Shown here: positions 1 through 64,000 of the stretch, in pieces
How the letters are laid out: each line of letters opens with the position of its first letter
How positions within the stretch are numbered: the first letter of the stretch is position 1
Assembly: GCA_963761615.1 (NCBI GenBank)
Contig: CAVXGU010000004.1
Coordinates: forward strand, 223,537-287,536
Direction of reading: 5' to 3'
DNA: 64,000 bases
Source: an uncultured Acidobacteriota bacterium
Lineage (GTDB): Bacteria; Acidobacteriota; Vicinamibacteria; Vicinamibacterales; CAVVIG01
Made by a program: the position numbers and the translations under genes
Notes under the pieces: generated by a model
What the model was told of the DNA's origin: nothing
Databases searched by the model: none
Seen by the model: the letters and a program-made list of their open reading frames with translations, nothing else

Positions 1-1
1 C

Positions 2-310
2 TTCCGCTGGATCGACTGCAACGACCTCGAGAACAGCGTGATCTCCCTCGCGCGCTTCGGCCACAGCGCGGGCGAGGCCGTCGTCGCGGTCTTCAACTTC
101 ACCCCCGTGCCGCGCCAGGACTACCGGATTGGCGTGCCCGACCCGGGTTTCTACGTCGAGCTGCTCAACAGCGATGCCGCCGTGTACGGCGGCAGCAACG
201 TGGGTAACGGCGGCGGCGTCCCGGCCGAGCCCGTCGCGTCGCACGGATTCGAACAGTCCCTGCGGCTCACCATCCCGCCCCTCGGCTGCCTGTACCTGAA
301 ACGCCGCTGA
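2..310 (+). CDS. glgB: 1,4-alpha-glucan branching enzyme, C-terminal fragment (5' end lies outside the window)
   Basis: The open frame runs from the window edge. The tail FNFTPVPRQDYRIGVP...LNSD..YGGSN.GNGG...SHG...SL.L.IPPLG matches the conserved GlgB C-terminal beta-sandwich region. Confidence 0.75.
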   Translation, partial: FRWIDCNDLENSVISLARFGHSAGEAVVAVFNFTPVPRQDYRIGVPDPGFYVELLNSDAAVYGGSNVGNGGGVPAEPVASHGFEQSLRLTIPPLGCLYLKRR

Positions 311-345
311 GCCACGACGCACGCAGGCGGGAGCCACACAGGGTC

Positions 346-1533
346 ATGCCGGCTGCTCCTCGCGGGTTCGTGGTCGCCTGCATCGTCTTCGCGACCTTCG
401 TGGACATCGTCGCGTACTCGATCGCGGTGCCGGTCCTGCCGGATCTGGCGGCGAGGTTCGGCGCGTCGCCCACCGTGATCGGGCTGCTGTTCGCTTCCTT
501 TGGGGCGACGCTGCTCGTGACGTCGGTGCCCGCGGGGACGTGGTCGGACCGCATGGGGCGGCGGGGCCTCATCCTCGGAGGCCTCACGGCGCTGGCGGTC
601 GCCACCCTGCTCTTTGCCTTTGCCCGGAGCCTGCCCTGGCTGTTCGCGGCGCGCCTCACGCAGGGCGCGGCCGACGCGGTCACCTGGATCGTGGGCTTCG
701 CGCTGATCGCCGACCTGTACGGGCCCGAGGAGCGGGGCCGGATCATCGGGATCGTGATGTCCGGATCGGGCTTCGCCTTCATGATCGGCCCATCGCTCGG
801 CGGCTGGCTCTACGAGCTCGGCGGGATGCGGCTGCCGTTTCTCGCCGTGGCCGGCGCGGCGGTGGTGGCGATTGCCGCCTTCGCGTTCGTCGAGGTTCCC
901 CTCGTCCACACGCCGCGCGAGCCGATCCCGATCGCCACGCTCGTGCGCAAGCCCGACATCGCGGTCTGCACGGCGGCCGTCCTGGCGATCGCGTCCACGC
1001 TGGCGATGCTCGAGCCGATCGTGTCGATCGAGCTCCAGACCGGTTTGGGCGTCAGCCCCGCGCGGGTGGGCCTGCTCTTCGCCGCGGCCGCCTGCGCCAC
1101 CGCGATCCTGCACCCGGTCTACGGCCATCTGGCGGATCGCTGGGGTGCGCGCCGCCTGACGATGGCGGGCCTGGCGGCGTCCGCGTGCGTGCTGCCCTTC
1201 CTGGGCCTCGCGCATTCGTTCACGTCGGCGCTGGCGCTCTTCGTCGTGCAGTCGTGCGCCGGCGCGCTGGCGATCACGCCGTCACTCGCCTACATGGGTC
1301 AGGTCGTGTCGGCCGAGGGCGCGGGCTCGTTCGGCGTGGCCTACGGTCTCTACAATTTCGCGTGGGGCGCCGGGATCCTGGTCGGGCCGGCGGCTGGAGG
1401 CTTCCTCTACGAACGGATGGGCTTCGCGCGGCTGATGCTCGTGTGGACGGTCGTCGTGGTGATCGCCGCCGCGGGTCTGGCGCGGGTACAATTGGCGACC
1501 CCGGCACCGGAGGGCGGCACGCCGCCGCCGTGA
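346..1533 (+). CDS. MFS transporter
   Basis: 395 aa with about 12 hydrophobic segments and an MFS loop motif, SDRMGRRGLILGG, between TM2 and TM3. GC3 is high. Confidence 0.85.
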   Translation: MPAAPRGFVVACIVFATFVDIVAYSIAVPVLPDLAARFGASPTVIGLLFASFGATLLVTSVPAGTWSDRMGRRGLILGGLTALAVATLLFAFARSLPWLFAARLTQGAADAVTWIVGFALIADLYGPEERGRIIGIVMSGSGFAFMIGPSLGGWLYELGGMRLPFLAVAGAAVVAIAAFAFVEVPLVHTPREPIPIATLVRKPDIAVCTAAVLAIASTLAMLEPIVSIELQTGLGVSPARVGLLFAAAACATAILHPVYGHLADRWGARRLTMAGLAASACVLPFLGLAHSFTSALALFVVQSCAGALAITPSLAYMGQVVSAEGAGSFGVAYGLYNFAWGAGILVGPAAGGFLYERMGFARLMLVWTVVVVIAAAGLARVQLATPAPEGGTPPP

Positions 1534-1555
1534 CTTGATGAAAGAGGCCCCTCTC

Positions 1556-2569
1556 ATGACTCGCATGCGCATCACCGCCGTCCTCGTCGCCTTCCTGCTC
1601 GCGGGATCGTCGCTCGCGCTCCGCGCGGACGTTCGCGCCGATCAGAAGAGCAAGGTGGAGTTCGCCGGCGCACTCGGCAAAGTGGTCAATATCTTCGGCG
1701 GCAAGGCCGCGCGCGAGGGCGTGAACATCTCGCGCATGGTCAAGGGCGATCGAATGGCGTCGATCACGGGCAACGCGGAGCAGATCGTCGACCTGGCCGG
1801 GGAAAAGGTGTACGACATCGATCTCAAGAAGAAGACCTACAAGGTCACCACGTTCGATCAGCTCCGCCAGGAGATGATGGCGGACGAGCGGCGCGCCGCC
1901 GACGAGGCGAAGAAACAGCCCGACGCCGAGCCTGCCCAGCCCGCTCCGGACGAGAAGCAGATGGAGGTGGACTTCAACGTGAAGCAGACCGGGCAGACCA
2001 AGACCATCAACGGGTTCGACACGCACGAAGCGATCATGACGATCACGCTGCGCGAGAAGGGCAAGACGCTCGAGGACGGCGGCGGCATGGTGCTGACCTC
2101 GGACATGTGGCTGACCGCGCCGATCCCGGCGATGAAGGAGATCACCCAGTTCGAGATCCGCTACGCGCAGAAGCTGGCCGGTCCGATGCTCGCCGGCGTC
2201 TCGCCGCAGCAGATGAGCGCGGCGATCGCGTCGTATCCGATGATGAAGCAGGCGGTCTCGCAGATGGCGGCCCAGGGCGCCAAGCTCGACGGGACTCCGG
2301 TGCAGACGGTCACCACGTTCGAGTCGGTGAAGTCGGCCGAGCAGATGGCCGAGGACGCGAAGGCCGAGAAGGAGAACGACCAGCCGAGCGCGAGCGGCGG
2401 GGTCGGCGGGCTGGTGGGCGGCTTCGCCCGCCGGGCGATGCGCAAGAAGCAGGCCGCGCCGTCGCCGCGATCGACCGTCATGACCACGACCACCGAGGTC
2501 CTCAAGGTCGCGACCACGGTGGCCGACAGCGACGTCGCCGTGCCGGCGGGGTTCAAAGAGACGAAGTAG
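1556..2569 (+). CDS. secreted hypothetical protein
   Basis: Signal-peptide-like N-terminus MTRMRITAVLVAFLLAGSSLALRA. GAAAGAGG sits 8 nt upstream of the ATG at 1556; the ORF also opens at 1535. Lys/Glu-rich middle region. No family recognised with certainty. Confidence 0.6.
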   Translation: MTRMRITAVLVAFLLAGSSLALRADVRADQKSKVEFAGALGKVVNIFGGKAAREGVNISRMVKGDRMASITGNAEQIVDLAGEKVYDIDLKKKTYKVTTFDQLRQEMMADERRAADEAKKQPDAEPAQPAPDEKQMEVDFNVKQTGQTKTINGFDTHEAIMTITLREKGKTLEDGGGMVLTSDMWLTAPIPAMKEITQFEIRYAQKLAGPMLAGVSPQQMSAAIASYPMMKQAVSQMAAQGAKLDGTPVQTVTTFESVKSAEQMAEDAKAEKENDQPSASGGVGGLVGGFARRAMRKKQAAPSPRSTVMTTTTEVLKVATTVADSDVAVPAGFKETK

Positions 2570-2963
2570 CCAGCCGCTCGATCCGCGTCCATTCGCCGTC
2601 CGACACGGGCATCACCGAGAGCCTGGCGATCCGCACGAGCGGGAAGTCGCGGAAGGCCTTGTCGGCCTTGATCTCGGCGAGCGTGACCGGACGCGCGAGC
2701 TTCTTCACCGGCACGATGTCGACGACCGCACGCTTGCCGGTCTCGTCGTCCGGGTCCGGCGCGGCATTCGTGGCGGCGCGCGCGATGCCCACGACCGCCT
2801 TCTCGTTGCCCGTGTGGTAGTAGAAGACACGGTCGCCCTTGCGCACCGCGTGCAGGTGCTTCTGGGCGAGCGGATTCTTCACCCCGCTCCACGTCGTGCG
2901 CCCGTCGGCGACGAGCGCATCGAAGCTGTAGCTCGACGGCTCTTCCTTGAACAGCCAGTTCAT
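2553..2963 (-). CDS. EVE (PUA-like) domain protein
   Basis: 136 aa. N-terminus MNWLFKEEPSSYSFD..L...G.T.W.GV.N..A...L..V..GD.V.YYHTG matches the EVE/DUF55 pattern. Confidence 0.85.
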   Translation of the reverse strand: MNWLFKEEPSSYSFDALVADGRTTWSGVKNPLAQKHLHAVRKGDRVFYYHTGNEKAVVGIARAATNAAPDPDDETGKRAVVDIVPVKKLARPVTLAEIKADKAFRDFPLVRIARLSVMPVSDGEWTRIERLATSSL

Positions 2964-3040
2964 GTATGTCCTCGTTCACCGATGGCGGCGGGGTCCCACC
3001 CCCGCCGCGAAACCCACGCTGACGCCTCGTCTCGGACGTC

Positions 3041-3084
3041 GCGAAGCCGACCTGAAGGTCGGCCGCTACAGCGAAACGAAGACC
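3041..3084. repeat. 44-nt REP-like unit (hairpin GCCGACC-TGAA-GGTCGGC plus tail cgctacagcgaaacgaagacc)
   Basis: Perfect 7-bp stem with a 4-nt loop. The same 44-nt unit recurs at 42068..42111 with 3 mismatches. It lies in the intergenic gap between the EVE gene start and the ACAD stop. Confidence 0.8.
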
Positions 3085-3086
3085 AC

Positions 3087-4226
3087 TTAGGAGAGCACCT
3101 GCCTCGCGATGGTCTGGAGCTGCAGGTTCGACGTGCCCTCGTAGATCTGGCCGATCTTCTGGTCGCGGAACAGCTTCTCGACGGGGTAGTCCTTCGTGAA
3201 GCCGTAGCCGCCGAACAGGTTCACCGCGAGCGAGGTAATGCGCTCTGCCGCCTCGGACGCGAAGAGCTTGCACATCGCCGCCTCGGTCAGGAACGGCTGC
3301 CGCTCGTCGCGCAGCCGCGCGGCATTGTAGACGAGCAGGCGCGCCGCCTCGAGATCGGTCGCCGCCCGCGCGAGCTGGTGCTGGACGGCCTGGAAGTCGG
3401 CGATCGCCCTGCCGAACTGCTTCCGCTCCTTCGTGTAGGCGAGGGCGTGCTCGAGCGCCCCCTGCGCGAGGCCCACCATCTGCGCGCCGATGCCGATCCG
3501 CCCCTCGTTGAGCGTCTCGATCGCGATCTTGTAGCCCTTGCCGATCTGCCCCAGCACGTTCGCCGCAGGCACCCGGCAGTCGTCCAACAGCAGCTCGCAC
3601 GTCGAGCTCGCGCGGATGCCCAGCTTGTCCTCCTTGCGGCCGACGGTGAAGCCCGGGAACCCGCGTTCGACGACGAACGCCGTGATGCCGCGGTAGCCGG
3701 CCTCGGGGTTCGCGTTGGCGAAGACGAGGAAGACGTCCGCTTCGGCCGCGTTCGTGATCCAGAGCTTGCGTCCGTTCAGCACCCAGTCGCCGCCGCGCTC
3801 GACCGCGCGCGTCTGCAGCGCGAAGGCGTCGCTGCCGGATCCGGCCTCCGACAGGGCGTAGGCGCCGACCGCCTCCGAGGCGAGCCGTGGCAGGTACCGG
3901 GACGTGATCGCGTCCGACGCCCACCGCATCAGCGCGTTGGCGACGAGCGTGTTCTGCACGTCGGCGACGACCCCGACGGACGGATCGACGCGCGACAGCT
4001 CCTCGACGGCGAGGACCGCGTGGAAGAAGCCGGCGCCGGCGCCGCCGAACGCCTCCGGAATCTCGACGCCCATCACGCCGAGAGCGAACATCTTGTCGAT
4101 GAGCGCCCGGGGCATCCGCGCCTGCTGGTCCATCTCCCGCACGAGGGGACGGACCTCGCGCTCGGCGAACTCGCGCACGCTGGCCCGGAACAGCCGCTCG
4201 TCGTCCGACAGGGTGGTGAGCGCCAT
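3087..4226 (-). CDS. acyl-CoA dehydrogenase
   Basis: 379 aa starting at MALTTLSDDERLF. Full-length ACAD pattern (WITNA, GYRGITAF, YEGTSNLQ). ATG at 4224..4226 verified in the sequence. The longer ORF upstream is an Arg/Pro-rich shadow. Confidence 0.9.
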   Translation of the reverse strand: MALTTLSDDERLFRASVREFAEREVRPLVREMDQQARMPRALIDKMFALGVMGVEIPEAFGGAGAGFFHAVLAVEELSRVDPSVGVVADVQNTLVANALMRWASDAITSRYLPRLASEAVGAYALSEAGSGSDAFALQTRAVERGGDWVLNGRKLWITNAAEADVFLVFANANPEAGYRGITAFVVERGFPGFTVGRKEDKLGIRASSTCELLLDDCRVPAANVLGQIGKGYKIAIETLNEGRIGIGAQMVGLAQGALEHALAYTKERKQFGRAIADFQAVQHQLARAATDLEAARLLVYNAARLRDERQPFLTEAAMCKLFASEAAERITSLAVNLFGGYGFTKDYPVEKLFRDQKIGQIYEGTSNLQLQTIARQVLS

Positions 4227-5038
4227 CACGACTCCAGGCCGAGGCGGGCTTCGAGCCGCTTGAGCGCCTCGAGCTGCTCCCGCTGCAGCCGGAGGAACTC
4301 CGTCCACTCGCCGCCGCGCACATCGTCGAGCTTCGCGTGGAGCGCGGTGATCTCGACCTCGGCCCGAAGGTTCACCTCGTAGTCGTTGCGGGCTTCGATG
4401 CGGTCGTGGGCCGCCTGGCGGTTCTGGCTCATCATGATGACCGGCGCCTGGAGCGCGGCCAGGCACGAGAGCAGCAGGTTCAACAGGATGTAGGGGTAGG
4501 GGTCGAACGGCCGGGCGGTCGTCTGGTTCATGAGGATCCAGCCGAGGATCACGACCGCGAAGATGCCGATGAACGTCCAGCTGCCGCCGAAGGCGGCGAC
4601 CCGGTCGGCCACACGCTGGCCGAAGGTCAGCTGCGCGTCGAACGCCTTCGTCGGATCGAGAATCGGCCGGCGCCGGAGCACGGCCGAGAGGACGCGGCGC
4701 TCGGCGTCGCCCAGCCGCTTGACCTGCTGTTCCAGATCCGCCGTCCGCAGACCCGCGGGGACGACCTGGGGCAGGCCCGTCGCCTGAAAGGCGTGCCGTG
4801 CCAGCCGGAGGCCCGCGACGAGAACCGACGCACCGAGCATCGCCACCACGATGTGCGCCGCGACGTCGTCCGGCGTGGTCGCGTGGATGCTGCGCAGAAT
4901 CCACTCTCCGATGAGGGCGCCGAGGGATCCGAGCGTGAGGTCCCCGGCGATGCCGTAATCGCGACTGCTCTTCATCGCGATGCGCACCAGCCATCCGGCC
5001 GCCAGGCCGCTGGCAATCCAGATCAGGAAATTCAGCAC
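4226..5038 (-). CDS. membrane protein, GlsB/YeaQ/YmgE-like N-terminus fused to a DUF1003-like C-terminus
   Basis: The N-terminal roughly 85 aa has three TM segments resembling the transglycosylase-associated family. The C-terminus carries FG.RVAD.VA.F.GSW.FI......W...N.......FDPYPYILLNL.LS..AA.QAP.IMMSQNRQ, typical of DUF1003. Its stop overlaps the ACAD start. Confidence 0.7.
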   Translation of the reverse strand: MLNFLIWIASGLAAGWLVRIAMKSSRDYGIAGDLTLGSLGALIGEWILRSIHATTPDDVAAHIVVAMLGASVLVAGLRLARHAFQATGLPQVVPAGLRTADLEQQVKRLGDAERRVLSAVLRRRPILDPTKAFDAQLTFGQRVADRVAAFGGSWTFIGIFAVVILGWILMNQTTARPFDPYPYILLNLLLSCLAALQAPVIMMSQNRQAAHDRIEARNDYEVNLRAEVEITALHAKLDDVRGGEWTEFLRLQREQLEALKRLEARLGLES

Positions 5039-5120
5039 GTCTCACCCCCTTGACGGCGCCCTACGGCCATCTGGACCGGATCGTACCGCAAGGTGGGATT
5101 CGGCCGGGGGCGGCCGTCGA

Positions 5121-5414
5121 TCAGACCGTCACGTGAAGTCCCTGGCGTCGCGGCGCACGACGACCGAGGCTGTCGCCGTCTGTGGACAAGGTGTAGGTGC
5201 CGTCGGTCCGGACCGAGAGGAAGCCTTCGTGGACGAGCGCGTCCAGCATCGCCTGGCAGGCGGCCGCCCCCACGCCGCACAGGCGGCCGACCTGGCGGGC
5301 CGTCAGCTTCATCCCGGGCATTTCACGATATTCCGCGCGGATGCGGTCCATCAGCGTCATCTTCACGAGGGTGTCCGCGCGAACGCCCGCACGGCCGGTG
5401 TGATCTGCAGTCAT
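5121..5414 (-). CDS. small conserved hypothetical protein (winged-helix-like)
   Basis: The core MDRIRAEYREMPGMKLTARQVGRLCGV....C...LDALV.EGFL resembles a recurrent small protein family. GAGAGG lies 7 nt upstream of the ATG at 5414. Alternative starts are at 5420 (GTG) and 5360. Confidence 0.5.
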   Translation of the reverse strand: MTADHTGRAGVRADTLVKMTLMDRIRAEYREMPGMKLTARQVGRLCGVGAAACQAMLDALVHEGFLSVRTDGTYTLSTDGDSLGRRAPRRQGLHVTV

Positions 5415-5497
5415 CGTCACGCCTCTCGACGGATCGCCCGTGGGCGGCCCGCAATTCGACTGTGTCCGGCAGAACAGTGGTCCCGGCGAGAGTGCTT

Positions 5498-5815
5498 CTA
5501 GATTCGAAGGACGGTCGGGGAAGACGCGCGGCGCGAGGGAGCGCCGCGTTCGGGAATCGGCGGCTCGACGAGGCTCAGGACAAACGCCTGCGGGGGCACT
5601 CGGCGTGGTGCCTCAATCCGCAGCCGTCTCGTGCCGGTCACGAAGGAGGGGACGGCCAGGGTCTTCGCGAGCGCGGGGGACTCGGCGATCGCGATGGCCG
5701 GTGCGACGGTGAGGTGCGCGTCCGGCGACCCGCCAGGGACGCTCGCGTGCGCCGACACCCCGACCGAGAGGAGGGCGAGCCCAACGACGCACCCGGTGCA
5801 CAGCCTGGCCAGCAT
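5498..5815 (-). CDS. hypothetical secreted protein
   Basis: Internal start MLARLCTGCVVGLALLSVGVSAHA looks like a signal peptide. No recognisable family. Support is weak. Confidence 0.3.
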   Translation of the reverse strand: MLARLCTGCVVGLALLSVGVSAHASVPGGSPDAHLTVAPAIAIAESPALAKTLAVPSFVTGTRRLRIEAPRRVPPQAFVLSLVEPPIPERGAPSRRASSPTVLRI

Positions 5816-5925
5816 TCGAAAAGGATCCCGATTAGGAGCATAGCAGAGGCCAAAGACATTCGGAGACAATTCTGAGTTTGCGCGGCCGTCACGAAGCTGC
5901 CGCGTCGACTTGACATGGCCGCCGC

Positions 5926-8480
5926 ATGCTGGGCGCCATGACGCCTCCCCTTTCACGCCTCGCGCGCACCGCCCTTCTCCTGATCGCCCTCGCGTTCGGC
6001 ACCGCACTCGTGCTCGCCCAGCCGCCGCAGGCGCCCGACGTGCCGGGCGCCCGCGGCGGCGGCGTCACGCTGCTGCCCAACGGCTGGCGCATCGCGCCGG
6101 CCGGGCGCAGCCTTCAGGTCGGCGACTTCCCGCTGTCGATGGTCATGACCCCGGATCGCCGCTACCTGGTCATCAGCAACAACGGGTGGTCGAAGCCGAC
6201 GCTCACGATCGTCGACACCGAGCAGCTCGGCGTCCGCGCGCGCGTCCCGGTGGACAACGCGTGGCTCGGGCTCGCATGGAACCCGAAGGGCACCCAGCTC
6301 TACTCCTCCGGCGCGGCCGACAACACCGTCAACGTCTTCGACTACCGGACCGGCACGCTGCGGCCGGCGCGCCAGTTCGTCGTGGATCGCTCGGCCGTGC
6401 GCCTGCCGCCGCACATGCTCGACATGGGCGGCACCGGCTTCATCGGCGGCCTCGCCGTCAGTCCGGACGGGCACACCCTGTACGCCGCGCACGTCTTCGG
6501 CCGCGGCGTCAGCTCGATCGACGTCGAGACGGGCGACGTGCAGACCGTGAGCCTGCCGGCCGAGGCGTACACCGTCCTGCCCTCGCCGGACGGGCGGACC
6601 GTGTTCCTCTCGCTCTGGGGCGGCGCGAAGGTCCTCGCGCTCGATGCCCGGACGCTCTCGATCACCGGGGAGGGCGGCGTCGGCGAGCATCCGAACGCGA
6701 TGGCCCTGTCGAAGGACGGCACGCGGCTCTTCGTCGCCTGCGCCAACACGAACTCGGTCTGGGCGCTCGACGTGCCGTCGCTCGCCGCGCGCGAGCGGAT
6801 TTCCGTCTCGATGTTCCCGCACGCGCCGGCCGGGACCACGCCGAACGCGCTCGCCGTCTCGCCGGACGGCACCACCCTCGCCGTGGCGGACGCCGACAAC
6901 AACACGGTCGCCGTCGTCGACATCAAGACGCCCGGCGCGAGCGAGGTGGAAGGCTTCATCCCCACAGGGTGGTATCCGACGGCGGTGCTCTTCGACCAGA
7001 CCGGTCGGCGCCTCTTCGTCCTGGATGGCAAGGGCCTGACGAGCCAGTCGAATCCGCGCGGTCCGCAGCCCGTGAGCGGAGCGCCGACGGGCAGTACGTC
7101 GCGCAGCTGCTGCAGGGGGCGCTGTCGGTCATCGACTGGCCCGACGCTGCACGCTTGAAGGCCTACACGCAGCAGGCCGCGTCGCTCTCGGCCTACAAGG
7201 ACTCGATCCGTCTCGCGCCGGAGGACGCGCCCGCCGGCAACCCGATTCCCGCCCGGGTCGGAGATCCGTCGCCGATCAAGCACGTCTTCTACGTGATCCG
7301 CGAGAACCGCAGCTACGACCAGGTCCTGGGCGACCTCGGACGGGGCAACGGCGATCCGACCCTGACGCTTTTCGGCGGGGACGTGACGCCCAACGCCCAC
7401 GCCCTCGCGCGCGAGTTCGTCACGCTGGACAACTTCTACGTGGACGCCGAGGTGAGCTACGACGGCCACGCCTTCTCGACGGGCGCGTACGCGACGGACG
7501 CCGTCGAGAAGCTCTGGCCGACCAATTACGGCAACCGCGGCGGCGCCTACCTGAGCGAGGGCGGGTTCGGCACCCGCAACAAGTACGGCAACCTCGACGC
7601 CCCGGCCGACGGCTACCTCTGGGACTTCGCCGCACGCGCCGGCGTCACGTACCGCAGCTACGGCGAGTTCGCCATGCGCGCGAACGGGAAGACGGACGGC
7701 CCCATCGTCGCGGCCGTGCCGGGCCTCGAAGGGCACATCGACACCGCCTATCCGCCGTTCGATCTCACCATCCGCGACAACGCGCGGCTCGATCTCTGGC
7801 TCCAGGAGTTCCACCAGTTCGAGCAGAACGGCCGGCTGCCGCAGCTCAACATCGTCCGCCTCGGAGACGATCACACGATGGGCACCCGGGTCGGCGCGCG
7901 CACCCCGCGCGCCATGGTCGCGGAGAACGACCTCGCCGTCGGCCGCCTGGTCGAGGCCGTCTCGAAGAGCCCCTACTGGAAGGACTCGGCGATCTTCGTC
8001 CTCGAGGACGATGCACAGAACGGCCCGGACCACGTGGACTCGCACCGGTCGCCGGCGTTCCTGGCGGGTCCGTACGTGAAGCGGGGCGCCGTCGACAGCA
8101 CGCTCTACACGACCTCGGGCATGCTGCGGACGATGGAGTTGATCCTCGGTCTCCCGCCGATGAGCCAGTACGACGCGGCAGCGACGCCGATGTACAACGC
8201 CTTCCAGGCCGCGCCCGTCGAGACGCCGTTCACGGCCAGGCCGGCGCGCGTCTCCCTGGACGAGGTCAACGGACAGGACGCCTTCGGCGCGAGCGCCTCG
8301 GCGAAGATGGATTTCCGCGACGCGGACCGGATTCCCGAGGACGCGCTCAACGAGATTCTGTGGAAGTCGATCAAGGGCGCCGGCTCCGCGATGCCGCCGC
8401 CGGTCCGTTCCGGGTTCATCCGCGGCGTCGAGCGCCAGGGCGAGGAAGCCGCCGAGCGGCACGAGCGGACGCGGCCCTAG
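5926..8480 (+). pseudogene. bifunctional YncE-like beta-propeller / phosphoesterase (PLC/AcpA-type) protein, reading frame broken near 7075-7095
   Basis: The N-terminal 380 aa (frame of 5926) has a signal peptide and YVTN-type repeats (SPDG..L..A). The C-terminal 460 aa (frame of 5910) has the phosphoesterase pattern HVFYVIRENRSYDQVLGDL...DNFY..AEVSYDGH...LGDDHT...EDDAQNGPDHVD.HRS. The two halves join only with a -1 shift. Confidence 0.8.
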
Positions 8481-8728
8481 GGGACGCTCTCAGGCGCGAT
8501 CGTCGTTGTGCCGGAAGCGCTCGATGACGCTGACGCGTCGGCCGAGGTCGTCTCGAAGACGGGCGCACGCTCCTTTCGGACATGACGCGGACGGCCACGA
8601 CCGACGACGCGGCCGGCGCTGGTTCCGGCGCTACTGGACTTCGGCGTCGGCTCCGGCGCTCACGTCCTCGTGAACGGTCTGCTCGACGTCACGCGCGAGA
8701 TCGCCGAGGCGCAGGCGCCTCCAGCCTC

Positions 8729-11700
8729 CTAGACCCTCAGGACGTCGCCGGGCTTGGCCACCATCTCGTACAGCACCGGGTTCACGAAGAACCCGAGCAG
8801 CAGCCGGGAAATGAGGCCGGTGACGATCACGATCGCGAACGGCCGCTGCGTGTCGGAGCCGATGCCGGTCGAGAGTGCCGCCGGGAGGAGGCCGAGGCAC
8901 GCGACGAGGGCGGTCATCATGATGGGCCGCAGCCGCAGGAGCGAGGCTTCGCGCGTCGCCGTCCGGATGTCGGCGCCCTCGAGCCGCAGCTTGTTGATGT
9001 ACGACACCAGGATCACCGCGGTCTCGACGGACACGCCCATGAGCGCGAGCAGGCCCAGCACGGAGCTGACGCTGAACGGCGTGTGGCTCAGCCTCAGCGC
9101 GATCAGCGCGCCGACCGGCTGCGTCAGGAGGACGCCGAGGAGCACCGTCGCGGGGAACTTGAAGTTGTCGTAGAGGGCGAACAGGATCATGAAGACGAGC
9201 AGCGCCGCCAGCGGTCCGATCACGCTGAACTGGCTGCGCGCCGCCACGTACTCGCTGTACTCGCCGCCCCAGGACAGCGTGTAGCCCTCGGGCAGGGACA
9301 CGGCCTTGCTCACGGCCTGCTGGGCGTCGCTCACCGCGCGCGCCAGGTCGCGCCCCTCGATGCTGAACTGGACACCGATGTACCGCGAGTTGTTCTCGCG
9401 GTAGATGAACGAGGCGCCGTTGCTCTGGTGGAGCGTGGCGAGCTCGGAGATCGGCACGTGCTGGCCGGAGGGCGTGGGCACGAGCAGGTCGCCGATCGCG
9501 CGGATGCTGGAGCGGTACTCGGGCTTCATGCGCACGACGAGATCGAACCGGCGCTCGCCCTGGATGACCTGCGTCGCCGCCGCCCCGCCGACGCCCGCCT
9601 GGATCACGTCCTCGACATCCGCCACGTTGATGCCGTAGCGTGCGACCTTCTCGCGATCCACGTCCACCTGCACGCTCGGCTGTCCGAGCTCGCGCACGAC
9701 CGTCAGCTCGGTGAATCCGGGCACCTGCGAGAGCGCCCGCTTCACGTCGGTCGCCTTGTCCTCGAGCACCTGCAGGTCGGGCCCGTAGATCTTGACCGCC
9801 AGGGCGCTCTTGAGGCCGGTCAGCGCCTCGTCCACCGCATCCTCGGCCGGCTGCGTGTAGTTGAAGATCACGCCGGGGTAGGAGGCGAGCTTCTTCTGCA
9901 GGTCCTCCACCAGCTCCGCCTTGGTCCGGATCGGCCCCTGCTTCCACGTGCGATCCGAATAGGGCTTGAGGCCGACGTAGAACTCGCAGTTGAAGAATCC
10001 CGTCGGATCCGTGCCGTCGTCGGGCCGTCCGAGCTCCGAGCCGACGACGGTGACCTGCTGGTACGACATGAGGAGGCGCCGCACCTGTGGGGCGAACTGC
10101 GACGCCTCGTCGAACGAGATGGTGTACGGCAGGGTGGCGCGGACCCAGAGCGCGCCCTCGTCCAGGTGCGGCATGAACTCGCCGCCGATGCCCGGCACGA
10201 GCAGGAGCGAGGCGCCGAAGATCGCCGTGGCCCCGACCATGGTCGCCTTCGGATGATCGAGGCACCAGTCGAGCATCCAGCCGTAGACGTGCTTGACCCA
10301 CTCGTACGGCCGGTTGACGACTTCCTTGACACCGTGCGTGAACCAATAGGACGCCAGCACGGGCACCAGGGTCAGGGTGAAGATCAGGGCGCCGAGCAGG
10401 GCGTAGGACATCGTCTCCGCCATCGGATGGAAGAGCTTGCCCGAGGGGCCGCTCAGCGCGTAGATGGGGAGGTACCCGGCGAGGATGACGGCGACCGAGT
10501 AGAAGATCGGCCGGTCCACGTCGTGCGCCGCGGCGACGATCACGTCGCGCAGCTCGTAGACCTGCCCCTCGCGCAGCGCCAGCTCGCGGTAGATGTTCTC
10601 CATCATCACCACGGTGCCGTCGATGATGATCCCGAAGTCGATGGCGCCAATCGACAGCAGGTTGGCCGGAACCCCGCGGAGGTTGAGGCACGTGAAGGCG
10701 AACAGCAGGCCGAGGGGCACGGTCAGGGCGACGATGACCGCGGCCCGCACGCTGACCAGGAAGAAGATGAGGACGAGCAGGACCAGCGTCATGCCGAGCA
10801 CCAGGTTGTGCTCGACCGTGTCGATGGTCAGCTGCACGAGATCGCTCCGATCGTAGAAGGGCCGTACCTTCACGTCCGGAGGGAGGATCCCGTGGTTCAG
10901 CTCGTCGGTCTTCTTCTCGACGCCGGCGAGCACGTTCTGGGTCTGCTCGCCCCGGCGCATCAGGATCACGCCCTCGACGGCATCGTCGGTCGTCTGGAAC
11001 CCGAACTCACCGAGCCGCGGCGCGTTGCCGATGGTCACCTGGCCGATGTCGCGGACGTGGACCGGCGTGCCGTTGTTGCTCGAGACGACGATGCGGCCGA
11101 TGTCGTCGGTGTCCGTGACGAGGCCGAGGCCGCGCACGTAGACGAACTGCGAGCCCTGCGAGAAGAAGCCGCCCCCCGTGTTCGCGTTGTTGGCGGCCAG
11201 CGACGACATGACCTGCGAGAGCGGCAGGTGGTAGCCGAACAGCTTGGCCGGATCGAGCAGCACCTGGTACTGCATCACGGTGCCGCCGAATCCGGAGTCG
11301 TCCGCCACGCCCGGCACGGCCTTGTACGCCCGCTCGACGACCCAGTCCTCGAGGGTCTTGAGCTGCTGCGGCGTGCGGTCGGGGCTCTGCAGGACGTAGC
11401 GGTACACCAGCCCGGACGGGCTGAAGAGCGGCGACAGCCCGGGCGTCACGCCGTCCGGCAGCTGCGCGTCGCCGAGGCGCTCGAACACCACCTGGCGCGC
11501 GAAGTAGTCGTCGGTCGTCTCCTGGAACGTCATCCGGACGTCCGAGAGCCCGTAGAGCGAGATCGATCGCAGGGTCTCCATCCGCGGGACGCCGTTCATC
11601 TCGATCTCGATGGGCAGCGTGACCAGGCGCTCGACCTCTTCGGCGGCGTGGCCGGGCCACTGCGACACGATCTCGACCATCGGCGGCGACAGATCCGGAT

Positions 11701-11815
11701 AGGCGTCGACCGGCATCTGTCGGAAGGACATGGCGCCCGCGATGATCACGAGCGCCGTGAACATCAGCACGAAGAAGCGCTGGCGAAGGGCGAACTGGAC
11801 GATTCGGTGAATCAC
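8729..11815 (-). CDS. CusA/CzcA-family heavy-metal efflux RND permease
   Basis: 1028 aa with the typical N-terminus MI.RIV.FAL..R..V.......I..G......MP.DAYPD and 12-TM RND architecture. Confidence 0.95.
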   Translation of the reverse strand: MIHRIVQFALRQRFFVLMFTALVIIAGAMSFRQMPVDAYPDLSPPMVEIVSQWPGHAAEEVERLVTLPIEIEMNGVPRMETLRSISLYGLSDVRMTFQETTDDYFARQVVFERLGDAQLPDGVTPGLSPLFSPSGLVYRYVLQSPDRTPQQLKTLEDWVVERAYKAVPGVADDSGFGGTVMQYQVLLDPAKLFGYHLPLSQVMSSLAANNANTGGGFFSQGSQFVYVRGLGLVTDTDDIGRIVVSSNNGTPVHVRDIGQVTIGNAPRLGEFGFQTTDDAVEGVILMRRGEQTQNVLAGVEKKTDELNHGILPPDVKVRPFYDRSDLVQLTIDTVEHNLVLGMTLVLLVLIFFLVSVRAAVIVALTVPLGLLFAFTCLNLRGVPANLLSIGAIDFGIIIDGTVVMMENIYRELALREGQVYELRDVIVAAAHDVDRPIFYSVAVILAGYLPIYALSGPSGKLFHPMAETMSYALLGALIFTLTLVPVLASYWFTHGVKEVVNRPYEWVKHVYGWMLDWCLDHPKATMVGATAIFGASLLLVPGIGGEFMPHLDEGALWVRATLPYTISFDEASQFAPQVRRLLMSYQQVTVVGSELGRPDDGTDPTGFFNCEFYVGLKPYSDRTWKQGPIRTKAELVEDLQKKLASYPGVIFNYTQPAEDAVDEALTGLKSALAVKIYGPDLQVLEDKATDVKRALSQVPGFTELTVVRELGQPSVQVDVDREKVARYGINVADVEDVIQAGVGGAAATQVIQGERRFDLVVRMKPEYRSSIRAIGDLLVPTPSGQHVPISELATLHQSNGASFIYRENNSRYIGVQFSIEGRDLARAVSDAQQAVSKAVSLPEGYTLSWGGEYSEYVAARSQFSVIGPLAALLVFMILFALYDNFKFPATVLLGVLLTQPVGALIALRLSHTPFSVSSVLGLLALMGVSVETAVILVSYINKLRLEGADIRTATREASLLRLRPIMMTALVACLGLLPAALSTGIGSDTQRPFAIVIVTGLISRLLLGFFVNPVLYEMVAKPGDVLRV

Positions 11816-11828
11816 GGTGGGGCCCCGT

Positions 11829-12981
11829 TCAGCGCTGAAGCGAGTTCTGGAACTGCAGGAACAGCGAGCCGTCGCCCACGATCTTGTTGCCCGCCTGCAG
11901 CCCCGACAGGGCGATCGTGCGGCCGCCCTCGCTGTCGCCGAGCGTCACCGAGCGTCTGGCGAACTGCCGCTCCCCGGTCTGCACGTAGACGTACGGGAGG
12001 TTGTCGCTGTCGCGCAGCACGGCGGCGTCGGGGATCGCCAGCGCGTTGTCCACGACGCCGGCCCGGACCTCTGCGGTGACGTACATGTCCTTCTTGAGGC
12101 GCTCGCCGGGGTTCGCGACCGCGATGCGCGCCTGCAGCGTCCGCGTCGCCGGATCGAGGGCCGGCGCGATGTACTCGATCCGCCCGCGAAGCGTGCCGGG
12201 GTAGGTCTCGTTCGTGATCGCCGCCTCGTCTCCCACCTTCACCGCGCCGATGTCGTTCTGGTAGATGTTGACGAGCACCCAGACGCTGCTCATGTCCGAC
12301 AGCGTGAAGCACTGCGTGGCGCCGGCCTGCACCAGCTGCCCCTCCGAGCACAGGCGCTCGACGACTTCCCCCGCGCGGGGCGAGGCCAGCGGCGTCTCGG
12401 CCGCCGGCGGCCGGCCGACGAGGTCCTCCGGATTGGCGATGCCGAGGACGCGGATCGCCTCTTCGCTCGCCTCGAGATCCGCCTGGGCCTGCGCGCGCCC
12501 CGAGTCGGCCTGCTCGACGTCGGCCTGCGCCGCCGCGCCGTGCGCGAAGAGATCCTTCGTCCGCTGGTCGGCCTTGTCGGCGAGCTGGAAGGCGTCGCGC
12601 GCCTTGATGTACGAGGCCCGCAGCATCGAGAAGTCCGGGCTCGCGACCTCGAGCAGCGGCTCGCCCGCCTGCACGTGCTGGCCCGGGACGACGAGGATGC
12701 GGCTGACCGGTCCTCCCACCTGCGTGATCACCGGTGTCGTGAGAAAGGCATTGTAGGCGACCGTGCCCGTCAGCCGGAGCGTCCTGGCGACCGAGGTCGG
12801 GACGACCGAGTAGAATCTGCAGGTGAGCCATCTGATCCGCCGGCACCGTGAACGCGGCCTGAACCGGCGCGCTCTGGGAGGCGGAGAACGAGGTCATCTG
12901 GTTCGCCGGGCTGGCGCCCCCGCCGCATCCGGCGAGGGCGAGCGGCAGGACAATGGCCACGGTCCGTGTCAGCGTGCTCAT
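11829..12981 (-). pseudogene. efflux RND periplasmic adaptor (MFP), apparent 1-nt frame disruption near 12807-12814
   Basis: The lipoprotein-type N-terminus MSTLTRTVAIVLPLALAGCGG...FTVPADQMAHLQI (frame of 12981) continues only in another frame as VVPTSVARTLRLTGTVAYNAFLTTPVITQVGGPVSRILV... (frame of 11829). Removing one nucleotide around 12810 restores a normal adaptor. Confidence 0.8.
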
Positions 12982-14276
12982 GGGAGGCTCCTCGTGCCCA
13001 CCGCCTGCCGCAGCTGCTCGAGCGCCAGCATGTAGCCGGCGAGCGACTGGCGGTAGGCGAGCTGGGTCGTGCGATACGTCCGTTCGGCGTCCAGGAAGTC
13101 GATGAGCGGCCCGGAGCCGCGCTGGTAGGCGTACTGGCTGATGTCGCGCGAGTCCGACGCCTGCTGCAGGTAGCCGGATTCGTAGAGCCCGACCACCTGG
13201 TCCGCCGTCCGCAGGGCCTCGTAGGCGTTCGTCACGTCGGTGAGGACGATGGACGACTGCTCGCTCGAGAGCTCCTGCGACTGCGTGATCGCGAACTGCG
13301 TGCGGGCGATCTCGCCCTGGTTGCGGTCGAACAGGGGCAGGTCGATGTTCGCGAACAGCGACCCGGTGTTCATGGCGGCGACGTGCGTGTAGGAGAACTG
13401 CAGGCCGAGGTCGCGCTTGCCGTCCGCCTGCGCCAGCGCGCGCTGGCTCTGGGCGGCGGTCACGGCCAGCTGGGCTGCGCGCAGGTCGGGCCGCTGACGC
13501 AGCGCGAGGGCCTTCAGATCGTCCTCGCCGAGCGTGACCGGCTGGTGCGCGAGCGCGCCGGATACCTCGTAGGTGTCGGGCACGGATTCGTAGCCGAGCA
13601 GCTGGCGCAGGCTCGCGAGCGCCTGCACCCGCGCGAGCCGCGCCGACGACAGGTCCATCTGGAACTGGAGCAGCTGCAGCTTGATCTTGAGCAGGTCGCC
13701 CTGGCTCATCGAGCCCGCGTTGAAGCTGGACTGGCTGATGTCGACCGTCTGCTGAAAGCTGGCGAGATCCTGCTGGGCGAAGTCCACGTTGGACTGCGCG
13801 AGCAGTGCGGTGATGAACTGCGACGCGACGTTGAACGTCAGCGCCCGCTCGTCGTCGGCGACCTGGGACACCGTGACCGCCGTGGCGTCCCGCGCCGCCT
13901 GCAGCCGGTGCTGGCGCTTGCTGCCGCGCTCGAACAGGTACGAGACCCCCAGGTCGAACTGCGCGCTGTTGTTGAAGTAGTCGCTCGTGAAGTTGCCGGG
14001 GGAGAAGAGCGGCAGGAACTGCGTGTCGCCGACGAGCACGGGATTGGGCCGCAGGTTCGCCGTGATCTCGTCGGCCCGGCTCTGCTGGATGGTGGTCCGC
14101 ACGGCGAGCAGCGCGTGATTGTGCTGCAGGGCCATCGCGATCGCCTGGTCGAGCGTCACGCTCACCGGCGCCGTCTGCGGCGGGGCCTGGGCCGCCGCGG
14201 GCGGCGAGGCGAATACGGCCGCGGCGCCGACCGCCGCCAGGAGCCGCCGGTGTCGCGCTCCGAAGTTCAGATTCAT
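12978..14276 (-). CDS. TolC/CzcC-family outer membrane efflux protein
   Basis: 432 aa with a signal peptide and LTLDQAIAMALQHN..L pattern. It overlaps the adaptor start by 4 nt. Confidence 0.9.
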   Translation of the reverse strand: MNLNFGARHRRLLAAVGAAAVFASPPAAAQAPPQTAPVSVTLDQAIAMALQHNHALLAVRTTIQQSRADEITANLRPNPVLVGDTQFLPLFSPGNFTSDYFNNSAQFDLGVSYLFERGSKRQHRLQAARDATAVTVSQVADDERALTFNVASQFITALLAQSNVDFAQQDLASFQQTVDISQSSFNAGSMSQGDLLKIKLQLLQFQMDLSSARLARVQALASLRQLLGYESVPDTYEVSGALAHQPVTLGEDDLKALALRQRPDLRAAQLAVTAAQSQRALAQADGKRDLGLQFSYTHVAAMNTGSLFANIDLPLFDRNQGEIARTQFAITQSQELSSEQSSIVLTDVTNAYEALRTADQVVGLYESGYLQQASDSRDISQYAYQRGSGPLIDFLDAERTYRTTQLAYRQSLAGYMLALEQLRQAVGTRSLP

Positions 14277-14405
14277 AACCCCTGCCTGTCGGGCCCGCGC
14301 GCCAGACGGTGGACGATCGCCACCGTGGACGCTCGGGGCCTTGCTACGGGCGAAATCGAGAGAGTGCCGGTTGAACGGATGGCTTCGCGGGGCGAAGCCG
14401 CGGGC

Positions 14406-14768
14406 TCAGGCGTGTTCGGCTGGAGGGCCGCGCGAGGGGACGGAGAACGACAGCAGCGAGACGATGGGAACGGTTTCGGGCGGCGGACGCCGTCCGACTC
14501 GCGCGACGTGCGCGGTCGCGAGCGGCTGCGCCGAGAGCGCCAGATTCAGCAGGTGGAGGAAGTGGCAGAGGAGGCAGTGCTCGTCGGGCGTCTGGGACGG
14601 AGCGGTGCCGGAGGTGACGCGCAGCGGATGGTGGGTGAGGAGGACCGCGGCGGGATTGCAGCCGGGATCGTCCAGTCCGCTATGGCCCCACGCGGCCACC
14701 TCCGCGCAGAGAACCACGCTGATGAGCGTCGCGACGACCTGCGTCCACACGTACCGGCGCACGAACAT
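14406..14768 (-). CDS. hypothetical membrane-anchored Cys/His protein upstream of the czc-like operon
   Basis: 120 aa with one N-terminal TM helix and an HCLLCHFLH motif. Its position is analogous to small accessory genes of metal-efflux operons. No family assigned. Confidence 0.4.
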   Translation of the reverse strand: MFVRRYVWTQVVATLISVVLCAEVAAWGHSGLDDPGCNPAAVLLTHHPLRVTSGTAPSQTPDEHCLLCHFLHLLNLALSAQPLATAHVARVGRRPPPETVPIVSLLSFSVPSRGPPAEHA

Positions 14769-14904
14769 CTGGGCTGAGTCTCAGCCACTAACGGTAGTGG
14801 GCCTTGGTCTGCCTGTCAACGCGAGCGCCCCGCGGGTCACCGAGCGGCGGGGCTCCGGGCCGGTGTCCGGCCCGGAGCCCGCGTCGACTTCCCACCGGGC
14901 GAGC

Positions 14905-15330
14905 TCAGTGCACGGGAGGCGCCTTCACGACGCCGAGCTGCTGCATCAGGGCGAGGTTGTCTTCGATGCCCCAGTGTTCCGCGATCTTGCCGTCGGCGAA
15001 GCGCAGGAAGTGCTCCTCGTTGACGGTGATGGTGCGGCCCGTGGGCGCGATGCCCAGCAGCTCGCCCTTGTGCGTGCCGTGGGTGACCAGGCGGACCGCC
15101 ACCTTGTTGCCTTCCTCGACGATGTCCTCGATGCGCATGCGGAGATCGGGGAAGGCCGCGCGGTACATCGTGACGGTCTGCTTCAGGCCGGCCCGGTTGG
15201 CCGGGACCTTCGGCATCGGGGTGTGCTCGATGAAGTTGTCGGCGATCACCTCGTCCACCGTGGCGAGATTTCCCTTCTCGAACGCCTCGCTGATCAGACG
15301 ACGGACGGTGCTCTTGTGTGTTTCGGCCAT
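14905..15330 (-). CDS. ester cyclase (SnoaL-like)
   Basis: 141 aa starting at MAETHKSTVRRLISEAFEKGNLATVDEVIADNFIEH, the SnoaL-like polyketide-cyclase pattern. ATG at 15328..15330 verified. Confidence 0.85.
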   Translation of the reverse strand: MAETHKSTVRRLISEAFEKGNLATVDEVIADNFIEHTPMPKVPANRAGLKQTVTMYRAAFPDLRMRIEDIVEEGNKVAVRLVTHGTHKGELLGIAPTGRTITVNEEHFLRFADGKIAEHWGIEDNLALMQQLGVVKAPPVH

Positions 15331-15392
15331 GGTTCTACCCCCTTGTGTGGAACGTCCTCGACTCGACCGACTGCGGGCGGCGGCGGAGCCGC

Positions 15393-15662
15393 TCAACCCG
15401 GCGTGAGCTCGGCGATCTCGACCGGGAGGATCGCGTGGATCATCTCGACGAGCGCGTCCTCGTCGATCGCGTCGCCGTAGAGCTCGATCAGGGCGCCGGC
15501 GATCGGCGCACGCAGGTCCTCGTCGCGGTCGCTGCCCGAGAGCCGCGCCGCGGCCCGGGCCATCGCGGCCTGCCAGCGGCGGGTCGTGCGGAGTCCGCCG
15601 CTCTCGCGGCGGAGGAGACCGTCGCCCTCCAGGCGGGCCAGGCACGCAGGCTCCTCAGACAT
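15393..15662 (-). CDS. hypothetical protein
   Basis: 89 aa with high GC3. Its start overlaps the stop of the upstream CMD gene by 8 nt, which suggests coupling. No family recognised. Confidence 0.45.
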   Translation of the reverse strand: MSEEPACLARLEGDGLLRRESGGLRTTRRWQAAMARAAARLSGSDRDEDLRAPIAGALIELYGDAIDEDALVEMIHAILPVEIAELTPG

Positions 15663-16092
15663 GGGCCGGCTGCCTGGCGCCGGCGTGCACGCCGCTCGAC
15701 AACTGCTTCTTCACGTAGGCGATGACCTCGTGCGTCTCCTCGCGGAAGGTCTCGTAGTCGCACTGCGTGGCGTGGAGGAACGTGCTTGCCGCCATCGTGA
15801 CGCCGCCCATCAGGCTCGCTTCGGCGATCTCGGTCTTCGTGGCGCCGAAGAGCTTGGCGGCCTCGGTGTGGAACAGCGCGCAGTACCGGCAGCGCGTGGC
15901 GCCGGAGACCGCGATCCCGATGAGCTCCTTGTACTTGTTGGGAATCTGCGTCTCGGCGAGGTAGAAGTCGTGCATGAGGCTCCAGAACCCGTTCAAGCCG
16001 GGCTCCGGGATGTCGCGCATGAACGTCGGCACCTGACCGAATGCCGTCCGGATGTCGCGTAGAAGATCTTCTCGGCTGATTCCAGTCGCCAT
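15655..16092 (-). CDS. carboxymuconolactone decarboxylase (AhpD-like) family protein
   Basis: 145 aa starting at MATGISREDLL. Carries the motif ELIGIAVSGATRCRYCALFH (CxxC of the AhpD/CMD fold). ATG at 16090..16092 verified. Confidence 0.85.
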   Translation of the reverse strand: MATGISREDLLRDIRTAFGQVPTFMRDIPEPGLNGFWSLMHDFYLAETQIPNKYKELIGIAVSGATRCRYCALFHTEAAKLFGATKTEIAEASLMGGVTMAASTFLHATQCDYETFREETHEVIAYVKKQLSSGVHAGARQPAHV

Positions 16093-16553
16093 CTGCTCAC
16101 CTCCATGACCACGAACGAGCCATCTGTCGCGTGGGCGGTGTCGGCGGCGGCGCCCGGGCGAGGTGGCGCCGGCACGCGTCGGGGAAGGCGGCGGCAGCGG
16201 AGAGCTGATCTGAATGCAGGCCGGGGTGGGGGGCGAGGTCGGACTTCCAATCCGTCTCGTGTCCGAGAGAGACATGCTCGACAACGCCGCGCCGTGCCAC
16301 CGTCTTCGTCCCAACGGGGAGAGAGTTGCCCTACGTTCCCCTTGTAGCAAATGCGGCTGCGAGAAGGCAACACAACCGCAGCGCGCCAGGGCGCGCGCGT
16401 TGACCGGCCAACGCGTCCACATTTTGCGGCGACATCGCCACCAACGTGGCGGAGGGGATCTCGCCCTACGACGGGCTGCACCCTACCGAAGCCGGGTATG
16501 CGGAGCAGCCGAGTGCCATAATTCATCTGGTGGTTTCACGTCACCGGCCAGAG

Positions 16554-16721
16554 ATGGGACGCTACATGACCGCGGGCATCTACATCGTGCTGTTGGTCGC
16601 GACCATCGTCGCCGTGGACGTGCTGTTCTTCAGACACCAGTTCTGGCTGCGGCTGATGGTGAACGTTGGAATCGTCCTGATCTTCTCGGCCTTCTATTTC
16701 GGATTTCTGAAGCGTCCGTGA
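16554..16721 (+). CDS. small two-TM membrane protein
   Basis: The core TAGIYIVLLVATIVAVDVLFFRHQFWLRLMVNVGIVLIFSAFYFGFLKRP resembles a recurrent small membrane protein. The start is ambiguous (16554 or 16566). Confidence 0.45.
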   Translation: MGRYMTAGIYIVLLVATIVAVDVLFFRHQFWLRLMVNVGIVLIFSAFYFGFLKRP

Positions 16722-16815
16722 GCAGGGAAGCGTCCGTGAGCAGGGCGGATGCCGTTCCTCCACACCCGGCTGGACCCGGTGGTGGAGGGGCTGTAAACTG
16801 TTGATTCCACTCAAC

Positions 16816-16905
16816 GGAGAGATGTCCGAGTGGTTGAAGGAGCACGCTTGGAAAGCGTGTGTAGGGGAAACTCTACCGTGGGTTCGAATCCCACTCTCTC
16901 CGCCA
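16816..16905 (+). tRNA. tRNA-Ser (anticodon GGA)
   Basis: GGAGAGA...TCTCTCC acceptor stem plus G and an encoded CCA. Anticodon stem CACGC/GCGTG with loop TTGGAAA. Long variable arm (type II). T-arm GGGTTCGAATCCC. Confidence 0.9.
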
Positions 16906-16986
16906 CAAAATCCACGGTCACGTTGCGACCAGGGACCGACGCGCCGTCGCCGTGCGCCCAGGCCGCCGGGGTGGCAGAACCTGCCG

Positions 16987-17898
16987 CTACTGGTCAGGCG
17001 AGGCGACGTAACTCCTGCGTGCGCGCACCGTCATTCCCGGACGGTCGACCCTGACCTGCAGGTCGTGCAGTTTGCCGTCGAGGCTCTCCGGCGTGAAGCC
17101 GATGACGTACTGGCTGTGCAGCTCCTGCGCGACGCGCGCAAAGGTCGCTGACAGATCCGCGCCCTCTCGCAGCTCGAAGTAGCCGCCGCCGCTCTCGGCC
17201 GCGAGCTTCTTCAGACTCGGATCCGGATCCGTGTCGATCATCCGCCCACCAGCACCGCAGCGGCAGCGACTGTGAAATCCGATGGCATACACCATGTATC
17301 CCTCGGTCTGGGCGCGTTTGAGAACGGTCTTGTAGCTCACGTGCTTCCCCGGCCCCGGATCGTCGCTGCCGTCGGTGAATACGAGCACCACGCGCCGGCC
17401 CTTCAGCCCGGACAAGTCGGACATGCCGACGTCCACCGCATCCCACAGCCGTGTCCCGTTTCCGTACTGCAGCTTGTCCCGCAGGAACCGGACGAGCGCC
17501 TCGCTGTCGTTCGTGAACTCGGGACTCACGATGATCGTGTCCTCGAAGCTGCCGATGCGCGCGCGATCCTCCGGAAGCAGCCGCAGGAGAAACTGCTCCG
17601 CGCCGTCCTTCACCCGCGCGATGTTGTTCACCATGCTCCCGCTTTCATCGAGCAGGACGACGACGGTGATGGGCTGGATCTCGTTGACGAACAGCGTGAC
17701 GGCTTGTGGCTTCTTGTCGTCGAAGATCTCGAAGTCCTCCTTCGTCAGGTCGGGCACGAGCCTGCCGGTCGTGTCCGTCACGGTCGCGAAGAGCGGAACG
17801 GTCAGGGTCGCGGTCTTGAACGTCGGCGCCTGCGGCGCCGCCGTCACCCCGATGGCCGCCGCCACGATGAGCGTCACCCCTGAACCCAAACGCCACAT
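16987..17898 (-). CDS. VWA domain-containing secreted protein
   Basis: 303 aa starting at MWRLGSG. MIDAS-like LLDESGSM, then VLVFTDGSD. ATG at 17896..17898 verified. Confidence 0.85.
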   Translation of the reverse strand: MWRLGSGVTLIVAAAIGVTAAPQAPTFKTATLTVPLFATVTDTTGRLVPDLTKEDFEIFDDKKPQAVTLFVNEIQPITVVVLLDESGSMVNNIARVKDGAEQFLLRLLPEDRARIGSFEDTIIVSPEFTNDSEALVRFLRDKLQYGNGTRLWDAVDVGMSDLSGLKGRRVVLVFTDGSDDPGPGKHVSYKTVLKRAQTEGYMVYAIGFHSRCRCGAGGRMIDTDPDPSLKKLAAESGGGYFELREGADLSATFARVAQELHSQYVIGFTPESLDGKLHDLQVRVDRPGMTVRARRSYVASPDQ

Positions 17899-18052
17899 AT
17901 ATACCTTTCCGTCGGGCACCTGGATGTGACTCGGGACGTCCCGCCCGCGGGCCCGCGACCGATCCGCGCCACTCAGGGCCGCACGCCGGCGTTGTCGACG
18001 CCACCGTGATCGCGGTCCAAGGTGGCACGCGCCGGCTGCGGGCAGCGGCGCT

Positions 18053-18271
18053 TCAGCGATCCGCTCGATCCAATTCGCGCAACTCGTCGAGACGGAACCA
18101 TGTGAAGAGTGCGCCGAGCACAGCGCAGGTGCCGAGCACGAGTGCCGGAATCGCGATGACTGGCGCAATCGGCCAGCTTCCCAGGCCGACGAGAAAGCCG
18201 ATGACGGCGGTCGCCCTCAGCGTTCGCCACAGGCGTCCCATCGCCGTCATCGAATCCCACCACCGGGCCAC
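18053..18271 (-). CDS. small membrane protein (hypothetical)
   Basis: 72 aa with two hydrophobic segments. No family recognised. Confidence 0.35.
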   Translation of the reverse strand: MARWWDSMTAMGRLWRTLRATAVIGFLVGLGSWPIAPVIAIPALVLGTCAVLGALFTWFRLDELRELDRADR

Positions 18272-18338
18272 CCCCGCAGTCTACCGCTCCTTGCCGTCGC
18301 CTGACGCGCAGTCCCTCCGGCCGACGTCAGCTCTCGCG

Positions 18339-18953
18339 TCACCGCGTCGCCGGCGCCGACAGGTACGCGTCCGACTGCGCCTGACTCCTGAGGGGCGTGA
18401 CCCGGTCCGGATCGATCCGGATCATCAGGTAGTTGATGTGGTCGTCGATCTTCGTGAACCAGTGGCCCGTCCCCGCCGGCACGACGACGACGTCTCCGGC
18501 CTTGATGTCGTACGCCACGCCGTCTCGAATGTCGGCCCCGTTGTTCCCGGGGCCGTTGAACTCGATGACCGTTCGCAGCGTCGAGGGGCGACGTTGGCGG
18601 TCGGTGATGTCCGGGCCGAGCACCAGCGTCGCCGAGCCGGAGATCACGTGGTACACCTCGCTGACGAGATCGTGTTCGGCCACCGAGTTCGGACGCGGAT
18701 GGTCCAGCTTCCCGCGGTAGACCATGCCGATCGCGACGTGAGCCTTCCCGATGTCGATATCTCGCACCTGCTGATCGACGAGCCGGTTCGCGATCGCCCT
18801 CTGCGTGTAGGCGTCCAGTTCTGCCTTCGGGACGACGGTCCCCGGACACATGCTGCAGGTCGGCTGGGGGTCGGTCGGGTTGATGCGCCCCTGCGCCGTC
18901 AACGCGACGGCCGCGATGAGGGCGGCTGCAACTGCCAGGACGGTGTGCTTCAT
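18339..18953 (-). CDS. secreted cupin-domain protein
   Basis: 204 aa starting at MKHTVLAVAAALIAAVALTAQG (signal peptide). Cupin motifs H.ISGSATLVLG and GDVVVVPAGTGHWF. ATG verified at 18951..18953. Confidence 0.7.
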   Translation of the reverse strand: MKHTVLAVAAALIAAVALTAQGRINPTDPQPTCSMCPGTVVPKAELDAYTQRAIANRLVDQQVRDIDIGKAHVAIGMVYRGKLDHPRPNSVAEHDLVSEVYHVISGSATLVLGPDITDRQRRPSTLRTVIEFNGPGNNGADIRDGVAYDIKAGDVVVVPAGTGHWFTKIDDHINYLMIRIDPDRVTPLRSQAQSDAYLSAPATR

Positions 18954-19094
18954 GAGTGGTCTCGCTCCGTTCGCGGGAGTGTACCGCAGCGGGCAGGCCG
19001 GCTCGATGCGGGGAAGCCAGGGGCCGCAAGAAGTTGTTCCGGGGCGCTCCCGTCGGGCACTAGAATCAGGGCCTTTCCGCGGACAGGAGGAGTC

Positions 19095-19700
19095 GTGAGC
19101 ACGCCGCGCGCGAATGGGCCCACCCCTGATTGGGTGATCGCCGAGATGCCACCCGGCTACCAGAACCGGGTCGCCGAGATCCAGCGCCTGTCGGACGAGC
19201 TCCGGGATCTGGAGCGGTTCGGTCGTCTGCTGTGGTGCGTGGGCGAGAACCTCACCGACGCCGTACGCAGCACCTTCGCGGCCTTCGGATTCGAGGCCGA
19301 GCCGCCGCCCGGATCTCCCGGCACGTCCCTCACCGTCAAACTGGATGGCGGGCGCCGCCTGCTGCTCGCCGTCTCGCCTGCCGACGGGGTCGTGCAGAAA
19401 AAGAGTCAGGCGGTCGCGGACGCCTTCCAGCTCGTCCGCGAGATCGCCGGGGGCGCCGATCGCGTCGCGCTCGTAGCCAACAGCGATCCGGACGTCCAGC
19501 CGGCCGATCGCCGCGAAGCGGCCAGTCCCGACGCGCTCGATCTCCTGAGCCGCCTGGGCGTGAACCTGGTGGCGGGGCAGACCGTGTTCGCGCTGTGGCG
19601 GCTCTCGCTCCAGGATCGGGATCGCGCCCGCGCGTACGCCGTGCGACTGCACGAGCAGGACGGCGGTGCGTTCGTGCTGCCGTCGACCGCACCGCGCTGA
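19095..19700 (+). CDS. hypothetical protein
   Basis: GTG at 19095 preceded by GGAGGAG. 201 aa with high GC3. A coiled-coil-like N-terminus (VAEIQRLSDELRDLERFGRLLW) is followed by an alpha/beta region. No family recognised. Confidence 0.55.
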   Translation: MSTPRANGPTPDWVIAEMPPGYQNRVAEIQRLSDELRDLERFGRLLWCVGENLTDAVRSTFAAFGFEAEPPPGSPGTSLTVKLDGGRRLLLAVSPADGVVQKKSQAVADAFQLVREIAGGADRVALVANSDPDVQPADRREAASPDALDLLSRLGVNLVAGQTVFALWRLSLQDRDRARAYAVRLHEQDGGAFVLPSTAPR

Positions 19701-19730
19701 GCCGTCCGGGTTCCTGGCGCCGGCGGGCCG

Positions 19731-21278
19731 CTACGGGCCCGCCGGCGGCCCGGCCTCCAGCCTGAACACTTCGAACTTGCCGGCGAGGTCAGGCGGCATG
19801 GGCGCGAGGGGATAGCGCGCGGCGAGATACGCGTGGAGCTCGGGTATCAGCGGCCGACAGACCACCGGGAAGACGAGGCCAACGGCCGGTCCGGACCACT
19901 CCTGCAAGTCGCTGAACACGAGATCGGCGAACGGTCCGTTCGCGCGCGAGGTGAAGTCCTCGATGCTCCAGATATCGACCCGAAGCGGCCGATCGCCGTA
20001 GAACCACACCTCCGGATCGTCGCCGCTGAAGGCCAGCATGGCGAGGTCGTCGGGGCCGGGCGCTGCGATCTGGATCGCCCGTCCCAGTTCCATCGCCGTG
20101 AACGGACCGGACGGCTGTTGGGGGGAGAGCTCGGCGTACGCCGAGACCGTCGTCCAGGCCGCGAACACGACGATCGCGACCGCCACCGCGCGCTGCGGCC
20201 AGCGCCACGGGCGACGATGTTCGAGCGCATCGAGTCCTTCGTCGATCAGGAGCGCGGCGGCGGCGGCGATGCCCGGGCTGAGCGGCCACCACCACCACTC
20301 GTGGTTGTAGACGCCCTGCCGGCTGATGGCCACGTGGACCAGTCCCCACGCCAGCAGCAGCCACGCGACCTGCGCGCCGGGATGCCTCCGGCGTGTCGTC
20401 ATCTGCCACACGATCCAGGCGGCGGCGGCGATCATGAGGGGCAGCGAGTGGCGGCGCACGTTGAACGTCCACGCGATCTGCAGCCACTGGCGCGCCGTGA
20501 ACGGCGCGGGGCCGAGCGCCGCGCGCCCCTTCACGAGCGGCAGCATCCAGGTCCAGGGGAGCGCCGCGGCCCACTTGATGTAGACGTACAGGAGCGCGAA
20601 CACCGCGCCCGCGAACAGGGTGAACGCGATCATCCAGGGCCAGCGCCGCCGGGGTTGCGTGAGCGCGAAGTGGGCGGCGAGCACCGGCACCAGCACGAAG
20701 CCCGGCCAGTCGCTGAGGCCCGCGAGCGCGACACACGCGAGGAGCCAGGCGAAGGACCGCGCGCACGGCCGGCGGTGAAAGGCGAGATAGCTGTAGACGG
20801 TGGCCAGTGCGAACAGCACCAGGGGCATCCCGGTGACCTCCGGCTGGCCTCCGAAGTACAGGGTCATCGGCATGGCGGCGAAGAGCGCCGCGGCCGTCAG
20901 CGCGGCGCGCGTCGTGCCGAATCGTTGCAGCAGGACGAAGAGGGCGAGCACCGACAGCACGGTGCAGATCGCGGTGGGCAGCCGCGTCTGCCACGGTCCG
21001 AACCCGAACATCCGGTACACCGGCGCGATGACGAGCGGCACGAGGGGCGAGTGATCGGCGTACCACACCGGCCTGACGCCCGGCCGCGAGCCGACGCTGA
21101 CGATCGGCATGCCGTGCGTCTCGGTCCACGGAACGCGCAGGTAGTTCCGCGCCATGATCCCGTAGAAGGCGCCCGTGGCCTCGTCGCCGTAGTCGAACGG
21201 GCGATCGAGGGTGGCGAGTCTGAACCCTCCGGCGCAGGTCAGGATGGCGAGGAGCAGCCACGCTCCGCGGCGGCGCAT
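19731..21278 (-). CDS. GT-C membrane glycosyltransferase (GT39/ArnT-like)
   Basis: 515 aa with about 11 TM segments and an early loop FDYGDE..GAFYG.MARNY. The C-terminal domain is soluble. Confidence 0.75.
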   Translation of the reverse strand: MRRRGAWLLLAILTCAGGFRLATLDRPFDYGDEATGAFYGIMARNYLRVPWTETHGMPIVSVGSRPGVRPVWYADHSPLVPLVIAPVYRMFGFGPWQTRLPTAICTVLSVLALFVLLQRFGTTRAALTAAALFAAMPMTLYFGGQPEVTGMPLVLFALATVYSYLAFHRRPCARSFAWLLACVALAGLSDWPGFVLVPVLAAHFALTQPRRRWPWMIAFTLFAGAVFALLYVYIKWAAALPWTWMLPLVKGRAALGPAPFTARQWLQIAWTFNVRRHSLPLMIAAAAWIVWQMTTRRRHPGAQVAWLLLAWGLVHVAISRQGVYNHEWWWWPLSPGIAAAAALLIDEGLDALEHRRPWRWPQRAVAVAIVVFAAWTTVSAYAELSPQQPSGPFTAMELGRAIQIAAPGPDDLAMLAFSGDDPEVWFYGDRPLRVDIWSIEDFTSRANGPFADLVFSDLQEWSGPAVGLVFPVVCRPLIPELHAYLAARYPLAPMPPDLAGKFEVFRLEAGPPAGP

Positions 21279-21311
21279 CGGAAGGGTCTGTGACGCGAGC
21301 GGCGGGACTCG

Positions 21312-22312
21312 CTATGACTCGTCGATGCTGCGCCAGCCCTGCAGCATGAGCATGTAGTTCGCCCGCTCGTAGGCGTCGGGATCGGGGACCTTCGTGAAGT
21401 TCATGTTGCCCCGCATGACGTTCAGCGATTCCCACTCGTGCTCGGTCAGCCACGCCTCGAGATCGTTCAGCACCGTCCGCACGTGTCCGGGCCCCCGCAG
21501 CAGGAGGGCCGAGACCATCTGCGTCACGTGCGCGCCGGCCATCGTCGCCTTCACCACGTCGAGCGCCGTGTGGACGCCGCCGCTGACCGCGAGCGACGCG
21601 CGCACGCGGCCCGACAGAATCGCGGTCCAGTGCAGGCGCAGCAGCAGCTCGGACGAGTCCGAGAGGTGGAGCGAGCGCGTCGCGGTCAGCTCCTCGACGT
21701 CGATGTCCGGCTGGTAGAACCGGTTGAAGAGCACGAGCCCGTCGACGTGGGCCCGATCGATCTCGCGGGCGGTGTGCGCGAAGGCCGTGTAGAACGGGGA
21801 GAGCTTGACCGCCACCGGAATCGTGACCGACTCGCGCACCGACTTCACCGTCGTGATCGACGCGCGCTCGATCGCGGCGCCGTCGAGGCCCGGATCCGTG
21901 GAGACGTGATACAGGTTCAGCTCGAGGGCGCTGGCGCCGGCCTCGGCCATCAGTTGCGCGTACTCGATCCAGCCGCCGGGCGTGGATCCGTTCAGCGAGG
22001 CGATGACGGGAATGCCGACGGCGTGCTTCACCTTCCGCAGGTGTTCCAGGTACTGGTGCGGGCCCAGGGCGAACGCGCGCGGGCTCGGGAAGAAGCTCGC
22101 GGCCTCGGCGAACGACTCGCCGTGTCCGTCGAGATAGACGAACTCGGCCATCTGCTCGCGCGAAATCTGCTCCTCGAACAGCGAGCGCAGGACGATGGCG
22201 GCGGCGCCCGCGTCTTCGAGACGCCTGACGGTATCGAGGTCGTCGGACAGCGGCGAAGCGCCGACGACGAGCGGATTGGACAGCGTCATGCCGAGATATT
22301 CAGTCGTGAGCG

Positions 22313-22316
<4 letters not shown>
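21312..22316 (-). CDS. dihydroorotate dehydrogenase-like protein (PFOR-associated)
   Basis: 334 aa starting at MTLTTEYLGMTLSNPLVVGASPLS. TIM-barrel DHOD-like pattern (IASLNG, VKLSP, NRF). Its start overlaps the nifJ stop by 4 nt. Confidence 0.85.
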
Positions 22317-25948
<3,632 letters not shown>

Positions 25949-26113
25949 GCGCGTCGTGGGACTCGCGCGGACATCCTACACCCGGCCGACGGGGCGATCC
26001 ACGCGCGTCCGCCCGCGCGTGGTAGCATCGAGCGACTGTCGACCGCAGATCACGCTGGAAGGACAGCGAGGCGCCGGCACGACGTCCTGACGAGGTTGCG
26101 GCTGGAGCCTGTG

Positions 26114-26560
26114 ATGCCGCGCGAAGAGCGGATGCGCCCGGACGTGCTGAAGGAATACCGGGGCGAGCACATCGTCGTCCTGTGGGAGCCCGCGTACTGC
26201 ATCCATGCCGCGAAGTGCCTGGACGCCGAGCCGGAGGTATTCGACGTCACGCGGCGACCGTGGATTCTCGTGGAGGCGGCGAGCGCCGACCGCATCGCCC
26301 AGGCCGTGATGCAGTGTCCGACCGGCGCCCTGCACGTTCGGCGCGTCGATGGCGGCGAGCAGGAACCCGTTCCAGAGCACACGACGGTCGAGCGGCAGCC
26401 GGACGGGCCGCTGTATCTGCGTGGCCGCCTGAAGTTCGTCGGCGCCGGAGGGGAGCCGATCCGCGAAGATACGCGCGCCGCGGTGTGTCGCTGCGGACGG
26501 ACGTCGAACGGGCCGTTTTGCGACGGGACGCACCGCAAGATCGGATTCCGGGCGCCCTGA
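26114..26560 (+). CDS. Fe-S protein: divergent 4Fe-4S mono-cluster domain fused to a CDGSH domain
   Basis: 148 aa. N-terminal half has C.H...C......F.......W.......I...V..CP.GAL. C-terminus CRCGRTSNGPFCDGTH matches the CDGSH [2Fe-2S] signature. ATG verified at 26114. Confidence 0.8.
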   Translation: MPREERMRPDVLKEYRGEHIVVLWEPAYCIHAAKCLDAEPEVFDVTRRPWILVEAASADRIAQAVMQCPTGALHVRRVDGGEQEPVPEHTTVERQPDGPLYLRGRLKFVGAGGEPIREDTRAAVCRCGRTSNGPFCDGTHRKIGFRAP

Positions 26561-26599
26561 GGGTGCCTCCGGTGTCAGTATTCGGGTGGAACGCTCCGG

Positions 26600-29500
26600 A
26601 TGCCTGAGCCGCCGTCGCCGCTCGACGCCGCCTCCTCGCCGCTCTGCTCGCTCGGCCTGTATGCGGGACGCGTCGCGGGGGCCGTCGTCGGACGGACCCG
26701 CGAGCTCGCCGCGGTCGACGAGGAGCTCGCCGCCGCCGAGCGCGGCCTCTCCTGCCTGACGCTCGAGGGCGAGCCCGGCATCGGCAAGACGCGCCTTCTG
26801 CTCGCCGTCGAATCGATGGCCCGCACGCACGGCTTCGTGTCGATGGCGGTCACGGCCGACGAGGAGATCCGCGGGCCGTTCCTCCTCGCACGCAGCATCT
26901 TTGCCTGCCCCGGGATCGCCGAGGGGCTGTCGGCCGACGCCGCGCAGGCGCTCGAACGGATCGCACACGTCCTGGCGAACCCCGAGGACCCCGGCCTGGC
27001 GAGTCTCCCGCCCGATCGGAAGCTCCTGCGCATCTTCGACCTGGCGGGAGCGGCGTTCCGTCTGATCGCCGCCGAGCATCCGGTCCTGTTGATCATCGAC
27101 GATCTGCAGTGGGTCGACGGAGACAGTCTGCGACTGCTGCGCTACGTGGCGCGCGCGGACGGCGCCAGCCGGATTCTGCTGGTGGTCGCGATCAGGCCGT
27201 CGGAGGTGGCGTTCGTCAACGAGGCGGTGACGCTACTCGCCGACCTCGAGCGCATGGGCCTCGTCCGGCGGCTGAAGCTCAAGCGCTTCACGCAGGCGCA
27301 GTCGGTGGAATTCCTGCAGCAGGCCTTCGGCGGACCGCTCGAGCCGGCCAGCGTCGCCGTCATGCACGCCCAGGCGGAGGGCCTGCCGTTCGTGCTGTCC
27401 GAACAGGCGCACGTCTATCGCGAGAACGGCCTCATCCGGCAGGTCGACGGGATCTGGCGCCTGGCGCCCAACGCGGAGCGCCTGCTGCCGTCGGCCGTGC
27501 GAACGCTCATCGATCGGCGGGCCGTGCACCTCCCCGACGCCGCGAGAGCGATCCTCGCCGAGGCGGGCGTCCTCGGACGCACATTCAGCCTCCGCGACCT
27601 CGCGGACCTCCGGCTTCGCCTCGGCGAAGGAGGCGACGCCGACGCGCTCGCCGACGCGCTCCAGCCGGCCGTCGACGCCGGGTTGCTGGTCGAGCAGCCG
27701 CGCGAATCGCCCGCCGACTACAGCTTCACCCACGATCAGATCCGGGAGACCCTGGTCATCGGACTGCCGACGACTCGGCGGCGGGCGGTTCACGGTGCGA
27801 TCGTGGACATGCTGGTGGGCGACGGCGGCGAGCCGCCGAAAGGAAGCCTCTCGCTGCTCAGCCAGCACGCCCTCCTGGCGGGGCGAACCGCCTCGTGCCT
27901 GCGCTTCTCGATCGACGCGGCGCGCGCGGCGATCGAGGCCAAGGCCCCGGAGGAGGTGCTGAGCCTGGTTCGCCGGGCGCTGCCCGTGGCATCGGCTCCA
28001 CGGGACCGGGTGGCGCTGCTCTGCCTGCAGGACGACGCCCTGCAGATGCTCCGGCGCCAGGATCAACGGCTCGAGATCCTGTCGGAGCTCGGTGCGCTCG
28101 CCGACGCGCTCGCCGATGCCCACCTCGGGTTCGAGGTCCGGCTGCGCCGCGCGGGAGCGCTCCGCCTCTCGCACGACGAGGACGGCGCGGCCGAGATCTC
28201 GCGTCAGGTCCGGGAGTCGGCGTCGGCCCAGGGCGACGAGGCCGTGGAGCTGGCGGCGTGCATCGAGCTCGGTCAGGATCTGCTCCGGGTCGAGATGGGG
28301 GCGGGCTTCGCCCAGACGCCGACCGAGTCGGATCTGGACGGCGCCGAGGCGGCCTATCAGCGCGCCCTGGTGCTCGCCGAGCGCCGGCAGGACGATCCCA
28401 TGCTCGCCGCGACCAGTCGCGAGCTCGGCGTCATCGCGCTCTCGCGCCTTCGACAGTGGTTCGTGGGCGCGGTCGCGGCCGGGGAGCACATTTCGGTCAT
28501 GCGCCGGGTGGTGGCGGGTGAACCGCTGGACGACGTCCTGCGCACGCTGCCGGTCGGTCCGGAGCTGATGGCCAGAGCCAACGGCCACTTCGAGCGGGCG
28601 CTCGAGATCTTCGAGCGTCTGGGCGACCGCCAGGGCGCGATGGCCACCGTCATCGCCATGGCCCTGACGAGCTGGGCGCCGGAGGTTCACGTCACGGGCT
28701 CGGCCGCGCGCGTCGAGGACATCCGGCGCCTCGTGGAAAAGCTCAAGTCGTTCACCAAGGAGAGCGACCGCGCGCTCGCCGAGGCCCAGATGCTGTTCGG
28801 ATCCCACGTCTACGCGTTCGCCAAGGGGATTCCGGACGTCGCCCTGGCGAAGGGTGACGAAGCGTTCCGCGCGGCGCGCGCGGCCGGCGAGCGGGCAATC
28901 GAATTCGCGGCCGCCGGAGGCATGGCCCGCACGAACGCGCAGCTCGACCGGAAAGAAGAAGCCCGCCGATGGCTGGATCTGGCGGCGACGGTCGCCGCGG
29001 CCGCACCAACGCGGACGCGGGCCCGGCGCCTCGAGTTCTGGCGGGGCCTCGTCCTCGGGCGGGCCGGCGACGCCGACGGCGTGCAGCAGCATCTGACTCA
29101 CGCCGCGCGCATGGCCCTGGACGACGAGCGCCCCGCGGAACGATGCGAGGCGCTCGCCTGGCTGGCCTCGGAATCGGCGCGGCTCGGACGCGATCGGAAA
29201 GACGACGCCCTCCTCGCCGTCGCGGAGCAAGCCGCGCGGACGGTCCTGCAGGACGCGGCGGCGCTCCCCGGCCACGCCCCGTGGCGGCCGCAGGCCCACG
29301 CGGCCCTGGCCCGGGTGGCGCTGGTGAGGGGGGAGACCGACGCGGCGGCGGAAGCCGGCAGGCGCGCCCTCGCCGAGCTGGACACCGCGATGCGAGAGGA
29401 CATGAACCTGGACGTCCTGCTTCCGGCCGCCGAGGCGGTTCTCGTGGCGGGATCGGACGCGGAAGCCCGGGCGCTGCAGGAGCGTCTGCAGCTGCTGCTC

Positions 29501-29824
29501 AGGCTCCACGCCCAGCGAATCCTGAGCGACGACGTGCGGGGTGACTGGTTCAGGTTCGGGATCGGACGCGAGCTGGCCCTCCTCGCAGGGCCCGTCGTCG
29601 ACCCGGGCACCGACAGCCGGGAGCAGAAACAGACCGACCTTTCCGAGGAGGACGTCCAGCTCCTTCGGCTCGTCGTCGAAGGACGCACCAACAAGGAGAT
29701 CGCCAGGGAGATTGGCGCTCCGGAGCGGGTCGTGTCCCTGCGGCTGGCGGAGTTGTTCGTCAGAATCGGCGCGTCGTCCCGCGCGGGCGCGACGGTGACG
29801 GCGATCGCAGGAGGGATGGTCTAG
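26600..29824 (+). CDS. STAND/AAA ATPase - TPR-like - LuxR-type HTH transcriptional regulator
   Basis: 1074 aa. Walker A GEPGIGKT, Walker B LLIIDDLQWVD, a long helical repeat region, and a C-terminal LuxR HTH (LSEEDVQLLRLVVEGRTNKEIAREIG...V). Confidence 0.85.
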   Translation: MPEPPSPLDAASSPLCSLGLYAGRVAGAVVGRTRELAAVDEELAAAERGLSCLTLEGEPGIGKTRLLLAVESMARTHGFVSMAVTADEEIRGPFLLARSIFACPGIAEGLSADAAQALERIAHVLANPEDPGLASLPPDRKLLRIFDLAGAAFRLIAAEHPVLLIIDDLQWVDGDSLRLLRYVARADGASRILLVVAIRPSEVAFVNEAVTLLADLERMGLVRRLKLKRFTQAQSVEFLQQAFGGPLEPASVAVMHAQAEGLPFVLSEQAHVYRENGLIRQVDGIWRLAPNAERLLPSAVRTLIDRRAVHLPDAARAILAEAGVLGRTFSLRDLADLRLRLGEGGDADALADALQPAVDAGLLVEQPRESPADYSFTHDQIRETLVIGLPTTRRRAVHGAIVDMLVGDGGEPPKGSLSLLSQHALLAGRTASCLRFSIDAARAAIEAKAPEEVLSLVRRALPVASAPRDRVALLCLQDDALQMLRRQDQRLEILSELGALADALADAHLGFEVRLRRAGALRLSHDEDGAAEISRQVRESASAQGDEAVELAACIELGQDLLRVEMGAGFAQTPTESDLDGAEAAYQRALVLAERRQDDPMLAATSRELGVIALSRLRQWFVGAVAAGEHISVMRRVVAGEPLDDVLRTLPVGPELMARANGHFERALEIFERLGDRQGAMATVIAMALTSWAPEVHVTGSAARVEDIRRLVEKLKSFTKESDRALAEAQMLFGSHVYAFAKGIPDVALAKGDEAFRAARAAGERAIEFAAAGGMARTNAQLDRKEEARRWLDLAATVAAAAPTRTRARRLEFWRGLVLGRAGDADGVQQHLTHAARMALDDERPAERCEALAWLASESARLGRDRKDDALLAVAEQAARTVLQDAAALPGHAPWRPQAHAALARVALVRGETDAAAEAGRRALAELDTAMREDMNLDVLLPAAEAVLVAGSDAEARALQERLQLLLRLHAQRILSDDVRGDWFRFGIGRELALLAGPVVDPGTDSREQKQTDLSEEDVQLLRLVVEGRTNKEIAREIGAPERVVSLRLAELFVRIGASSRAGATVTAIAGGMV

Positions 29825-29826
29825 CC

Positions 29827-30561
29827 GTGCTTCAGGTTCGCATCGAACGCTCCCGCTGCATCGGGGCGGGCAACTGCATCACCATCGCGCCGACCGCGTT
29901 CGACTGGCTCGAGGGCGAGTTCTTCAAGGTGGCGCTCGTCGATGCCACGAGCGTCGACGAGGAGATCCTCAGGGAAGCCGCCCTGTCCTGTCCGACCCAG
30001 GCCATCGTGCTGGAGGACGTCGAAGAGCTGCTGCCCTGGCAGCTCCGCGCCAGGCAGACGGTCGGATCCGTCCGGGTCGCCGAGACGTTCATGTTCACGG
30101 ACATCGTGAAGTCGACCAACCTGGTCGAGGCGATCGGCGACGAGGCCTGGGACGCACTGCTGCGGTGGCACAACGAGACGCTGCGCGCCGTCTTCGTCGC
30201 GCACGACGGGACCGAGGTCGTCTCCACCGGCGATGGGTTCTTCGTCGAGTTCAAGACGGCCGATGCCGCGCTCGCCTGCGCCGTCGCCCTCCAGCGGGAG
30301 CTGGCGGAGCACCGGCGGGCCCAGGGCTTCTCGCCGCAGGTTCGCATCGGGATCCACACGGCCGATGCCACCAGAGTGGGGAGCAACTTCTCCGGGAAAG
30401 GCGTTCACGAAGCGGCGCGAATCGCGGCGCTGGCGGAGGGCGGCGAGATCCTCGCCAGCCGCCAGTCGATGACGCCGCGATTTACCGCCTCCGAGCCGCG
30501 CCAGGTCACCTTGAAAGGCATCGCCGACCCGGTGGAGGTCGTGACGGTCCAGTGGAAGTGA
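29827..30561 (+). CDS. ferredoxin domain fused to a class III nucleotidyl cyclase homology domain
   Basis: GTG start 2 nt after the LuxR stop. Residues 1-65 carry C11-x2-A-x2-C17...C-P (CIGAGNC...SCPTQAI), a single-cluster ferredoxin motif. Residues 85-244 carry the cyclase motifs FMFTDIVKST, TGDGFFVEF, RIGIHT and GVHEAARIA. Confidence 0.8.
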   Translation: MLQVRIERSRCIGAGNCITIAPTAFDWLEGEFFKVALVDATSVDEEILREAALSCPTQAIVLEDVEELLPWQLRARQTVGSVRVAETFMFTDIVKSTNLVEAIGDEAWDALLRWHNETLRAVFVAHDGTEVVSTGDGFFVEFKTADAALACAVALQRELAEHRRAQGFSPQVRIGIHTADATRVGSNFSGKGVHEAARIAALAEGGEILASRQSMTPRFTASEPRQVTLKGIADPVEVVTVQWK

Positions 30562-31280
30562 GTCTGGACCTCCTGTTCCTCGGCACGGGCAACGCGACGT
30601 CCCATGACGGACGGGCGACCAGCGGCTTCGTCGTCGACGGCCGGTATCTGTTCGACGCAGGGGCGGCGACGCTCCAGCAGCTGAAGAAGGCACGCGTGGA
30701 TCCGGCCGGCCTGCAGGCGGTCCTGATCACCCACTTCCACGCCGATCACTTCTTCGGGCTGCCGTTCCTGCTCCTGGAGTACTGGATCGCCGGCCGCGAG
30801 GAGGACCTGCAGATCGTCGGCCCGCCGGGCATCGAAGCCAGGACCGAGCACCTGCTGGATCTCGCCTTCCCCGGGCTGCCCCGGCGCGCGCGGGAGTACC
30901 GCCGGCGCTACACCGAGGTGGCCGATGGCGCGAGCGGCGAGGTGGCGGGGCTGCCGTTCGAGGCCTTCGAGGTCGAGCACGTGTCATCGCTGCGCTGCTT
31001 CGCCTATCGCGCCCGGATCGGCGGGCGCACGCTCGCGTACTCGGGCGATTCCGTGATGTGTCGCGGGTTGCTGAACGTGGTCGCCGGCGCCGACGTGGTG
31101 GTGCTCAACTGCTCGCAGCGCGGCGACCCGGTGCATCTCGCGGTCGAAGACGTCCCGGCCGTGGTCGTGCACGCACGCGCCGAGGCAAGAACGATTCTGA
31201 GCCACGTCGACGGGCCCATCGCCGCCGCGCGCGACGCGCGTGCGCTGGTGGCCTCCGATCTGGACCGTCTTCGCGTGTAG
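30558..31280 (+). CDS. MBL-fold metallo-hydrolase
   Basis: The GTG at 30558 overlaps the cyclase stop (GTGA). Pattern LLFLGTGNA...DAG then ITHFHADH (HxHxDH). 240 aa. Confidence 0.75.
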   Translation: MSLDLLFLGTGNATSHDGRATSGFVVDGRYLFDAGAATLQQLKKARVDPAGLQAVLITHFHADHFFGLPFLLLEYWIAGREEDLQIVGPPGIEARTEHLLDLAFPGLPRRAREYRRRYTEVADGASGEVAGLPFEAFEVEHVSSLRCFAYRARIGGRTLAYSGDSVMCRGLLNVVAGADVVVLNCSQRGDPVHLAVEDVPAVVVHARAEARTILSHVDGPIAAARDARALVASDLDRLRV

Positions 31281-31332
31281 AGCGACTCTGGCGGCAGGTG
31301 CGCCGATGCACGTATCCTAGTCGCGATGCAGC

Positions 31333-31415
31333 GCGGACCTTCAGGTCCGCTAGCGGACCTGGTGGTGTAGTGCGGACCTTCAGGTCCGCAACGAACGGCA
31401 GGCCTGAAGGCCTGC
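31333..31415. repeat. cluster of three REP-like hairpins
   Basis: GCGGACC-TTCA-GGTCCGC occurs at 31333..31350 and 31372..31389. GCAGGCC-TGAA-GGCCTGC occurs at 31398..31415. All have perfect 7-bp stems and 4-nt loops, and all lie in the intergenic gap after the MBL stop. Confidence 0.85.
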
Positions 31416-31486
31416 GCTACGTACGTCAATCGAAGCGCATCCGATTCGAAGCCGGTCCGGCGGCAACGGTCGGCCAGGGAGGGATC

Positions 31487-31783
31487 ATGGCGTTCGTCGG
31501 GAAGGTCAGTCAGGTCGCGGCCGGTCAGCTGGTGGGAATCGAGGTCGACGGAAAGCCCGTGGCGGTGGCCAACGTGGACGGACGTCTGTTCGCGATCGGC
31601 GACCGCTGCACGCATCGCGGATGCTCGCTCTCGGAAGGGGAGCTGTCCGGCACGACCGTGACGTGCCCGTGCCACGGCGGTCAGTTCGACGTGACGAGCG
31701 GCGAGGTCGTCGGCGGGCCTCCCCGGGAGTCGGTCCCGTCGTACGGCGTGCAGGTCGTCGGCGACGAGTTCCACATCGGCTGA
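31487..31783 (+). CDS. Rieske [2Fe-2S] domain protein
   Basis: 98 aa with CTHRGC...CPCHGG (CxH...CxxH). ATG verified at 31487. Confidence 0.85.
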   Translation: MAFVGKVSQVAAGQLVGIEVDGKPVAVANVDGRLFAIGDRCTHRGCSLSEGELSGTTVTCPCHGGQFDVTSGEVVGGPPRESVPSYGVQVVGDEFHIG

Positions 31784-31795
31784 CACGAGGCCTCA

Positions 31796-32224
31796 ATGTC
31801 GATTGCAGACGTGCTCGCCGACGTGCCGCTGTTCGCAGGGCTCGATGCCAAGGCGATCGAGTCCCTGGCGGGCTTCACCTTCCGGAAGACGTTCGAGCCC
31901 GGGGACCTGATCGTCGAGGAAGGCCGCACGGGGAACGGCATGTTCATCGTCCTCTCCGGGAGCGCCGAAGTCGTCAAGGGCCTCGGGACGCCGCAGCCGC
32001 GCGTCGTCGCGACGCTCGGCGCCGGCGAGCCGATCGGCGAGATGGCGCTCCTGGGCGAGTGGCCGCGCACCGCGTCGGTGCGGGCGCTCGAAACGACGGA
32101 ATGCGTCGGCATCGACCGGTGGATCTTCCTCGACTATCTGGAGAAGGAGCCGAAGCTCGCGCTTCGGCTGCTCCAGATCCTGGCGCTGCGGCTGGCGGAG
32201 ACGGCGGAGCGGCTGGCCGAGTAG
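31796..32224 (+). CDS. stand-alone cyclic nucleotide-binding domain protein
   Basis: 142 aa with the pattern PLFAGLD......L......F..G..I..EG....MFIVLSG and the phosphate-binding cassette GEPIGEMALLGEWPRTASVRA. No output domain. Confidence 0.85.
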   Translation: MSIADVLADVPLFAGLDAKAIESLAGFTFRKTFEPGDLIVEEGRTGNGMFIVLSGSAEVVKGLGTPQPRVVATLGAGEPIGEMALLGEWPRTASVRALETTECVGIDRWIFLDYLEKEPKLALRLLQILALRLAETAERLAE

Positions 32225-32228
32225 GCGC

Positions 32229-33488
32229 TTACGTCGCCGCGAGGCTCTTGGCGATCCCCGCAAGGGCGGTCCTGACGGACGCGAGCACCGCCGGCGCTCG
32301 ATCGCGAGCCTGGAGGAAGCCGCAGTACGCCCCGAGCTCTCCCAGCCGTTCGCGAAAGACCGTCCGGGCCGCGTCCCCGTGCGTCGGGATCGTCGCGCCC
32401 CGCGACAGCCGGAAGCTGATCCCGGCCGTCTTGCCCGGGTGCGACGGCCCGGCGGGCGACTTCGTCAAGGCGTCGGCCAGCGGCGCGACGATGTCCATCA
32501 TCAGCGACTCGGCGGCTCGGGACAGCCGCTGCAACTGCTCGTTCGACTCCTCGCCGTGCACGAAGAGCCGCCCCAGGACCTGCGTCATCAGCTCGTAGCA
32601 CGCGTCGGCGAGGTTGCTCAGCTCGGCCGTGTCCGGATCGTCGATGAAGTTGAGATCCTCGGTGTCGGTCTTGTCGCTCGGCGGCAGGGCGTAGGGGTTG
32701 GCCAGGACCGGTCGCGCCGGCTGGAATCCGGGATCCTCGGCCAGGGCGTCCTTGCACTCCCGCCAGATCGTGACGAACTTGCTGTAGTGCGAGTCGGGCG
32801 TGTCGCGGCTCGCGCCTTCCCCCTGGACGACGATCACGTTGATCGCCTGCTGCGCCGACGCGAGATCGGTGACCGGCGTCAGCTCGGGCAGGCTTTCGAA
32901 GTGGGCGGGCGCCGCCGTCTGCATGTCGGGACGGCCGATGAAGAGCCCGCGCTCGCCGTACTTCTGCGCCAGATAGACGAAGCCGTCCTCGATGCCCCGG
33001 TAGAGGCGGCCCTGGGTGTGGTATTCGCGCTCGGTCGCGAAGATGTCGCTGAGCTGCGGTCGAACGGCGGCGGGGAGACTGCGGGCGACCCTGCCGTCCG
33101 CGCCGACGAGATCGTCGGGCTCCTCGATGGCGATGAACTGCTCCATCGTGTCGAGACTGAACGGCGCCAGTCGTAGGTGAAACCCACCGCGCCGATCCAT
33201 CCGGATCGGGAAGTTCGGGCGCCGGAGGTGGGGTGCCCCGCCGATCGCCGTCAGGAGATTGCACACGGCGCCCAGATGGAGCATCTCCTGGACGGCGACG
33301 CCGCGCAGCAGGCGGCTCCAGCGCCGGATCTTGCGCAGCTGCGCGTCCGTGATCCCTTCGTCCGTGCTGCTCTTCAGGCTGAAGGCCGTGAACAGGTAGC
33401 AGCACATGACGCCGTGCTCGATTTCCGCCGCCTCCGTCAGGAGGTAGATCAGCTGCGCGCGGTTCTCGATGCGGAGGGTCGGCTCCAT
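32229..33488 (-). CDS. ferritin-like domain protein
   Basis: 419 aa starting at MEPTLRIENRAQLIYLLTEAAEIEHGVMCCYLF...QEMLHL, a ferritin-like four-helix motif pattern. ATG verified at 33486..33488. Confidence 0.7.
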   Translation of the reverse strand: MEPTLRIENRAQLIYLLTEAAEIEHGVMCCYLFTAFSLKSSTDEGITDAQLRKIRRWSRLLRGVAVQEMLHLGAVCNLLTAIGGAPHLRRPNFPIRMDRRGGFHLRLAPFSLDTMEQFIAIEEPDDLVGADGRVARSLPAAVRPQLSDIFATEREYHTQGRLYRGIEDGFVYLAQKYGERGLFIGRPDMQTAAPAHFESLPELTPVTDLASAQQAINVIVVQGEGASRDTPDSHYSKFVTIWRECKDALAEDPGFQPARPVLANPYALPPSDKTDTEDLNFIDDPDTAELSNLADACYELMTQVLGRLFVHGEESNEQLQRLSRAAESLMMDIVAPLADALTKSPAGPSHPGKTAGISFRLSRGATIPTHGDAARTVFRERLGELGAYCGFLQARDRAPAVLASVRTALAGIAKSLAAT

Positions 33489-33582
33489 CAGGGCACCTAG
33501 GATACACGCGCCGGTCGGCGGATGGATGCCCTCCCGAACGGCCGGCACGTCCCCCGACCGGGGGCGTGCCGGCGGTGCCGGC

Positions 33583-34062
33583 CTAGCCGATTGGCCGAGG
33601 CGCCGGGCTTTCGGCCGGCGCGCTCGTCGCCGCCTCCTGTGGGTAGAGCGGCGCGACGCCGTCCGAGTGATTGGGCAGGTACCACGCAGCGATCCGTGCG
33701 GGAGCGCCGGCGGATGTCCGCTCGAGCGTCATCTGCTCCTTGTCGCTCGACACGGGCCTCTGCACCGGCGTGGTGAAGAACGTCGCGTACACCGTGGAGC
33801 GATCCTGGCTCAGGACGCGCACGATCGAGGGCTCCACCATCTGGAACACGTAAGTCCCCGGCTTCAGTCCGACGCCCGGAATCTCGATCGGGCCACTGAA
33901 GAACATGAAGTGGTCCGACGGCGATCCGCGGACGACGCCGGCATGTCCTGTGACGGTGACAGTGAACTCCATCGGCTGCTGAGCTTGTGCCCATGCCGGA
34001 TGGGCTCCGCTCAGCAGGAACACCGCGGCGATTGCGACTCCTGCGCCGATCAGCTTCTTCAT
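33583..34062 (-). CDS. secreted hypothetical protein
   Basis: 159 aa with signal peptide MKKLIGAGVAIAAVFLLSGAHPAWAQ. ATG verified at 34060..34062. Confidence 0.6.
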   Translation of the reverse strand: MKKLIGAGVAIAAVFLLSGAHPAWAQAQQPMEFTVTVTGHAGVVRGSPSDHFMFFSGPIEIPGVGLKPGTYVFQMVEPSIVRVLSQDRSTVYATFFTTPVQRPVSSDKEQMTLERTSAGAPARIAAWYLPNHSDGVAPLYPQEAATSAPAESPAPRPIG

Positions 34063-34127
34063 CGGATACCTCCTTGCTACTGCAACGATCGTGATTCGTT
34101 GCAAAGGGGGTTCCGGAAGACACGGCG

Positions 34128-35552
34128 TTACAGACCGCGGCGCGTCTGGAACGGTCGCCCCATGCGGACGTCGCGCTGTCGCAGGATGCGATCGCTCGCC
34201 GCGACGCGCGAGTCGACGAGCGGACGTGGCGCGAGGCCGAAGCCGACGAGTGCCAGGACGAGCGCTGCGAAGGTCCACGCTTCTCGCCGCGTCAGACCGA
34301 ATCGCGGACCCGCGTCCGGCTCGCGGCGGCCGCAGAAGAGCGCGAAGTACATCCGGACGATGGTCAGCCCGGTCAGCGCCGACGCCGCCACGACGGCGAA
34401 TCCCATCACCGGAAAGGCGTCGACCGCGCCGTTCACGAGCAGTTCCTGACCGACGAAGCCGAGCGTGCCGGGAAAGCCGGTGCACGCGAGTCCGAGGCAG
34501 AGGAAGCTCACCGCCAGGAGCGGCATGCGCTCGTAGCCGCCGTGATAGGACGTCAGATCGAGCCGGCCCCGGCGCGCTTCGAGCACGAGGATGACGCGCG
34601 CGAGGCCGGCGAACCCGAGCCCCGCCGACAGCCAGACCAGCAGTCCACCCGCCAGGGCGCTCGTGCTCGTGCAGTCGAGGCCCGCCATCACCAGGGCCGA
34701 CTGGCTCATGAACAGGTACCCGCACGCGCGCCGGGCGCTCGACTGGACCAGGGCGAGCGCCGCGCCGTAGACGGCTGTTCCGAGCGCGAGCACCGCGATG
34801 ACGCGCAGCATCTCCCCGGACGCGCGCGGGACGATGAGCACGACGGTGATGTACGCACCCACCTGTGGCGCGTTGAAGAGGATGGCGGGCCCGAGCCGGC
34901 CGCGGTCGAAGACTTCCGGGACCCATGCGTGGAACGGCACGATCCCCTTGCGCACGAGCGCCGCCGCCACGATCAGCCACATGCCCGTCGTCGCGACCGC
35001 CACGTTCCCGGCGAACGGTCCGACGAACAGTGCGACGCCGGCGCCGAGCAGCAGGGTGGAGGCACCGAGATAGGCCGCGGCGATCCGGCGTTGATCGCGA
35101 TGCGCCGGGTCGCCGAGGGCGTCGAGCAGCGTCCACACGGACGCCGCCGACAGGAGGAAGAGCGCCACGGCGCTCTCGGTGAGAAAGGATGCGAGCGTGA
35201 GCAGCGTGGCGAGGGCCGCCCGGCGGAGGCCGCGGCGATCCAGCGATGCCCGCGGCGTCACCGCGACGGTGAGCAGCCAGAGGGCCGCGGCGAGGGGCAG
35301 CAGGGCCGCCGACAGCGTGTCGACACGCAGAATCGACTCTCCGCCCGGTACCCAGCTGAGGCGCGACGTGCGGAGGGACAGGTCGTGGAGCCCGGGCAAG
35401 ACGGCGACGACGACCGTGGCCGCGAGCATGAGGCCCGCGGCGCCGACCGCCAGGCGTCGAAGGCGCTCGACCTCTCGGTCGACGAACGAGAGACCGATGA
35501 CCAGGGCGGGCAGCGCCGCGGCGAGCGCGAGCCAGGGGCCGGGGTTACTCAT
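34128..35552 (-). CDS. proton-conducting membrane transporter subunit (NuoN/NuoM-like)
   Basis: 474 aa starting at MSNPGPWLAL. Multi-TM with the PFHAWVPEV motif typical of the complex I antiporter-like family. Its start overlaps the upstream gene stop by 8 nt. Confidence 0.8.
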   Translation of the reverse strand: MSNPGPWLALAAALPALVIGLSFVDREVERLRRLAVGAAGLMLAATVVVAVLPGLHDLSLRTSRLSWVPGGESILRVDTLSAALLPLAAALWLLTVAVTPRASLDRRGLRRAALATLLTLASFLTESAVALFLLSAASVWTLLDALGDPAHRDQRRIAAAYLGASTLLLGAGVALFVGPFAGNVAVATTGMWLIVAAALVRKGIVPFHAWVPEVFDRGRLGPAILFNAPQVGAYITVVLIVPRASGEMLRVIAVLALGTAVYGAALALVQSSARRACGYLFMSQSALVMAGLDCTSTSALAGGLLVWLSAGLGFAGLARVILVLEARRGRLDLTSYHGGYERMPLLAVSFLCLGLACTGFPGTLGFVGQELLVNGAVDAFPVMGFAVVAASALTGLTIVRMYFALFCGRREPDAGPRFGLTRREAWTFAALVLALVGFGLAPRPLVDSRVAASDRILRQRDVRMGRPFQTRRGL

Positions 35553-36900
35553 CGCGATCGTCGCCTCCGGGCGCGGACGCCGGCCACTCCATCGGCACGA
35601 GGGCCTGGCAGAGCCATCCATCGAGGCGGCTCAGCCCGCGCGCCGCCGTCGTGAACGGTCCGACGATGACGCGGTCGAGCCACGCGTCGAGGAAGCCACG
35701 CTCCAGCGCGGCGAGAAACAGACGGTGGCGCAGCCGCTCCGGGATCAGACGGATCACCGGGCCTTCCCGCTCCTGGCGGTGACCGATGGCATCTTCCATT
35801 CCGTGCAGGTCGTGCAGGACGTTCGGAGCGCTCAGGAACTGCAGCAGCCGGAACGAGGCGTGCCCGACCAGATGGACGAACGCCACCACGTACCATCCGA
35901 TCGCGATCTCCACGACGATCAAGGCGACCTGGGTGAGGGAGGCATAGGCGAGCGACGACTTGACATCGCTCTGCACGCGGGTGGCGAGGCCGGCGAAGAC
36001 GGCCGTCGCCAGTCCCAGGGCGCCGGCCAGCACGCGGGCGGCCGGCGCCTGCTCCAGCAGGGGCGCCGCGCGCAGCAGCAGGAAGCACCCGGCGTGCACG
36101 GAGAGAGAGCCGTAGTAGACGGCGCTCGACGGAGTCGGGCCCTCCATCGCGCGCGGCAGCCACCCCGAGAACGGCAGCAGCGCGCTCTTGCCGGCCACGG
36201 CCACGATGAGGAGCACCGCGATGACCGTGGCATGCGCGCCGGTCAGGGCCAGCGCCTGGCCGGGCTTCGCGCCGCCGAACAGCAGCGAGAGGCTGTCGCT
36301 GCCGGCGAGGTGCCGCAGGAGGACCGCCGCCGCCAGCATCGCGGCGTCGCTCACGCGGTACACCGACAGCACCCGCAGCGCGTTCGACACCGGCGCCGGC
36401 CGCTCGTGGAAGAACGCCACGAGCAGCGCGGAGCTCAGGCCGACGAGCTCCCATCCGACGAGCAGCACCTCGACGTTCCCCGCCAGGGCGACGAGGAGCA
36501 TCCCGGTCACGAACATCGCCAGCAGCACGAAGTACCGGTTGTAGCCGGCCTCCCGGTGCAGGTACCGGTTCGAGAACGCCGAGACGACCCCCGCGATCAC
36601 GGCACAGAGCGCGGCGAAGCCGAGGGACACGCGATCGATCGAGAGCTCGATCGCGATGCCGCCGGCGTGACCCGTCGACCAGGCGCCGTACGACACGACC
36701 TGCGAGCCGCGGCCGGACACCCCGTGCACCACGAGCGCCGCGAGCAGGGACGCGCACGCGAGCGTCATGCTGGCGCCGGCCAACCTGCCGGTCCACCGCT
36801 CGGGGAGCGGCCGGTTGACGAGCGAGGCGCCGCCGAGCAGGAGGAACAGCGCTGCCGGCGACCCGACCCCGACGGTCACCAGCGTTGCGATCGGACTCAT
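35545..36900 (-). CDS. dabB: NuoL/MnhA-like proton-conducting subunit, DabB-type
   Basis: 451 aa starting at MSPIATLV. Motifs include GWELVGLSS and GKSALLPFSGWLPRAMEGPTPSSA. ATGA overlap with the upstream DUF2309 gene. Confidence 0.8.
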   Translation of the reverse strand: MSPIATLVTVGVGSPAALFLLLGGASLVNRPLPERWTGRLAGASMTLACASLLAALVVHGVSGRGSQVVSYGAWSTGHAGGIAIELSIDRVSLGFAALCAVIAGVVSAFSNRYLHREAGYNRYFVLLAMFVTGMLLVALAGNVEVLLVGWELVGLSSALLVAFFHERPAPVSNALRVLSVYRVSDAAMLAAAVLLRHLAGSDSLSLLFGGAKPGQALALTGAHATVIAVLLIVAVAGKSALLPFSGWLPRAMEGPTPSSAVYYGSLSVHAGCFLLLRAAPLLEQAPAARVLAGALGLATAVFAGLATRVQSDVKSSLAYASLTQVALIVVEIAIGWYVVAFVHLVGHASFRLLQFLSAPNVLHDLHGMEDAIGHRQEREGPVIRLIPERLRHRLFLAALERGFLDAWLDRVIVGPFTTAARGLSRLDGWLCQALVPMEWPASAPGGDDRDE

Positions 36901-39900
36901 CGCGCCCGTGCCGGCGAATCGGGCGGTGCGCCCGTGCGAGTCGGGTTCGACGCCGGCGCTGGAACGATGGCCACCGGAGCGAGGAATCCGCGCTTGCCCT
37001 GGTACCACGCGGCCGAATCGCCGACGACCGACGTGAGGGGACGTTCCGGCCTTCGGAGGACGAACCCCGAGGGGCCAAGTTCCCACAGCGCGCCCGAGTG
37101 GGGATCGAGACACGCCAGCCAGATCCAGCGGTTGCGCACCAGCCGATCGAGCGTCGCGTTCTCGCCGACGACGCGACCGACGCGATCGGGCGTGCCTTCC
37201 ACGACGATGGCGAGACGCGTGGGCTCGTGGATCTCGACCATCTGCCAGGGGAGCCCCGTGCGCAAGTCGCTCTGCGCGCCGTCCATCACGCCGAGGAGCG
37301 ACGTGACGTTGTGCGGCAGCTTCGTGCCGCAGCCGTAGCCGGATGGATCGACGTAGCTGAAGTAGTACTCCAGGTTGATCCCGGCCACGACCGGCACGAC
37401 CGCGGCCATCACGCGGGCCAGGACCGCGCCGTCGCCGTCCCGCGTCGGGTCGTACGACGACAGGAACGCGCGACGATCCAGGAACAGCCCGCGCGTTCGG
37501 GCACGCCGGCCGATGATGCAGAACGCGTTGGTGGCGTGGCCGTACTCCGGGCGCGGCTGCGCCAGGTCCGCGGCACGCCCCTGGACGTGAGCGAGCGCCG
37601 CGGCGGGCGGGTACCAGCGCGGCACCGCGTCGAAGCGGCGGCACCGCTCGTGGGCCTCGCGCCGCCTCGCGGTGTCGACGGCACGTGTCGCGCGCGCGAA
37701 GGCCTCGCGCCAGCGCGCGGGCACCAGGTCGTCGTCGTAATACGTCACCGTGTTGTCGCAGGTGTTGCGCTGGGCGCCGACGAACCAAGTGCCGTCGCCG
37801 ATCGCCACGCCCTCCGCCGCCAGCGCCTGGCGCACGCGTGGATCGTTGGCCATCTGGGCGAACGCGCGGGCGTTCGGCCCGCCGCGCCCGCCGCCGCAGG
37901 CGCCGCAGTCGTGGGCTGATTCGTGCGGGTTGTTCAGGCTCACCGATCCGTGTCCGAACACCAGCACGAGCGGGGAGAGGCGGCCGGCGATCCCGATGTC
38001 CTCCAGAACGCGACGCACGATGCCGGCCATTTCCCGGACGGTGAAGCCGGAGTAGCTGCCGATCGGCGGCCGGCGCGTGTCGCGGCTCAACTGCAGGCGG
38101 GTTCGCGGGGCAGGAAGCGGCGGCGTCCGCACGACGCTCCACCGGGAGGAGAGCCACGGGAACACGACGCGCAGGACCAGCGGGACGAGCGAGAGCCAGC
38201 CGAACAGCGTCATCAACAGCGCGCCGCGAACGGGCAGACGGCTCCCGGCGTGCACGTTGTAGCCGAGGAACCCGGCGGCCCGCCGGTGCAGACGCCTCGA
38301 GCGCCCCGGCAGCGCCTCCGGGGCTTCCTCGACTTCGGCGACGTAGTGCTCCGGGCGGATCGTCACCGGGCACAGCGGCCGCGGATGCGCGTCCGACGCG
38401 CCCTGGTGGTACATCGCGACGTTGAAGAAGCCCGGCGCGCCGAAGGTCTCGCACTGCGGCTCGACTTCCTCCAGATGGCGCCGGAAGGACTCCTCCCGCT
38501 CGTCGATGCAGAACACCGCCTGGAAGGCCGGCGTGGCGTCGACGGGCCGTGGCGCGTGATGCGCGAGGGCGTCGTACACCCGATGCCGAATCGTTCGCTC
38601 GAAGGCCTGATGCAGGGTCCGCCGGCAGAGGGCGTCGACCTCACCGAGCTCGGACTCGATCTCGGCCACCTGGCCCGCCGTCCACTGCGTCACGATCGAG
38701 GCGTCGACGCCGCAGAGCTGGGCGAGGTGAAAGAGCGGCCACGCCCGGTCGGAGGGCGTCGGCGACGCCGGACCGGGAAGTTCGTCACGGAGCCATGGAC
38801 GGAGCCCGGCCAGCGGGCCGTGAAAGGACACCTGCCGCGCCGCGTCGGCGAGCGCGGCGCGCTCGAACAGCAGGCGGACGGCGAGATATCCGCGGAGCGT
38901 GACCGTGAGATCGAGCGTCGGCACGCGGTCGGGCCGCTCTTCGATCTGGCGGACGATGCCCGCCCAGCCCCGCAGCGCCAGGAGCTCGCTGCCGAGATAG
39001 GCGTCGGCCTCGTCTTCCGCGACGCCGAGGTCGGCCAGGGAGTTCGCGAGCGAGTCGAGCGCGCCGCGTCCCGCGGCGTGGTCGTCGGCGACGAGGCGCG
39101 GCAGCGTCGCGGCCCATCGACCGCAGTGCGCGGCGAGCCCGGTGCGGTAAAGCTCCAGGAAGCAGCCGTGGATGCCGAGATGCCGGTCGGGCATCGTCCA
39201 CGGTGCCAGCCCCTGGTCGAGGTAACCCGCGAGGAAGCGGATGAGCGGCGGGTGGATCCAGGCGTCGGTGTCGAGGCGGCGCGTCGCCAGGAGCCAGTCG
39301 CGATGCCGGACCGGGGCGGCGCCGGGCGCGGCGGGCGGTGGGGTGCGGGCACGACCGGCCGCGTCGAGGCACGCACGCCAGAGGCGGCGCACGGCGTGCC
39401 GCTCGTCTCCGGGGAGTTCGGATGGATCGATCGCGTCGGTCAGGGCCGCCCTGGCGGAGGCCGGGAGATCCGGACGGAACCGCGACAGCGCGGCGGTCTC
39501 GTCGAGGATCCACTGGAGCTCCCGTCCGGTTGCGGCCGGGATGCCGTGCAGCACGACGGCACGCCAGAGATCGAAGCGGGTCCCGACGCCGGCGACGTCC
39601 TCCCGTCCCCCCGGGCCGAGCGCCTCCTCGAGGAGGGCGTCCACGTCCTCGACCAGAATGCGGCCCGAGGCGAGCTTGTCGCGGTATCGCCCCTCGGCGA
39701 GGAACGGCTCGCGCCCGAGGGTGATGGCGGCGTCGGCCACGGCCTCCTCGAAGGGCAGGTGCTCGAAGGCGTGCAGCGTGTTGTGATGGATGAAGATGCT
39801 GATCGGCCCCTGCGCCGGCAGCCGGTGGGCCAGACGGTCGATGACCCGGGCGATCGGGTGGTCGGACGGGCCCGCATCCTGCGGGCCGGCGTGGTCGGGC

Positions 39901-39902
39901 AT
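36897..39902 (-). CDS. dabA: DUF2309 (YbcC) family protein, DabA-type
   Basis: About 1001 aa. N-terminus GPISIFIHHNTLHAFEHLPFEEAV. Putative Zn-site motifs FCIDEREESFRRHLE and GHGS...NPHESAHDCGACGG, as in beta-CA-like DabA. The start is chosen at MPDHAGP (39902); an alternative at 39947 would lie inside the operator palindrome. Confidence 0.85.
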   Translation of the reverse strand: MPDHAGPQDAGPSDHPIARVIDRLAHRLPAQGPISIFIHHNTLHAFEHLPFEEAVADAAITLGREPFLAEGRYRDKLASGRILVEDVDALLEEALGPGGREDVAGVGTRFDLWRAVVLHGIPAATGRELQWILDETAALSRFRPDLPASARAALTDAIDPSELPGDERHAVRRLWRACLDAAGRARTPPPAAPGAAPVRHRDWLLATRRLDTDAWIHPPLIRFLAGYLDQGLAPWTMPDRHLGIHGCFLELYRTGLAAHCGRWAATLPRLVADDHAAGRGALDSLANSLADLGVAEDEADAYLGSELLALRGWAGIVRQIEERPDRVPTLDLTVTLRGYLAVRLLFERAALADAARQVSFHGPLAGLRPWLRDELPGPASPTPSDRAWPLFHLAQLCGVDASIVTQWTAGQVAEIESELGEVDALCRRTLHQAFERTIRHRVYDALAHHAPRPVDATPAFQAVFCIDEREESFRRHLEEVEPQCETFGAPGFFNVAMYHQGASDAHPRPLCPVTIRPEHYVAEVEEAPEALPGRSRRLHRRAAGFLGYNVHAGSRLPVRGALLMTLFGWLSLVPLVLRVVFPWLSSRWSVVRTPPLPAPRTRLQLSRDTRRPPIGSYSGFTVREMAGIVRRVLEDIGIAGRLSPLVLVFGHGSVSLNNPHESAHDCGACGGGRGGPNARAFAQMANDPRVRQALAAEGVAIGDGTWFVGAQRNTCDNTVTYYDDDLVPARWREAFARATRAVDTARRREAHERCRRFDAVPRWYPPAAALAHVQGRAADLAQPRPEYGHATNAFCIIGRRARTRGLFLDRRAFLSSYDPTRDGDGAVLARVMAAVVPVVAGINLEYYFSYVDPSGYGCGTKLPHNVTSLLGVMDGAQSDLRTGLPWQMVEIHEPTRLAIVVEGTPDRVGRVVGENATLDRLVRNRWIWLACLDPHSGALWELGPSGFVLRRPERPLTSVVGDSAAWYQGKRGFLAPVAIVPAPASNPTRTGAPPDSPARAR

Positions 39903-39917
39903 CGGCGAACGTGCAAG

Positions 39918-39935
39918 TATAGCAATATTGCTATA
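39918..39935. promoter_or_regulatory. perfect 18-bp palindrome TATAGCAATATTGCTATA in the dabA/arsR-like divergent intergenic region (candidate operator)
   Basis: The palindrome was checked by hand. It lies in a 51-bp AT-rich gap within an otherwise roughly 70% GC sequence, and TATACT/TATATT -10-like hexamers overlap it on both strands. Confidence 0.6.
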
Positions 39936-39953
39936 TTGCGCTATCATGCGGTC

Positions 39954-40349
39954 GTGTCGCGGGCGGCAGGGGCGGGCGGAGGGGCGGCCGGAGAGCTCCA
40001 GGTGTTCAAGGCGGGGTTCTTCCGCGCCCTCGCCCATCCCACCCGCATCCGAATCCTCGAGATCCTCGCGTCGGGCGGACGCACGGTGCAGGAGCTGCAG
40101 GACGCCTTGACGCTCGACCAGCCGCTCGTCTCCCAGCAGCTCGCCGTGCTGCGCAACCGCGGCATCGTCGCCGCGCAGAAAGAGGGGCCGTCGGTCCGAT
40201 ACGCCCTGCGGGACCCGCTGGTCGCCGACCTGCTGGACGTCGCGCGTCGCATCTTCAACAACCACCTGGTCAGCACGCGAGGGCTGTTGACCGAGCTGCG
40301 GCGCGAGGGCCGTCGGCGGCCGTCGCGGACACGACTCGCCCGCCGGTGA
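39954..40349 (+). CDS. ArsR/SmtB-family transcriptional regulator
   Basis: 131 aa from GTG 39954. Motif FKAGFFRALAHPTRIRILEILASGGRTVQELQDALTLDQPLVSQQLAVLRNRGIV. The protein contains no Cys. Confidence 0.85.
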   Translation: MSRAAGAGGGAAGELQVFKAGFFRALAHPTRIRILEILASGGRTVQELQDALTLDQPLVSQQLAVLRNRGIVAAQKEGPSVRYALRDPLVADLLDVARRIFNNHLVSTRGLLTELRREGRRRPSRTRLARR

Positions 40350-40554
40350 CGTGACCGGCACTTGACGCCCTGGGGACCGCGAGCGTATTCTGGCGGCCCT
40401 TCACGCCGGACCATCGGATATGGCGTCCACGTGGCGCTCGGGCGCCACAGCGGCGACTCGGCTTGCGGCCGCGGCCCCCTGGGGGCGCTCGAAGTCCAGG
40501 CGCGTCACCGTCCCACTCCTCGCACGACCCCAACCTGCACACAAGGAGCGCATC

Positions 40555-41910
40555 ATGCCGCGGAGGCTTTTGGTGCTCGCCGGGTCCGCGCTGTCGATCA
40601 CCCTGCTGGCTGGCAGCGGCTGCTCGAAGTCAGGGTCCTCCGGCGGCACGACGTCGCCGACGGCGCCGAGCTCGCCGACCACGTCGCTGACCGTCAACGG
40701 CGTCCACACGCTCACCGGCATCGGGCAGACGTATCAGCTCCAGACGAGCGACGCCTCCGGCAAGGACGTGACGTTCCTCGTGATGTATCAGTCTTCGAAT
40801 CCTGGCGTCGCGACCGTCGGCGCGGCCGGCACGACGGCGGGACTCGTGACGGCGGTCGCCAACGGCGTCACCCAGATCACGGCGAGCGAGGGCACGGTCT
40901 CGACCACGTTCTCGCTGACCGTCAGCGCGACCGCGGCGCCCTGGGTCGACGAAGGTCCTCGCTTCAGCAGCGCGGACTTCGGTGCGCCCGGAGACCAGTC
41001 GTTTGCCGATGGCGCCGCCATCCCCCTGCCGGGCGGCGGCCTCAGAATCATCTTCTCGCACGGGCTGCAGGCGTACCTGAGCGAGTCGTCTCCCGACGGC
41101 TTGGGCTTCACCCCGGACTCCGGAACGCGCCCGTTCGCGAATTCTCCCGACGGCCAGGCGAACGCACACCTGTCGCTGGTTCACGTGCTGCGACTCGACG
41201 ATGGCAGCGTAAGGCTGTTCGGATCGGCGCAGGGCGCGAACGCCGGCGAATACAGTGCCGTGAGTCAAGACGACGCGTTGACCTGGACCTATGACGACGG
41301 CGTGCGGCTTGCCGGCTCGGGATTCAGCGGCTTCAGCGTCGTTCGACAGGGAGGCCTCTATCGGGCGTACTTCGGAATGGGAGGCGGGACGGCCGGTCAG
41401 ATTTCCGGAGGGCCCGACGCGATCGTCAGCGCCACGTCATCCGACACCCTCAGCTGGACGATGGATGGCGGCGTCAGGATCGCGGCCGGTGCGAGCCCGG
41501 CCGGCGCGCCGGGCTCCCCGTACCATCCGTCGGCGATTCTCAACCCGGATGGGTCCGTCCTCCTGATGTACGTGCGCTTCCCGGACGGCGGGGCCGATCA
41601 CTCGACCTCGTACGGACTCTGGACGAGCACGTCGACCGACGGCCTCACGTTCTCCAACGAGACGTGGACGAACCTGCTCGGCTGCGCCGATCCCGAGCTC
41701 GTGCGAAGCGGCGGTACGCTCCGGGCGTACTACGACGGCTGCCCGAGCGGCACGTTCGGCAGCGCGCACCAGGGCGGCTCCGTTCCCTCCGCGGTCTTCA
41801 CGAGAACCAGCAGCGCACCCCCAGCCGTCCCACCCGCGCCGAGTCAGCCGACCGTGCCGCAGAGACCCGCGTCGGTGGTTCCGGCGTGGAAGGCGGTTCG
41901 GCAGCGGTAG
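40555..41910 (+). CDS. probable lipoprotein with a Big_2 Ig-like domain and a BNR/Asp-box beta-propeller region
   Basis: AAGGAG lies upstream of the ATG at 40555. Signal LLVLAGSALSITLLAGSGC. Big_2-like SSNPGVATVGAAGTTAGLVTAVANGVTQITA. Asp-box-like SQDDALTW, SSDTLSW and STDGLTF. Confidence 0.7.
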   Translation: MPRRLLVLAGSALSITLLAGSGCSKSGSSGGTTSPTAPSSPTTSLTVNGVHTLTGIGQTYQLQTSDASGKDVTFLVMYQSSNPGVATVGAAGTTAGLVTAVANGVTQITASEGTVSTTFSLTVSATAAPWVDEGPRFSSADFGAPGDQSFADGAAIPLPGGGLRIIFSHGLQAYLSESSPDGLGFTPDSGTRPFANSPDGQANAHLSLVHVLRLDDGSVRLFGSAQGANAGEYSAVSQDDALTWTYDDGVRLAGSGFSGFSVVRQGGLYRAYFGMGGGTAGQISGGPDAIVSATSSDTLSWTMDGGVRIAAGASPAGAPGSPYHPSAILNPDGSVLLMYVRFPDGGADHSTSYGLWTSTSTDGLTFSNETWTNLLGCADPELVRSGGTLRAYYDGCPSGTFGSAHQGGSVPSAVFTRTSSAPPAVPPAPSQPTVPQRPASVVPAWKAVRQR

Positions 41911-42044
41911 CTGGGGCGAGAACGACTCGACCAGGTCATTGTTCGGGGCTTGCCGGCTTGCTTGTGGCGCGTTTGCGACCGCGTCTCCGCGACTGTGGCG
42001 CTACAGCGTTTTCGAGATCGGTGTCGCCCCGAGATCGGTGTCGC

Positions 42045-42111
42045 GGCGGACCTTCAGGTCCGCCAATGCGAAGCCGACCTGAAGATCGGCCGCCACGGCG
42101 AAACGAAGACC
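42045..42111. repeat. REP-like elements: hairpin GGCGGACC-TTCA-GGTCCGCC followed by the 44-nt unit shared with 3041..3084
   Basis: The 8-bp perfect stem is at 42045..42064. The unit at 42068..42111 matches 3041..3084 in 41 of 44 positions. A 14-nt direct repeat gagatcggtgtcgc (42014..42027 and 42031..42044) precedes it. Confidence 0.8.
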
Positions 42112-42153
42112 GGTCTAGAATCCGCCTGATCGACGGCGACCAAGGAGGATGGC

Positions 42154-42465
42154 ATGCGAGTGATGGTCAAGTTCACGATCCCAACCGAAGGCGGCAACGA
42201 GGCACTGAAGGGCGGGCGCATCGGCAAACTGCTCCCGCAGCTCATGGAGGATCTGAAGCCCGAGGCTGCCTACTTCTATCCTCACGATGGGCTGCGCGCT
42301 GGTCACTTCATCATCAACATGAGCGACTCGTCCCAGATCGTGGAAGTGTCCGAACGAATCTGGTTCGCACTGCGCGGCAGCGTCGAACTGGTGCCGGTCA
42401 TGAGTGCCGAGGACATCCAGAAGGGCCTGCCGTCGGTCCCAGGGATCGTCGCGAAATACGCCTGA
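42154..42465 (+). CDS. conserved small hypothetical protein
   Basis: 103 aa. MRVMVKFTIP.E.GN......I.....Q.MEDLKPEAAYF resembles a recurrent small alpha/beta protein family. GGAGGA lies upstream. Confidence 0.6.
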   Translation: MRVMVKFTIPTEGGNEALKGGRIGKLLPQLMEDLKPEAAYFYPHDGLRAGHFIINMSDSSQIVEVSERIWFALRGSVELVPVMSAEDIQKGLPSVPGIVAKYA

Positions 42466-42573
42466 GCATGGATGTGACCTCGTCTGGTGACGCCGTCCCC
42501 CTGCGGATTGTGCTCCGCAGCGACGGGCTTGCCAAATGCGCCGACTTTTGGTGACAAATTTCTGATGCGACGT

Positions 42574-42588
42574 TGGCAAGCGATTTGC
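42574..42588 (+). promoter_or_regulatory. candidate sigma-54 (-24/-12) promoter TGGCAAGCGATTTGC
   Basis: Matches TGGCAC-N5-TTGC with one mismatch and correct GG/GC spacing. It lies 32 nt upstream of the ATG at 42620 and before the GGAAGGAG RBS. Confidence 0.35.
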
Positions 42589-42619
42589 CGGTAGCATGGG
42601 ACGAGGAAGGAGAGCCCCC

Positions 42620-43540
42620 ATGAACCCTTCGAAGATGCTCGTCGCAACTGCCGCACTGGCGCTCTGCGTCGGCGTCGCCCCGTCAGCGATGGCTCAGCAC
42701 CGCGACAGCGGACAACACCGCAGCGGCAGGGCCGTGACCCGGGGGCAGTCGCGCGACGCGGGCCCGCGAGCGGGCAGCGCCGCGGGGCCGCACCGTGATT
42801 CGACCGGTCGCGCGCCGGTCGCGCGAGGCGAGGCCGTACCGCGACGCGCCGAGCCGGGTGGCGTGGAGCGGGGATTCGCCACACGCGGCTTCGAGACGCG
42901 CGGCGTCCAGCGTGGGCCCGTCACGCGTGGGTTCGTGACGCGCGACTTCGCGAGGCGCGCCCCCGTGCGCGGCTACGTCGGCGTGGCCCCCACGCGCTTC
43001 GTCCGTCCGTACTACACGTTCCGGCCGCGCGTACGCCTGTCGTTCGGCCTGTGGGCCGGCTATCCGATCGCCTACTCGTACGCGTACTTCGATCCGTTCT
43101 ACGCGTACGACCCCTACTACTCTCCGTACGGCTACGCGAGCCCGTACTACGCCCCGTACGGCTATCCGTATCCGTACGACCCGTCGTACGCCCCGTACGG
43201 GTACGACGATCCGTCGGCGACCGCTCCGGCCTATCCACCACCGCCCGCGGCCTATCCCCCGAGCGGATCGACGTCACCCCAGGGTCCGATCCAGGTCCAG
43301 CCCGGGCAGTCCGACATGGGCGGCCTGAGCTTCGACATCGCACCGTCCACCGCGCAGGTCTTCGTGGACGGAAACGCGGTCGGCACGGTGGGCGAATTCA
43401 CGCCCAGCAGCCAGCCCCTCGGGCTGCCCGCCGGGCCGCACCACATCGAGCTCCGCGCGCCCGGCTATCAGACGATGAGCTTCGACGTGCAGATCGTGGC
43501 GGGTCAGGTGATCCCGTATCAGGGCGCGATGGAACGTTGA
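42620..43540 (+). CDS. secreted PEGA-domain protein with Arg-rich and Tyr/Pro-rich low-complexity regions
   Basis: Signal peptide MNPSKMLVATAALALCVGVAPSAMAQ. TRGF-type repeats, then PYGY-type repeats, then a C-terminal PEGA-like domain (LSFDIAPSTAQVFVDGNAVG...GPHHIELRAPGYQ). Confidence 0.75.
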   Translation: MNPSKMLVATAALALCVGVAPSAMAQHRDSGQHRSGRAVTRGQSRDAGPRAGSAAGPHRDSTGRAPVARGEAVPRRAEPGGVERGFATRGFETRGVQRGPVTRGFVTRDFARRAPVRGYVGVAPTRFVRPYYTFRPRVRLSFGLWAGYPIAYSYAYFDPFYAYDPYYSPYGYASPYYAPYGYPYPYDPSYAPYGYDDPSATAPAYPPPPAAYPPSGSTSPQGPIQVQPGQSDMGGLSFDIAPSTAQVFVDGNAVGTVGEFTPSSQPLGLPAGPHHIELRAPGYQTMSFDVQIVAGQVIPYQGAMER

Positions 43541-43617
43541 TCGAGCCCAGAGCCGAGAGCCCGAAGCCCGGAACCCACCTGGTCCCTGGCTTGCAGGACT
43601 CAACCGCGGAGGAACCA

Positions 43618-44319
43618 ATGAGCAACCGACTGATGTCCGGCGCACGCCGTGCCACGGCAATTGGCGCCATTCTGACGATTGCCGTGTTCTGCCTGGCGCA
43701 GAGCGCCCCCGCGCAGGACTGGCGCGACATGGACTGGTCGGGCAATACTTCCCGACTGTCCAGAATCGACCCGGGCTCGTATGTGACGGTTCGCGTCACG
43801 AACCCGATCGAGGTCAACCGCGTCGGGGGCCGCGTCTACGCGGGTGTCGTGGAGAACGACGTGTGGGACGACTACCGGCGGCTGTCGGTCCCGGCGATTC
43901 CACGCGGTTCCCGGGTGGATCTCGTCGTCAGGACCGCCCGGGACGGCGACCTGATTCTCGATCTCGATTCCATCTACGCGCACGGTGTGCGCTACATCGT
44001 GGCCGCCACGCCCGAGCGCGTCGAAGCGCCGCGCGATCGTGACCACGGCGGCGACGTGGCGGCGGCCGCCGGCAGCGGTGCGGTGATTGGCACCATCGTC
44101 GGCGCGATTGCCGGCGGCGGCAAGGGTGCCGCCATTGGCGCCGCGGCGGGAGCGGCGACGGGTCTCGCCCTCGCCGCGAACGGCCGCGAGATCCACGTTC
44201 CTCGTGGATCGGTGCTCACGTTCAGGCTCGAGCGTCCGCTCGTCATCAGGGCGCCCGCCGGGCGCCCCGGTCGCGACGACCGGGGCGATCGCCGCGACGA
44301 TCGGCGGGATCACCGCTAG
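43618..44319 (+). CDS. secreted hypothetical protein with a glycine-zipper segment
   Basis: GGAGGA lies upstream of the ATG at 43618. Has a signal peptide, a Gly/Ala zipper (GSGAVIGTIVGAIAGGGKGAAIGAAAGAATGLALAANG) and an Arg/Asp-rich tail. Confidence 0.6.
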   Translation: MSNRLMSGARRATAIGAILTIAVFCLAQSAPAQDWRDMDWSGNTSRLSRIDPGSYVTVRVTNPIEVNRVGGRVYAGVVENDVWDDYRRLSVPAIPRGSRVDLVVRTARDGDLILDLDSIYAHGVRYIVAATPERVEAPRDRDHGGDVAAAAGSGAVIGTIVGAIAGGGKGAAIGAAAGAATGLALAANGREIHVPRGSVLTFRLERPLVIRAPAGRPGRDDRGDRRDDRRDHR

Positions 44320-44337
44320 CGTCTTCCCGCCTTCGCG

Positions 44338-44805
44338 TCACGCGGTCCAGGCGTTGACCGCGAAGTGGCGCTCGAGACGCTCGCCCACATCGTCGACCGC
44401 CAGGGCGGGCGTGCCGAAATCCAGTGGGGGCGGCTCCGGCTCACGAGCCGGGGCCGCCCGATCGATGAAGTCCAGCGGCGTCTCGAACGCGATCGCGAGG
44501 CGGTACTGGACCGATCGCTCGTCGAACCGCGCGACCTCCGATCGCACCACCCGCCCGTTCACGCGCCGCGCGCCCTCCTCGCGCTGAATCTCGAGCTGTC
44601 CGGCCACACGCGGGAACAGTCGCCGCTCGCACTCGATGAGGACGCCGACGGCCGATACGTTCAGCACCTTCACGGGTTCCGAGGCCACCGTCACGCCCGT
44701 GATGACGGGCAGATCCGACAGCGTCCGTCGGGGGGATCGCCGGCGATCCGGCGCGTTGCCCGACTCAGGATCGGTGGTCACGGCCGCAGGTTCTGTCGTC
44801 CCCAT
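44338..44805 (-). CDS. PilZ domain protein
   Basis: 155 aa with an RxxxR-type motif (RRRSPRR) and NVSAVG (D/NxSxxG). ATG verified at 44803..44805. Confidence 0.75.
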   Translation of the reverse strand: MGTTEPAAVTTDPESGNAPDRRRSPRRTLSDLPVITGVTVASEPVKVLNVSAVGVLIECERRLFPRVAGQLEIQREEGARRVNGRVVRSEVARFDERSVQYRLAIAFETPLDFIDRAAPAREPEPPPLDFGTPALAVDDVGERLERHFAVNAWTA

Positions 44806-45563
44806 CAGGCGCCAGCCGACGCCGCGCCGGTGGCCGTTCGGGGGACGTCGTCCTGCCCGGCGGCGGGATCCGACGAGCCGGGCGCGACGAGGCGCAGAGC
44901 CCGGGACCTGTCGAGCAGCGCCTGCGCCTGCTCCTGCGTGTCCTTGGCGCCGCGCAGGATCCCGGCGAGGGCTGCGCGCCATTCGTCCCGCTCCTCGAGC
45001 AGCTGCGCGACGCGCGCCTGTTCGGCCGCCAGCGAGACCTCGGCGGCATGCAGGGCGCCTTTCAACCGATCGTGCTGGATGGCGAGCTTTCCGTAGCGCG
45101 ATCGCCACTCCTCGCCGGCGGCGGCCAGCCGGCCGCGGTCGCTCACGTCCGCGCTCGCCGTCAGAAGGAGGGGCGTGCCGTCGGCGCGAGGGATCGGCAC
45201 CGCGCGCATTTCGAGACGGCGCGTGCTTCCATCGGGACAGACGGCGTCGTACTCGAGCGCTCCCGCTTCGCCTCGGGCCACGCCTTCGACGAACGCGGCA
45301 AACTGCTCGCGGCCTTCCTCGGAGATCACGCTGTCGGCGGACCGGCCCACGATGGCGATCGGGTCTTCCAGTCCGAGCAGCGACAGCCATGCGCGATTCG
45401 CCGCCACGACCGGTCCCGATGGATCCATCAGCATGAGGCCGGCCGGCGCCGACTCGATGATCAGACGCAACCGGCGCTCCGCCGCCTCGGGGGCGGGCCG
45501 TACAGCATCGGACTTCAACGGGGGAGACGGCGCGACCAATCGTGGGGGAAGGATCGATTCCAT
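44805..45563 (-). CDS. PAS-domain / coiled-coil protein without an output domain
   Basis: 252 aa. PAS-like region LRLIIESAPAGLMLMDPSGPVVAANRAWLSLLG, then a helical region. Its stop overlaps the PilZ start by 1 nt. Confidence 0.7.
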   Translation of the reverse strand: MESILPPRLVAPSPPLKSDAVRPAPEAAERRLRLIIESAPAGLMLMDPSGPVVAANRAWLSLLGLEDPIAIVGRSADSVISEEGREQFAAFVEGVARGEAGALEYDAVCPDGSTRRLEMRAVPIPRADGTPLLLTASADVSDRGRLAAAGEEWRSRYGKLAIQHDRLKGALHAAEVSLAAEQARVAQLLEERDEWRAALAGILRGAKDTQEQAQALLDRSRALRLVAPGSSDPAAGQDDVPRTATGAASAGA

Positions 45564-45736
45564 CCGGGGCCTCGAGCCAGGTTTGGGGCGCGGTGCTGCA
45601 AACCGGCCGCCATCGGACGAGGTCACGGAATATGCGAAAAACGGCGAGCCGCCTCCGCGATCCGGCGCGCACGCGTGCCCGATAATGGAACACGGCTGAC
45701 GGTTTTTTCGACCGCCGCTCGGAGTCGGGGCGCCTC

Positions 45737-46381
45737 TCAGGAAACGATCGCCGCGGTCTCGCGGCTCACGTCCGGGTGCCACTCGTGGCCGCCGTCGAAC
45801 GTCAGGGTCCGGACCGCGACACCCGCCGCACGCAGTCGCGTCTGGTCGGCGGCCCACTGGTCGGACGTGTACAGCACATCGTGCCCGCCGCGGGCCACGA
45901 GCACCGTCGGCAGCCGGCGCAGCGTGTCGGCCGACAGCTCCGGAGGCACGTCGCCGCCGACCGCGACGACGCCGAGCACGGTGCGGGTCGCCGCGCACGC
46001 CGCGCGAAACGCCATCGCGACACCCTGCGAGAACCCGGTGTAGAGAACGGGCAGGTCCACCTGCGCGTCTCGGGCGACTTCGTCGATGACGGCCTCCACG
46101 TAGCCGACGTTGTCCCGAATCGCCAACTCGCGATCCTGACGCGTCATCCAGCTCGCCACGACGTCGGCGGGACGTCCCCGGTAGAAAGGGTGCAGCGCCT
46201 GGATCGAGACGAGGGCCCAGCGGTCCGCGCCAGGAATGCCGCGCAGCCGCTCCATCTGGATCTCGGCCGTCTCGGCATAGCCGTGGCATCCGGCGATCAC
46301 GCCGGCTGGCATGGCGTGCGTGGGCATTTCGATCAGATATCGACCGTGAACGGATGCGGCGATCGTGCGGGCGATGGCCAT
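45737..46381 (-). CDS. alpha/beta hydrolase (phospholipase/carboxylesterase-like)
   Basis: 214 aa with nucleophile elbow GFSQG. ATG verified at 46379..46381. Confidence 0.75.
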   Translation of the reverse strand: MAIARTIAASVHGRYLIEMPTHAMPAGVIAGCHGYAETAEIQMERLRGIPGADRWALVSIQALHPFYRGRPADVVASWMTRQDRELAIRDNVGYVEAVIDEVARDAQVDLPVLYTGFSQGVAMAFRAACAATRTVLGVVAVGGDVPPELSADTLRRLPTVLVARGGHDVLYTSDQWAADQTRLRAAGVAVRTLTFDGGHEWHPDVSRETAAIVS

Positions 46382-46570
46382 GACTCTCCACGATACGGCC
46401 GGCCTCGTGCGTTTGGCCACGGGAAATGACGTGGATGAGCAGGAGTCGCCGGCCGGTGGGAAACGTTGTGCGGGGAGCGCGAGGAGCGCCGGCGCGCGGC
46501 GGCGGTCGGCCGTCCGTACGCCAACGCGTGTAAGCTGTTGCAGACACACTCTTCAGGGGGAGGGCCTGCA

Positions 46571-46903
46571 ATGGGACTCTTGGATGGCATGCTGGGCGGA
46601 CTCGTCGGCGGCGAGATGGCCACGCTCGTCAATCAGTTCGTCGCGCAGAACGGCGGGGTCAGCGGAATCGTGTCGAAGTTCGAGAAGGCCGGCCTCGCGT
46701 CGACCGTGCAGTCCTGGGTCGGGACAGGTGCGAACGCCCCGGTGTCGGGCGATCAGATCCAGCAGGCGCTGGGCAGCGATCTGATGCAGCAGCTGACCGC
46801 GAAGACGGGTTTGTCGTCCGACGTCCTGGCGCAGAAGCTGGCGCAGTTCCTTCCGGAGGTCGTCGACAAGCTGACGCCCGGCGGCGTCGTCCCGAAGAGC
46901 TGA
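46571..46903 (+). CDS. YidB (DUF937) family protein
   Basis: 110 aa. MGLLDGMLGGLVGG...SWVGTG.N.PVSGDQIQQALG...QQL...TGLS...L...L...LP..VDKLTP.G matches the YidB pattern closely. Confidence 0.8.
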   Translation: MGLLDGMLGGLVGGEMATLVNQFVAQNGGVSGIVSKFEKAGLASTVQSWVGTGANAPVSGDQIQQALGSDLMQQLTAKTGLSSDVLAQKLAQFLPEVVDKLTPGGVVPKS

Positions 46904-46918
46904 GCGGACCACCGCGCG

Positions 46919-48133
46919 TCAGGCCGCGGCGGACGCGTGGTCGCGGACGGGCGCCGGTGATCGCCCGATCGCCGCGTAGAGCGCGTCCCTGAGCGCGACG
47001 TCGCGAGGGTCTCCGGTGAGCCGCGTGCCCATCTGGCTCGTCACATAGGCGTATCCGACGCCGGCCTCGGGATCCGCGAAGCCCAGCGATCCGCCGGCCC
47101 CGGGCGCGCCGTAAGCGCGCACGCTGCCGAAGGGCCATTCCGCCGTCGACTTCATGAAGCCCAGCGAGAACTGGACGTCGTTGCTCTTCAGGCACTCGTC
47201 GTGGAAGCCGCGCACGGGGGGAGTGGCGGGAGCCTCGAGCAGATCCAGCGTCGCCCGGCGCAGCCCGAGTTCCCGTCCGCCCGTGGCGAACGTGCTGTAG
47301 GCGCGCGCGATGGCGCGCGCGGTGCCGACGCCGCTGCCCGAGGGCACCTCCACATCGCGCACGTAGACGCGACGCTCGTCGTGAGGCAGCATGGAGCCCC
47401 GCAATGCGCGCGCGACCTTCAATCGCGGATTCATCGCCGCGAGCATGAATCGAAGCCCGAAACCGTGCAGCATGTCGGCGAACGTCGGCCGGGCGATGGT
47501 TGCCAGCCGCGAGTCCGGGACCGACTCGGGCAGGCGGATGTACACGTCCAGCCCCAGCGGCGAGGCGATCTCGTCCTGGAAGACGCGTCCGAGGCTGCGA
47601 TGCTGCGGGTCGATGCGGCGCAGGATTTCTCCCTCGTAGAACCCCAGCGTGATCGCGTGATACCCCTGGCGCGTGCCGGGTTCCCAGGCAGGCTGCTGGC
47701 GGGCGAGCACGACGGCCAGCCGATTGGGATCCGAGACGAGGCCGAGATCGACGGGGACGTCGAGCGCATAGAGTCCGGCCTGGTGCGCGAGCAGCTGCCG
47801 GACGGTGATGCCGGCCTTGCCCCGCTGCGCGAATTCCGGCCAGTAGTCGGCCACGCGTGCTTCGTAGTCGAGCCATCCCCGCGAATGCGCCAGGGCCATC
47901 GTCATGGCGGCGAGGCCCTTGGTCGTCGAGTACACGATCACCATCGTGTCGCGCTCCCAGGGCTCGCCGGTCGCCTTGTTCCTGATGCCGCCCCAGAGAT
48001 CGACGACCGGCTCGCCGTGCAGATAGACGCAGCACGCGCCGCCGAGCTCGCCGCGCCCGGCGAAGTTCTTCTCGAATGCGGCACGCACGGACTCGAAGCC
48101 CTGCTTCACGCGTCCTTCGACCTTGACGGACAT
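46919..48133 (-). CDS. serine hydrolase (class C beta-lactamase/esterase family)
   Basis: 404 aa starting at MSVKVEG with an SxxK motif (YSTTKG). ATG verified at 48131..48133. Confidence 0.85.
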   Translation of the reverse strand: MSVKVEGRVKQGFESVRAAFEKNFAGRGELGGACCVYLHGEPVVDLWGGIRNKATGEPWERDTMVIVYSTTKGLAAMTMALAHSRGWLDYEARVADYWPEFAQRGKAGITVRQLLAHQAGLYALDVPVDLGLVSDPNRLAVVLARQQPAWEPGTRQGYHAITLGFYEGEILRRIDPQHRSLGRVFQDEIASPLGLDVYIRLPESVPDSRLATIARPTFADMLHGFGLRFMLAAMNPRLKVARALRGSMLPHDERRVYVRDVEVPSGSGVGTARAIARAYSTFATGGRELGLRRATLDLLEAPATPPVRGFHDECLKSNDVQFSLGFMKSTAEWPFGSVRAYGAPGAGGSLGFADPEAGVGYAYVTSQMGTRLTGDPRDVALRDALYAAIGRSPAPVRDHASAAA

Positions 48134-48381
48134 CTGGCAACCTCCAGGTGGCGCGACATGCCGGTCCTGACCTCCGCAAAGGTCGTGCCTGGACGCCGAC
48201 CATGCCTGTCGACGCGATCGCGATGCATCGATGAACCACCGCCGGGAGCCCGGCGGCGGCTCACTCCCCGGCAAGTGGGAAAAGACCGTGACGGGGAAGA
48301 CCCTGGCAGAGGGCGCGGCGTCACAAGGATTGCCGGCACGTCGCGAGACCGTCCGGCTGCATCCGATAAAGGGGGTCGCGC

Positions 48382-48633
48382 ATGGGGAAGCTGTTCGTGA
48401 TGTGGGTGCTGTCGCTCGCGCTGGTCGGAGCCCTGGCCGCCGCCGCGACCGCTCAGGTGACGGCGCCGGCGCCGGCGCAGCCGCATGTTCTCAGCGGAAA
48501 CGACATCGGCTTCAGGGTGGACGGCACCAATCGGCTCTCGGGCCGCCCGACGGGCCGGATCGTCGTCAGGCTGAACGGCCAGTGGGTCGAGCCTGCCGCC
48601 CCGGTGAAGGCGCGTCCGGCGGCTGACAGATAG
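48382..48633 (+). CDS. small secreted hypothetical protein
   Basis: 83 aa with signal peptide MGKLFVMWVLSLALVGALAAAATAQ. AAGGGGG lies upstream. Confidence 0.5.
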   Translation: MGKLFVMWVLSLALVGALAAAATAQVTAPAPAQPHVLSGNDIGFRVDGTNRLSGRPTGRIVVRLNGQWVEPAAPVKARPAADR

Positions 48634-48791
48634 GCCGCGAACCGGCGAGAGGATCGCGCGCCGCGGACCGGTGAAAAACAGCTGATCGCGACCATCGGGG
48701 TCGCCGGCGCGGGCTTCCGGCGCGGCGCGCGGCGAAGGCCGACCCGGTCGTCCTCCTGCGCTCGGAGCAGCAGGGCGATCGCTGGAGGGCG

Positions 48792-49973
48792 TCATGGACG
48801 CCGTCGAGCGTCGGCCTCTCTCCGGATCGATTGCCGGTATCGCCGGTACCGCCACCATGCCTGCCGCAGTGCATGCGCCCGCCTGGCCCGGCCGGCGGCC
48901 GCGGCCCAGGTGGCCGGCCGGCTCGCGCGCCACCAGAGAGCCGTTGCGACGTACCGCAGGCGGCTCGACGACCTGTCGAGGAGCAGCAGCGTGGTGCCAG
49001 CTTTCGTCAGGAAGTCGAGATCGAACAGCCCTTCCGTCGAGCTGAAGAGACGGTGTCTCGCGAGGGCCTCGACCCGCCGAGCGCCGGCGTCGCGCGGCCC
49101 GCGCTCCAGGAAGAAGGGAGGGACCGGCACGTCCAGGGCACGCGTGAGCGCGCCGAGCGGCGCCCAGAACGCCCGAGGCGCCCCCATGGCAGCGCTCCAC
49201 GGCAGCAGACGCGACCAGTCGAAGGCTGGTTCGCCTCGGAGAACGGCGAGCAGATCCCACGCCGTCTTCAGTCCGAAGGAGAAGAACGACGCGGAGGCAT
49301 GCACCATCGAGTGAAAGAGCAACGCCTGCGGTCCGGGCACCCCGAAGTCATCCGACGTGGCGACGGGACGTACGTCCTCGAGCAGACTGGCCTCCGGCAG
49401 ACCCCAGAACGCCGGCATCATCCGCGTGTGGATCTCGATGGCGGCGCCGTGGAACGCGATCGGCTCCAGATGGTGCGGCGCGCTGGGGCCCGCGTTCTCC
49501 GGTCCCTCGAATCCGCGCGCGAGGAGTCGGCTCCGCAGGACCGGCGCCAGATCGGGCTCGACGAGAACGTCGACATCCGACGTCGCCCGCGCAACGGCGC
49601 GTGCGGGCGCGCGCATGAGGAACGCGGAACCCTTGAGCAGCACGCCGCGTCCCCCGAGCTCCCGCAGGGCCGAGCCGACCTGCGCAATCGCGTCTCTCTG
49701 CGCGCGTTCGCGCACGAGATCGAACATCGCTCGTCGCGACAGGGTGTCGAGAAACGTCTCCGGAACGGACCGCCTCAGCACCGGCGCATTGAGGATGCCG
49801 GCAAGCGGCCGCGCCAGACCGCTTCCGCACAGACACTCGCCGAGGCGCTCCCAGTCCTGCCCGGCGCGGTCGAACGCAATCGCGGCCTGGGAATCGATCT
49901 CGAGATCCGGGTCGGATGCGAGGCGAACGAACCACCGGCACGCCGCGATCCAGGCGGCGTCCTCCGCGTTCAC
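48792..49973 (-). CDS. uncharacterised nucleotidyltransferase family protein (PF14907-like)
   Basis: 393 aa. VLLKGSAF...SDVDVLVEPD pattern of the nucleotidyltransferase fold. ATGA overlap with the upstream GT2 gene. Confidence 0.7.
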   Translation of the reverse strand: MNAEDAAWIAACRWFVRLASDPDLEIDSQAAIAFDRAGQDWERLGECLCGSGLARPLAGILNAPVLRRSVPETFLDTLSRRAMFDLVRERAQRDAIAQVGSALRELGGRGVLLKGSAFLMRAPARAVARATSDVDVLVEPDLAPVLRSRLLARGFEGPENAGPSAPHHLEPIAFHGAAIEIHTRMMPAFWGLPEASLLEDVRPVATSDDFGVPGPQALLFHSMVHASASFFSFGLKTAWDLLAVLRGEPAFDWSRLLPWSAAMGAPRAFWAPLGALTRALDVPVPPFFLERGPRDAGARRVEALARHRLFSSTEGLFDLDFLTKAGTTLLLLDRSSSRLRYVATALWWRASRPATWAAAAGRARRAHALRQAWWRYRRYRQSIRREADARRRP

Positions 49974-51109
49974 GACCGCGCCTGCGAGAGGTCGTCGGCC
50001 TCTGCGTCCGCCGCGGCGGGCCGGCCCGCCCGCGCCAGCGCGAGACGTTGCTTGACGACGTGAGCCGGGTTTCCCGGGTCGAGCGCGCAGGCCCGTGCGT
50101 AGTAGCGGGCGCTCTCGTCGTAGCGCCGCAGTTTGAACAGGCAGAGCGCGACGGCTTCGCTGGCGGCGGCGCCGAAAATCCGGACGTCGTAGGCGACCCC
50201 GTCGTCCGAGCAGTACGTCTCGGCGTCCGTGTTCGCGAGATCTTCGAGAACGGCGAGCGCCTCGGCGTATCGTCCGGCGTCGAGCAACCGCCGCCCCTGG
50301 AGCCAGCGGAAGAGACAGTCGTCTGGAAACCGCTCCAGCGCCTCGTCGAGGAGCGCGGGGTCAGCGGGGTTCGATCCGACCAGCAGCGACCCGTAGGGCA
50401 GGGCGTCGAGCGGACTCCGCACCCGGGCGGCCCGCACGATGTCGGTCGCCCGCCGCCACGCCGCCGTCGCGCCCGCGTGGTCCCCCAGGCCTTCGAGCAC
50501 CTGTCCGAGGTGATTCCACGAATAGACGTGGCCTGGATCCTGCAACAGCCGCGCCCGGAGCAGGGGGGCGTTCCGCGCGTGCTTGCGTGCCTGATCCCCG
50601 TCGTACCCGTAGTGGTCGAGTGCGAGGTCGGACGCGCCGATGCGCGTTCCGTCCTCGCGCATCACGGCGTGGATGTCGGGGAGCATCGTTTCGTGGATGA
50701 CGTTTCGGAAGCGGATGCGCGCGTCGTTCCGGAACAGGCGGCACTCGCGGTACTGGGTGAAGCCGGTTCGACACCGGAACTTCACGGTCGCAGCGACGAG
50801 GGCGGAGTCGTCCAGCGTCGCCGCCAGCGCGTCCCGGCTCAGAGGCCGCGCGCGCTCGTCGGCATCGATGTAGAGAATCCAGTCGCCGCGTGCGTACGAC
50901 AGGGCGGCGTTTCTGGCGGCAGAGAAATCGCCGTGCCAGGCCTCGTGAACGACGCGCGCTCCGAACCGGGCGGCGATCTGCGGGCTCTCGTCCGTTGACC
51001 CTGTGTCGACGACGACGATCTCGTCGACGAGTCCGTCGAGCGAGGCGAGGCAAGAAGGCAGCGTCGACGCCTCGTCGCGGACGATGAGGGTCGCGGACAA
51101 AGCCGCCAA
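49970..51109 (-). CDS. GT2 glycosyltransferase with a TPR-like C-terminal domain
   Basis: 379 aa. LSATLIVRDEASTLPSCLASL...EIVVVDTGSTD, DxD (YIDADE), and a helical-repeat C-terminus. TTG start inferred. Confidence 0.85.
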   Translation of the reverse strand: MAALSATLIVRDEASTLPSCLASLDGLVDEIVVVDTGSTDESPQIAARFGARVVHEAWHGDFSAARNAALSYARGDWILYIDADERARPLSRDALAATLDDSALVAATVKFRCRTGFTQYRECRLFRNDARIRFRNVIHETMLPDIHAVMREDGTRIGASDLALDHYGYDGDQARKHARNAPLLRARLLQDPGHVYSWNHLGQVLEGLGDHAGATAAWRRATDIVRAARVRSPLDALPYGSLLVGSNPADPALLDEALERFPDDCLFRWLQGRRLLDAGRYAEALAVLEDLANTDAETYCSDDGVAYDVRIFGAAASEAVALCLFKLRRYDESARYYARACALDPGNPAHVVKQRLALARAGRPAAADAEADDLSQARS

Positions 51110-51121
51110 CGACGTGGGGGG

Positions 51122-51322
51122 CTAGCCCGGGGAAGAAGGGAGTGTGATGTTGGACGCGGCCTGTGCGTGCACGTTGTACGCGGACACGCCCTTCATCGAG
51201 AAGGACATGACCAGCGGAGCCCCGAACGCCGTTCCGGCGACGAGCGCCTTCAGGAACGCGCGCTTGTTCGGGTCGACATGTTCCAGGGCTTTGTCGAGAC
51301 CGTCCTTGTCACTGGTCGCCAT
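51122..51322 (-). CDS. 66-aa small protein, candidate substrate/precursor peptide of the cluster
   Basis: ATG at 51320..51322 is preceded by GGGGGAG at 6 nt. GC3 is high throughout. Sequence: MATSDKDGLDKALEHVDPNKRAFLKALVAGTAFGAPLVMSFSMKGVSAYNVHAQAASNITLPSSPG. It starts 14 nt inside the end of the kinase gene and ends 12 nt before the GT2 gene. Confidence 0.5.
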   Translation of the reverse strand: MATSDKDGLDKALEHVDPNKRAFLKALVAGTAFGAPLVMSFSMKGVSAYNVHAQAASNITLPSSPG

Positions 51323-52188
51323 GTTCGCTCCCCCGCTGAAGCCGATTGCCGAGGACACATTCACGCACACAAGCGACAGCGGAGTCAAGGTCCCCGACGG
51401 TGATTTCGTACGCGGTGGCATGCCCGACGAGGGTTCCGACGTCACGAGCCCAGGCCCCGTGGCCCGCGTCCGGCGGCGCCGACTGCGCCAGCACGCGCTG
51501 AAGGGTCAGGGGTGTTGGGCACGGCTGGACGCGCGTCGGCCCGCGATGGTGCGGAATCAGGCAGAGGACCACGTCGACCGAACCGGGGGTGATTCGCCAC
51601 CGGAGGTCGAGCTCGGCAGGGTCGAATGCAAGCACGTGAAATCCCCCCGGCCAATCGGCCTCCGGTCCCTCCAACAGACGAGGCGCGAGCGCACCCACCT
51701 GCGGCACCAGTCGCAGCGTGCGGCGGCGGAATCCCGAATCGCCGGGGGTAGGCCACGGCCTCGCCGTCGCGCAGGAGGACCATCTCGTCGCCTTCGACGC
51801 CGCAGCCCTCGAAGAGCAGTCGCGTCATCAGCGTCGTCTTGCCCGCGCCCCGGTCGCCCACGACGAGGAACCGGCGGCCGTGCCACGTCCCGCAGCCCGC
51901 GTGAACCTTGGTGTAATCGGCGAGCGCATCGAGCGCGAGCTCGTGCAGCCGGCGGTTGACGAAGTCGACGGCCTGATCGACGTCGGGGAAGATCTCGGGC
52001 GCGCAGCCGTCTTCGCTCACCCGCCACCGGTCGCCGCCGCCGAGCGCGTGGAACGAGTGCCGGCGCGTCACCGGATGATCCTGTACCGCGCTCGGCATCA
52101 GCCGATCCAGACGCTCGACGAACGACGCGTCGTCCGTCGATACGAGGAACCCGCACGCCACGAGCTGGATCGAGCGCTCGAGTGTCAT
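51309..52188 (-). pseudogene. HPr-kinase-related protein (P-loop intact), apparent 1-nt frame disruption near 51728
   Basis: The N-terminal 153 aa (frame of 52188) contains GDRGAGKTTLMTRLL and ends ...AVAYPRRFGI. The continuation RRRTLRLVPQVGALAPRLLEG...VDVVLCLIPHH... is in the frame of ORF 51309..51707 and parallels the paralogue at 56176..57057. Confidence 0.75.
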
Positions 52189-52209
52189 CGGTTGGAGGCG
52201 CCTGGACCA

Positions 52210-52479
52210 TCAGAGCGGACGGATGAGACCCTCGTCGCGGAGTTTGGTGAGGCAGCTCTCGACTTCGTCGGTCGGTGCCGTGGTGAGGTCGTACGCGTTC
52301 TTCAGGGCGTCCACGATCGCGCCGGCGGCCAGGTGGCCGTCGCACATTTCGAACACCAGGACCGCGGTGCGATTGAGGTAGTGGACGCGGTCGGTCTCCT
52401 GTTGATAGACGATGTAACCGTCCGGCAGGTCGTTGACCTCGAGCCCGTCGGCTCTCTTCGGCACCCAGTTCCAGTCCAT
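52210..52479 (-). CDS. PqqD-family protein (RRE-like peptide chaperone)
   Basis: 89 aa. DGYIVYQQETDRVHYLNRTAVLVFEMCDG......IVDAL...YD......EVESCLTKLRDEGLI matches the PqqD pattern. ATG verified at 52477..52479. Confidence 0.8.
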   Translation of the reverse strand: MDWNWVPKRADGLEVNDLPDGYIVYQQETDRVHYLNRTAVLVFEMCDGHLAAGAIVDALKNAYDLTTAPTDEVESCLTKLRDEGLIRPL

Positions 52480-52513
52480 CGTGCGCTCCGGTCGCTGATT
52501 GTGGAATCGGTGG

Positions 52514-53824
52514 TCACACCAAGTCAACGGGGGGACCGGGCCGTTGCGGAGCTCCGCGCAGGTGTTCACGCACCAGGGCCGCCACCCGTCCGGCCACGAC
52601 GGAGGCGTCGTACGCCGAAGCCACCAGCGCAGCCGCCTCCCGCTGGATGCGCCGCGCGAGATCCGGCTCGCGCACGATCCGACAGCACGCGTCGGCGATC
52701 TCCGCGGGCCCCTCCGCCATCAGGAGATGCCGTCCCGCGACCACGTCGAGGCCTTCGGCGCCGAGAGACGTGGAAACCACCGGCACGCCACTGGCGAAGG
52801 CCTCGAGGATCTTGAGGCGTGTGCCGCCGCCCGCACGAAGGGGCACAACGGCGGCGTGGGCGCGCCGGTAGAACGGCGCCACGTCCTCGACGTCGGGGTG
52901 GACGGCGACGCCGTCGAGCCGGCCGAGCTCGAGCACGGTCGGGTCGGGCCGGGCGCCGATCAGGTCCACGTACGCGGCGGTGCCGAGACGCGCCCGAACG
53001 GCGGGAAGGATTTCTCGGCAGAGAGTGGTCGCCGCGTCGACGTTCGGGAAGTAGCCGAGCGAGCCGACGAAGACCAGGTGGACGCACCCGTCGGGTGTCC
53101 CCCCGAGGGCGCGGGCATCACGGGACACGCGAACGCCGTTCGGAACGACGTGCACCGACGGGTGACCCGAACGCGCCGCGACCGCCTCCCGGTCGCGCGC
53201 CGAACAGGTGAAGAGCGTATCGAACGACGACACCCACCTCGACTCGAGGATCCGGTACTTGTCGGCCTCCGCGGCCTCTGCGTCCGACGCGGCGATGTGC
53301 CCGAGCTCCGCGTGCCGCGCGGCGAGACGCCGCCGCGTCGAGACTTCGTCGTCGTCCAGATCGAGCAGGGCCAGGCGCGGAGAGGAGCAGGCCGCGACGA
53401 ACGGGGCGAGGTACAGCCGCATGACGAGCACGACGTCGAACGCCGGTCGGTCGGCGAACAGGTGCCGCGCCTCCTCGACATGGTCGCCGGCCGCCCGCGC
53501 GAGCGCCGGCAACAGGAACAGCTCTCGCAGAGTCCGAGAGTCTTCCCTGGGCGCGTCAGCGCCCGCCCGCGGATCGCCTCGGCCCGGTCTCGGCGGGAGG
53601 CACATCCGCTCGACGGTGCGGTCGACCAGGGCACGCGGCCACTGGTCCGGTGCCGGTCCGGACACCGGAACGACCATCAGCGTGACATCGCACTCCTGCG
53701 CCAGCGCCTCGAGGAGCACCGCGGAGCGCATGGCCAGCCCGTTGCCGGAATCGGCCGGTGTCGTGGGCGCAACGAAGAGGGCGCGGGGGCGTCGGCTCGA
53801 TCCCGCGGTCACGGCGTCGATCAT
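52514..53824 (-). CDS. GT-B glycosyltransferase (GT4-like)
   Basis: 436 aa. C-terminal half has GGTRLKILEAFASGVPVVST..GAEGL, the EX7E-region pattern. It abuts the upstream gene with no gap. Confidence 0.85.
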   Translation of the reverse strand: MIDAVTAGSSRRPRALFVAPTTPADSGNGLAMRSAVLLEALAQECDVTLMVVPVSGPAPDQWPRALVDRTVERMCLPPRPGRGDPRAGADAPREDSRTLRELFLLPALARAAGDHVEEARHLFADRPAFDVVLVMRLYLAPFVAACSSPRLALLDLDDDEVSTRRRLAARHAELGHIAASDAEAAEADKYRILESRWVSSFDTLFTCSARDREAVAARSGHPSVHVVPNGVRVSRDARALGGTPDGCVHLVFVGSLGYFPNVDAATTLCREILPAVRARLGTAAYVDLIGARPDPTVLELGRLDGVAVHPDVEDVAPFYRRAHAAVVPLRAGGGTRLKILEAFASGVPVVSTSLGAEGLDVVAGRHLLMAEGPAEIADACCRIVREPDLARRIQREAAALVASAYDASVVAGRVAALVREHLRGAPQRPGPPVDLV

Positions 53825-54586
53825 TCAGTCTTCCGCGTGACGGATCTCGAGATTGGGGAGACCCCAGCACTGATAGCCCATGTCATGGGCCATGATGCCG
53901 AGCCCTTCGGTATCCAGCTCTCCCACGACTTCGGTGACCCACGGGTTGGGATCGCGCACCAGGGGGCTGCGCCCGCCGTAGAGGTACGGCGGGAAGATCA
54001 GGCCGTCCCGGTGCGCGTCCGCGCGCACCAGCAGCATCGTGCCGCCGACCGCGTCCAGTCGTACGAGGTCGGGGCCTCCCCGCAGGTCCTCCATGTGGAC
54101 GCGGCCGTGGTCCCGCCACGCGTTCAGATCGAACGTCGGGCCGCCATACGTCCGCACACAGTGGGGATGGACGATGTCGCGCCCGACCGACAGCAGGCGC
54201 TCGATGATGCCTGGCGGGTACTCGACGACATCCGCGTCCAGCCAGAGCACCCAGTCCTCGTCGTCGAGGGCTCGCGAGAGCAGATGGTTCCGGCTCCTCG
54301 AGATCACCGCGCGGCGCGGAATCTGGATGATGGACGCCCAGCGCGGCAGGCCTCGCGGGATCTGAAAGCCGAAGTCGCGCTTCCAGAGGCGCGCCCGCCG
54401 GTACCGGCGCTGCAGGTCGGGCATTCGCGACTGCAGGGCGGCAAACGTGTCGTCCTGGCTGTCGCCCTCGAGAAAGCCGAGGGACAGACGGTCCGGCGGA
54501 TACGTCAGCCGCGCGAGCGAGTCGAAGTACGTGTCGAGACGCCTGGCGGCGTCCTTGATCACCGTGAGGACGACTACCGTATCCAT
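53825..54586 (-). CDS. GT-A glycosyltransferase resembling the fungal Mnn9/Anp1/Van1 (GT62) family
   Basis: 253 aa. VLTVIKDAARRLDTYFDSLARLTYPPDRLSLGFLEGDSQDDT...RR...SRSRNHLL...L.DEDWVLWLDADVVEYPPGII...DIV.P...FDLNAW parallels the Mnn9/Anp1 core as I recall it. No TM segment. Confidence 0.65.
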   Translation of the reverse strand: MDTVVVLTVIKDAARRLDTYFDSLARLTYPPDRLSLGFLEGDSQDDTFAALQSRMPDLQRRYRRARLWKRDFGFQIPRGLPRWASIIQIPRRAVISRSRNHLLSRALDDEDWVLWLDADVVEYPPGIIERLLSVGRDIVHPHCVRTYGGPTFDLNAWRDHGRVHMEDLRGGPDLVRLDAVGGTMLLVRADAHRDGLIFPPYLYGGRSPLVRDPNPWVTEVVGELDTEGLGIMAHDMGYQCWGLPNLEIRHAED

Positions 54587-54658
54587 GGAGAGGCCTCGAT
54601 CGTCGGCGGGCTATTGTAGCGGCGCGCGAGCCCGCCCTGTGCGAAGATCCCGCGCATC

Positions 54659-56167
54659 GTGACGCTGCCGTCGCTGACCCAGGCACTCGCCGATCGTCTT
54701 CGGTCGCCCCGGCCCTACCCCGCCGAGCGATACACGGGGCGGGGCGTCGTCACCTGCGCCGGGGGGAGCCGCTACTTCACGTGCGCCTGGGTGCTCATCT
54801 GGGTCCTGCGGCGCGTCCTGCACTCGAGTCTGCCGATTCAGGTCTGGCACGCCGGCCGGAGCGAAATGAGCGAGGGCATGCAGCTCATCCTGGAAGAGGA
54901 GGGCGTGGAAGTCGTCGACGCGGACATCGTCGTCGCCGATCGGCCCGGGCGCGTCTGTGGGGGGTGGCCGCTCAAGCCGTACGCCATCGCGCAAAGCCGG
55001 TTCCGCGAGGTGCTCTTTCTCGACGCCGACGCCGTCCCGCTGGCCGATCCGGAGGCGGCGTTCGAATGGGAGGCCTATCGCCGCGGCGGACTTCTGCTGT
55101 GGCCCGACGTCCTCGACATCACGAGGGAGAATCCCGTGTGGAGCGCGCTTGGCCTCGAGGCGGCCGACACGATCAGCGCGGAGTCGAGCGTTCTCGCGAT
55201 CGACAAGGCCAGGGCGTGGGACGTGCTCGACGTCGCCGTCCTGCTCAACGAACACTGGGAGGAGCTCTACGAGCTGATCTATGGCGACAAGGACTCGTAT
55301 CTCCTGGCGGGGCGCCTGCTCGGGCGCCCCGTCGCGCTCGTCGCGTCACGGCCATTTCAGCTCGGCGATGATCTCGTCCAGCGCGACGAGCGCGGCGAGC
55401 CCTTCGTCCACCACCGCACGGGGTCGAAGTGGAATCTCTCCGGCGCCAATCAGCCGGTTGCCGATCCCGAGATCGACGCGGCGTGTCAGGTGGCCCTCGC
55501 GGAGCTCCGGCGCCGGTGGACGGGCGCCGTGTTCCATGCTCCCGCCCGCTCGGCGACCGCACGGGCGGTGGAGCGCGAGCTGATCGACGCCAGACGCTTC
55601 CAGTACTCGGTCTCCGGTCAGGCCCGAACCCTGGAGCTGCTGTCGGGGGGGCGCATCGGCGAAGGCCGGGGCCCCTGCGAACAGCACTGGGCCGTCGTCG
55701 GCGATCGCGAGCCTGCGCTCCAGCTGTTCTCGGACGTCCGCCTCACCGTCGGGCTGAGGCCCGATCCCGACGGGACGTGGCGCGGCGGCTCGGTGTGCGG
55801 GGATCCGTTCGACGCCAGGCTCGTCGCGGCGAGCGCGCCGACGACGTGGCCGCCGGAGCCGCGCGCGCGGAGTGCCGCGGATCACGTCGCGCCGCTTCTG
55901 GATCCGAGCCTGTTCGCGACCGGCTTCGACCCGGCCCTCGCGAGCGAGATTCGCGGGACGCTCACGCTGCTGAACCGCGTGTTCGACGATGTGGCGGAGG
56001 CGGTGGCGGGCTGGCTGCAGGCGCACCCGCCTGCGGAGCCCTGGCGGCGCGAGGTCGAAGCCATGCTGCCGCCGCTCGTGGAGGCCCGGCGGACGCGGCT
56101 CGTGCGGACGGGCGGCAGCGCGGGATCCACCGCGCTGGACTCGGTGCGCTACCGGAGGAACTCCTAG
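54659..56167 (+). CDS. GT-A glycosyltransferase resembling the Mnn1/Mnt (GT71, Mannosyl_trans3) family, with a roughly 230-aa uncharacterised C-terminal extension
   Basis: GTG start. GVVTCAGGSRYFTCAWVLIWVLRRV..SSLPIQVWHAG..E...WPLKPYAI..S.F.EVLFLDADAVPL.DPE..F....Y...G.LLWPD parallels the Mnn1-family core as I recall it. No TM segment. Confidence 0.6.
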   Translation: MTLPSLTQALADRLRSPRPYPAERYTGRGVVTCAGGSRYFTCAWVLIWVLRRVLHSSLPIQVWHAGRSEMSEGMQLILEEEGVEVVDADIVVADRPGRVCGGWPLKPYAIAQSRFREVLFLDADAVPLADPEAAFEWEAYRRGGLLLWPDVLDITRENPVWSALGLEAADTISAESSVLAIDKARAWDVLDVAVLLNEHWEELYELIYGDKDSYLLAGRLLGRPVALVASRPFQLGDDLVQRDERGEPFVHHRTGSKWNLSGANQPVADPEIDAACQVALAELRRRWTGAVFHAPARSATARAVERELIDARRFQYSVSGQARTLELLSGGRIGEGRGPCEQHWAVVGDREPALQLFSDVRLTVGLRPDPDGTWRGGSVCGDPFDARLVAASAPTTWPPEPRARSAADHVAPLLDPSLFATGFDPALASEIRGTLTLLNRVFDDVAEAVAGWLQAHPPAEPWRREVEAMLPPLVEARRTRLVRTGGSAGSTALDSVRYRRNS

Positions 56168-56175
56168 CAGGGCAG

Positions 56176-57057
56176 ATGCCGTACGAAGTGCTCGCCCGCA
56201 GCTCCTGCCGGCGGATCGTCTTCACGACGGGCGACCCGGCCGTCTGGTCCGCGGTGCGATACCTGGAATGTGACCCGGAGGTGGAGGCCCGCGGTCCGGT
56301 CGGCCTGGTGCGCGTCGGACTGGACCGCCACCGTGGCCGCCATCGCATCGCGCAGCCCGATCGCGAGCCTCGCGAGGAGCTGACGCTCCGCGAGGTCGTT
56401 CGGTATCTGGACGGCCGGCTGTTCGAGCAGGCGATGGAGGATTACCCCGGGGCGCCGGTGATCCGCGCGGCCTGCCTGCGCCGCCAGGGGCGCCGGATGC
56501 TGCTCCTCGGTCCCAACCGTGTCGGCACGACCGCGCTGGTGCTGCGCCTCATGCTGGCGGGGGCCGCGGTCGAGGGCGACGCGCACGTGTTCGCGCTCGC
56601 CGGCGGGGTGATTGCGCGACCGCGCGGTCTTCGGGTGAACGCCGGGGACGTTCCGCGCGTGCCCGAGATCGCCAGGGAGGTGCTGTCTGCGCCGTTCCAC
56701 GAAGACGGGCGCGGCGGACGGGCCTACAACCTGGATCCGCGGACCCTCGGGCGGCCATGGGAGATCCGGCACGGACCGGTGGATGTCGTCGTCCTGCTGA
56801 GGAGCAACCTTGGCGGCAGGTCGTCGATCCGTCCGATCGGACCGACGACCGTCGTTCGCGAGGCGATGTCCGCGTGCGTCATGCCGCGCGCCGGCCGCGG
56901 CGCCGCCGTGAGCGCGCTCGTCGCCGCCCTTCGGTCGGCGCGGGGCTTCGACCTCTCGTACGGCGACGACGAGGGTGCGCGCCGTTGCATCGAGGCGGCG
57001 TGCGACGGTCTGTTGGCCGCAACGGCGAGCCGCTATTTCCCCGTCAGCTCCCGGTAG
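56176..57057 (+). CDS. HPr-kinase-related protein paralogue with a degenerate P-loop
   Basis: 293 aa and collinear with the protein at 51309..52188. The P-loop position reads GPNRVGTTAL, with no Lys. ATG verified at 56176. Confidence 0.7.
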   Translation: MPYEVLARSSCRRIVFTTGDPAVWSAVRYLECDPEVEARGPVGLVRVGLDRHRGRHRIAQPDREPREELTLREVVRYLDGRLFEQAMEDYPGAPVIRAACLRRQGRRMLLLGPNRVGTTALVLRLMLAGAAVEGDAHVFALAGGVIARPRGLRVNAGDVPRVPEIAREVLSAPFHEDGRGGRAYNLDPRTLGRPWEIRHGPVDVVVLLRSNLGGRSSIRPIGPTTVVREAMSACVMPRAGRGAAVSALVAALRSARGFDLSYGDDEGARRCIEAACDGLLAATASRYFPVSSR

Positions 57058-57926
57058 ACGACTTCGGTGAACGTGGCGAAGCGGGGCCGGCCTCCGCCGC
57101 CGGCGGCCGCGGCGAGGGGCGGATCCACGGCCGCCTGGATGTCGGCGAGGGACTTGCCCTCTTTCACCATCGCCGCGATCCGCGCGCGCTTGGCTTCGGC
57201 CGACGTGATGCGCGCCTCGATCTGCGCCTTCGTCTGCACGTCGCCGTGTCCGGGCACGAACTGGCTGGCGTCGAGCGCGGCAATGCCCTTGGCCGACGTG
57301 ATCCAGCCGGCCGACGATCCGTGCTTCTCGAGGTGGATCAGCGGATCGGGAAGCTGCAGCGCGAAGATGTCGCCCGTGAAGACCAGCTGTTCGGCGGGGA
57401 GATAGACGACGAGGTCGCCGCTCGTGTGCGCCGGAGCCCAGTGCAGCAGCTCCAGCTTGACGCCGTCGATGGTCAAGTCTTCCCGGTCCCTGGTGACGAT
57501 CCGGGTCGGCAGCTTGTCGGCCGGAGGCGCGCCGCGCCCGCCGGCGGCCAGCGCGGCCTCCTGCTCCTTCTTGTTGTTCTCGTGCGCGATGATCGTGATC
57601 CCGGCCGGGAACGACGCCGCGCCGTTCACGTGATCGGCGTCGCTGTGCGTTTCGATGAGCGTCGTCACCGGCTTCGGCGTCAGCTTGGCGACGTCCTCCA
57701 GCAGCTCCTTGCCGCCGGCCGGCGTCGTCTTGGCATCGATGACGATGACGCCGCTCGCGCCGATGATGATGCCGCTGTTGCCGCCGCCGCCGTTGACCCA
57801 GTACACGTTCGGCCTGAGCTGCGAGACCACGAATGGAGCCTGCGGGGGCGCCTGTGCCCAGGTCGCCGGGGCGAGCGCGAGCGCAGCAATCGTGAAAGCG
57901 ACTCGGATGATTCTGGATGGTGACAT
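57033..57926 (-). CDS. secreted MBL-fold metallo-hydrolase
   Basis: 297 aa with a signal peptide. THSDADH (HxHxDH variant), then HTSGD and PGHG. Confidence 0.85.
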   Translation of the reverse strand: MSPSRIIRVAFTIAALALAPATWAQAPPQAPFVVSQLRPNVYWVNGGGGNSGIIIGASGVIVIDAKTTPAGGKELLEDVAKLTPKPVTTLIETHSDADHVNGAASFPAGITIIAHENNKKEQEAALAAGGRGAPPADKLPTRIVTRDREDLTIDGVKLELLHWAPAHTSGDLVVYLPAEQLVFTGDIFALQLPDPLIHLEKHGSSAGWITSAKGIAALDASQFVPGHGDVQTKAQIEARITSAEAKRARIAAMVKEGKSLADIQAAVDPPLAAAAGGGGRPRFATFTEVVYRELTGK

Positions 57927-58060
57927 GTGCCGGACCCTCCTTGCGGGCAGTCAGCCTCCGATTGTAGGGCAGGTGGGCGCGCGTCGAACCTCCGGCGGGC
58001 ACGGGCCGTCTAAAATCCGACGAAGCCCGATCCCCGCACCGATTTCTGGAGGCGCGCGTC

Positions 58061-60559
58061 GTGTGGATCATCGCGTGGTTCGAACGGCTCTGGCAGGACG
58101 TCCGCTACGGCAGCCGCGTCCTGGCGCGGAGCCCGGGATTCACCCTGGTGGCGATGCTGTCGCTCGCCACGGGCATCGGCGCCAACGTCGCCGCCTTCAG
58201 CTGGGCCGATGCCCTCCTGCTTCGCCCGCTGCCCGTGGCCCGGCCGAACGAGATCGTCACCGTCGGGGACACGGTCTCGGTGGAAGGCTTCACCAGCCTC
58301 GCCGCGTCGTACCGCGAGTACGAGGATCTGCGCGATCGCGCGAAGAGCTTCGAGGGGCTGACCGCCTCGAGCGGCATCACGGCGGGCGTCGCGACGGATC
58401 CGGCCGCGCTGCCGAAGCTGAAGCTCGGCCTGCTCGTCAGCGGCAACTTCTTTTCCCTGATGGGCGTCCAGCCGATGCTCGGCCGCGCGTTCAGGGCGGA
58501 GGAAGACCAGGTGCCCGACCGTGACGCGGTCGTCGTGCTGGGCTATGACTTCTGGCAGCGCGAGCTCGGCGGCGATCCCGCCGTGCTGGGGCGCCGCATT
58601 CGATTGAACGGCATCCCCTTCACGGTCATCGGCATCGTCCCGGCGAGCTTCACCGGCATCAATCAGTTCGTCCGCAACGACTTCTACGCCCCGATCATGA
58701 TGTGGCCCGCGCTGTCGGGGAATCCCAAGGTGCACCCGCTCGAGGATCGGAGCCTGCAGGAGGTGACGATCAAGGGACGCCTCGCGCCGGGGGTCGGCCT
58801 GACGCAGGCGCAGGCGGAACTGTCGGCGATCGGCGCCGATCTGGCGCGCGAGTACCCGCAGACGAACGAGAACCGCGTCCTCGCCGTGCGCACGGAGCTG
58901 CAGAGCCGGGTCGCCCAGTCACCGCCCGACGCGATGCTCATCGTGATGCTGAGCACGCTGGCGCTGGCCGTGCTGTTCGTCGCCTGTGCGAACGTGGCGG
59001 GACTGCTCACGAGCCGCGCGCCCGCGCGTGCCAGAGAAATCGCGCTCCGCCTGGCGATCGGCGCGGGACGCGTGCGGCTGGTGCGCCAGCTGATCACCGA
59101 GAGCCTCCTGATTGCCGTCGGCGGGGGCGTCCTGGGCGTCGCCGTCGGGTACGCGGGGGTCCGCGTGTTTCAGCACATCCAGATCCCGTCGGACCTGCCC
59201 GTGTCGCTCGACTTTCAGCTCGACCGGCGCGCGCTCGTGTTCAGCCTGATCGTCGCCGCCGCGAGCGCGTTGCTCTTCGGCCTCGTCCCTGCGCTGCAGA
59301 CGACGCGGCTCGATCTCAACACGGCGATGAAGACCGGCGACGCGGACATGGGCGGCTCGCAGCGCCGCCTCGGCCGGCGCCTCCTCGTGGGCGCGCAGGT
59401 GGCCGTGTCGGTGATCCTGCTGGTGGTGGCCACCTTCATGTATCGCAGCTTCATCCGGCAGGTGGGATCGGGACCCGGCTACCGCACGGATCACGTGCTG
59501 ATGATGGGGCTCGACACGAGCCTCGTTCACTACTCCGACGTGGACAGCCGGGTGTTCTTCGAGCGCCTGGGCGACAGGGCGCGCGAGGTGCCGGGCGTCC
59601 GGTTGGCCGCGCTGTCCTCGACGGTCCCGATGTCGACCGACAGCGTCGGTTCGACGTCCATCGTGCCGGAGGGACACCAGCTGCCGACGGGGCAGGACAG
59701 CATCGGCGTGCTCGACGCCATCGTCGACGAGCGGTACTTCGACGTGATGGACATTCCGATCGTCGAGGGGCGCGCGTTTACCGAGCGGGATCGCGACGGC
59801 ACGCCGCTCGTGGCCGTCGTGAACGAGAGCCTGGCGCGGAAGTACTGGCCCGACGCCAGCGCGCTCGGCAAGCGGTTCCAGCTGGCCGCCGCGCCGGGAC
59901 GTCCCTGGGTGCAGATCGTCGGCGTCGCGAAGGAGAGCAAGTACATCTGGCTGGCCGAGCCGCCCACCGACTTCGTGTACATGCCGTACCAACAGCACCC
60001 GCGATCGAACATGACCCTGCTGGCGCAGTCGATCGGCGACGATCCCGCCGCGCTGGCCGCGCCACTGCGCGACGTGGTGCGGGACCTGGATCGGAACCAG
60101 CCAATCTTCAACGTGCGCACGATGAGCGAGTTCTACCGCATGCGGGCGGTCAGCATCTTCGACATCGTCATCGGCACTGTCGCCGCCATGGGGCTGATGG
60201 GGCTGGGCCTCGCGATCGTCGGCATCTACGGCCTCATGTCCTATGCGGTGATGCGGCGGACGCGCGAGATCGGGATCCGAATGGCAATCGGCGCCGATCG
60301 CGGGGCGGTGCTGCGCATGGTGCTCGGGCAGGGCGCGACGCTCGCGGGCGCGGGCCTGGCCCTCGGTCTGGTCGGCGCCATCGGCGCCGGACGGGTGCTG
60401 CGCGCGATGTTTCCGGGCGGGGCGACCCGGCCCGGCACGGACCTGGTCGGTCTCGCGATCGTGGGCGTTGTGGTGCTGGCGATCACGCTGCTGGCCGCGT
60501 ACGTGCCCGCGCGCCGCGCGTCCCGCGTCGACCCGATCACGGCCCTGCGCTACGAGTAG
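58061..60559 (+). CDS. ADOP-family duplicated ABC-type (FtsX/MacB-like) permease
   Basis: 832 aa. N-terminus WQDVRYGSRVLARSPGFTLVAMLSLATGIGAN. Two FtsX-type 4-TM modules. C-terminal pattern PARRASRVDPITALRYE. Confidence 0.9.
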   Translation: MWIIAWFERLWQDVRYGSRVLARSPGFTLVAMLSLATGIGANVAAFSWADALLLRPLPVARPNEIVTVGDTVSVEGFTSLAASYREYEDLRDRAKSFEGLTASSGITAGVATDPAALPKLKLGLLVSGNFFSLMGVQPMLGRAFRAEEDQVPDRDAVVVLGYDFWQRELGGDPAVLGRRIRLNGIPFTVIGIVPASFTGINQFVRNDFYAPIMMWPALSGNPKVHPLEDRSLQEVTIKGRLAPGVGLTQAQAELSAIGADLAREYPQTNENRVLAVRTELQSRVAQSPPDAMLIVMLSTLALAVLFVACANVAGLLTSRAPARAREIALRLAIGAGRVRLVRQLITESLLIAVGGGVLGVAVGYAGVRVFQHIQIPSDLPVSLDFQLDRRALVFSLIVAAASALLFGLVPALQTTRLDLNTAMKTGDADMGGSQRRLGRRLLVGAQVAVSVILLVVATFMYRSFIRQVGSGPGYRTDHVLMMGLDTSLVHYSDVDSRVFFERLGDRAREVPGVRLAALSSTVPMSTDSVGSTSIVPEGHQLPTGQDSIGVLDAIVDERYFDVMDIPIVEGRAFTERDRDGTPLVAVVNESLARKYWPDASALGKRFQLAAAPGRPWVQIVGVAKESKYIWLAEPPTDFVYMPYQQHPRSNMTLLAQSIGDDPAALAAPLRDVVRDLDRNQPIFNVRTMSEFYRMRAVSIFDIVIGTVAAMGLMGLGLAIVGIYGLMSYAVMRRTREIGIRMAIGADRGAVLRMVLGQGATLAGAGLALGLVGAIGAGRVLRAMFPGGATRPGTDLVGLAIVGVVVLAITLLAAYVPARRASRVDPITALRYE

Positions 60560-60646
60560 GCACGCGCGGCGGCACCCTCGACCGGGTCCCGGAAAGACAA
60601 CCGATTACACGCGCGCCGTGTCCCTGTTACGCCATAGACTGGGCGG

Positions 60647-61525
60647 GTGCCCTCCGATCGCGCCGATCGAACGAACGCCGCGCGCGTGCGGAGGCTGCGC
60701 TCGCGCTCGTGGCGTCCCGCCGTGCTGGCCGTGGGCGTCCTGCTCGTCGCCTCGATCGGCGCCGCGCAGTTCCGGCGAGGAGGATTCGGTCGCTTCGGCC
60801 CGTCCGTCGACTTCGCGAAGCCGGATGACTTCGACGGCAGCTTCCAGTTCTGCCGCATCGTGTTTCGCAACGCGCCGGACGGCGACGGCGCCGGGTGGGA
60901 AGTCGACTGGCCGCGCGCCGACGAGAACCTGTCGACCCGGCTGTCGGAGCTGACGACGACGTCGGTCGGCAAGGACGCCGACGGCGAGACCAAGCACCTG
61001 CTGGTGCGACTCACCGACCCGGAGCTCTATCACTGCCCGTTCATCATGATGACCGAGCCGGGCGGCGCCTACTTCGACGATCAGGAGGCCGCGCACCTTC
61101 GGGACTACGTGCTGAAGGGCGGGTTCCTCTGGGCGGACGATTTCTGGGGCGAGTACGCGTGGAAGTTCTGGTCGGCGCAGATCGCCAAGGCCCTGCCGCC
61201 CGACAAGTACCCCATCGTCGACGTGCCGCTCGACGATCCCCTCTTCCACATGGTCCTCGACGTGCCGCGCGTTCCGCAGATTCCCGGTATCCGGTACTGG
61301 ATGTACTCCGAGGGCGGGACCTCCGAGCGCGGCGCCGACAGCGCGGTGCCGCACGTCCGCGCGATCCGTGACGAGCGCGGGCGCATTCTCGTGCTGATGA
61401 CCCACAACACCGACTTCGGCGATGCGTTCGAGGAAGAGGCGACGAACCACCAGTACTTCCTGGACTTCTCGATCGAAGGGTATGCGTTCGGGGTCGACGC
61501 GCTCGTCTATGCGATGACGCACTGA
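60647..61525 (+). CDS. DUF4159 domain protein
   Basis: 292 aa. F.FCRI.F..........W..D.P.AD.NL..RL.ELT......L.DPEL..CPFI.M.EPG...F...EA..LR.Y..KGGFLWADDFWG matches the DUF4159 pattern. Confidence 0.8.
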   Translation: MPSDRADRTNAARVRRLRSRSWRPAVLAVGVLLVASIGAAQFRRGGFGRFGPSVDFAKPDDFDGSFQFCRIVFRNAPDGDGAGWEVDWPRADENLSTRLSELTTTSVGKDADGETKHLLVRLTDPELYHCPFIMMTEPGGAYFDDQEAAHLRDYVLKGGFLWADDFWGEYAWKFWSAQIAKALPPDKYPIVDVPLDDPLFHMVLDVPRVPQIPGIRYWMYSEGGTSERGADSAVPHVRAIRDERGRILVLMTHNTDFGDAFEEEATNHQYFLDFSIEGYAFGVDALVYAMTH

Positions 61526-61580
61526 GACGGGCGCCGGGCACCGGAGGGCCGCGGCGCGCGCCCTGAAGGGAGCACGGGGG

Positions 61581-62276
61581 CTACGTCGCGTCGCCGGTGG
61601 CGATGGAGTCGCGCTGGCGTCCGCGACGGATGACGCGCCAGACGATCCACCCGCCCACGGCCACGGCTCCGACCGCCAGCCACACTCCGGGCCCGATGTC
61701 GATCGCGGCTGCCTCGGCGCCCAGGAACGCCGCGGCGTAGTCGGCGGGCACGAGGCCGACGGTCGTCAGCAGCACGAACGGCAGGAACGGCAGGCGCACC
61801 ATGCCGGCGACGTAGCTGACCGGATCGCACGGGACGCCGGGGACCCAGTGACCGAGCACGATCGCCCAGCCGCCACGGTTCGCCATGAACCGGTCGGCGA
61901 CGTCCAGGCTGCTGGCGGGCAGCAGGCGCTCGGCGACGGCGCGCCCCAGCGTCCGCCCGATGAGATACGCGCCGATCGCGCCGCCCAGCGTTCCCACGAA
62001 CGACACCAGCATCCCCACCCAGACGCCGAAGGCGAGCCCGTTGGCGATCATCAGGATGGTGGCCGGGATGGGGATGGCGATCGAGAGAAGGACCATCAGG
62101 AGGCCGGACATGAGCGGGCCCCAGATGCCGAGCGACGTCAGGTAGTGCTGGAAGTCGCCGAGGTGTCCCGAGGCGAGCAGGGTCAGGCCGCCGACGATCG
62201 CGGCGCGCGGACCCGGGAGCCAGCCGATCACGATGAGAGCCAGCACCAGCAGCGCCGGCCACGCTTTTCTGCTCAT
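61581..62276 (-). CDS. TVP38/TMEM64 (DedA-related) family membrane protein
   Basis: 231 aa, multi-TM, with GWLPGP, IPIPATILMIANGLAFG and G..GA..AYLIGR patterns. Confidence 0.85.
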   Translation of the reverse strand: MSRKAWPALLVLALIVIGWLPGPRAAIVGGLTLLASGHLGDFQHYLTSLGIWGPLMSGLLMVLLSIAIPIPATILMIANGLAFGVWVGMLVSFVGTLGGAIGAYLIGRTLGRAVAERLLPASSLDVADRFMANRGGWAIVLGHWVPGVPCDPVSYVAGMVRLPFLPFVLLTTVGLVPADYAAAFLGAEAAAIDIGPGVWLAVGAVAVGGWIVWRVIRRGRQRDSIATGDAT

Positions 62277-62300
62277 GCGATCAATTGTCGATGGCCGGCC

Positions 62301-63965
62301 TCAACGCACGGTGGCGGCGATTTCGGCGGCGATGGACTCTTCGGTGTAGCCGGCCGACGGCCCGCGCTCTTCCCAGGAGGGGACGTCGAGGCTGTAGCGG
62401 TGCTCGGCGAGGGTCAGGCGGTTGCGCACGGCGAAGTCGTGCTGATCGAGCTGCATGACGATCGAGGTCATCGAGATCGCGCCGCGCTCCACGTAGGGCT
62501 TGAGGTCCTGCACGAAGCGCAGGCCTTCGAGGTCACCCTGCAGCTTCAGCGTCGCCGCGATCTTGTAGTAGAGCGCCATTTCGGCGACGCGGGACAGCCG
62601 CCGCCCTCCCGCCGCCGGGCGCCCCGCCGATCCGATGAGGCGCTTCTTGATCTGCTCGTAGCTCAGCACGCGATCGACGAGGTCGATGAAGCCCTGCTGC
62701 AGCTCGATCGGCCGCATCTTGGCCGGCACGAACACCGTGTGGTGCGCGTCGTACATGCGCGGCTTCACGGTGAGGAGCCGGCCTTCCATCAGGTAGCGCT
62801 TCCACTGCCGGCCGATGGGTGTGAGGATGTTGAAGTAGGGGAACAGGATGTTGTTGCGGTCGAAGAAGTCGAACGCGGCGTCGAAACAGTCCGTCGTCTC
62901 GGCGTCGGTGCCGAAGATGAAGCTGGCGATCGCCTCCATCCCGTACTCGCGAAGCCGGCCGATCGCCTCGTCGTAGTCGAACGCCACGTTGTGGAACTTC
63001 TTGTACGACCGGAGCACCTCGACGCTCGTGCTCTCGAGGCCGATGAAGATGTTGTAGAAGCCCGCCTCGCGCATCAGCTCGAGGGCTTCCTTGTCCTTCG
63101 AGACGTTGATCGTCAGCTGCGATCCGAACGAGGCGTGGAAGCCGGGGTAGCGCTTGTTGAGGGCGATGATCGCGCGGCAGATCGCCTTGAAGTGCGTGGG
63201 GTTGCCGAAGATGTTGTCGTCGACGAAGAAGATGGGACGGCGCGCGAAGCGGCCCACGAGGTCGTGGCGGTAGATCTGCTCGAGCTCCGCGACGATCGCC
63301 TCGGGCTTCTTGTAGCGCATCGTGTGGCCGAGCATCGCGACGATGGAGCAGAACTCGCAGTCGAAGGGGCAGCCCCGGCTCGCCTGCAGGGTGAGCGACA
63401 CGTAGCGCATCCACCGCCGCCGGTTCGGCTTGGGCAGGTGCATGATCTCCGACATGTCGGTCTTGGCCGTCTGCTCGTAAACCGGCTTCAGCGTGCCGTC
63501 CCGGGCGTCGGCGAGCATGTCGGCCCACACGTGCTCGGCTTCCGACACGCAGATGGCATCGGCGTGGTTCAGCGCGTGGTCGCTCACCATGTACGGGTAG
63601 TACCCGCCCATGACCACCTTGACGCCGCGGGCCCGGAACAGATCCGCGATCTGGCAGGCCCGCGTCGCGTTGGTCACCATCACCGTCAGCGCGACCAGGT
63701 CGTAGTCGCCCTCGAAATCGATCGTGTCGAGGTTCTCGTTGACGACGGTGAGGTCGACCCAGTCCGGCGTGAGCGCGGCGAGCGTCTCGAGGCCGTTGAA
63801 GGCGAGCCCGTAGGATCGGACCCGGAACGGCCAGACGAGCAACTGGTGCACCCGCTCCTGGCTGAACTGGGTGCGTACGCGCGAGTCCGCGTCCCGGCAG
63901 GGATAGACGAGGAGGACGCGAAGAGTCTTCGACCCGCGTGGCTTCAAGCATCGGGATCGTAGCAC
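62301..63965 (-). CDS. B12-binding domain-containing radical SAM protein
   Basis: 554 aa. N-terminal Rossmann-like B12-binding region (VALTVMV, VVMGG), then the radical SAM motif SRGCPFDCEFC. GTG start near the window end. Confidence 0.85.
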   Translation of the reverse strand: MLRSRCLKPRGSKTLRVLLVYPCRDADSRVRTQFSQERVHQLLVWPFRVRSYGLAFNGLETLAALTPDWVDLTVVNENLDTIDFEGDYDLVALTVMVTNATRACQIADLFRARGVKVVMGGYYPYMVSDHALNHADAICVSEAEHVWADMLADARDGTLKPVYEQTAKTDMSEIMHLPKPNRRRWMRYVSLTLQASRGCPFDCEFCSIVAMLGHTMRYKKPEAIVAELEQIYRHDLVGRFARRPIFFVDDNIFGNPTHFKAICRAIIALNKRYPGFHASFGSQLTINVSKDKEALELMREAGFYNIFIGLESTSVEVLRSYKKFHNVAFDYDEAIGRLREYGMEAIASFIFGTDAETTDCFDAAFDFFDRNNILFPYFNILTPIGRQWKRYLMEGRLLTVKPRMYDAHHTVFVPAKMRPIELQQGFIDLVDRVLSYEQIKKRLIGSAGRPAAGGRRLSRVAEMALYYKIAATLKLQGDLEGLRFVQDLKPYVERGAISMTSIVMQLDQHDFAVRNRLTLAEHRYSLDVPSWEERGPSAGYTEESIAAEIAATVR

Positions 63966-64000
63966 GCGACCCGATCGCCGGAGGGAAATCTTTCGACGGG

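Follow-up and report, generated by a model that had tools for sequence, protein, structure and literature searches.

A gene cluster in the window (the whole 64,000-nucleotide stretch of DNA from an uncultured Acidobacteriota bacterium that was analysed here) appears to encode two linked units, a reading to which we give a probability of roughly 55%. The first, unit A, would be a redox-linked writer made of a STAND-LuxR regulator and a ferredoxin-fused cyclase (Fdx-cyclase). In the second, unit B, a cyclic nucleotide-binding receptor (CNB protein) would act with an electron-transfer set. An MBL-fold hydrolase would serve as the eraser. A first-pass annotation had proposed a circuit of writer, reader, eraser and transcriptional output, and this putative circuit is supported by synteny. 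Every gene, junction and motif named there was found again using ORF calls, GC3 periodicity, and Pfam and NCBIfam profiles.

Unit A lies on the forward strand. The STAND-LuxR protein (1074 aa, 26600-29824) has an AAA_16 NTPase domain (65.6 bits) with Walker A GEPGIGKT and Walker B LLIIDD, a long helical region, and a C-terminal LuxR/GerE HTH (27.4 bits). MalT/LAL/AfsR STAND factors likewise combine an N-terminal Walker A/B NTPase, a long helical sensor region and a DNA-binding output. This class is activated by nucleotide-dependent oligomerisation, and we know of no characterised member reported with an obligately coupled cyclase partner. The Fdx-cyclase (244 aa, 29827-30561) is indeed a separate gene with a fused ferredoxin, as its product carries both Fer4_13 (Pfam, 34.6 bits) and Guanylate_cyc (Pfam, 31.6 bits). 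With the last base of the STAND-LuxR TAG at 29824 and the cyclase GTG starting at 29827, the gap is the 2 nt that had been described.

The pair occurs in at least 416 species-level genomes of uncultured soil bacteria, and all relatives are metagenome or MAG sequences. Synteny beyond this genome, on which the first-pass annotation had staked its proposal, is confirmed. Our comparison set comprised about 170 related loci, with pair adjacency scored in 83; STAND-LuxR orthologues (45-75% identity) lie directly upstream of Fdx-cyclase in 82 of the 83, and the sole non-adjacent locus (L044) has just 621 bp of upstream sequence. The distance from STAND-LuxR stop to cyclase start is 25 nt or less in 78 of the 82 loci (mode 2 nt, with several overlaps), and the STAND-LuxR start codon and N-terminus are kept in relatives. 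The pair locus looks single-copy, with housekeeping and redox genes nearby (SthA, FeS proteins); no other neighbours were found conserved across pair loci. Very probably, the pair acts as a single functional unit. Calls of LuxR and Fdx-cyclase as a single chain (L084, P0256) were rejected as gene-calling or assembly artefacts.

By sequence comparison, the gene pair is the domain order of single-chain AAA-TPR-LuxR-cyclase proteins, split, plus a three-cysteine ferredoxin. Residues 80-244 of Fdx-cyclase are 50-65% identical to the C-terminal cyclase of AAA_16-(TPR)-GerE-cyclase proteins (P0253, P0296, P0361), with similar kinship to AAA-TPR-cyclase, SARP-AAA-cyclase, TPR-cyclase and protoglobin-cyclase proteins. 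The window STAND-LuxR aligns collinearly to the N-terminal ~970 aa of those fused AAA_16-TPR-GerE-cyclase proteins at an identity of only 24-27%, so "split version" describes an architecture, not a recent fission. P0253, P0296 and P0361 share the pair's domain order, and their cyclase domains are 56-61% identical to that of Fdx-cyclase, but they are one polypeptide, lack the ferredoxin domain and have no published function. The cyclase had been described as normally fused to the N-terminus of actinobacterial AAA-TPR-LuxR proteins; this holds for Rv0386, but the fused relatives relevant to the pair carry it C-terminal to the LuxR HTH. The mycobacterial proteins Rv0386, Rv1358 and Rv2488c likewise join a class III cyclase, a STAND-type NTPase, a helical/TPR region and a LuxR HTH, with the cyclase N-terminal on the same chain. 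Here, in contrast, it is a separate coupled gene after the LuxR HTH, carries a ferredoxin, and belongs to the Rv1900c/Ma1120-like subfamily, unlike theirs. A passage in PMC3466318, citing Castro et al. 2005, describes Rv0386 as an active cyclase with non-canonical substrate-selecting residues.

The CNB protein of unit B (142 aa, 31796-32224, forward strand; Pfam 70.6 bits) is a stand-alone cNMP_binding domain and a candidate reader. The phosphate-binding cassette GEMALLGEWPRTASV is present as annotated, and its Gly, Glu and Arg (G81, E82, R91) do not vary among 21 homologues; conservation is high throughout the family, and the ligand-contact residues are invariant. The gene starts 12 nt downstream of, and in a common reading frame with, the gene for a Rieske [2Fe-2S] ferredoxin-type protein (98 aa, 31487-31783, forward strand; Pfam Rieske 83.9 bits; motif CTHRGC...CPCHG). 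In 12 related loci the CNB gene is immediately preceded by a Rieske gene, and there are true single-chain Rieske-CNB fusions (P0461, P0463, P0504).

The receptor's most constant neighbour is a gene that the first-pass annotation did not list. It encodes a ferritin-like protein (439 aa, 32229-33548, reverse strand, convergent on the CNB gene; PF12902 144 bits) with two ExxH motifs, EIEH and EMLH, for which no significant PDB sequence match was found. A ferritin-like gene is adjacent and convergent to every CNB orthologue with flanking sequence available (L001, L004-L006, L009, L012, L014, L084, L085, L169-L173), except in L008, where the two are about 2 kb apart. The tightest partners of the CNB receptor are the Rieske protein and this ferritin-like, di-iron-type protein. 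Upstream of unit A is a candidate electron carrier, a Fer4_19+zf-CDGSH protein (148 aa, 26114-26560, forward strand; PF06902 70 bits, PF09360 52 bits) with the motif CRCGRTSNGPFCDGTH. In L004 a 69% identical orthologue takes the equivalent position, in L169-L173 the CNB/ferritin-like genes have CDGSH/Fer4_19 genes or fusions next to them, and in L171 the ferritin-like protein is fused to CDGSH-Fer4_19-CDGSH. The occurrence of CDGSH in proteins together with Ferritin-like and Rieske domains is already in the literature (PMC5859297).

The CNB gene, the convergent ferritin-like gene and FeS carriers (Rieske and/or CDGSH-Fer4_19) recur jointly, often with MBL, and adjoin either the pair or a cyclase-STAND regulator of unrelated type; their order, orientation and fusions vary. 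The order LuxR, Fdx-cyclase, MBL, Rieske, CNB, ferritin-like recurs in L004, L005, L084-L086, L090 and L169/L170. In 9 of about 12 distinct loci where Fdx-cyclase identity is at least 68%, the Rieske-CNB-ferritin-like trio sits no more than 8 kb from the pair, and its appearance there in four arrangements argues for selection on proximity. When CNB homologues were sampled independently of the cyclase, a cyclase-bearing STAND/TPR regulator was adjacent in three of four look-ups. These homologues (60-68% identity) sit beside unit A in L169/L170, and beside a different, cyclase-NTPase-HTH_77-TPR regulator that is split in L171 and fused in L172. At most Actinomycetota-labelled loci the pair stands alone; about 65 of them lack CNB, MBL and ferritin-like orthologues within 8 kb of it. 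In L173, unit B is present but has no cyclase gene closer than 9 kb; thus the units can occur separately. Still, we find it fairly likely that units A and B are connected via a cyclic nucleotide.

The MBL-fold hydrolase (240 aa, 30558-31280, forward strand; Pfam Lactamase_B_2 75 bits) is short, ElaC/YhfI/Apyc1-like, and a candidate cNMP phosphodiesterase. The reported GTGA overlap is there, with the cyclase TGA at 30559-30561 and the MBL GTG at 30558; with an alternative GTG start at 30552, the overlap would be 10 nt. At the metal site, H59, H61, D63, H64, H141, D164 and H216 are invariant. Apyc1 and Bacillus YhfI are similar in size (about 240-250 aa), fold (TM-scores ~0.72-0.78) and HxHxDH binuclear-metal site, and the RNase Z arm is missing here. 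However, the sequence scores fall far under the Apyc1 and YhfI family thresholds and the sequence is nearer the RNase Z N-terminal half. The protein lies below all curated-family cutoffs (PF23023 19.7 vs 50, NF041851 55 vs 400, RNase Z 93 vs 293); the NF041851 and PF23023 matches are weak but full-length, and precomputed PF23023 matches are carried by the whole MBL family. Its AF2 model (pLDDT 88) has Foldseek matches to RNase Z, YhfI, 1ZKP and Apyc1, a search that does not discriminate RNase Z-like, YhfI-like and Apyc1-like enzymes. Orthologues of at least 65% identity are always within the module, overlapping or almost abutting the cyclase gene. In the next clade (53-57% identity), the MBL gene and a Crp/Fnr gene form a divergent pair at all informative loci (L087, L094, L096, L097 and one Logan contig). 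The hydrolase's place in the module, as first annotated, is borne out by the recurring gene order, but MBL is present with only one subclade of the pair.

It is unlikely that only the pair signals. Under this alternative, the CDGSH, MBL, Rieske, CNB and ferritin-like proteins (plus an FNR-like reductase in relatives) form a small multicomponent di-iron oxidase or oxygenase pathway. A LAL-type pathway activator would control that pathway or simply often lie next to it, MBL would be a hydrolase of metabolism, and the CNB protein would answer general cellular cAMP and not Fdx-cyclase. Soluble di-iron monooxygenases comprise a reductase, a Rieske/FeS carrier, a ferritin-fold hydroxylase and a small effector protein. 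The layout of unit B is alike, with an FNR-like reductase that recurs nearby (L005, L084, L085, L169/170, L173), a Rieske ferredoxin, an ExxH ferritin-like protein and a small protein. Yet the ferritin-like protein is of PF12902, not of a known hydroxylase family, the small protein is a cNMP-binding domain in place of the oxygenase effector, and CDGSH/Fer4_19 carriers take part. The absence of unit B from most pair loci, its occurrence in L173 away from any nearby cyclase, and the failure of MBL to reach any cNMP-PDE family threshold all favour a metabolic pathway. However, no further pathway enzymes are conserved at the loci, the MBL gene overlaps the cyclase gene and not the redox genes, and the MBL sister clade pairs with Crp/Fnr genes. 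Unit B also lies beside two unrelated kinds of cyclase-bearing STAND regulator, which is hard to explain unless the cyclase matters.

Turning to the writer of the proposed two-unit system, it is plausible that Fdx-cyclase is catalytically competent, a prediction based on residue conservation and on the precedent of Rv1900c and Ma1120, its PDB matches (E 2e-15 and 7e-24, respectively). Across 25 homologues C11, C17, C55, D92, D136, H194 and R198 are invariant. The substrate-specifying positions hold Val132 and Asn187 in place of Lys and Asp, and His194 replaces the canonical Asn, so the sequence predicts neither the nucleotide made nor robust turnover. Rv1900c (LipJ) has the same His at the canonical Asn position, aligned with His194, and a non-Lys residue at the first specificity position; from the work of Sinha et al. 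in 2005 it is said to be an active cyclase. Ma1120 keeps the Lys/Asp pair where Fdx-cyclase has Val/Asn. The partner domain is lipase-like in Rv1900c, absent in Ma1120 and a ferredoxin here. Ma1120, the nearest solved relative, is an active adenylyl cyclase (PMC4215837).

We regard it as quite improbable that the cyclase domain is a pseudo-enzyme with little or no catalysis that lets STAND-LuxR sense nucleotides or dimerise, the dimerisation being made redox-dependent by the ferredoxin, with no messenger made. The substitution of all three canonical residues, the modest Guanylate_cyc score, and the near-constant attachment of this cyclase homology domain subfamily to transcription-factor scaffolds are in line with such a role, as is the lack of a receptor or PDE candidate nearby at most loci. 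Against it, relatives across phyla, at 62-93% overall identity, keep Arg198, the LKG-motif Lys/Arg and both metal-binding aspartates (Asp92 and Asp136), and Rv1900c is reportedly active despite an equal Asn-to-His change. The recurrent link to an intact-cassette CNB receptor and an Apyc1-like hydrolase also argues that a nucleotide is made.

The N-terminal single-cluster ferredoxin of Fdx-cyclase has Cys11, Cys17 and Cys55 in the pattern CxxAxxC...CP, with no fourth Cys across 25 homologues, and is joined to the class III cyclase homology domain by an invariant LPWQ linker. Its AF2 model is unreliable (pLDDT <50). Tentatively, this domain may be a redox or cluster-state sensor. Sinorhizobium meliloti CyaC and related proteobacterial class IIIb cyclases also have a ferredoxin module directly before the class III cyclase (PMC4821796). 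[quoted passage not shown] While CyaC is a membrane-anchored class IIIb enzyme with di-heme helices and has the Crp-like Clr and TetR-like CycR as partners, Fdx-cyclase is soluble, 244 aa long, and coupled to STAND-LuxR.

A Pycsar/Avs-type anti-phage defence cluster (STAND sensor, cyclase, CNB effector, MBL nuclease) is disfavoured as very improbable. Avs and Pycsar systems are built from STAND NTPases, class III-like cyclases and CNB-effector proteins, the CNB protein is weakly like the PycTIR CNB domain (44 bits) and the cyclase weakly like PycC (E about 2e-3), and MBL resembles Apyc1. But the STAND, MBL, Rieske, CDGSH and ferritin-like proteins match no PADLOC model, PycC matches are at noise level, the CNB protein lacks any toxic effector domain, a LuxR HTH is the output of the STAND protein, and the pair is conserved at 62-93% identity and single-copy-looking in more than 400 species, neither patchy in distribution nor set in islands as defence genes typically are.

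The REP cluster of the first-pass annotation is real. Three REP-like palindromes occupy the MBL-Rieske intergenic region (31327-31420), with GCGGACCTTCAGGTCCGC at 31333 and 31372 and a variant at 31398. A further copy of the palindrome lies at 42046 and variants lie at 42073 and 3046, for a total of 8 matches against 0.24 expected. In relatives this intergenic region is short (~90-125 nt) and palindrome-free, so the cluster is likely an insertion and not a conserved part of the module. The divergent PFOR gene (22313-25948, reverse strand; TIGR02176 1767 bits) is present as annotated, but it drops out as a module member, as no relative places PFOR there; the one further PFOR homologue, in L061, is about 4 kb downstream of the pair. 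Its adjacency to the cluster is incidental.

We propose that STAND-LuxR and Fdx-cyclase, the products of translationally coupled genes, form a complex equivalent to the single-chain AAA-TPR-LuxR-cyclase proteins. ATP-dependent STAND oligomerisation would position the LuxR DNA-binding domains and bring the cyclase domains together, as cyclase active sites form only in dimers. In front of the cyclase, the [3Fe-4S]-type ferredoxin with its three cysteines would place nucleotide cyclisation under the control of cluster or redox state. Information would then flow to the CNB receptor, which would read the presumed cyclic nucleotide product and modulate the Rieske/CDGSH-Fer4_19/ferritin-like redox system, to which relatives add an FNR-like reductase. 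Since Rieske-CNB fusions occur in some species, the receptor probably binds the Rieske protein. Breakdown of the nucleotide would fall to the MBL hydrolase, whose gene is co-translated with that of the cyclase. The pair, the receptor, the FeS carriers, the di-iron-type protein and the hydrolase point to an undescribed link between a second messenger and electron flow.

The window is about 70% G+C, which crowds raw ORF lists, and genes were singled out by codon-position GC and HMM searches. These searches recovered every gene named in the first-pass annotation. Beginning after a pyruvate:ferredoxin oxidoreductase gene (PFOR, 22313-25948, minus strand), the plus strand carries genes for a Fer4_19+CDGSH protein (26114-26560), a 1074-aa AAA_16...GerE protein (STAND-LuxR, 26600-29824), a 244-aa Fer4_13+Guanylate_cyc protein (Fdx-cyclase, 29827-30561), a 240-aa MBL-fold protein (30558-31280), a 98-aa Rieske protein (31487-31783) and a 142-aa protein made only of a cNMP-binding domain (CNB, 31796-32224). 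Inspection of the DNA junctions agreed with the 2-nt gap first described between the LuxR and cyclase genes, and with the GTGA overlap between the cyclase and MBL genes. The original gene set did leave out a convergent gene directly downstream of CNB, which encodes a 439-aa ferritin-like protein (PF12902; 32229-33548, minus strand). A promoter and terminator scan of 25800-33700 found no element, and no conserved operator motif was found upstream of the LuxR gene among relatives.

By genome comparison, the conserved core of this locus is the STAND-LuxR/Fdx-cyclase gene pair. A scan with one genome per species found relatives of Fdx-cyclase in 416 genomes. All relatives are metagenomic, with taxonomy taken from the MAG labels in their records; the best 80 of the 416 were inspected, and these are all MAGs labelled mostly Actinomycetota (Thermoleophilia, Gaiellaceae, Nitriliruptorales and others) or Chloroflexota. 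The closest genome match within the best 80 (locus L004, 81% identity) is labelled Acidobacteriota. The family is uniform, with nearly all members 244 aa long, the top 120 database clusters at least 69% identical, and conservation of 62-93% identity across phyla. Synteny beyond this genome, named as a first-pass check, was borne out by tblastn for the STAND-LuxR and cyclase genes: a full-length STAND-LuxR orthologue (45-75% identity) lies directly upstream of Fdx-cyclase in 82 of 83 loci, and in the single exception the upstream sequence is only 621 bp long. In 78 of the 82 loci at most 25 nt separate the stop from the start within the pair; a distance of 2 nt is the most common, and several pairs overlap. 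Among relatives, the LuxR protein keeps its start and N-terminus. When the ORFs of all neighbours were clustered, no gene besides the pair was conserved over the whole locus set. The window also encodes a tripartite RND efflux system (AcrB-like, HlyD-like and outer-membrane factor OEP; 8729-14276, minus strand), whose OEP suggests a diderm host and so agrees better with the Acidobacteriota label of L004 than with Chloroflexota. On that assignment the module, at 62-81% identity, would be present in three phyla or more, a hint of horizontal spread.

Other kinds of gene also recur near the pair. The gene directly after Fdx-cyclase encodes SthA, the Si-specific NAD(P)+ transhydrogenase (NF003585, 514-545 bits, above cutoff), in eight loci (L007 4988-6397, L012 5507-6907, L030, L031, L038, L047 8726-10147, L071 and L083), which come from Chloroflexota- as well as Actinomycetota-labelled MAGs. 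SthA is thus a second redox-themed neighbour of Fdx-cyclase, and one database protein, P0242, looks like a fusion of Fdx-cyclase with a Pyr_redox_2 fragment. Nine loci, all Actinomycetota-labelled (L017, L021, L026, L028, L031, L034, L038, L062 and L063), carry within a few kb of the pair a zinc-ribbon, canonical cyclase, AAA and TPR protein of ~1070-1170 aa with its cyclase at the N-terminus. This proximity may be chance in cyclase-rich genomes, or may reflect a second layer of the same signalling.

The second unit of the module centers on the CNB protein. Its cNMP-binding domain (PF00027) scores 70.6 bits against a cutoff of 27.5, and G81, E82, R91 and A93 of the phosphate-binding cassette are invariant among 21 homologues, making CNB a candidate cNMP receptor with predicted ligand binding. 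The Rieske protein (83.9 bits vs 20.3) has the ligand motif CTHRGC...CPCHG, and genuine single-chain Rieske-CNB fusions with their own linkers exist in the databases (P0461, P0463 and P0504). In the ferritin-like protein ExxH occurs twice, as EIEH and EMLH, a feature typical of di-iron carboxylate proteins; a sequence comparison with the PDB gave no significant match for it. CDGSH domains in proteins with Fer4_19, Ferritin-like and Rieske domains have been noted before, without a function (PMC5859297).

The full gene order of the cluster in the window (LuxR, Fdx-cyclase, MBL, Rieske, CNB, ferritin-like) is kept elsewhere, in L004, L005, L084-L086, L090 and L169/L170. Among the closest relatives, with Fdx-cyclase identity of at least 68%, the Rieske-CNB-ferritin-like trio lies downstream of the pair in L001, L004 and L005, upstream in L006, and inverted in L008, L009 and L014; it is partly seen in L007 and L012, and missing in L002, L003/L010 and L011. 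A second sampling used CNB homologues picked independently of the cyclase (L169-L173). In L169/L170 (CNB 68%), genes for Fer4_19 and CDGSH proteins come after the pair, and behind them MBL, Rieske, CNB, ferritin-like, an FNR-like reductase and a PAS-cyclase. In L171 (CNB 62%), an Apyc1/PDEase_II-like MBL gene is divergent from CNB, and a ferritin-like-CDGSH-Fer4_19-CDGSH fusion precedes separate genes for a canonical cyclase and an HTH_77-TPR regulator. These last two are a single 873-aa protein in L172 (CNB 60%), divergent from CDGSH-Fer4_19-CDGSH, CNB and ferritin-like genes. L173 (CNB 64%) has CDGSH-Fer4_19-CDGSH, Rieske, CNB, ferritin-like and reductase genes together, with no cyclase within 9 kb of them. 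Because CDGSH/Fer4_19 recurs beside the CNB and ferritin-like genes in L169-L173, the upstream CDGSH/4Fe-4S protein of the first-pass annotation is, on this comparative evidence, part of the recurrent set. The strongest rival to a connected system holds that the redox genes form a di-iron enzyme cluster independent of the pair, under a LAL-type activator; the absence of the trio beside some pairs and the cyclase-free neighborhood of L173 speak for it, and the cyclase genes found around CNB in L169-L172 speak against it.

An FNR-like reductase (~240 aa, NAD_binding_1) recurs with the module, either just upstream of LuxR or after the ferritin-like gene (L005 3919-4623, L084 2341-3036, L085 2030-2737, L169/L170 ~9980-10711, L173 10977-11699). 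The window has no copy, and here and in L004 the slot upstream of the LuxR gene is taken by the CDGSH-Fer4_19 gene. Several relatives have a conserved non-coding stretch of ~70 nt (TCGAAGCTCGTATCCTA...GACCGTTCC...) ahead of the Rieske gene (L085 7750-7871, L089, L090, L091, L005 9460-9577), and a related TCGAAGC direct repeat occurs in the window at 31430-31459. The stretch could be an operator or a leader. Rfam gave no match on the Rieske leader, and the sequence upstream of the Rieske gene is common only to closely related loci, so its conservation may be only phylogenetic.

The STAND-LuxR protein has an AAA_16 domain (65.6 bits) with both Walker A (GEPGIGKT) and Walker B (LLIIDD), and a GerE HTH at its C-terminus (residues 1014-1067; 27.4 bits vs cutoff 23.5). 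The ~800-aa region between NTPase and HTH has no Pfam TPR match; relatives show TPR_12. Over residues 27-453 the protein matches TIGR03903 in its NTPase-arm part.

In Fdx-cyclase, the Guanylate_cyc domain (PF00211) scores 31.6 bits against a cutoff of 21.9, and among solved structures it is closest to Mycobacterium avium Ma1120 (E 7e-24) and M. tuberculosis Rv1900c/LipJ (E 2e-15). Across 25 homologues the metal-binding aspartates D92 (FTDIV) and D136 (GDGF) do not vary, Arg198 is invariant as well, and the LKG lysine/arginine is conserved. Alignment to Ma1120 and Rv1900c finds neither the canonical adenylyl Lys/Asp nor a guanylyl Glu/Cys-type specificity pair: Val132 aligns with a Lys of Ma1120 and Asn187 with the Asp of Ma1120 and Rv1900c, making the nucleotide specificity unpredictable. 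An invariant His194, aligned with a His of Rv1900c, replaces the canonical Asn of the Asn/Arg transition-state pair. Substitutions of this kind could mean that the cyclase domain is non-catalytic, the second rival to be considered. Rv1900c is active despite its own Asn and His substitutions. Ma1120 is an active adenylyl cyclase (PMC4215837). The activity of these two proteins and the conserved Asp, Arg and LKG residues make activity of Fdx-cyclase plausible, although its product cannot be named.

The ferredoxin domain (Fer4_13, 34.6 bits vs 24.5) has exactly three invariant cysteines, C11-x5-C17...C55-P56, and never a fourth; at the middle motif position Ala, Ser or Val takes the place of Cys throughout. 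We take this pattern to be that of a [3Fe-4S]-type single-cluster ferredoxin. Cys151, also invariant in the family, was considered as a fourth cluster ligand and rejected, because Rv1900c and Ma1120 carry the same Cys without a ferredoxin domain. An invariant LPWQ linker joins the two domains. In the AF2 model the ferredoxin half stays under pLDDT 50, which makes the model unusable for judging domain packing.

HMMER, run exhaustively against 1.8 billion cluster representatives and with architectures assigned by Pfam scan, places residues 80-244 of Fdx-cyclase at 50-65% identity to C-terminal domains of much longer proteins. These longer proteins have AAA_16-(TPR)-GerE-cyclase (P0253, P0296, P0361), AAA_16-TPR-cyclase, SARP-AAA_16-cyclase, SARP-cyclase, TPR-cyclase, TPR-GerE-cyclase and Protoglobin-cyclase architectures. 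In the window STAND-LuxR comes first and the cyclase second, so the gene order matches the domain order of the single-chain relatives; over their first ~970 residues these align collinearly with the STAND protein, at an identity of only 24-27%. The first-pass comparison with regulators bearing an N-terminal cyclase was correct as far as the mycobacterial Rv0386 type is concerned (PMC3466318), but the closest architecture has the cyclase at the C-terminus. Two apparent fusions were rejected. A public 1319-aa gene call (L084 3051-7010; AAA_16, Fer4 and cyclase) reads through a TAG in the DNA and is a gene-calling artefact; other gene calls in L084 also look over-extended. P0256 resembled a LuxR-Fdx-cyclase fusion, and the STAND gene of its locus is in pieces, probably from assembly indels. 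Neither protein thus counts as a Rosetta-stone fusion.

The MBL hydrolase has a complete binuclear-metal motif set (H59, H61, D63, H64, H141, D164 and H216, all invariant). Its model (pLDDT 88) resembles YhfI, 1ZKP and Apyc1 in Foldseek (TMt 0.70-0.78), and the size matches too. Profile matches fall below cutoff for PF23023 (Apyc1; 19.7 bits, cutoff 50), for NF041851 (55.2 bits, cutoff 400, though the alignment is full-length, 6-217 of 240) and for RNase Z TIGR02651 (93 bits, cutoff 293, profile positions 2-146 of 302 only). By sequence the protein is nearest to the N-terminal half of RNase Z without the arm region, and its alignment to 2CBN skips chain residues ~151-201. Relatives of ElaC, YhfI, Apyc1 and PhnP score alike, so the fold search is not decisive between RNase Z and cNMP phosphodiesterase. 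Orthologues with at least 65% identity always follow Fdx-cyclase, often overlapping it; the next clade (53-57%) forms a divergent pair with a Crp/Fnr gene wherever sequence suffices, and more distant relatives have unrelated gene contexts. Metal site, fold and genomic contexts make a putative role as cNMP phosphodiesterase reasonable. Some MBL relatives at 44-46% (L130, L134, L143, L160) lie directly upstream of a ~650-aa protein that is 29-35% identical to PFOR and 2-oxoacid:ferredoxin oxidoreductase-like, a link independent of the PFOR in the window.

That PFOR, placed next to the module in the first-pass annotation, does not belong to it, as no relative has PFOR at that position. The only other homologue (L061 12880-14664, 67% identity) comes from an Actinomycetes-labelled MAG, where it sits ~4 kb further downstream than the pair, probably a coincidence. 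The REP cluster described between the MBL and Rieske genes is real and consists of intergenic REP-like palindromes (GCGGACCTTCAGGTCCGC and variants; 31333-31350, 31372-31389, 31398-31415). The family is dispersed in the window (also 42046-42063, 42073-42090 and 3046-3063), with 8 matches against 0.24 expected. Relatives lack palindromes between these two genes, so the cluster looks like an insertion into the module here. Just beyond the ferritin-like gene lie a DabB-like (Proton_antipo_M) gene (34128-35621) and a DabA gene (PF10070, 755 bits; 36897-40361), both on the minus strand. This inorganic-carbon uptake pair is not conserved beside the module elsewhere. Over the whole window, Rfam gave nothing beyond a single tRNA gene (16816-16902, plus strand), the sole match at the gathering threshold.

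The best-supported proposal for how these parts may work together, drawn throughout from comparative evidence, is as follows. The STAND-LuxR/Fdx-cyclase complex would couple ATP-dependent oligomerisation, and probably cluster state as well, to transcription and cyclic-nucleotide synthesis. The receptor on the FeS/di-iron electron-transfer set would read the nucleotide, and the MBL protein would reset the signal. In a more far-reaching form, an FeS-cluster cyclase would be docked on a STAND factor, and a cNMP receptor would be a subunit of a Rieske/CDGSH-to-di-iron chain; cNMP would directly gate protein-to-protein electron flow, and the cyclase cluster would sample that flow. This would close a redox feedback loop at the post-translational level, with transcription as a parallel output, and the loop would be widespread among uncultured soil bacteria (Chloroflexota- and Actinomycetota-labelled MAGs). 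We put the probability of this far-reaching reading at roughly one in five. The nearest functional precedent is CyaC of S. meliloti, a redox-responsive cyclase whose class has a ferredoxin module (PMC4821796) and which forms a complex with transcription factors (PMC10463352). However, CyaC is membrane-bound and its partners are unrelated to those seen here. Phage defence of the Pycsar or Avs kind is disfavoured, as PADLOC gave only domain-level matches (CNB to PycTIR, 44 bits; cyclase to PycC, E about 2e-3), none for the STAND or MBL proteins and no meaningful system match, and the distribution is conserved and non-island.

All parts belong to known families. No paper in the library searched gives a description of a soluble ferredoxin-cyclase, of its obligate STAND-LuxR partner, or of the association of CNB with Rieske, CDGSH and ferritin-like proteins. 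Actinobacterial genomes are rich in class III cyclases that are fused to STAND regulators. For the coupling of such cyclases to the transcription factor, the family described here is a tractable system: the cyclase is small (244 aa) and strongly conserved, the system is naturally split in two proteins, and the FeS cluster is a candidate input. Cyclase-factor coupling is therefore testable with two purifiable proteins. The linkage, and sometimes fusion, of CNB to Rieske/CDGSH and ferritin-like proteins suggests cNMP control of electron transfer rather than of transcription or channels, for which we know of no characterised bacterial precedent. It also offers a functional context for PF12902 ferritin-like and bacterial CDGSH-Fer4_19 proteins, to our knowledge the first, in lineages that are abundant uncultured soil bacteria.

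Follow-up and report, generated by a model that had tools for sequence, protein, structure and literature searches.

The dabA-dabB-P3 locus in the window (the whole 64,000-nucleotide stretch that was analysed, from an uncultured Acidobacteriota bacterium) probably encodes a heterotrimeric proton-driven vectorial carbonic anhydrase of the DAB type, in which the product of the third gene, here named P3, occupies the position of NuoM or DabC and is probably part of the proton path. The genes lie on the reverse strand. DabA (36897-39902; 1001 aa, counted from the start codon chosen by the sequence-only reading, the deposited gene call starting elsewhere) is the beta-carbonic-anhydrase-like cytoplasmic subunit, DabB (35545-36900; 451 aa) is a shortened NuoL-like proton-channel subunit and P3 (34128-35552; 474 aa) is a PF00361 protein of the NuoM/MrpD fold with 14 transmembrane helices (TM). 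The boundaries of dabB and P3 match the deposited NCBI/ENA gene calls exactly. The TGA of dabA overlaps the ATG of dabB by 4 nt (ATGA), and dabB overlaps P3 by 8 nt (ATGAGTAA); the sequence and gene calls agree with these coordinates and junctions as first described.

The third gene is a genuine, translationally coupled member of the dabA-dabB unit. The order dabA-dabB-P3 is kept in all 76 related loci with upstream sequence, which span several phyla, and both the 4-nt and the 8-nt overlaps are conserved among them. This bears out the initial placement of P3 in the operon, and since P3 follows dabA-dabB in 76 of 76 loci, the reservations that had been attached to it (an independently transcribed gene or a generic Mrp/Nuo fragment) do not apply. 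In a collection of species-representative genomes, at least 557 pattern-matching stretches code for a P3 relative, and the P3 family is distinct, with approximately 289 clusters at 50% identity (E < 1e-30). The three-gene variant is common in soil Acidobacteriota and Myxococcota.

A gene for an ArsR/SmtB-family (HTH_5) regulator lies on the forward strand next to dabA (39951-40349, start codon approximate; PF01022, E 7e-12). Of 80 related loci, 27 have an ArsR-type homologue directly upstream of dabA, and in 25 of these it is transcribed divergently; the protein is the probable regulator of the operon. Direct reading of the dabA/arsR intergenic region reveals a perfect 16-bp AT-rich palindrome (ATAGCAATATTGCTAT; 39919-39934, no strand assigned) that is a candidate for the operator; many Acidobacteriota loci have similar AT-rich palindromes in front of dabA. 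Downstream of P3, genes for a 159-aa signal-peptide protein (33583-34062, reverse strand; 65-nt gap after P3) and a ferritin-like protein (32229-33488, reverse strand; PF12902; 94-nt gap after the secreted-protein gene) are present as originally described. They were found beside none of 80 related loci and are outside the DAB system.

Assignment of the locus to the DAB type, with an intact beta-carbonic-anhydrase-like Zn site, is supported by the sequence of DabA and upholds the identity first proposed. DabA matches PF10070 over the entire profile (1-747/747; 755.9 bits; E 6.8e-227) and aligns by HMMER to DabA2 (PDB 9rd0_A; E 1.4e-66), with C465, D467, R469, H651 and C666 corresponding to DabA2 C351, D353, R355, H524 and C539. 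Among 58 orthologues, C465, D467 and R469 are conserved in all and H651 and C666 in 57. The sequence-only reading had located the Zn site in the motifs FCIDER and HDCGACGG; both are present and the Zn-site residues align rigorously, but the His was misassigned, the ligand being H651 of 'GHGS', which precedes the Cys by 15 residues, rather than the His of HDCGAC. The GFF lid motif of the buried site is conserved, as is the coupling interface between DabA (E661 and D665 of NNPHESAHDC) and DabB (H363 and H366). A hydrophobic membrane hairpin ('finger/elbow') at approximately aa 559-584 aligns to DabA2 433-464. In a rough neighbour-joining tree, the DabA clade is separate from the DabA of DAB1.

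One position sets these proteins apart from characterised DabAs. His789 (RPEYGH) is present in 58 of 58 orthologues at the position of the proposed proton shuttle of CsoSCA, H397; DabA1 and DabA2 have Leu there, and the Leu of RPEWGL (L825 in Thermocrinis albus), which takes the place of a bicarbonate-binding or proton-shuttle residue, is absent. With this His, the catalytic cycle could be a different one, perhaps less strictly vectorial. A rival reading is that the complex does not serve CO2 uptake: it might be Na+-coupled (as claimed for MpsAB) or work in reverse to export ions from an exergonic DabA reaction (as proposed in 2017), or His789 might make it an ordinary reversible membrane-tethered carbonic anhydrase. 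Besides His789, published work disagrees on the coupling ion of the family (Lo et al.), and no carboxysome or RuBisCO genes were found near the locus. However, the coupling apparatus is conserved (interface motifs, GFF lid and most of the Lys/His chain of DabB), Na+ dependence was not observed for DAB2 (Lo et al.) and characterised DABs function in heterotrophs without carboxysomes (bioRxiv 10.64898/2026.05.01.722082); functions other than CO2 uptake appear highly improbable. In the proton-driven carbonic anhydrase that we favour, the coupling ion would be the proton.

DabB contains PF00662 and PF00361 domains, the latter over profile positions 1-230 of 294, and matches NuoL over residues ~37-361 only. 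It comprises TM1-11 and a non-membrane tail of ~80 aa, without TM12-16; no hydrophobic segment was found beyond ~aa 350, and hhalign pairs DabB 38-369 with 44-368 of 579 in DabB1. Its invariant residues are E151, R182, D185, K238, H269, H343 and R351. The proton residues K238, H343, H347 and R351 are conserved; of the NuoL proton chain (K229, H254, H334, H338 and K342), K342 is replaced by R351. H363 and H366 follow R351 by 12 and 15 residues, which matches T. albus H328 and R331 relative to K316. The column of NuoL H254 (H260 in DabB2), essential to DAB1 and DAB2 alike, holds an invariant Tyr in DabB, with an invariant His six residues further on, and the channel geometry may therefore differ. 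E151 is an interface Glu of the NuoL-E144 type; all DabB of the window type have Glu in this column, where DabB1 has H/Y/F/Q and DabB2 has Ile (Lo et al.), and the Glu is thus lost in both. DabB scores far below the NCBIfam cut-off for respiratory NuoL (211 against 556).

The absence of TM12-15 is one of the features that distinguish the locus from DAB2 of Halothiobacillus neapolitanus (PDB 9rd0; Nat Commun 2026; PMC13144422). The two share a catalytic core that aligns residue for residue, a DabA hairpin inserted in the membrane and a NuoL-like TM1-11 in DabB. In contrast to the three genes here, DAB2 is a DabA2-DabB2 heterodimer with no third subunit, and its DabA2 is 827 aa long. DabB2 has 15 TM, of which TM12-13 form a periplasmic half-channel together with DabA2 Glu444 (PMC13144422). 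Those helices are absent here, and Glu444 aligns to L566 of DabA, in a hydrophobic column (A/L/V/T) that is never acidic in the family.

P3 carries the motif PFHAWVPEV and scores 81 bits against PF00361. In its AF2 model (pLDDT 92, pTM 0.92), the antiporter-like fold is complete, with 14 TM of which TM7 and TM12 are broken; the best Foldseek match is NuoM (TM-score 0.86). Charges are near-invariant at R201/K202 (TM7) and E370 (TM12). Residue analysis found no canonical TM5 Glu, TM8 Lys (S/N227) or TM11 His; of the NuoM residues E144, K234, K265 and E407, the first is missing, the third is replaced by S/N and the fourth by Q, with Glu in the next position (+1). Without the TM5, TM8 and TM11 residues, P3 falls short of a complete canonical module for protons. 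Other identities considered for P3 were rejected: respiratory NuoM (TIGR01972/COG1008; 114.4 bits, far below the cut-off of 263.8, with key residues off and no nuo neighbours), MrpD (best model 76 bits against 542) and MrpA (best ~150 against cut-offs > 900). Neither other nuo genes nor mrp genes were found near the locus.

The sequence-only reading had suggested that a second proton-conducting subunit would change the coupling stoichiometry or represent a new variant. On this idea, DabB and P3 would form two independent channels, moving at least two H+ per CO2 and so driving bicarbonate accumulation against a steeper gradient. Two PF00361 subunits are indeed present, the second with the full fold and its broken helices, and the idea was already raised in the COGNAT survey of 2017 (PMC5700660). 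Yet neither subunit is complete, DabB being without TM12-16 and P3 without TM5 Glu, TM8 Lys and TM11 His, and jointly they hold approximately one full set of pathway residues. Two channels in parallel are accordingly a quite unlikely arrangement.

The view of described DAB systems as two-component is outdated. DAB1, known from H. neapolitanus (Hneap_0907-0909) and from a cryo-EM structure of T. albus, is a DabA-DabB-DabC heterotrimer, in which DabC is an essential membrane subunit structurally like the NuoL-proximal half of NuoM; the T. albus structure shows it in a place like that of NuoM, and its role was judged structural (bioRxiv 10.64898/2026.05.01.722082). The present locus resembles DAB1 in its three subunits, in a DabA of ~1000 aa with a Cys/Asp/Arg/His/Cys Zn site and a DabA1-like NNPxESAxDCGACGG motif, and in combining a NuoL-like DabB with an additional membrane protein akin to the C-terminal half of NuoM. 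In hhalign comparisons, the P3 family is collinear with this C-terminal half when aligned to long DabC (88.8%, E 2.5e-6) and to short DabC (73%, E 3e-5). These alignments, of moderate strength, suggest that P3 is a distant homologue of DabC; P3 is nearer in sequence to NuoM than to DabC, and the two may possibly have been recruited independently.

The locus nonetheless differs from DAB1 in several respects. DAB1 genes are ordered B-C-A, often followed by PII, in contrast to the A-B-P3 order here, with no PII gene. DAB1 DabB is ~559 aa long, compared with 451 aa without TM12-15, and has H/Y/F/Q rather than Glu at the NuoL-E144 column; the Tyr at the H254 column is a further difference. DabC is ~250 aa and its short forms have no Pfam match, although some DAB1-motif loci carry a 438-aa PF00361-positive 'long DabC', whereas P3 has 474 aa and scores 81 bits on PF00361. 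The DabC columns matching R201/K202/E370 are hydrophobic (F/L/M), while those of P3 are charged. DabA has RPEWGL in 76 of 80 DAB1 loci and RPEYGH here, and the strictly conserved DabA1 motif NNPYESALDCGACGG is replaced by NNPHESAHDCGACGG.

Given that DabC is essential yet was judged structural in T. albus DAB1, P3 might likewise be purely a structural or allosteric scaffold that stabilises the short DabB in the membrane, with protons passing through DabB and the DabA hairpin only. The missing TM5 Glu, TM8 Lys and TM11 His of P3 would fit such a role, and hairpin Arg578, conserved in 55 of 58 DabA orthologues, could replace NuoL K399. We regard this as rather unlikely, since three features suggest that P3 is more than a scaffold. 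The loss of the TM12-13 half-channel from DabB and of a Glu444-type residue from DabA leaves no obvious periplasm-side half-channel; P3, unlike DabC, retains near-invariant charges (E370 and the TM7 Arg/Lys) at the exact TM7/TM12 positions; and among DAB systems only this DabB retains the NuoL-E144-type Glu, a residue that in complex I points towards the adjacent subunit. At the junction of complex I subunits, the TM12 acidic residue of the M-like subunit faces TM5 Glu, TM7 Lys and an Arg/Asp of the L-like subunit. The charged junction of DabB and P3 would resemble this arrangement, and both membrane subunits share the fold of the NuoL-NuoM and MrpA-MrpD pairs. They differ from these in that the L-like subunit is without TM12-16 and the long lateral helix, and the M-like subunit without TM5 Glu and TM8 Lys.

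The homologies, the conserved residues, the synteny and the fold were observed directly, and from them we propose a mechanism for the heterotrimeric carbonic anhydrase. DabA would hydrate cytoplasmic CO2 to bicarbonate at its buried Zn site, while DabB, as a NuoL-like module of TM1-11, would pass protons down the proton-motive force and relay conformational changes to DabA through its cytosolic helices after TM11. P3 would be seated as NuoM is beside NuoL, or as DabC is in DAB1, by analogy beside the TM4-8 side of DabB. It most likely contributes a section of the route taken by the protons, and could act as a periplasm-side half-channel or an electrostatic relay into DabB. In its soil-bacterial hosts, for the most part heterotrophs, the system would turn CO2 into a supply of bicarbonate, and an ArsR-type repressor probably controls it.

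Two other precedents bear on this arrangement. The 2017 COGNAT survey reported COG1008/NuoM genes beside operons with DUF2309 upstream of nuoL and raised the question of ion number (Klimchuk et al. 2017; PMC5700660). Its 'clade C' neighbourhood, ybcC(COG3002)-nuoL-nuoM, has the same order and the extra COG1008/NuoM gene, and is very probably the same operon type; however, it was a one-sentence remark predating known DAB function, with no analysis of the short DabB, residue patterns, relation to DabC or distribution. The cyanobacterial NDH-1MS/MS' complexes (NdhD3/NdhF3/CupA) likewise couple a NuoM-like and NuoL-like pair to Zn-dependent vectorial CO2 hydration, but the Cup proteins are unrelated to DabA and are attached to a complete redox-driven NDH-1, whereas no redox module is present here. 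Already known are a DAB with a third subunit (DAB1) and a NuoM gene beside DUF2309-nuoL; what differs here is the short DabB with its NuoL-E144-type Glu, the charged full-length P3, DabA His789 and the lack of a Glu444 equivalent.

The coupling of proton flow to one-way CO2 hydration in DABs is still debated. Two structures from 2026 disagree on the role of the DabA hairpin in proton transfer, and neither accounts for the exit of the catalytic proton from the active site (bioRxiv 10.64898/2026.05.01.722082; PMC13144422). The present clade is a natural experiment on both points: it dispenses with DabB TM12-15 and the hairpin Glu, adds a charged NuoM-like partner and restores a His at the proposed proton-shuttle position. 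As the shortened DabB invariably comes with a second, full-size subunit of channel-like type, the clade offers a natural variant for testing proton-driven CO2 hydration, as well as a link between the membrane modules of complex I/Mrp and the reduced DabC. A tentative possibility is that the pathway is composite, running from a periplasm-side half in P3 (E370) through a cytoplasm-side half in DabB (K238, H269, H343, H347 and R351) to the DabA active site. Such a complex would amount to a minimal two-module 'complex I membrane arm' that powers a carbonic anhydrase, and could represent the ancestral DAB, with DAB1 (degenerate DabC) and DAB2 (no DabC; TM12-13 plus Glu444) as derived forms and His789 as a retained CsoSCA-like shuttle. 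The three-gene variant appears to be the DAB form of many uncultured Acidobacteriota and Myxococcota of soil and sediment, and this matters for the reading of CO2/bicarbonate metabolism in metagenomes, whose current annotation labels the third gene 'NADH-quinone oxidoreductase subunit M'.

The predicted DAB inorganic-carbon operon occupies the minus strand of a window with a G+C content of ~70%. The first gene, dabA (36897-39902, minus strand), encodes a carbonic-anhydrase-like DUF2309 protein of 1001 aa matching the full Pfam profile (PF10070; E 6.8e-227), while dabB (35545-36900, minus strand) encodes a NuoL-like protein of 451 aa with PF00662 and PF00361, only profile positions 1-230 of 294 being matched. 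The third gene, P3 (34128-35552, minus strand), encodes a NuoM-like protein of 474 aa that matches PF00361 positions 79-294 (Pfam). dabA ends and dabB begins within a shared ATGA, and dabB overlaps P3 by 8 nt at ATGAGTAA. Gene coordinates and Pfam matches bear out both the existence and the location of the feature, including the three co-directional genes and both junctions described in the sequence-only reading. Deposited NCBI/ENA gene calls match the dabB and P3 boundaries exactly. The protein collection holds the DabB and P3 sequences but not a DabA starting at 39902, and the deposited annotation therefore uses another dabA start; an alternative in-frame ATG at 39947, which would place an intergenic palindrome inside the coding sequence, seems unlikely. 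No terminator emerged from a promoter/terminator scan of 32000-41000, although at 70% GC such a negative is uninformative. After the P3 stop, the 65-nt gap contains a 7-bp inverted repeat with no T-run (TGCAACG-N9-CGTTGCA; 34081-34103, minus strand), and the gene that follows is preceded by a strong AAGGAGG ribosome-binding site of its own.

P3 represents a distinct family of 289 clusters at 50% identity (E < 1e-30), all collinear over their full length and far from true NuoM. At least 557 stretches encode a P3 relative, according to a pattern search that was built from a 14-sequence P3 alignment and covered a single genome for each GTDB species. Among the best 80 of these loci, dabA, dabB and P3 are adjacent, in the same order and on one strand in all 76 that include upstream sequence. 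This agrees with the sequence-only assignment of the third gene to the operon, and the data show that co-inheritance of P3 with dabAB is obligatory. For dabA and dabB, 38 loci share a 4-nt overlap and 10 a 1-nt overlap; for dabB and P3, 39 have 8 nt and 13 have 4 nt. Hosts, all of them metagenome-assembled genomes (MAGs), include Acidobacteriota (Vicinamibacterales, Thermoanaerobaculia, Terriglobales), Myxococcota (Polyangiales, Nannocystis, Enhygromyxa, Labilithrix, Sandaracinaceae), Binataceae, Planctomycetota, Elusimicrobiota and Spirochaetales. The relatives of the window P3 at ~75-83% amino-acid identity are Acidobacteriota/Vicinamibacterales-like, and one Acidobacteria MAG carries the same module between entirely different flanks.

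The only recurrent neighbour in the 80 loci is an ArsR-family regulator, a homologue of which lies directly upstream of dabA in 27, divergently in 25 of these. In the window, this is an ArsR/SmtB-family gene (~39951-40349, plus strand; HTH_5, E 7e-12) directly upstream of and divergent from dabA, and the region between the two contains a perfect, AT-rich 16-bp palindrome (ATAGCAATATTGCTAT; 39919-39934) in a 70% GC genome. AT-rich palindromes occur upstream of dabA in many ArsR-bearing loci, though this exact palindrome is not conserved in other related loci. RuBisCO, carboxysome, SulP and PII genes are absent from the conserved neighbours of related loci. The secreted and ferritin-like proteins previously noted downstream are present in the window, but none of the 80 related loci has either of them near its DAB module. 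The former (33583-34062, minus strand) has 159 aa, a signal peptide and no Pfam family; the latter (32229-33488, minus strand; 419 aa, PF12902) has a further match, to the C-terminal part of VioB (TIGR04492; 84 bits), that is far below the cut-off. Elsewhere, a 1220-aa single-chain pyruvate:ferredoxin oxidoreductase (22313-25975, minus strand; POR_N, POR, EKR, Fer4 and TPP domains) is encoded ~10 kb from the operon. A signalling cluster beside the locus (29827-30561, 31796-32224 and 26600-29824, all plus strand) encodes a fusion of a ferredoxin-like 4Fe-4S domain with a nucleotide cyclase domain, along with a free-standing cNMP-binding protein and an AAA_16/LuxR regulator of the STAND type (1074 aa).

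DabA aligns with Halothiobacillus neapolitanus DabA2 (PDB 9rd0_A; E 1.4e-66), placing C465, D467, R469, H651 and C666 on the DabA2 columns C351, D353, R355, H524 and C539. These residues are conserved in 58/58 (C465, D467, R469) or 57/58 (H651, C666) orthologues. The earlier identification of 'FCIDER' as a Zn-site motif is borne out by the first three, and all five residues withstand the rigorous alignment on which that proposal was to be judged; the His of 'HDCGAC' was misassigned, the ligand being instead the His of 'GHGS', 15 residues ahead of the Cys. The data show an intact carbonic anhydrase site together with a conserved DabA-DabB coupling interface; a non-DAB function of the complex is very improbable. 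The motif NNPHESAHDCGACGG is nearer to DabA1 than to DabA2. DabA of the window clade, comprising the systems with a P3 subunit, reads RPEYGH, with His789 in 58/58 orthologues, whereas other DabAs have RPEWGL (76/80 DAB1 loci, and also DabA2), with Leu in place of the His. The counterpart of this Leu in CsoSCA is H397, which has been proposed as a proton shuttle and whose absence in DabA1 is an acknowledged puzzle. The column of DabA2 Glu444 is occupied by L566 in the window and is never acidic in the family, R578 being the sole conserved charge in the hairpin. In a rough neighbour-joining tree of the catalytic region, without support values, the window clade falls apart from DabA2 and all DAB1 forms.

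DabB is a shortened NuoL-like subunit. It matches NuoL over residues ~37-361 only, equivalent to TM1-11, and has no hydrophobic segment beyond ~aa 350. Its alignment to DabB1 covers only residues 44-368 of 579, so that the TM12-15 region of DabB1 and DabB2, ~200 residues long, is missing. Two conserved motifs, LHDLH and ALERGxxDxxLDR, lie in the 80-aa tail, whose H363 and H366 are at +12 and +15 from R351, the spacing of H328 and R331 from K316 in Thermocrinis albus, where these residues bond a DabA motif beside the catalytic Cys (bioRxiv 10.64898/2026.05.01.722082). Invariant residues are E151, R182, D185, K238, Y263, H269, H343 and R351; in the cytoplasm-side Lys/His chain, K238, H343 and H347 are retained and R351 stands at the position of NuoL K342. 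At the NuoL-E144 column, every window-type DabB has Glu, in contrast to H/Y/F/Q in DabB1 and Ile in DabB2 (PMC13144422). Tyr occupies the column of NuoL H254, a position essential in DAB1 and DAB2, with an invariant His six residues on.

The AlphaFold2 model of P3 is confident (pLDDT 92, pTM 0.92) and has all 14 TM helices of an antiporter-like fold, TM7 and TM12 being broken. The placement of P3 within PF00361 derives from HMM, HH and Foldseek scores: Foldseek ranks NuoM first (TM-score 0.86), followed by MrpD and NdhD, and P3 scores 114 bits on NCBIfam NuoM against a cut-off of 264. Compared with NuoM, P3 lacks the TM5 Glu, the TM8 Lys (S/N227) and the TM11 His; near-invariant R201/K202 occupy the TM7 Lys position, and near-invariant E370 lies one residue past the TM12 Glu/Lys column. 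A simple split of NuoL into dabB and P3 is rejected, as DabB TM1-11 and P3 TM1-14 overlap rather than complement each other. Also rejected is an origin of the P3 N-terminus (aa 1-199) as displaced DabB TM12-15: full-length alignments, AlphaFold2 and Foldseek make it collinear with NuoM TM1-6, though alone it has no PDB match. P3 homologues of 591-678 aa contain no further Pfam domain. A 714-aa relative from a representative-genome search (P0193) has two PF00361 stretches, a DabB-like fragment (aa 7-147) and P3 (263-667), and is either a natural DabB-P3 fusion or the product of an indel merging overlapping genes; a true fusion would pose a topology problem, the DabB tail being predicted to be cytoplasmic.

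Described DAB systems had been taken to be two-component, which is incorrect: the H. neapolitanus DAB1 was published in 2018 as a three-gene cluster, and the T. albus DAB1 structure is a DabA-DabB-DabC heterotrimer (2026 preprint, bioRxiv 10.64898/2026.05.01.722082). DabC is small, essential and without a Pfam family; it superposes on the NuoL-adjoining helices of NuoM, and is hydrophobic at the NuoM proton-pathway residues (bioRxiv 10.64898/2026.05.01.722082). DAB2 is a heterodimer, with a periplasmic half-channel formed by DabB2 TM12-13 and the DabA2 'finger' Glu444 (PMC13144422). In addition, COGNAT reported in 2017 that a COG1008 (NuoM) gene is frequently nearby where a DUF2309 gene lies upstream of a nuoL homologue, speculating that more membrane subunits move more ions (PMC5700660). 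Given this report and the three-subunit DAB1, the bare observation has precedent; no analysis of the A-B-P3 operon type was found in the literature searched.

DAB1 was compared through 80 metagenome loci retrieved with a back-translated DabA1 motif. The usual locus comprises dabB (~559 aa), very hydrophobic dabC (~250-270 aa), dabA (~1040 aa) and a PII gene, the latter terminal in most (e.g. L110, 5632-5970; L161, 5471-5797). Four loci (L108, L114, L129, L140) encode a 'long DabC' of ~438 aa, above the PF00361 threshold (39 bits), and two (L105, L117) a fused DabB-DabC of 760 aa; both are unreported DAB1 sub-variants, the long one connecting DabC with NuoM-like proteins of full size. Short DabC corresponds to the C-terminal half of long DabC (hhalign 98.7%). 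The P3 family matches long DabC (88.8%, E 2.5e-6) and short DabC (73%, E 3e-5; collinear with P3 residues ~227-443), which makes P3 probably a NuoM-type partner like DabC, although its sequence is nearer to NuoM than to DabC. However, the TM7 and TM12 columns are charged in P3 and hydrophobic in long and short DabC alike. The window system is a DAB superfamily member that fits neither described subtype.

In complex I, neighbouring subunits meet with the TM12 Glu/Lys of one next to the TM5 Glu and TM7 Lys of the other. P3 would take the place of NuoM or DabC, alongside the TM4-8 face of DabB. The DabB TM5 residue shows a three-way correlation with the partner TM12 across DAB types: Glu with a charged partner in this clade, H/Y/F/Q with hydrophobic DabC in DAB1, and Ile with no partner subunit in DAB2. 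Together with the loss of DabB TM12-15 and the hairpin Glu, this argues that P3 may contribute to the proton path here, beyond a scaffold role. A pure scaffold, as the hydrophobic DabC might suggest, is rather unlikely for the charged P3; two independent channels in DabB and P3, each an antiporter-like protein but DabB a truncated one, are improbable. We consider a proton-driven, DAB-type vectorial carbonic anhydrase with P3 at the NuoM/DabC position the probable overall explanation, within which the split-pathway detail, taken alone, is tentative. The three-subunit principle and the NuoM neighbour were known before; going by the literature searched, the truncated DabB, the charged full-length partner P3, the DabA His789 signature and the wide spread of the clade in soil phyla are new.

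Follow-up and report, generated by a model that had tools for sequence, protein, structure and literature searches.

A putative RRE-guided pathway for a phospho- and/or glycopeptide in an uncultured Acidobacteriota bacterium

What could be produced by a compact locus in which two HprK-related proteins, a PqqD-like protein, a nucleotidyltransferase-fold protein and four glycosyltransferases surround the gene of a 66-aa peptide? The locus lies at 48792-57057 of a 64,000-nt window (the whole stretch of DNA that was analysed) on contig CAVXGU010000004.1 of assembly GCA_963761615.1, from an uncultured Acidobacteriota bacterium (Vicinamibacterales; CAVVIG01). The nine-gene cluster is real: the genes and coordinates proposed by a first-pass annotation, made without database searches, were backed by the GC3 frame plot and the ORF lists, and profile searches supported all of its PqqD, PF14907, GT2/TPR, GT4, Anp1 and Mannosyl_trans3 assignments.

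The two operons diverge from a 72-nt intergenic region (54587..54658, from sequence reading), in which no sigma-70-like promoter was found, the promoter scan being uninformative for this type of organism. On the minus strand, the gene for an Anp1-like (GT62) glycosyltransferase (53825..54586, 253 aa; PF03452, 156 bits) abuts that of a GT4 glycosyltransferase (52514..53824, 436 aa; Glyco_trans_1_4, 77 bits) with 0 nt between them, followed after 34 nt by a discrete PqqD-like RiPP recognition element (RRE; 52210..52479, 89 aa) and, 21 nt further on, by the HprK-related kinase gene kinA (51309..52188, reading 52188->51309), the frame of which is broken. The latter overlaps the precursor peptide gene (51122..51322) by 14 nt; a gap of 12 nt leads to a gene encoding a GT2 catalytic domain with C-terminal TPR (49970..51109, 379 aa; Glycos_transf_2 73 bits, TPR_2 40 bits), which overlaps by 4 nt the gene of a PF14907 (NTP_transf_5) nucleotidyltransferase-fold protein (48792..49973, 393 aa; Pfam, 85 bits). 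On the plus strand, a Mannosyl_trans3 (GT71)-like glycosyltransferase (54659..56167, 502 aa; PF11051, 89 bits) is separated by 8 nt from a second HprK/PEPCK-fold protein, kinB (56176..57057, 293 aa). The cluster is flanked by genes unrelated to it.

The small ORF resembles a RiPP precursor in combining a conserved leader, a hypervariable core, tandem arrays of up to seven copies and an aromatic-xx-P-x-V motif. It is supported by a GC3 coding signal, an SD-like GGGGGAG 6 nt 5' of its ATG and the deposited annotation (P0097). Its leader (residues 1-53) carries KRAFLK, FGAPLV and SFSMKG and ends in VHA, and its predicted core is QAASNITLPSSPG. A word search returned 639 homologues, and the family comprises at least 765 clusters at 50% identity, laid out as a conserved leader of ~53 aa, an AxA boundary (VHA in 54, AQA in 54; Q next in 76/119) and a short hypervariable core (median length 12 aa). 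Residues R21, F33, P36 and V38 are invariant, and FxxPxV, which by analogy belongs to the lasso-type RRE-binding motif class, occurs in 119/120 precursors. At the aromatic position, which Y or W occupies in characterised RRE motifs, the leader has F. The precursor genes often occur in tandem multiples (seven copies in L008, three or four in L007) or as fusions with a self-cleaving S74 domain; 35 of 119 cores directly abut a Peptidase_S74 domain beginning SDRRLK, which brackets the core.

Codon comparison of the window peptide with its 85%-identical orthologue gave 8 synonymous and 5 non-synonymous differences in the leader and 2 synonymous and 5 non-synonymous differences in the core, indicating that the leader is under purifying selection and the core is diverging. 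Among representatives at ≤50% identity, the cores contained 113 N-x-[ST] sequons versus 47.9 ± 5.8 in shuffled cores (no more than 68 in any of 1000 shuffles), and the control motifs [ST]xN, QxS/T, DxS/T and GxS/T were not enriched in the same cores. The enrichment fits several chemistries, namely N-glycosylation, O-glycosylation or S/T phosphorylation.

The PqqD-like protein, with its start taken at an internal ATG that matches the orthologues (12 of which were included in the alignment), exceeds the PF05402 cutoff with a score of 38 bits, and among solved structures it comes nearest to the lasso RRE TfuB1 (E=0.005). Its NCBIfam matches were TIGR04353 (30.9 bits, cutoff 35) and TIGR03859 (29.9 bits); the NCBIfam scores of both this protein and the kinases remain under the curated cutoffs of every named family. 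For the kinases, the first-pass claim of two HPrK-related proteins held at the level of family and fold, and its reading of kinA as a clean ORF failed. The latter gene retains an intact Walker A motif (GDRGAGKTT) and weakly matches the NCBIfam profiles TIGR04355 and TIGR04352. Three-frame translation and alignments revealed that its annotated 248-aa ORF, deposited as P0083, runs out of frame as the result of one extra T at 51731/51732 (GGGATTCCGC here versus GGGA-TCCGC in the orthologue). This T is the sole indel over an 880-nt alignment to the L014 orthologue (85% nucleotide identity), and a gap falls at the same position against L009. Both translated halves align to kinB, and the repaired protein of 292 aa is 82% identical, without gaps, to the intact orthologue P0020; L009 and P0022 also provide intact orthologues.

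No kinase family was matched at E≤0.01 by kinB when it was searched alone, the sole match up to E 0.1 being FomB kinase (E=0.02). It was placed in the HprK/PEPCK family because of its family profile, in which 8/10 relatives match TIGR04352 (best E 4.9e-12), and its fold, the AF2 model (pLDDT 95) matching PEPCK (8.5e-9) and HprK/P 1kkm (5.7e-5) in Foldseek. Its Walker A motif reads GPNRVGTT and has lost the lysine. GxxxxGK[ST] is present in 92/96 members of the kinase family and, among close relatives, is missing only in kinB and its 75%-identical relative P0002; kinB is thus probably non-catalytic, as inferred from sequence alone. With the catalytic kinase frameshifted and its paralogue missing the lysine of the P-loop, phosphorylation may be defective in this genome, provided that the additional T does not stem from a fault in the assembly.

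The KG...DxD motif of the PF14907 protein (K114, G115, D133, D135) is invariant in 14 orthologues, and each of the 12 related loci that are long enough encodes an orthologue; by analogy, this protein could add a sugar onto the phosphorylated peptide. The best NCBIfam match of the GT2-TPR protein was TIGR04195, the SunS peptide S-glycosyltransferase (60 bits versus a cutoff of 350), and its PDB sequence matches were GmaR (2.3e-25), SunS (3.5e-13) and 7msk (8e-13), the similarity to SunS and GmaR being limited to the GT2 catalytic domain. Its gene adjoins the small ORF in every related locus, and it is, again by analogy, a possible peptide-priming glycosyltransferase. As for the remaining glycosyltransferases, GT4 is nearest to TIGR03087 (130 bits, under cutoff), a model for PEP-CTERM/XrtA-system glycosyltransferases, and has orthologues in most related loci; the Anp1-like protein contains no membrane segment (maximum KD19 hydropathy 0.76) and has orthologues in L001-L005, L007, L008 and L012; and the GT71-like protein, with no known domain in its C-terminal ~300 aa, has orthologues of 41-84% identity in L001-L005, L007 and L008.

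The comparison set consisted of 13 other loci, from Acidobacteriota, Alphaproteobacteria and Methylomirabilota MAGs and Phreatobacter aquaticus. An invariant core of five genes (PqqD, kinase, small ORF, GT2-TPR and PF14907) was found together in L001 and L003-L013 and partially in L014, and the loci bearing it span at least four phyla or classes, including the cultured P. aquaticus (CP039865.1). The accessory enzymes vary among GT4, Anp1, GT71, GT10, GT32, an epimerase-GT2 fusion, methyltransferases and a sulfotransferase, and the minimal loci L009 and L011 keep the core five without Anp1 and GT71. The cluster family is widespread in soil bacteria and uncharacterised. No dedicated leader peptidase was seen in the 13 related loci, and adjacent ABC exporters were found only in L011, where tatC lies ~4.5 kb upstream of the core. 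Neither an Asn-synthetase-like cyclase nor a B2 protease is present in the window or in 12/13 related loci; in L013, an Asn_synthase gene of unknown relevance lies ~5 kb away.

The first-pass annotation had inferred a phosphorylated and/or glycosylated peptide product, to be refuted if triads of kinase, PqqD and nucleotidyltransferase elsewhere never co-occurred with these glycosyltransferases or a conserved small ORF, if profile searches failed to support the PqqD and HPrK-like assignments, or if an ordinary polysaccharide locus emerged. None of the three tests refuted it: the triad homologues in the 13 loci always occur with GT2-TPR and the conserved small ORF, and often with GT4, Anp1 and GT71; the profile support is as given above; and the flanks of the cluster within the window contain no genes for the export or polymerisation of polysaccharides. 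The inferred product is thus supported, with its phosphorylation part qualified, both kinase genes looking compromised in this genome. The claimed absence of a lasso cyclase and B2 protease held across the window, the suggested 'mannosyl-phosphate' chemistry is still an inference, and the statement that no characterised example was known is qualified by a relative that has now been characterised, the linear polyphosphorylated peptides (LPPs) of Bacillota (PMC13381572).

The most plausible explanation is that the cluster encodes an RRE-guided RiPP-like pathway converting the 66-aa product into a short phospho- and/or glyco-peptide. By analogy, it would probably be a Gram-negative counterpart of two kinds of Bacillota system, LPP and phospho-glycosylated lasso, centred on a GmaR/SunS-like peptide glycosyltransferase. 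The analysis shows which genes are present, that their synteny is conserved, how the precursor is built, the kinase fold and the motif statistics; all of the chemistry, the residue that is modified, the nature of the sugars and the way in which the product is exported are only inferred. As predicted from lasso/LPP homology, the PqqD-type RRE would bind the leader through the invariant F-x-x-P-x-V and offer the core QAASNITLPSSPG to the enzymes. The HprK-like kinase would phosphorylate a Ser/Thr near the core start, the conserved S-N or N-x-S/T position being a candidate, and the PF14907 protein and GT2-TPR would add the first sugar(s), onto the phosphate or directly onto the side chain. GT4, GT62 (Anp1-like) and GT71 (Mnn1-like) would extend the glycan, which would probably be mannose-rich by analogy with eukaryotic and bacterial relatives of these enzymes. 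Export and leader removal could rely on the general Tat or Sec systems of the cell and its signal peptidase I, because the loci contain no protease, exporters occur only in L011, and the leader has an n-h-c layout of Tat type ending in AxA|Q. No member of the family has experimental data.

A possible alternative, which overlaps this explanation and differs mainly in the role of the leader, is a protein glycosylation/export system rather than a classical RiPP pathway. In that case the small ORF would be a true Tat (or Sec) pre-protein, and PqqD would act as a signal-peptide 'proofreading' chaperone, like REMPs for Tat cofactor enzymes, retaining it in the cytoplasm until glycosylation, followed by export and cutting by signal peptidase I. 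On the one hand, the consensus [SAT]-[KR]-R-x-[FT]-L-[KR]-[KR] precedes the hydrophobic FxxPxV stretch by 12 residues; of 146 representatives, 57 have RR and 80 have KR, and 47 match a strict RR pattern. All 148 of 148 precursors have an uncharged stretch of ≥13 residues, the h-region is moderately hydropathic (KD19 1.55), and the AxA|Q boundary, the missing leader peptidase, the restriction of adjacent exporters to L011 and the tatC of that locus also favour this reading. Moreover, some family members are proteins of 170-285 aa with a folded domain behind the same leader. On the other hand, 118/120 close relatives, including the window peptide, have KR rather than RR; Pfam TAT_signal is silent for 18 precursors at E≤10, and the window peptide has no NCBIfam match at E≤0.01; the c-region of ~10-12 aa is longer than usual; and the FxxPxV class is bound by RREs of cytoplasmic RiPP pathways.

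It is very unlikely that the locus is an ordinary surface-polysaccharide/glycolipid locus, in which the four glycosyltransferases would build a lipid-carried glycan, the kinase, PqqD and nucleotidyltransferase would serve to regulate sugars or activate them, and the presence of the small ORF would be incidental. Four glycosyltransferases in a row, the PEP-CTERM/XrtA-system model nearest to GT4, and the location of Bacilli LPP and lasso clusters within capsule loci speak for it. However, neither a priming phosphoglycosyl transferase nor Wzx, Wzy, Wzz or an ABC polysaccharide exporter was found in the cluster, its flanks or the related clusters, and the whole window has no Wzx/Wzy; of the neighbouring genes, the small ORF is the best conserved, and it is tandemly multiplied and carries an RRE-type motif; and L009 and L011 keep the core five without Anp1 and GT71. 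The cluster could also be a decaying remnant in this genome, making no phosphorylated product, so that dependent later steps fail. In the deposited genome a single T breaks the frame of kinA, the one kinase whose P-loop is intact, kinB has lost its catalytic lysine, and the other long ORFs of the window are intact, indicating that the assembly is not generally error-ridden. Nevertheless, the shifted kinA frame past the insertion stays open throughout and shares 82% identity with the intact orthologue without a second lesion, and therefore the insertion is either very recent or a sequencing error. The remaining eight genes are intact with strong coding signal, and a close relative from metagenome 3300082281 has an intact kinA beside the same degenerate kinB.

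For the RRE-guided RiPP-like reading, several known systems offer comparison. Soluble N-glycosyltransferases (HMW1C-like NGT, GT41) share a cytoplasmic system and substrates specifically enriched in N-x-S/T; however, the cluster has no GT41, the candidates being GT2, GT4, GT62 and GT71, and modification of Asn itself is only a possibility. Tat signal peptides and REMPs (TorD, DmsD) share the S-[KR]-R-x-[FT]-L-[KR]-[KR] pattern, a mildly hydrophobic stretch, basic c-region residues, AxA, and a small cytoplasmic protein predicted to bind the peptide encoded beside it, whereas KR predominates here, Tat HMMs are silent, PqqD is unrelated to REMPs and export is inferred. The enzymes nearest to the GT2 domain, which transfer sugars directly to side chains of peptides or proteins, are those of the glycocin pathways (sublancin SunA/SunS, thurandacin ThuS) and GmaR of Listeria. 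Nevertheless, GT2-TPR scores 60 bits against the SunS cutoff of 350, no double-glycine leader, SunT-type peptidase-ABC exporter or thiol-disulfide oxidoreductase occurs here, and the precursor is unrelated; glycocin clusters are not known to contain an RRE, kinase or PF14907. The 'HPr-rel-A system' of TIGRFAMs/NCBIfam (TIGR04352 kinase A, TIGR04353 PqqD chaperone, TIGR04355 kinase B), defined by comparative genomics and of unknown function, includes the named families that best match the kinases (8/10 members) and, on a par with PqqD proper, the RRE (12/13 members), although all scores are under cutoffs (about 17-50 versus 200 bits; 30.9 versus 35 bits). Like that system, the present cluster and Phreatobacter pair a catalytic kinase with a divergent kinase-like partner.

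Paeninodin/pseudomycoidin lasso peptides likewise involve an HprK-like kinase acting on a precursor Ser, PF14907 and a PqqD/B1-type RRE, and the PF14907 protein PsmN is needed for adding one or two hexoses to pseudomycoidin phosphate (PMC6993621); without cyclase and B2, the product here would be linear. The closest studied relatives are the LPPs, described only in 2026 and encoded with kinase, RRE and PF14907 but no cyclase (Popov et al., Nat Commun 2026, PMC13381572), the family of the present cluster being itself uncharacterised. In the LPP and lasso systems, HprK-like kinases phosphorylate Ser of RRE-bound precursors, the RRE motif being [Y/W]xxPx[LVIAFY], and LPPs are reported to be restricted to Bacillota (PMC13381572). 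In contrast, the hosts here belong to Gram-negative or diderm phyla, the SipW-like signal peptidase and MsbA-type exporter are absent, a GmaR/SunS-like GT2-TPR gene is invariant, the ~53-aa leader is Tat-signal-like with F in place of Y, and the similarity of kinase and RRE sequences is remote. Both nevertheless combine a discrete PqqD-type RRE, an HprK-like kinase and PF14907 with a linear precursor of conserved N-terminus and variable C-terminus, in which aromatic-xx-P-x-V lies ~16-21 residues before the cleavage site and a modified or conserved Ser stands beside Asn near the core start (AQSN in LppA; QxxSN or QxANGS here), and in both the clusters lie among glycosyltransferases.

The nine genes placed at 48792-57057 by the first-pass annotation all held under the third-position GC frame plot, ORF lists and profile searches, and the cluster is real, far beyond chance. 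On the minus strand, profile matches were obtained for an Anp1/GT62 protein (53825-54586), a GT4 protein (52514-53824), PqqD (52210-52479), a GT2+TPR protein (GT2-TPR; 49970-51109) and a PF14907 protein (48792-49973). The same strand carries kinA, an HprK-related kinase gene with an interrupted frame (52188 to 51309), and a 66-aa ORF (51122-51322), the precursor candidate. The plus strand encodes a Mannosyl_trans3/GT71 protein, also supported by a profile match (54659-56167), and the HprK-related protein kinB (56176-57057). The junctions range from a 14-nt overlap to a 34-nt gap, the divergent operons are separated by 72 nt, and membrane segments were absent from every cluster enzyme. A promoter and terminator scan yielded no sigma-70-like promoter in those 72 nt and carries little weight for an organism of this type. 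The G+C content of the window is ~70%.

The flanks of the cluster are unrelated to it and comprise an esterase/beta-lactamase-family protein, YidB, an MBL hydrolase, an ADOP permease, DUF4159, DedA and a B12 radical SAM gene. An 83-aa plus-strand ORF (48382-48633) sits between the cluster and the beta-lactamase-family gene. Its coding signal is strong, it carries a hydrophobic signal peptide of classical type, MGKLFVMWVLSLALVGALAAAATAQ (KD19 2.37), and it has no family match; an 83-aa ORF also adjoins the PF14907 gene in the Phreatobacter locus (L008 15079-15330) and looks unrelated in sequence. The ADOP-family duplicated permease (58061-60559, plus strand) scored 838 bits with TIGR03434, above cutoff; this permease family is typical of Acidobacteriota and offers the best hint of the host. 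The B12-binding radical SAM protein at the right edge (62301-63965, minus strand) is weakly similar to PhpK-type P-methyltransferases, far under the cutoff. Elsewhere, the window encodes a DabA (1154 aa, PF10070, 755 bits) and Proton_antipo_M pair in the layout of a DAB-type inorganic-carbon pump (34128-40361, minus strand), and a 1074-aa AAA_16/LuxR-type regulator followed by a ferredoxin-adenylate/guanylate cyclase fusion (26600-30561, plus strand). An RND efflux operon with AcrB-like, HlyD-like and OEP genes (8729-14276, minus strand) and a PMT_2 (GT-C, ArnT-like) glycosyltransferase (19731-21278, minus strand) are both distant from the cluster, and no counterparts of either were seen near any related locus.

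Gene-encoded, with a conserved leader and a variable core, and located beside an RRE and tailoring enzymes, the precursor meets the general definition of a RiPP. The leader HMM found one copy in the window and at least one in every related locus, with tandem genes numbering seven in Phreatobacter and three or four in the related locus L007. A word-indexed search recovered 639 family members and an exhaustive search (E<=1e-3) at least 765 cluster representatives at 50% identity, and none of the Pfam and NCBIfam models was matched by the family. An acidic N-terminus is followed by [SAT]-[KR]-R-x-[TF]-L-[KR]-[KR]; an invariant F-x-x-P-x-V lies 12 residues past the arginine of this Tat-like motif, and S-F-S-M-D-G-L then precedes AxA. 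The leader-core boundary reads VHA, AQA or AHA, with Q as the next residue in 76 of 119 cases, and the core has a median of 12 residues and is rich in G, S, N, A, P and T. A Peptidase_S74 domain, starting SDRRLK, directly follows the core in 35 of the 119 precursors. In phage tailspikes, Peptidase_S74 serves as an intramolecular chaperone that cleaves itself off; such cleavage would here liberate the C-terminal end of the core, so that the domain independently marks the core end. When the window precursor was compared with an 85%-identical orthologue, leader changes were mostly synonymous and core changes mostly non-synonymous.

Several members of the family deserve separate mention. The seven tandem precursors of Phreatobacter aquaticus (L008, CP039865.1, 10975-12681) are 60-61 aa long and all end in AQA followed by Q(V/A)ANGSG.... 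S74 fusions, with cores of 10-14 aa, are found for example in L003 (10976-11419) and L010 (5299-5814) and include the proteins P0104 and P0147; their NCBI name, 'tail fiber domain-containing protein', is probably misleading here. The proteins P0311, P0313, P0336 and P0364 (170-285 aa) carry the same leader, N-x-[ST] right after AxA and then an apparent folded domain, suggesting that the leader-directed system may act on full-size proteins too.

Enrichment of N-x-[ST] in the cores is strong and specific. The 138 cores examined (representatives at <=50% identity) contain 113 sequons, whereas shuffled cores gave 47.9 +/- 5.8 and never more than 68 in 1000 shuffles; a closer precursor set gave 145 against 33.5 expected; the control motifs [ST]-x-N, Q-x-[ST], D-x-[ST] and G-x-[ST] equalled expectation in the same test. 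The window core, QAASNITLPSSPG, has one sequon, NIT, kept as NTT in its relative, and the subclade of L006 and L007 has Y-S-G in place of N-x-[ST]. Modification is itself inferred, and either the Asn or the Ser/Thr two residues on may be its target.

A neighbourhood survey through kinase homologues reached 13 further loci, in Bradyrhizobium- or Alphaproteobacteria-labelled MAGs, the complete genome of Phreatobacter aquaticus, a Vicinamibacterales MAG, a Methylomirabilis MAG and several metagenome contigs, one of which has 48% G+C; a scan of metagenome contigs gave only two contigs, of ~1.3 kb each. PqqD, kinase, small ORF, GT2-TPR and PF14907 are present in every related locus long enough to judge. 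The accessory enzymes vary (GT4, Anp1, GT71, GT10, GT32-like, an epimerase-GT2 fusion, methyltransferases and a sulfotransferase), and L009 and L011 are minimal clusters without Anp1 and GT71. Among named organisms, the Vicinamibacterales MAG has the most closely related cluster. The window cluster looks like a hybrid, combining an acidobacterial-type core operon, which includes kinA, with an Anp1/GT71/kinB module as in alphaproteobacterial loci. Neither the cluster and its flanks nor any of the 13 related loci showed a leader peptidase (S24/S26), and no MsbA-like ABC exporter was found within or adjoining the window cluster. Among the related loci, L011 alone has export genes close by: tatC and two genes for MsbA-like ABC exporters (4393-8809), situated immediately upstream of its minimal cluster of PqqD, kinase, peptide, GT2-TPR and PF14907.

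The window PqqD is discrete, scores above cutoff with PF05402 (38 bits) and has the lasso RRE TfuB1 as its nearest solved structure; it reached 30.9 bits against a cutoff of 35 with the HPr-rel-A PqqD model TIGR04353. The PF14907 protein scored 85 bits and has an intact DxD motif. GT2-TPR most resembles GmaR, SunS and 7msk, enzymes that add sugars to the side chains of peptides or proteins: it scored 60 bits with TIGR04195 (SunS; cutoff 350), and its PDB matches to SunS (3.5e-13) and GmaR (2.3e-25) cover the catalytic domain only.

The main caveat concerns the kinases: the catalytic one, kinA, is broken or mis-assembled in the window genome, and both kinase genes look impaired. Three-frame translation showed that the kinA protein resumes in the +1 frame after ...AYPRRFGI, and both halves align to kinB. 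The repaired protein (292 aa) is 82% identical, without gaps, to P0020, an intact orthologue from a related metagenome organism, and in the DNA alignment with the orthologue an extra T at 51731/51732 is the sole indel across 880 nt. The deposited annotation of kinA is a 248-aa out-of-frame ORF (P0083). A programmed frameshift in kinA was rejected: slippery or stop context is lacking, the 0 frame stays open for ~90 further codons, and the orthologues are unshifted. In the related locus L001 (1533-2304), the Anp1 orthologue is also split by a frameshift, into pieces of 180 aa and 79 aa, a reminder that single-base errors happen in such metagenome assemblies.

GxxxxGK[ST] is present in 92 of 96 kinase family members and reads GPNRVGTT in kinB; among close relatives, the Walker-A lysine is missing only in kinB and its 75%-identical relative, whose organism also carries an intact kinA. 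This lineage thus has a catalytic kinase and a paralogue that is probably non-catalytic, an inference from sequence alone. In the Phreatobacter locus, a second kinase-like gene beside PqqD (L008 6723-7556) has the Walker A GDQRCGRTT (K to R), an echo of the catalytic and degenerate pair in the window. Scanned singly, eight of ten kinase family members matched TIGR04352 (best E 4.9e-12) and eight of ten TIGR04355 (best E 5e-8), all under the curated cutoffs; window kinase scores with these HPr-rel-A models were 17.5 and 19.4 bits against a cutoff of 200, and kinB alone had no kinase family match at E<=0.01. Pfam ScmC (PF27840) or Hpr_kinase_C was found on some homologues, and a PDB sequence search with the kinase profile gave only generic P-loop matches, with HprK at E=0.14. 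An AlphaFold model of kinB (91 homologues, pLDDT 95) matched PEP carboxykinase (8.5e-9) and HprK/P (5.7e-5) in a structure search; these two have a common fold.

The first-pass reading, a phosphorylated and/or glycosylated peptide product, passed the tests proposed with it. Every chemical step of such a pathway is an inference from homology, and core modification is not demonstrated. By homology, and without binding data, PqqD would bind the leader; the kinase would phosphorylate Ser/Thr where the core begins, PF14907 and GT2-TPR would install the first sugar, and GT4, GT62 and GT71 would lengthen the glycan. Leader removal and export, both inferred, would fall to the general machinery. This inference rests on the lack of any peptidase gene in the loci, on the absence of an adjacent exporter from all but one of them, and on a leader that combines an n-h-c organisation with a basic motif resembling that of Tat signals and an AxA site. 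The Tat route is possible and attractive: Tat tolerates bulky cargo, and 57 of 146 representatives have RR (80 have KR). An uncharged h-region and AxA are also present in the family. The route is unproven, as 118 of 120 close relatives have KR and Tat HMMs are silent. A canonical Tat signal on the window peptide was not accepted as shown, its leader having N-K-R-A-F-L-K, with KR instead of RR, and the TAT_signal HMM being silent on the precursors.

A bolder reading, unlikely in our view though still compatible with the data, sees the family as a sequon-directed glycosylation system of the cytoplasm that feeds into Tat export. PqqD would bind a Tat-type signal peptide at its h-region (FxxPxV) and keep the mini-protein cytoplasmic; the soluble GT2-TPR, aided by the HprK-like kinase and PF14907, would glycosylate N-x-S/T just past the signal-peptidase site, and the yeast-type GT62 and GT71 would extend a mannan-like chain. 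The finished cargo would exit via Tat and be freed by signal peptidase I, and in a third of the family the self-cleaving S74 domain would release the other end, giving an 8-14-residue glycopeptide. If true, bacteria would have a new way of making N- or O-linked glycopeptides, and PqqD would be the first RRE to act as an export-proofreading chaperone.

Returning to the homology-based pathway, the trio of kinase, RRE and PF14907 has been characterised only recently and in Bacillota only, in the linear polyphosphorylated peptide (LPP) systems, where the final product is unresolved and the role of PF14907 was left open (PMC13381572). The present family occurs in Acidobacteriota, Alphaproteobacteria and Methylomirabilota and numbers 765 or more precursor clusters at 50% identity; in it, the trio is hard-wired both to a peptide-type GT2 and to glycosyltransferase families that are known chiefly, outside this setting, from the Golgi of yeast. 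Unusually clear predictions for testing follow from the precursors: an RRE motif, a boundary resembling a signal-peptidase site, a core of 8-14 residues in which N-x-S/T is specifically enriched and, in a third of them, a C-terminal domain that cleaves itself. Phreatobacter aquaticus, a cultured carrier with seven tandem precursor genes, makes the system experimentally accessible. If confirmed, the product would represent a previously unrecognised class of glycopeptides, secreted by bacteria of abundant soil phyla, and could give PF14907 and the bacterial GT62 and GT71 enzymes a function.

Other assignments fit less well. An ordinary EPS locus would account for the glycosyltransferases, but it was rejected because export and polymerase genes are lacking and the small ORF is the best-conserved neighbour; the marker genes of Wzx/Wzy or ABC-dependent polysaccharide loci are missing from the cluster flanks, where no initiating phosphoglycosyl transferase, flippase, polymerase or ABC exporter was found, and neither polysaccharide export genes nor a lasso cyclase were found in the remainder of the window. 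A lasso peptide cluster would fit the RRE: lasso-type RREs bind [Y/W]xxPx[LVIAFY], and the present family has F where Y/W stands. PF14907 is also shared, the PF14907 protein PsmN of the lasso peptide pseudomycoidin being required for hexoses on phosphoserine (PMC6993621). Paeninodin-type clusters, however, have an Asn-synthetase-like macrolactam cyclase and a B2 (transglutaminase-like) cysteine protease, and the assignment was rejected since neither is among the window genes scanned. Glycocins of the SunS type have a double-glycine leader, a peptidase-ABC exporter and disulfide-forming enzymes, none of which was found; the leader here ends in AxA and not GG. As for the HPr-rel-A system (TIGR04352/04353/04355), the window kinases and PqqD fall under the curated cutoffs of the three models.

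The closest parallel is with the LPP clusters, which share with the window a discrete PqqD-type RRE, a PF14907 NTP-transferase and an HprK-like kinase, although in the window the kinA frame is broken and the P-loop lysine of kinB is missing. LPP precursors combine a conserved YxxPxV... leader with variable C-termini, and the kinase adds several phosphates to Ser3 of the core AQSNWK (PMC13381572); of their motif YxxPxVLxHQxIxFETxxS, only aromatic-xx-P-x-V is shared with the present family. The LPP leader peptidase, a SipW-like (archaeal-type) signal peptidase I, is absent from the cluster, its flanks and the 13 related loci, as is the LPP MsbA-like ABC exporter in or beside the window cluster. 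The distant HprK-like homologues of L017 (3571-9054) and L018 (6497-9478), from MAGs or metagenome contigs, lie in LPP/lasso-like layouts of an HprK-like gene, PqqD, 32-37-aa ORFs and Peptidase_S24; the small ORFs of L018 number four or five in tandem, and L017 adds PF14907 and Asn-synthase. Because these layouts have Peptidase_S24, we view the present family as a separate branch, in which the dedicated peptidase was lost or never had and GT2-TPR is always present. No description of this Gram-negative family was found in the literature searched, and the cluster is a member of what is apparently an undescribed family, large in size and sister to the LPP and phospho-lasso systems.
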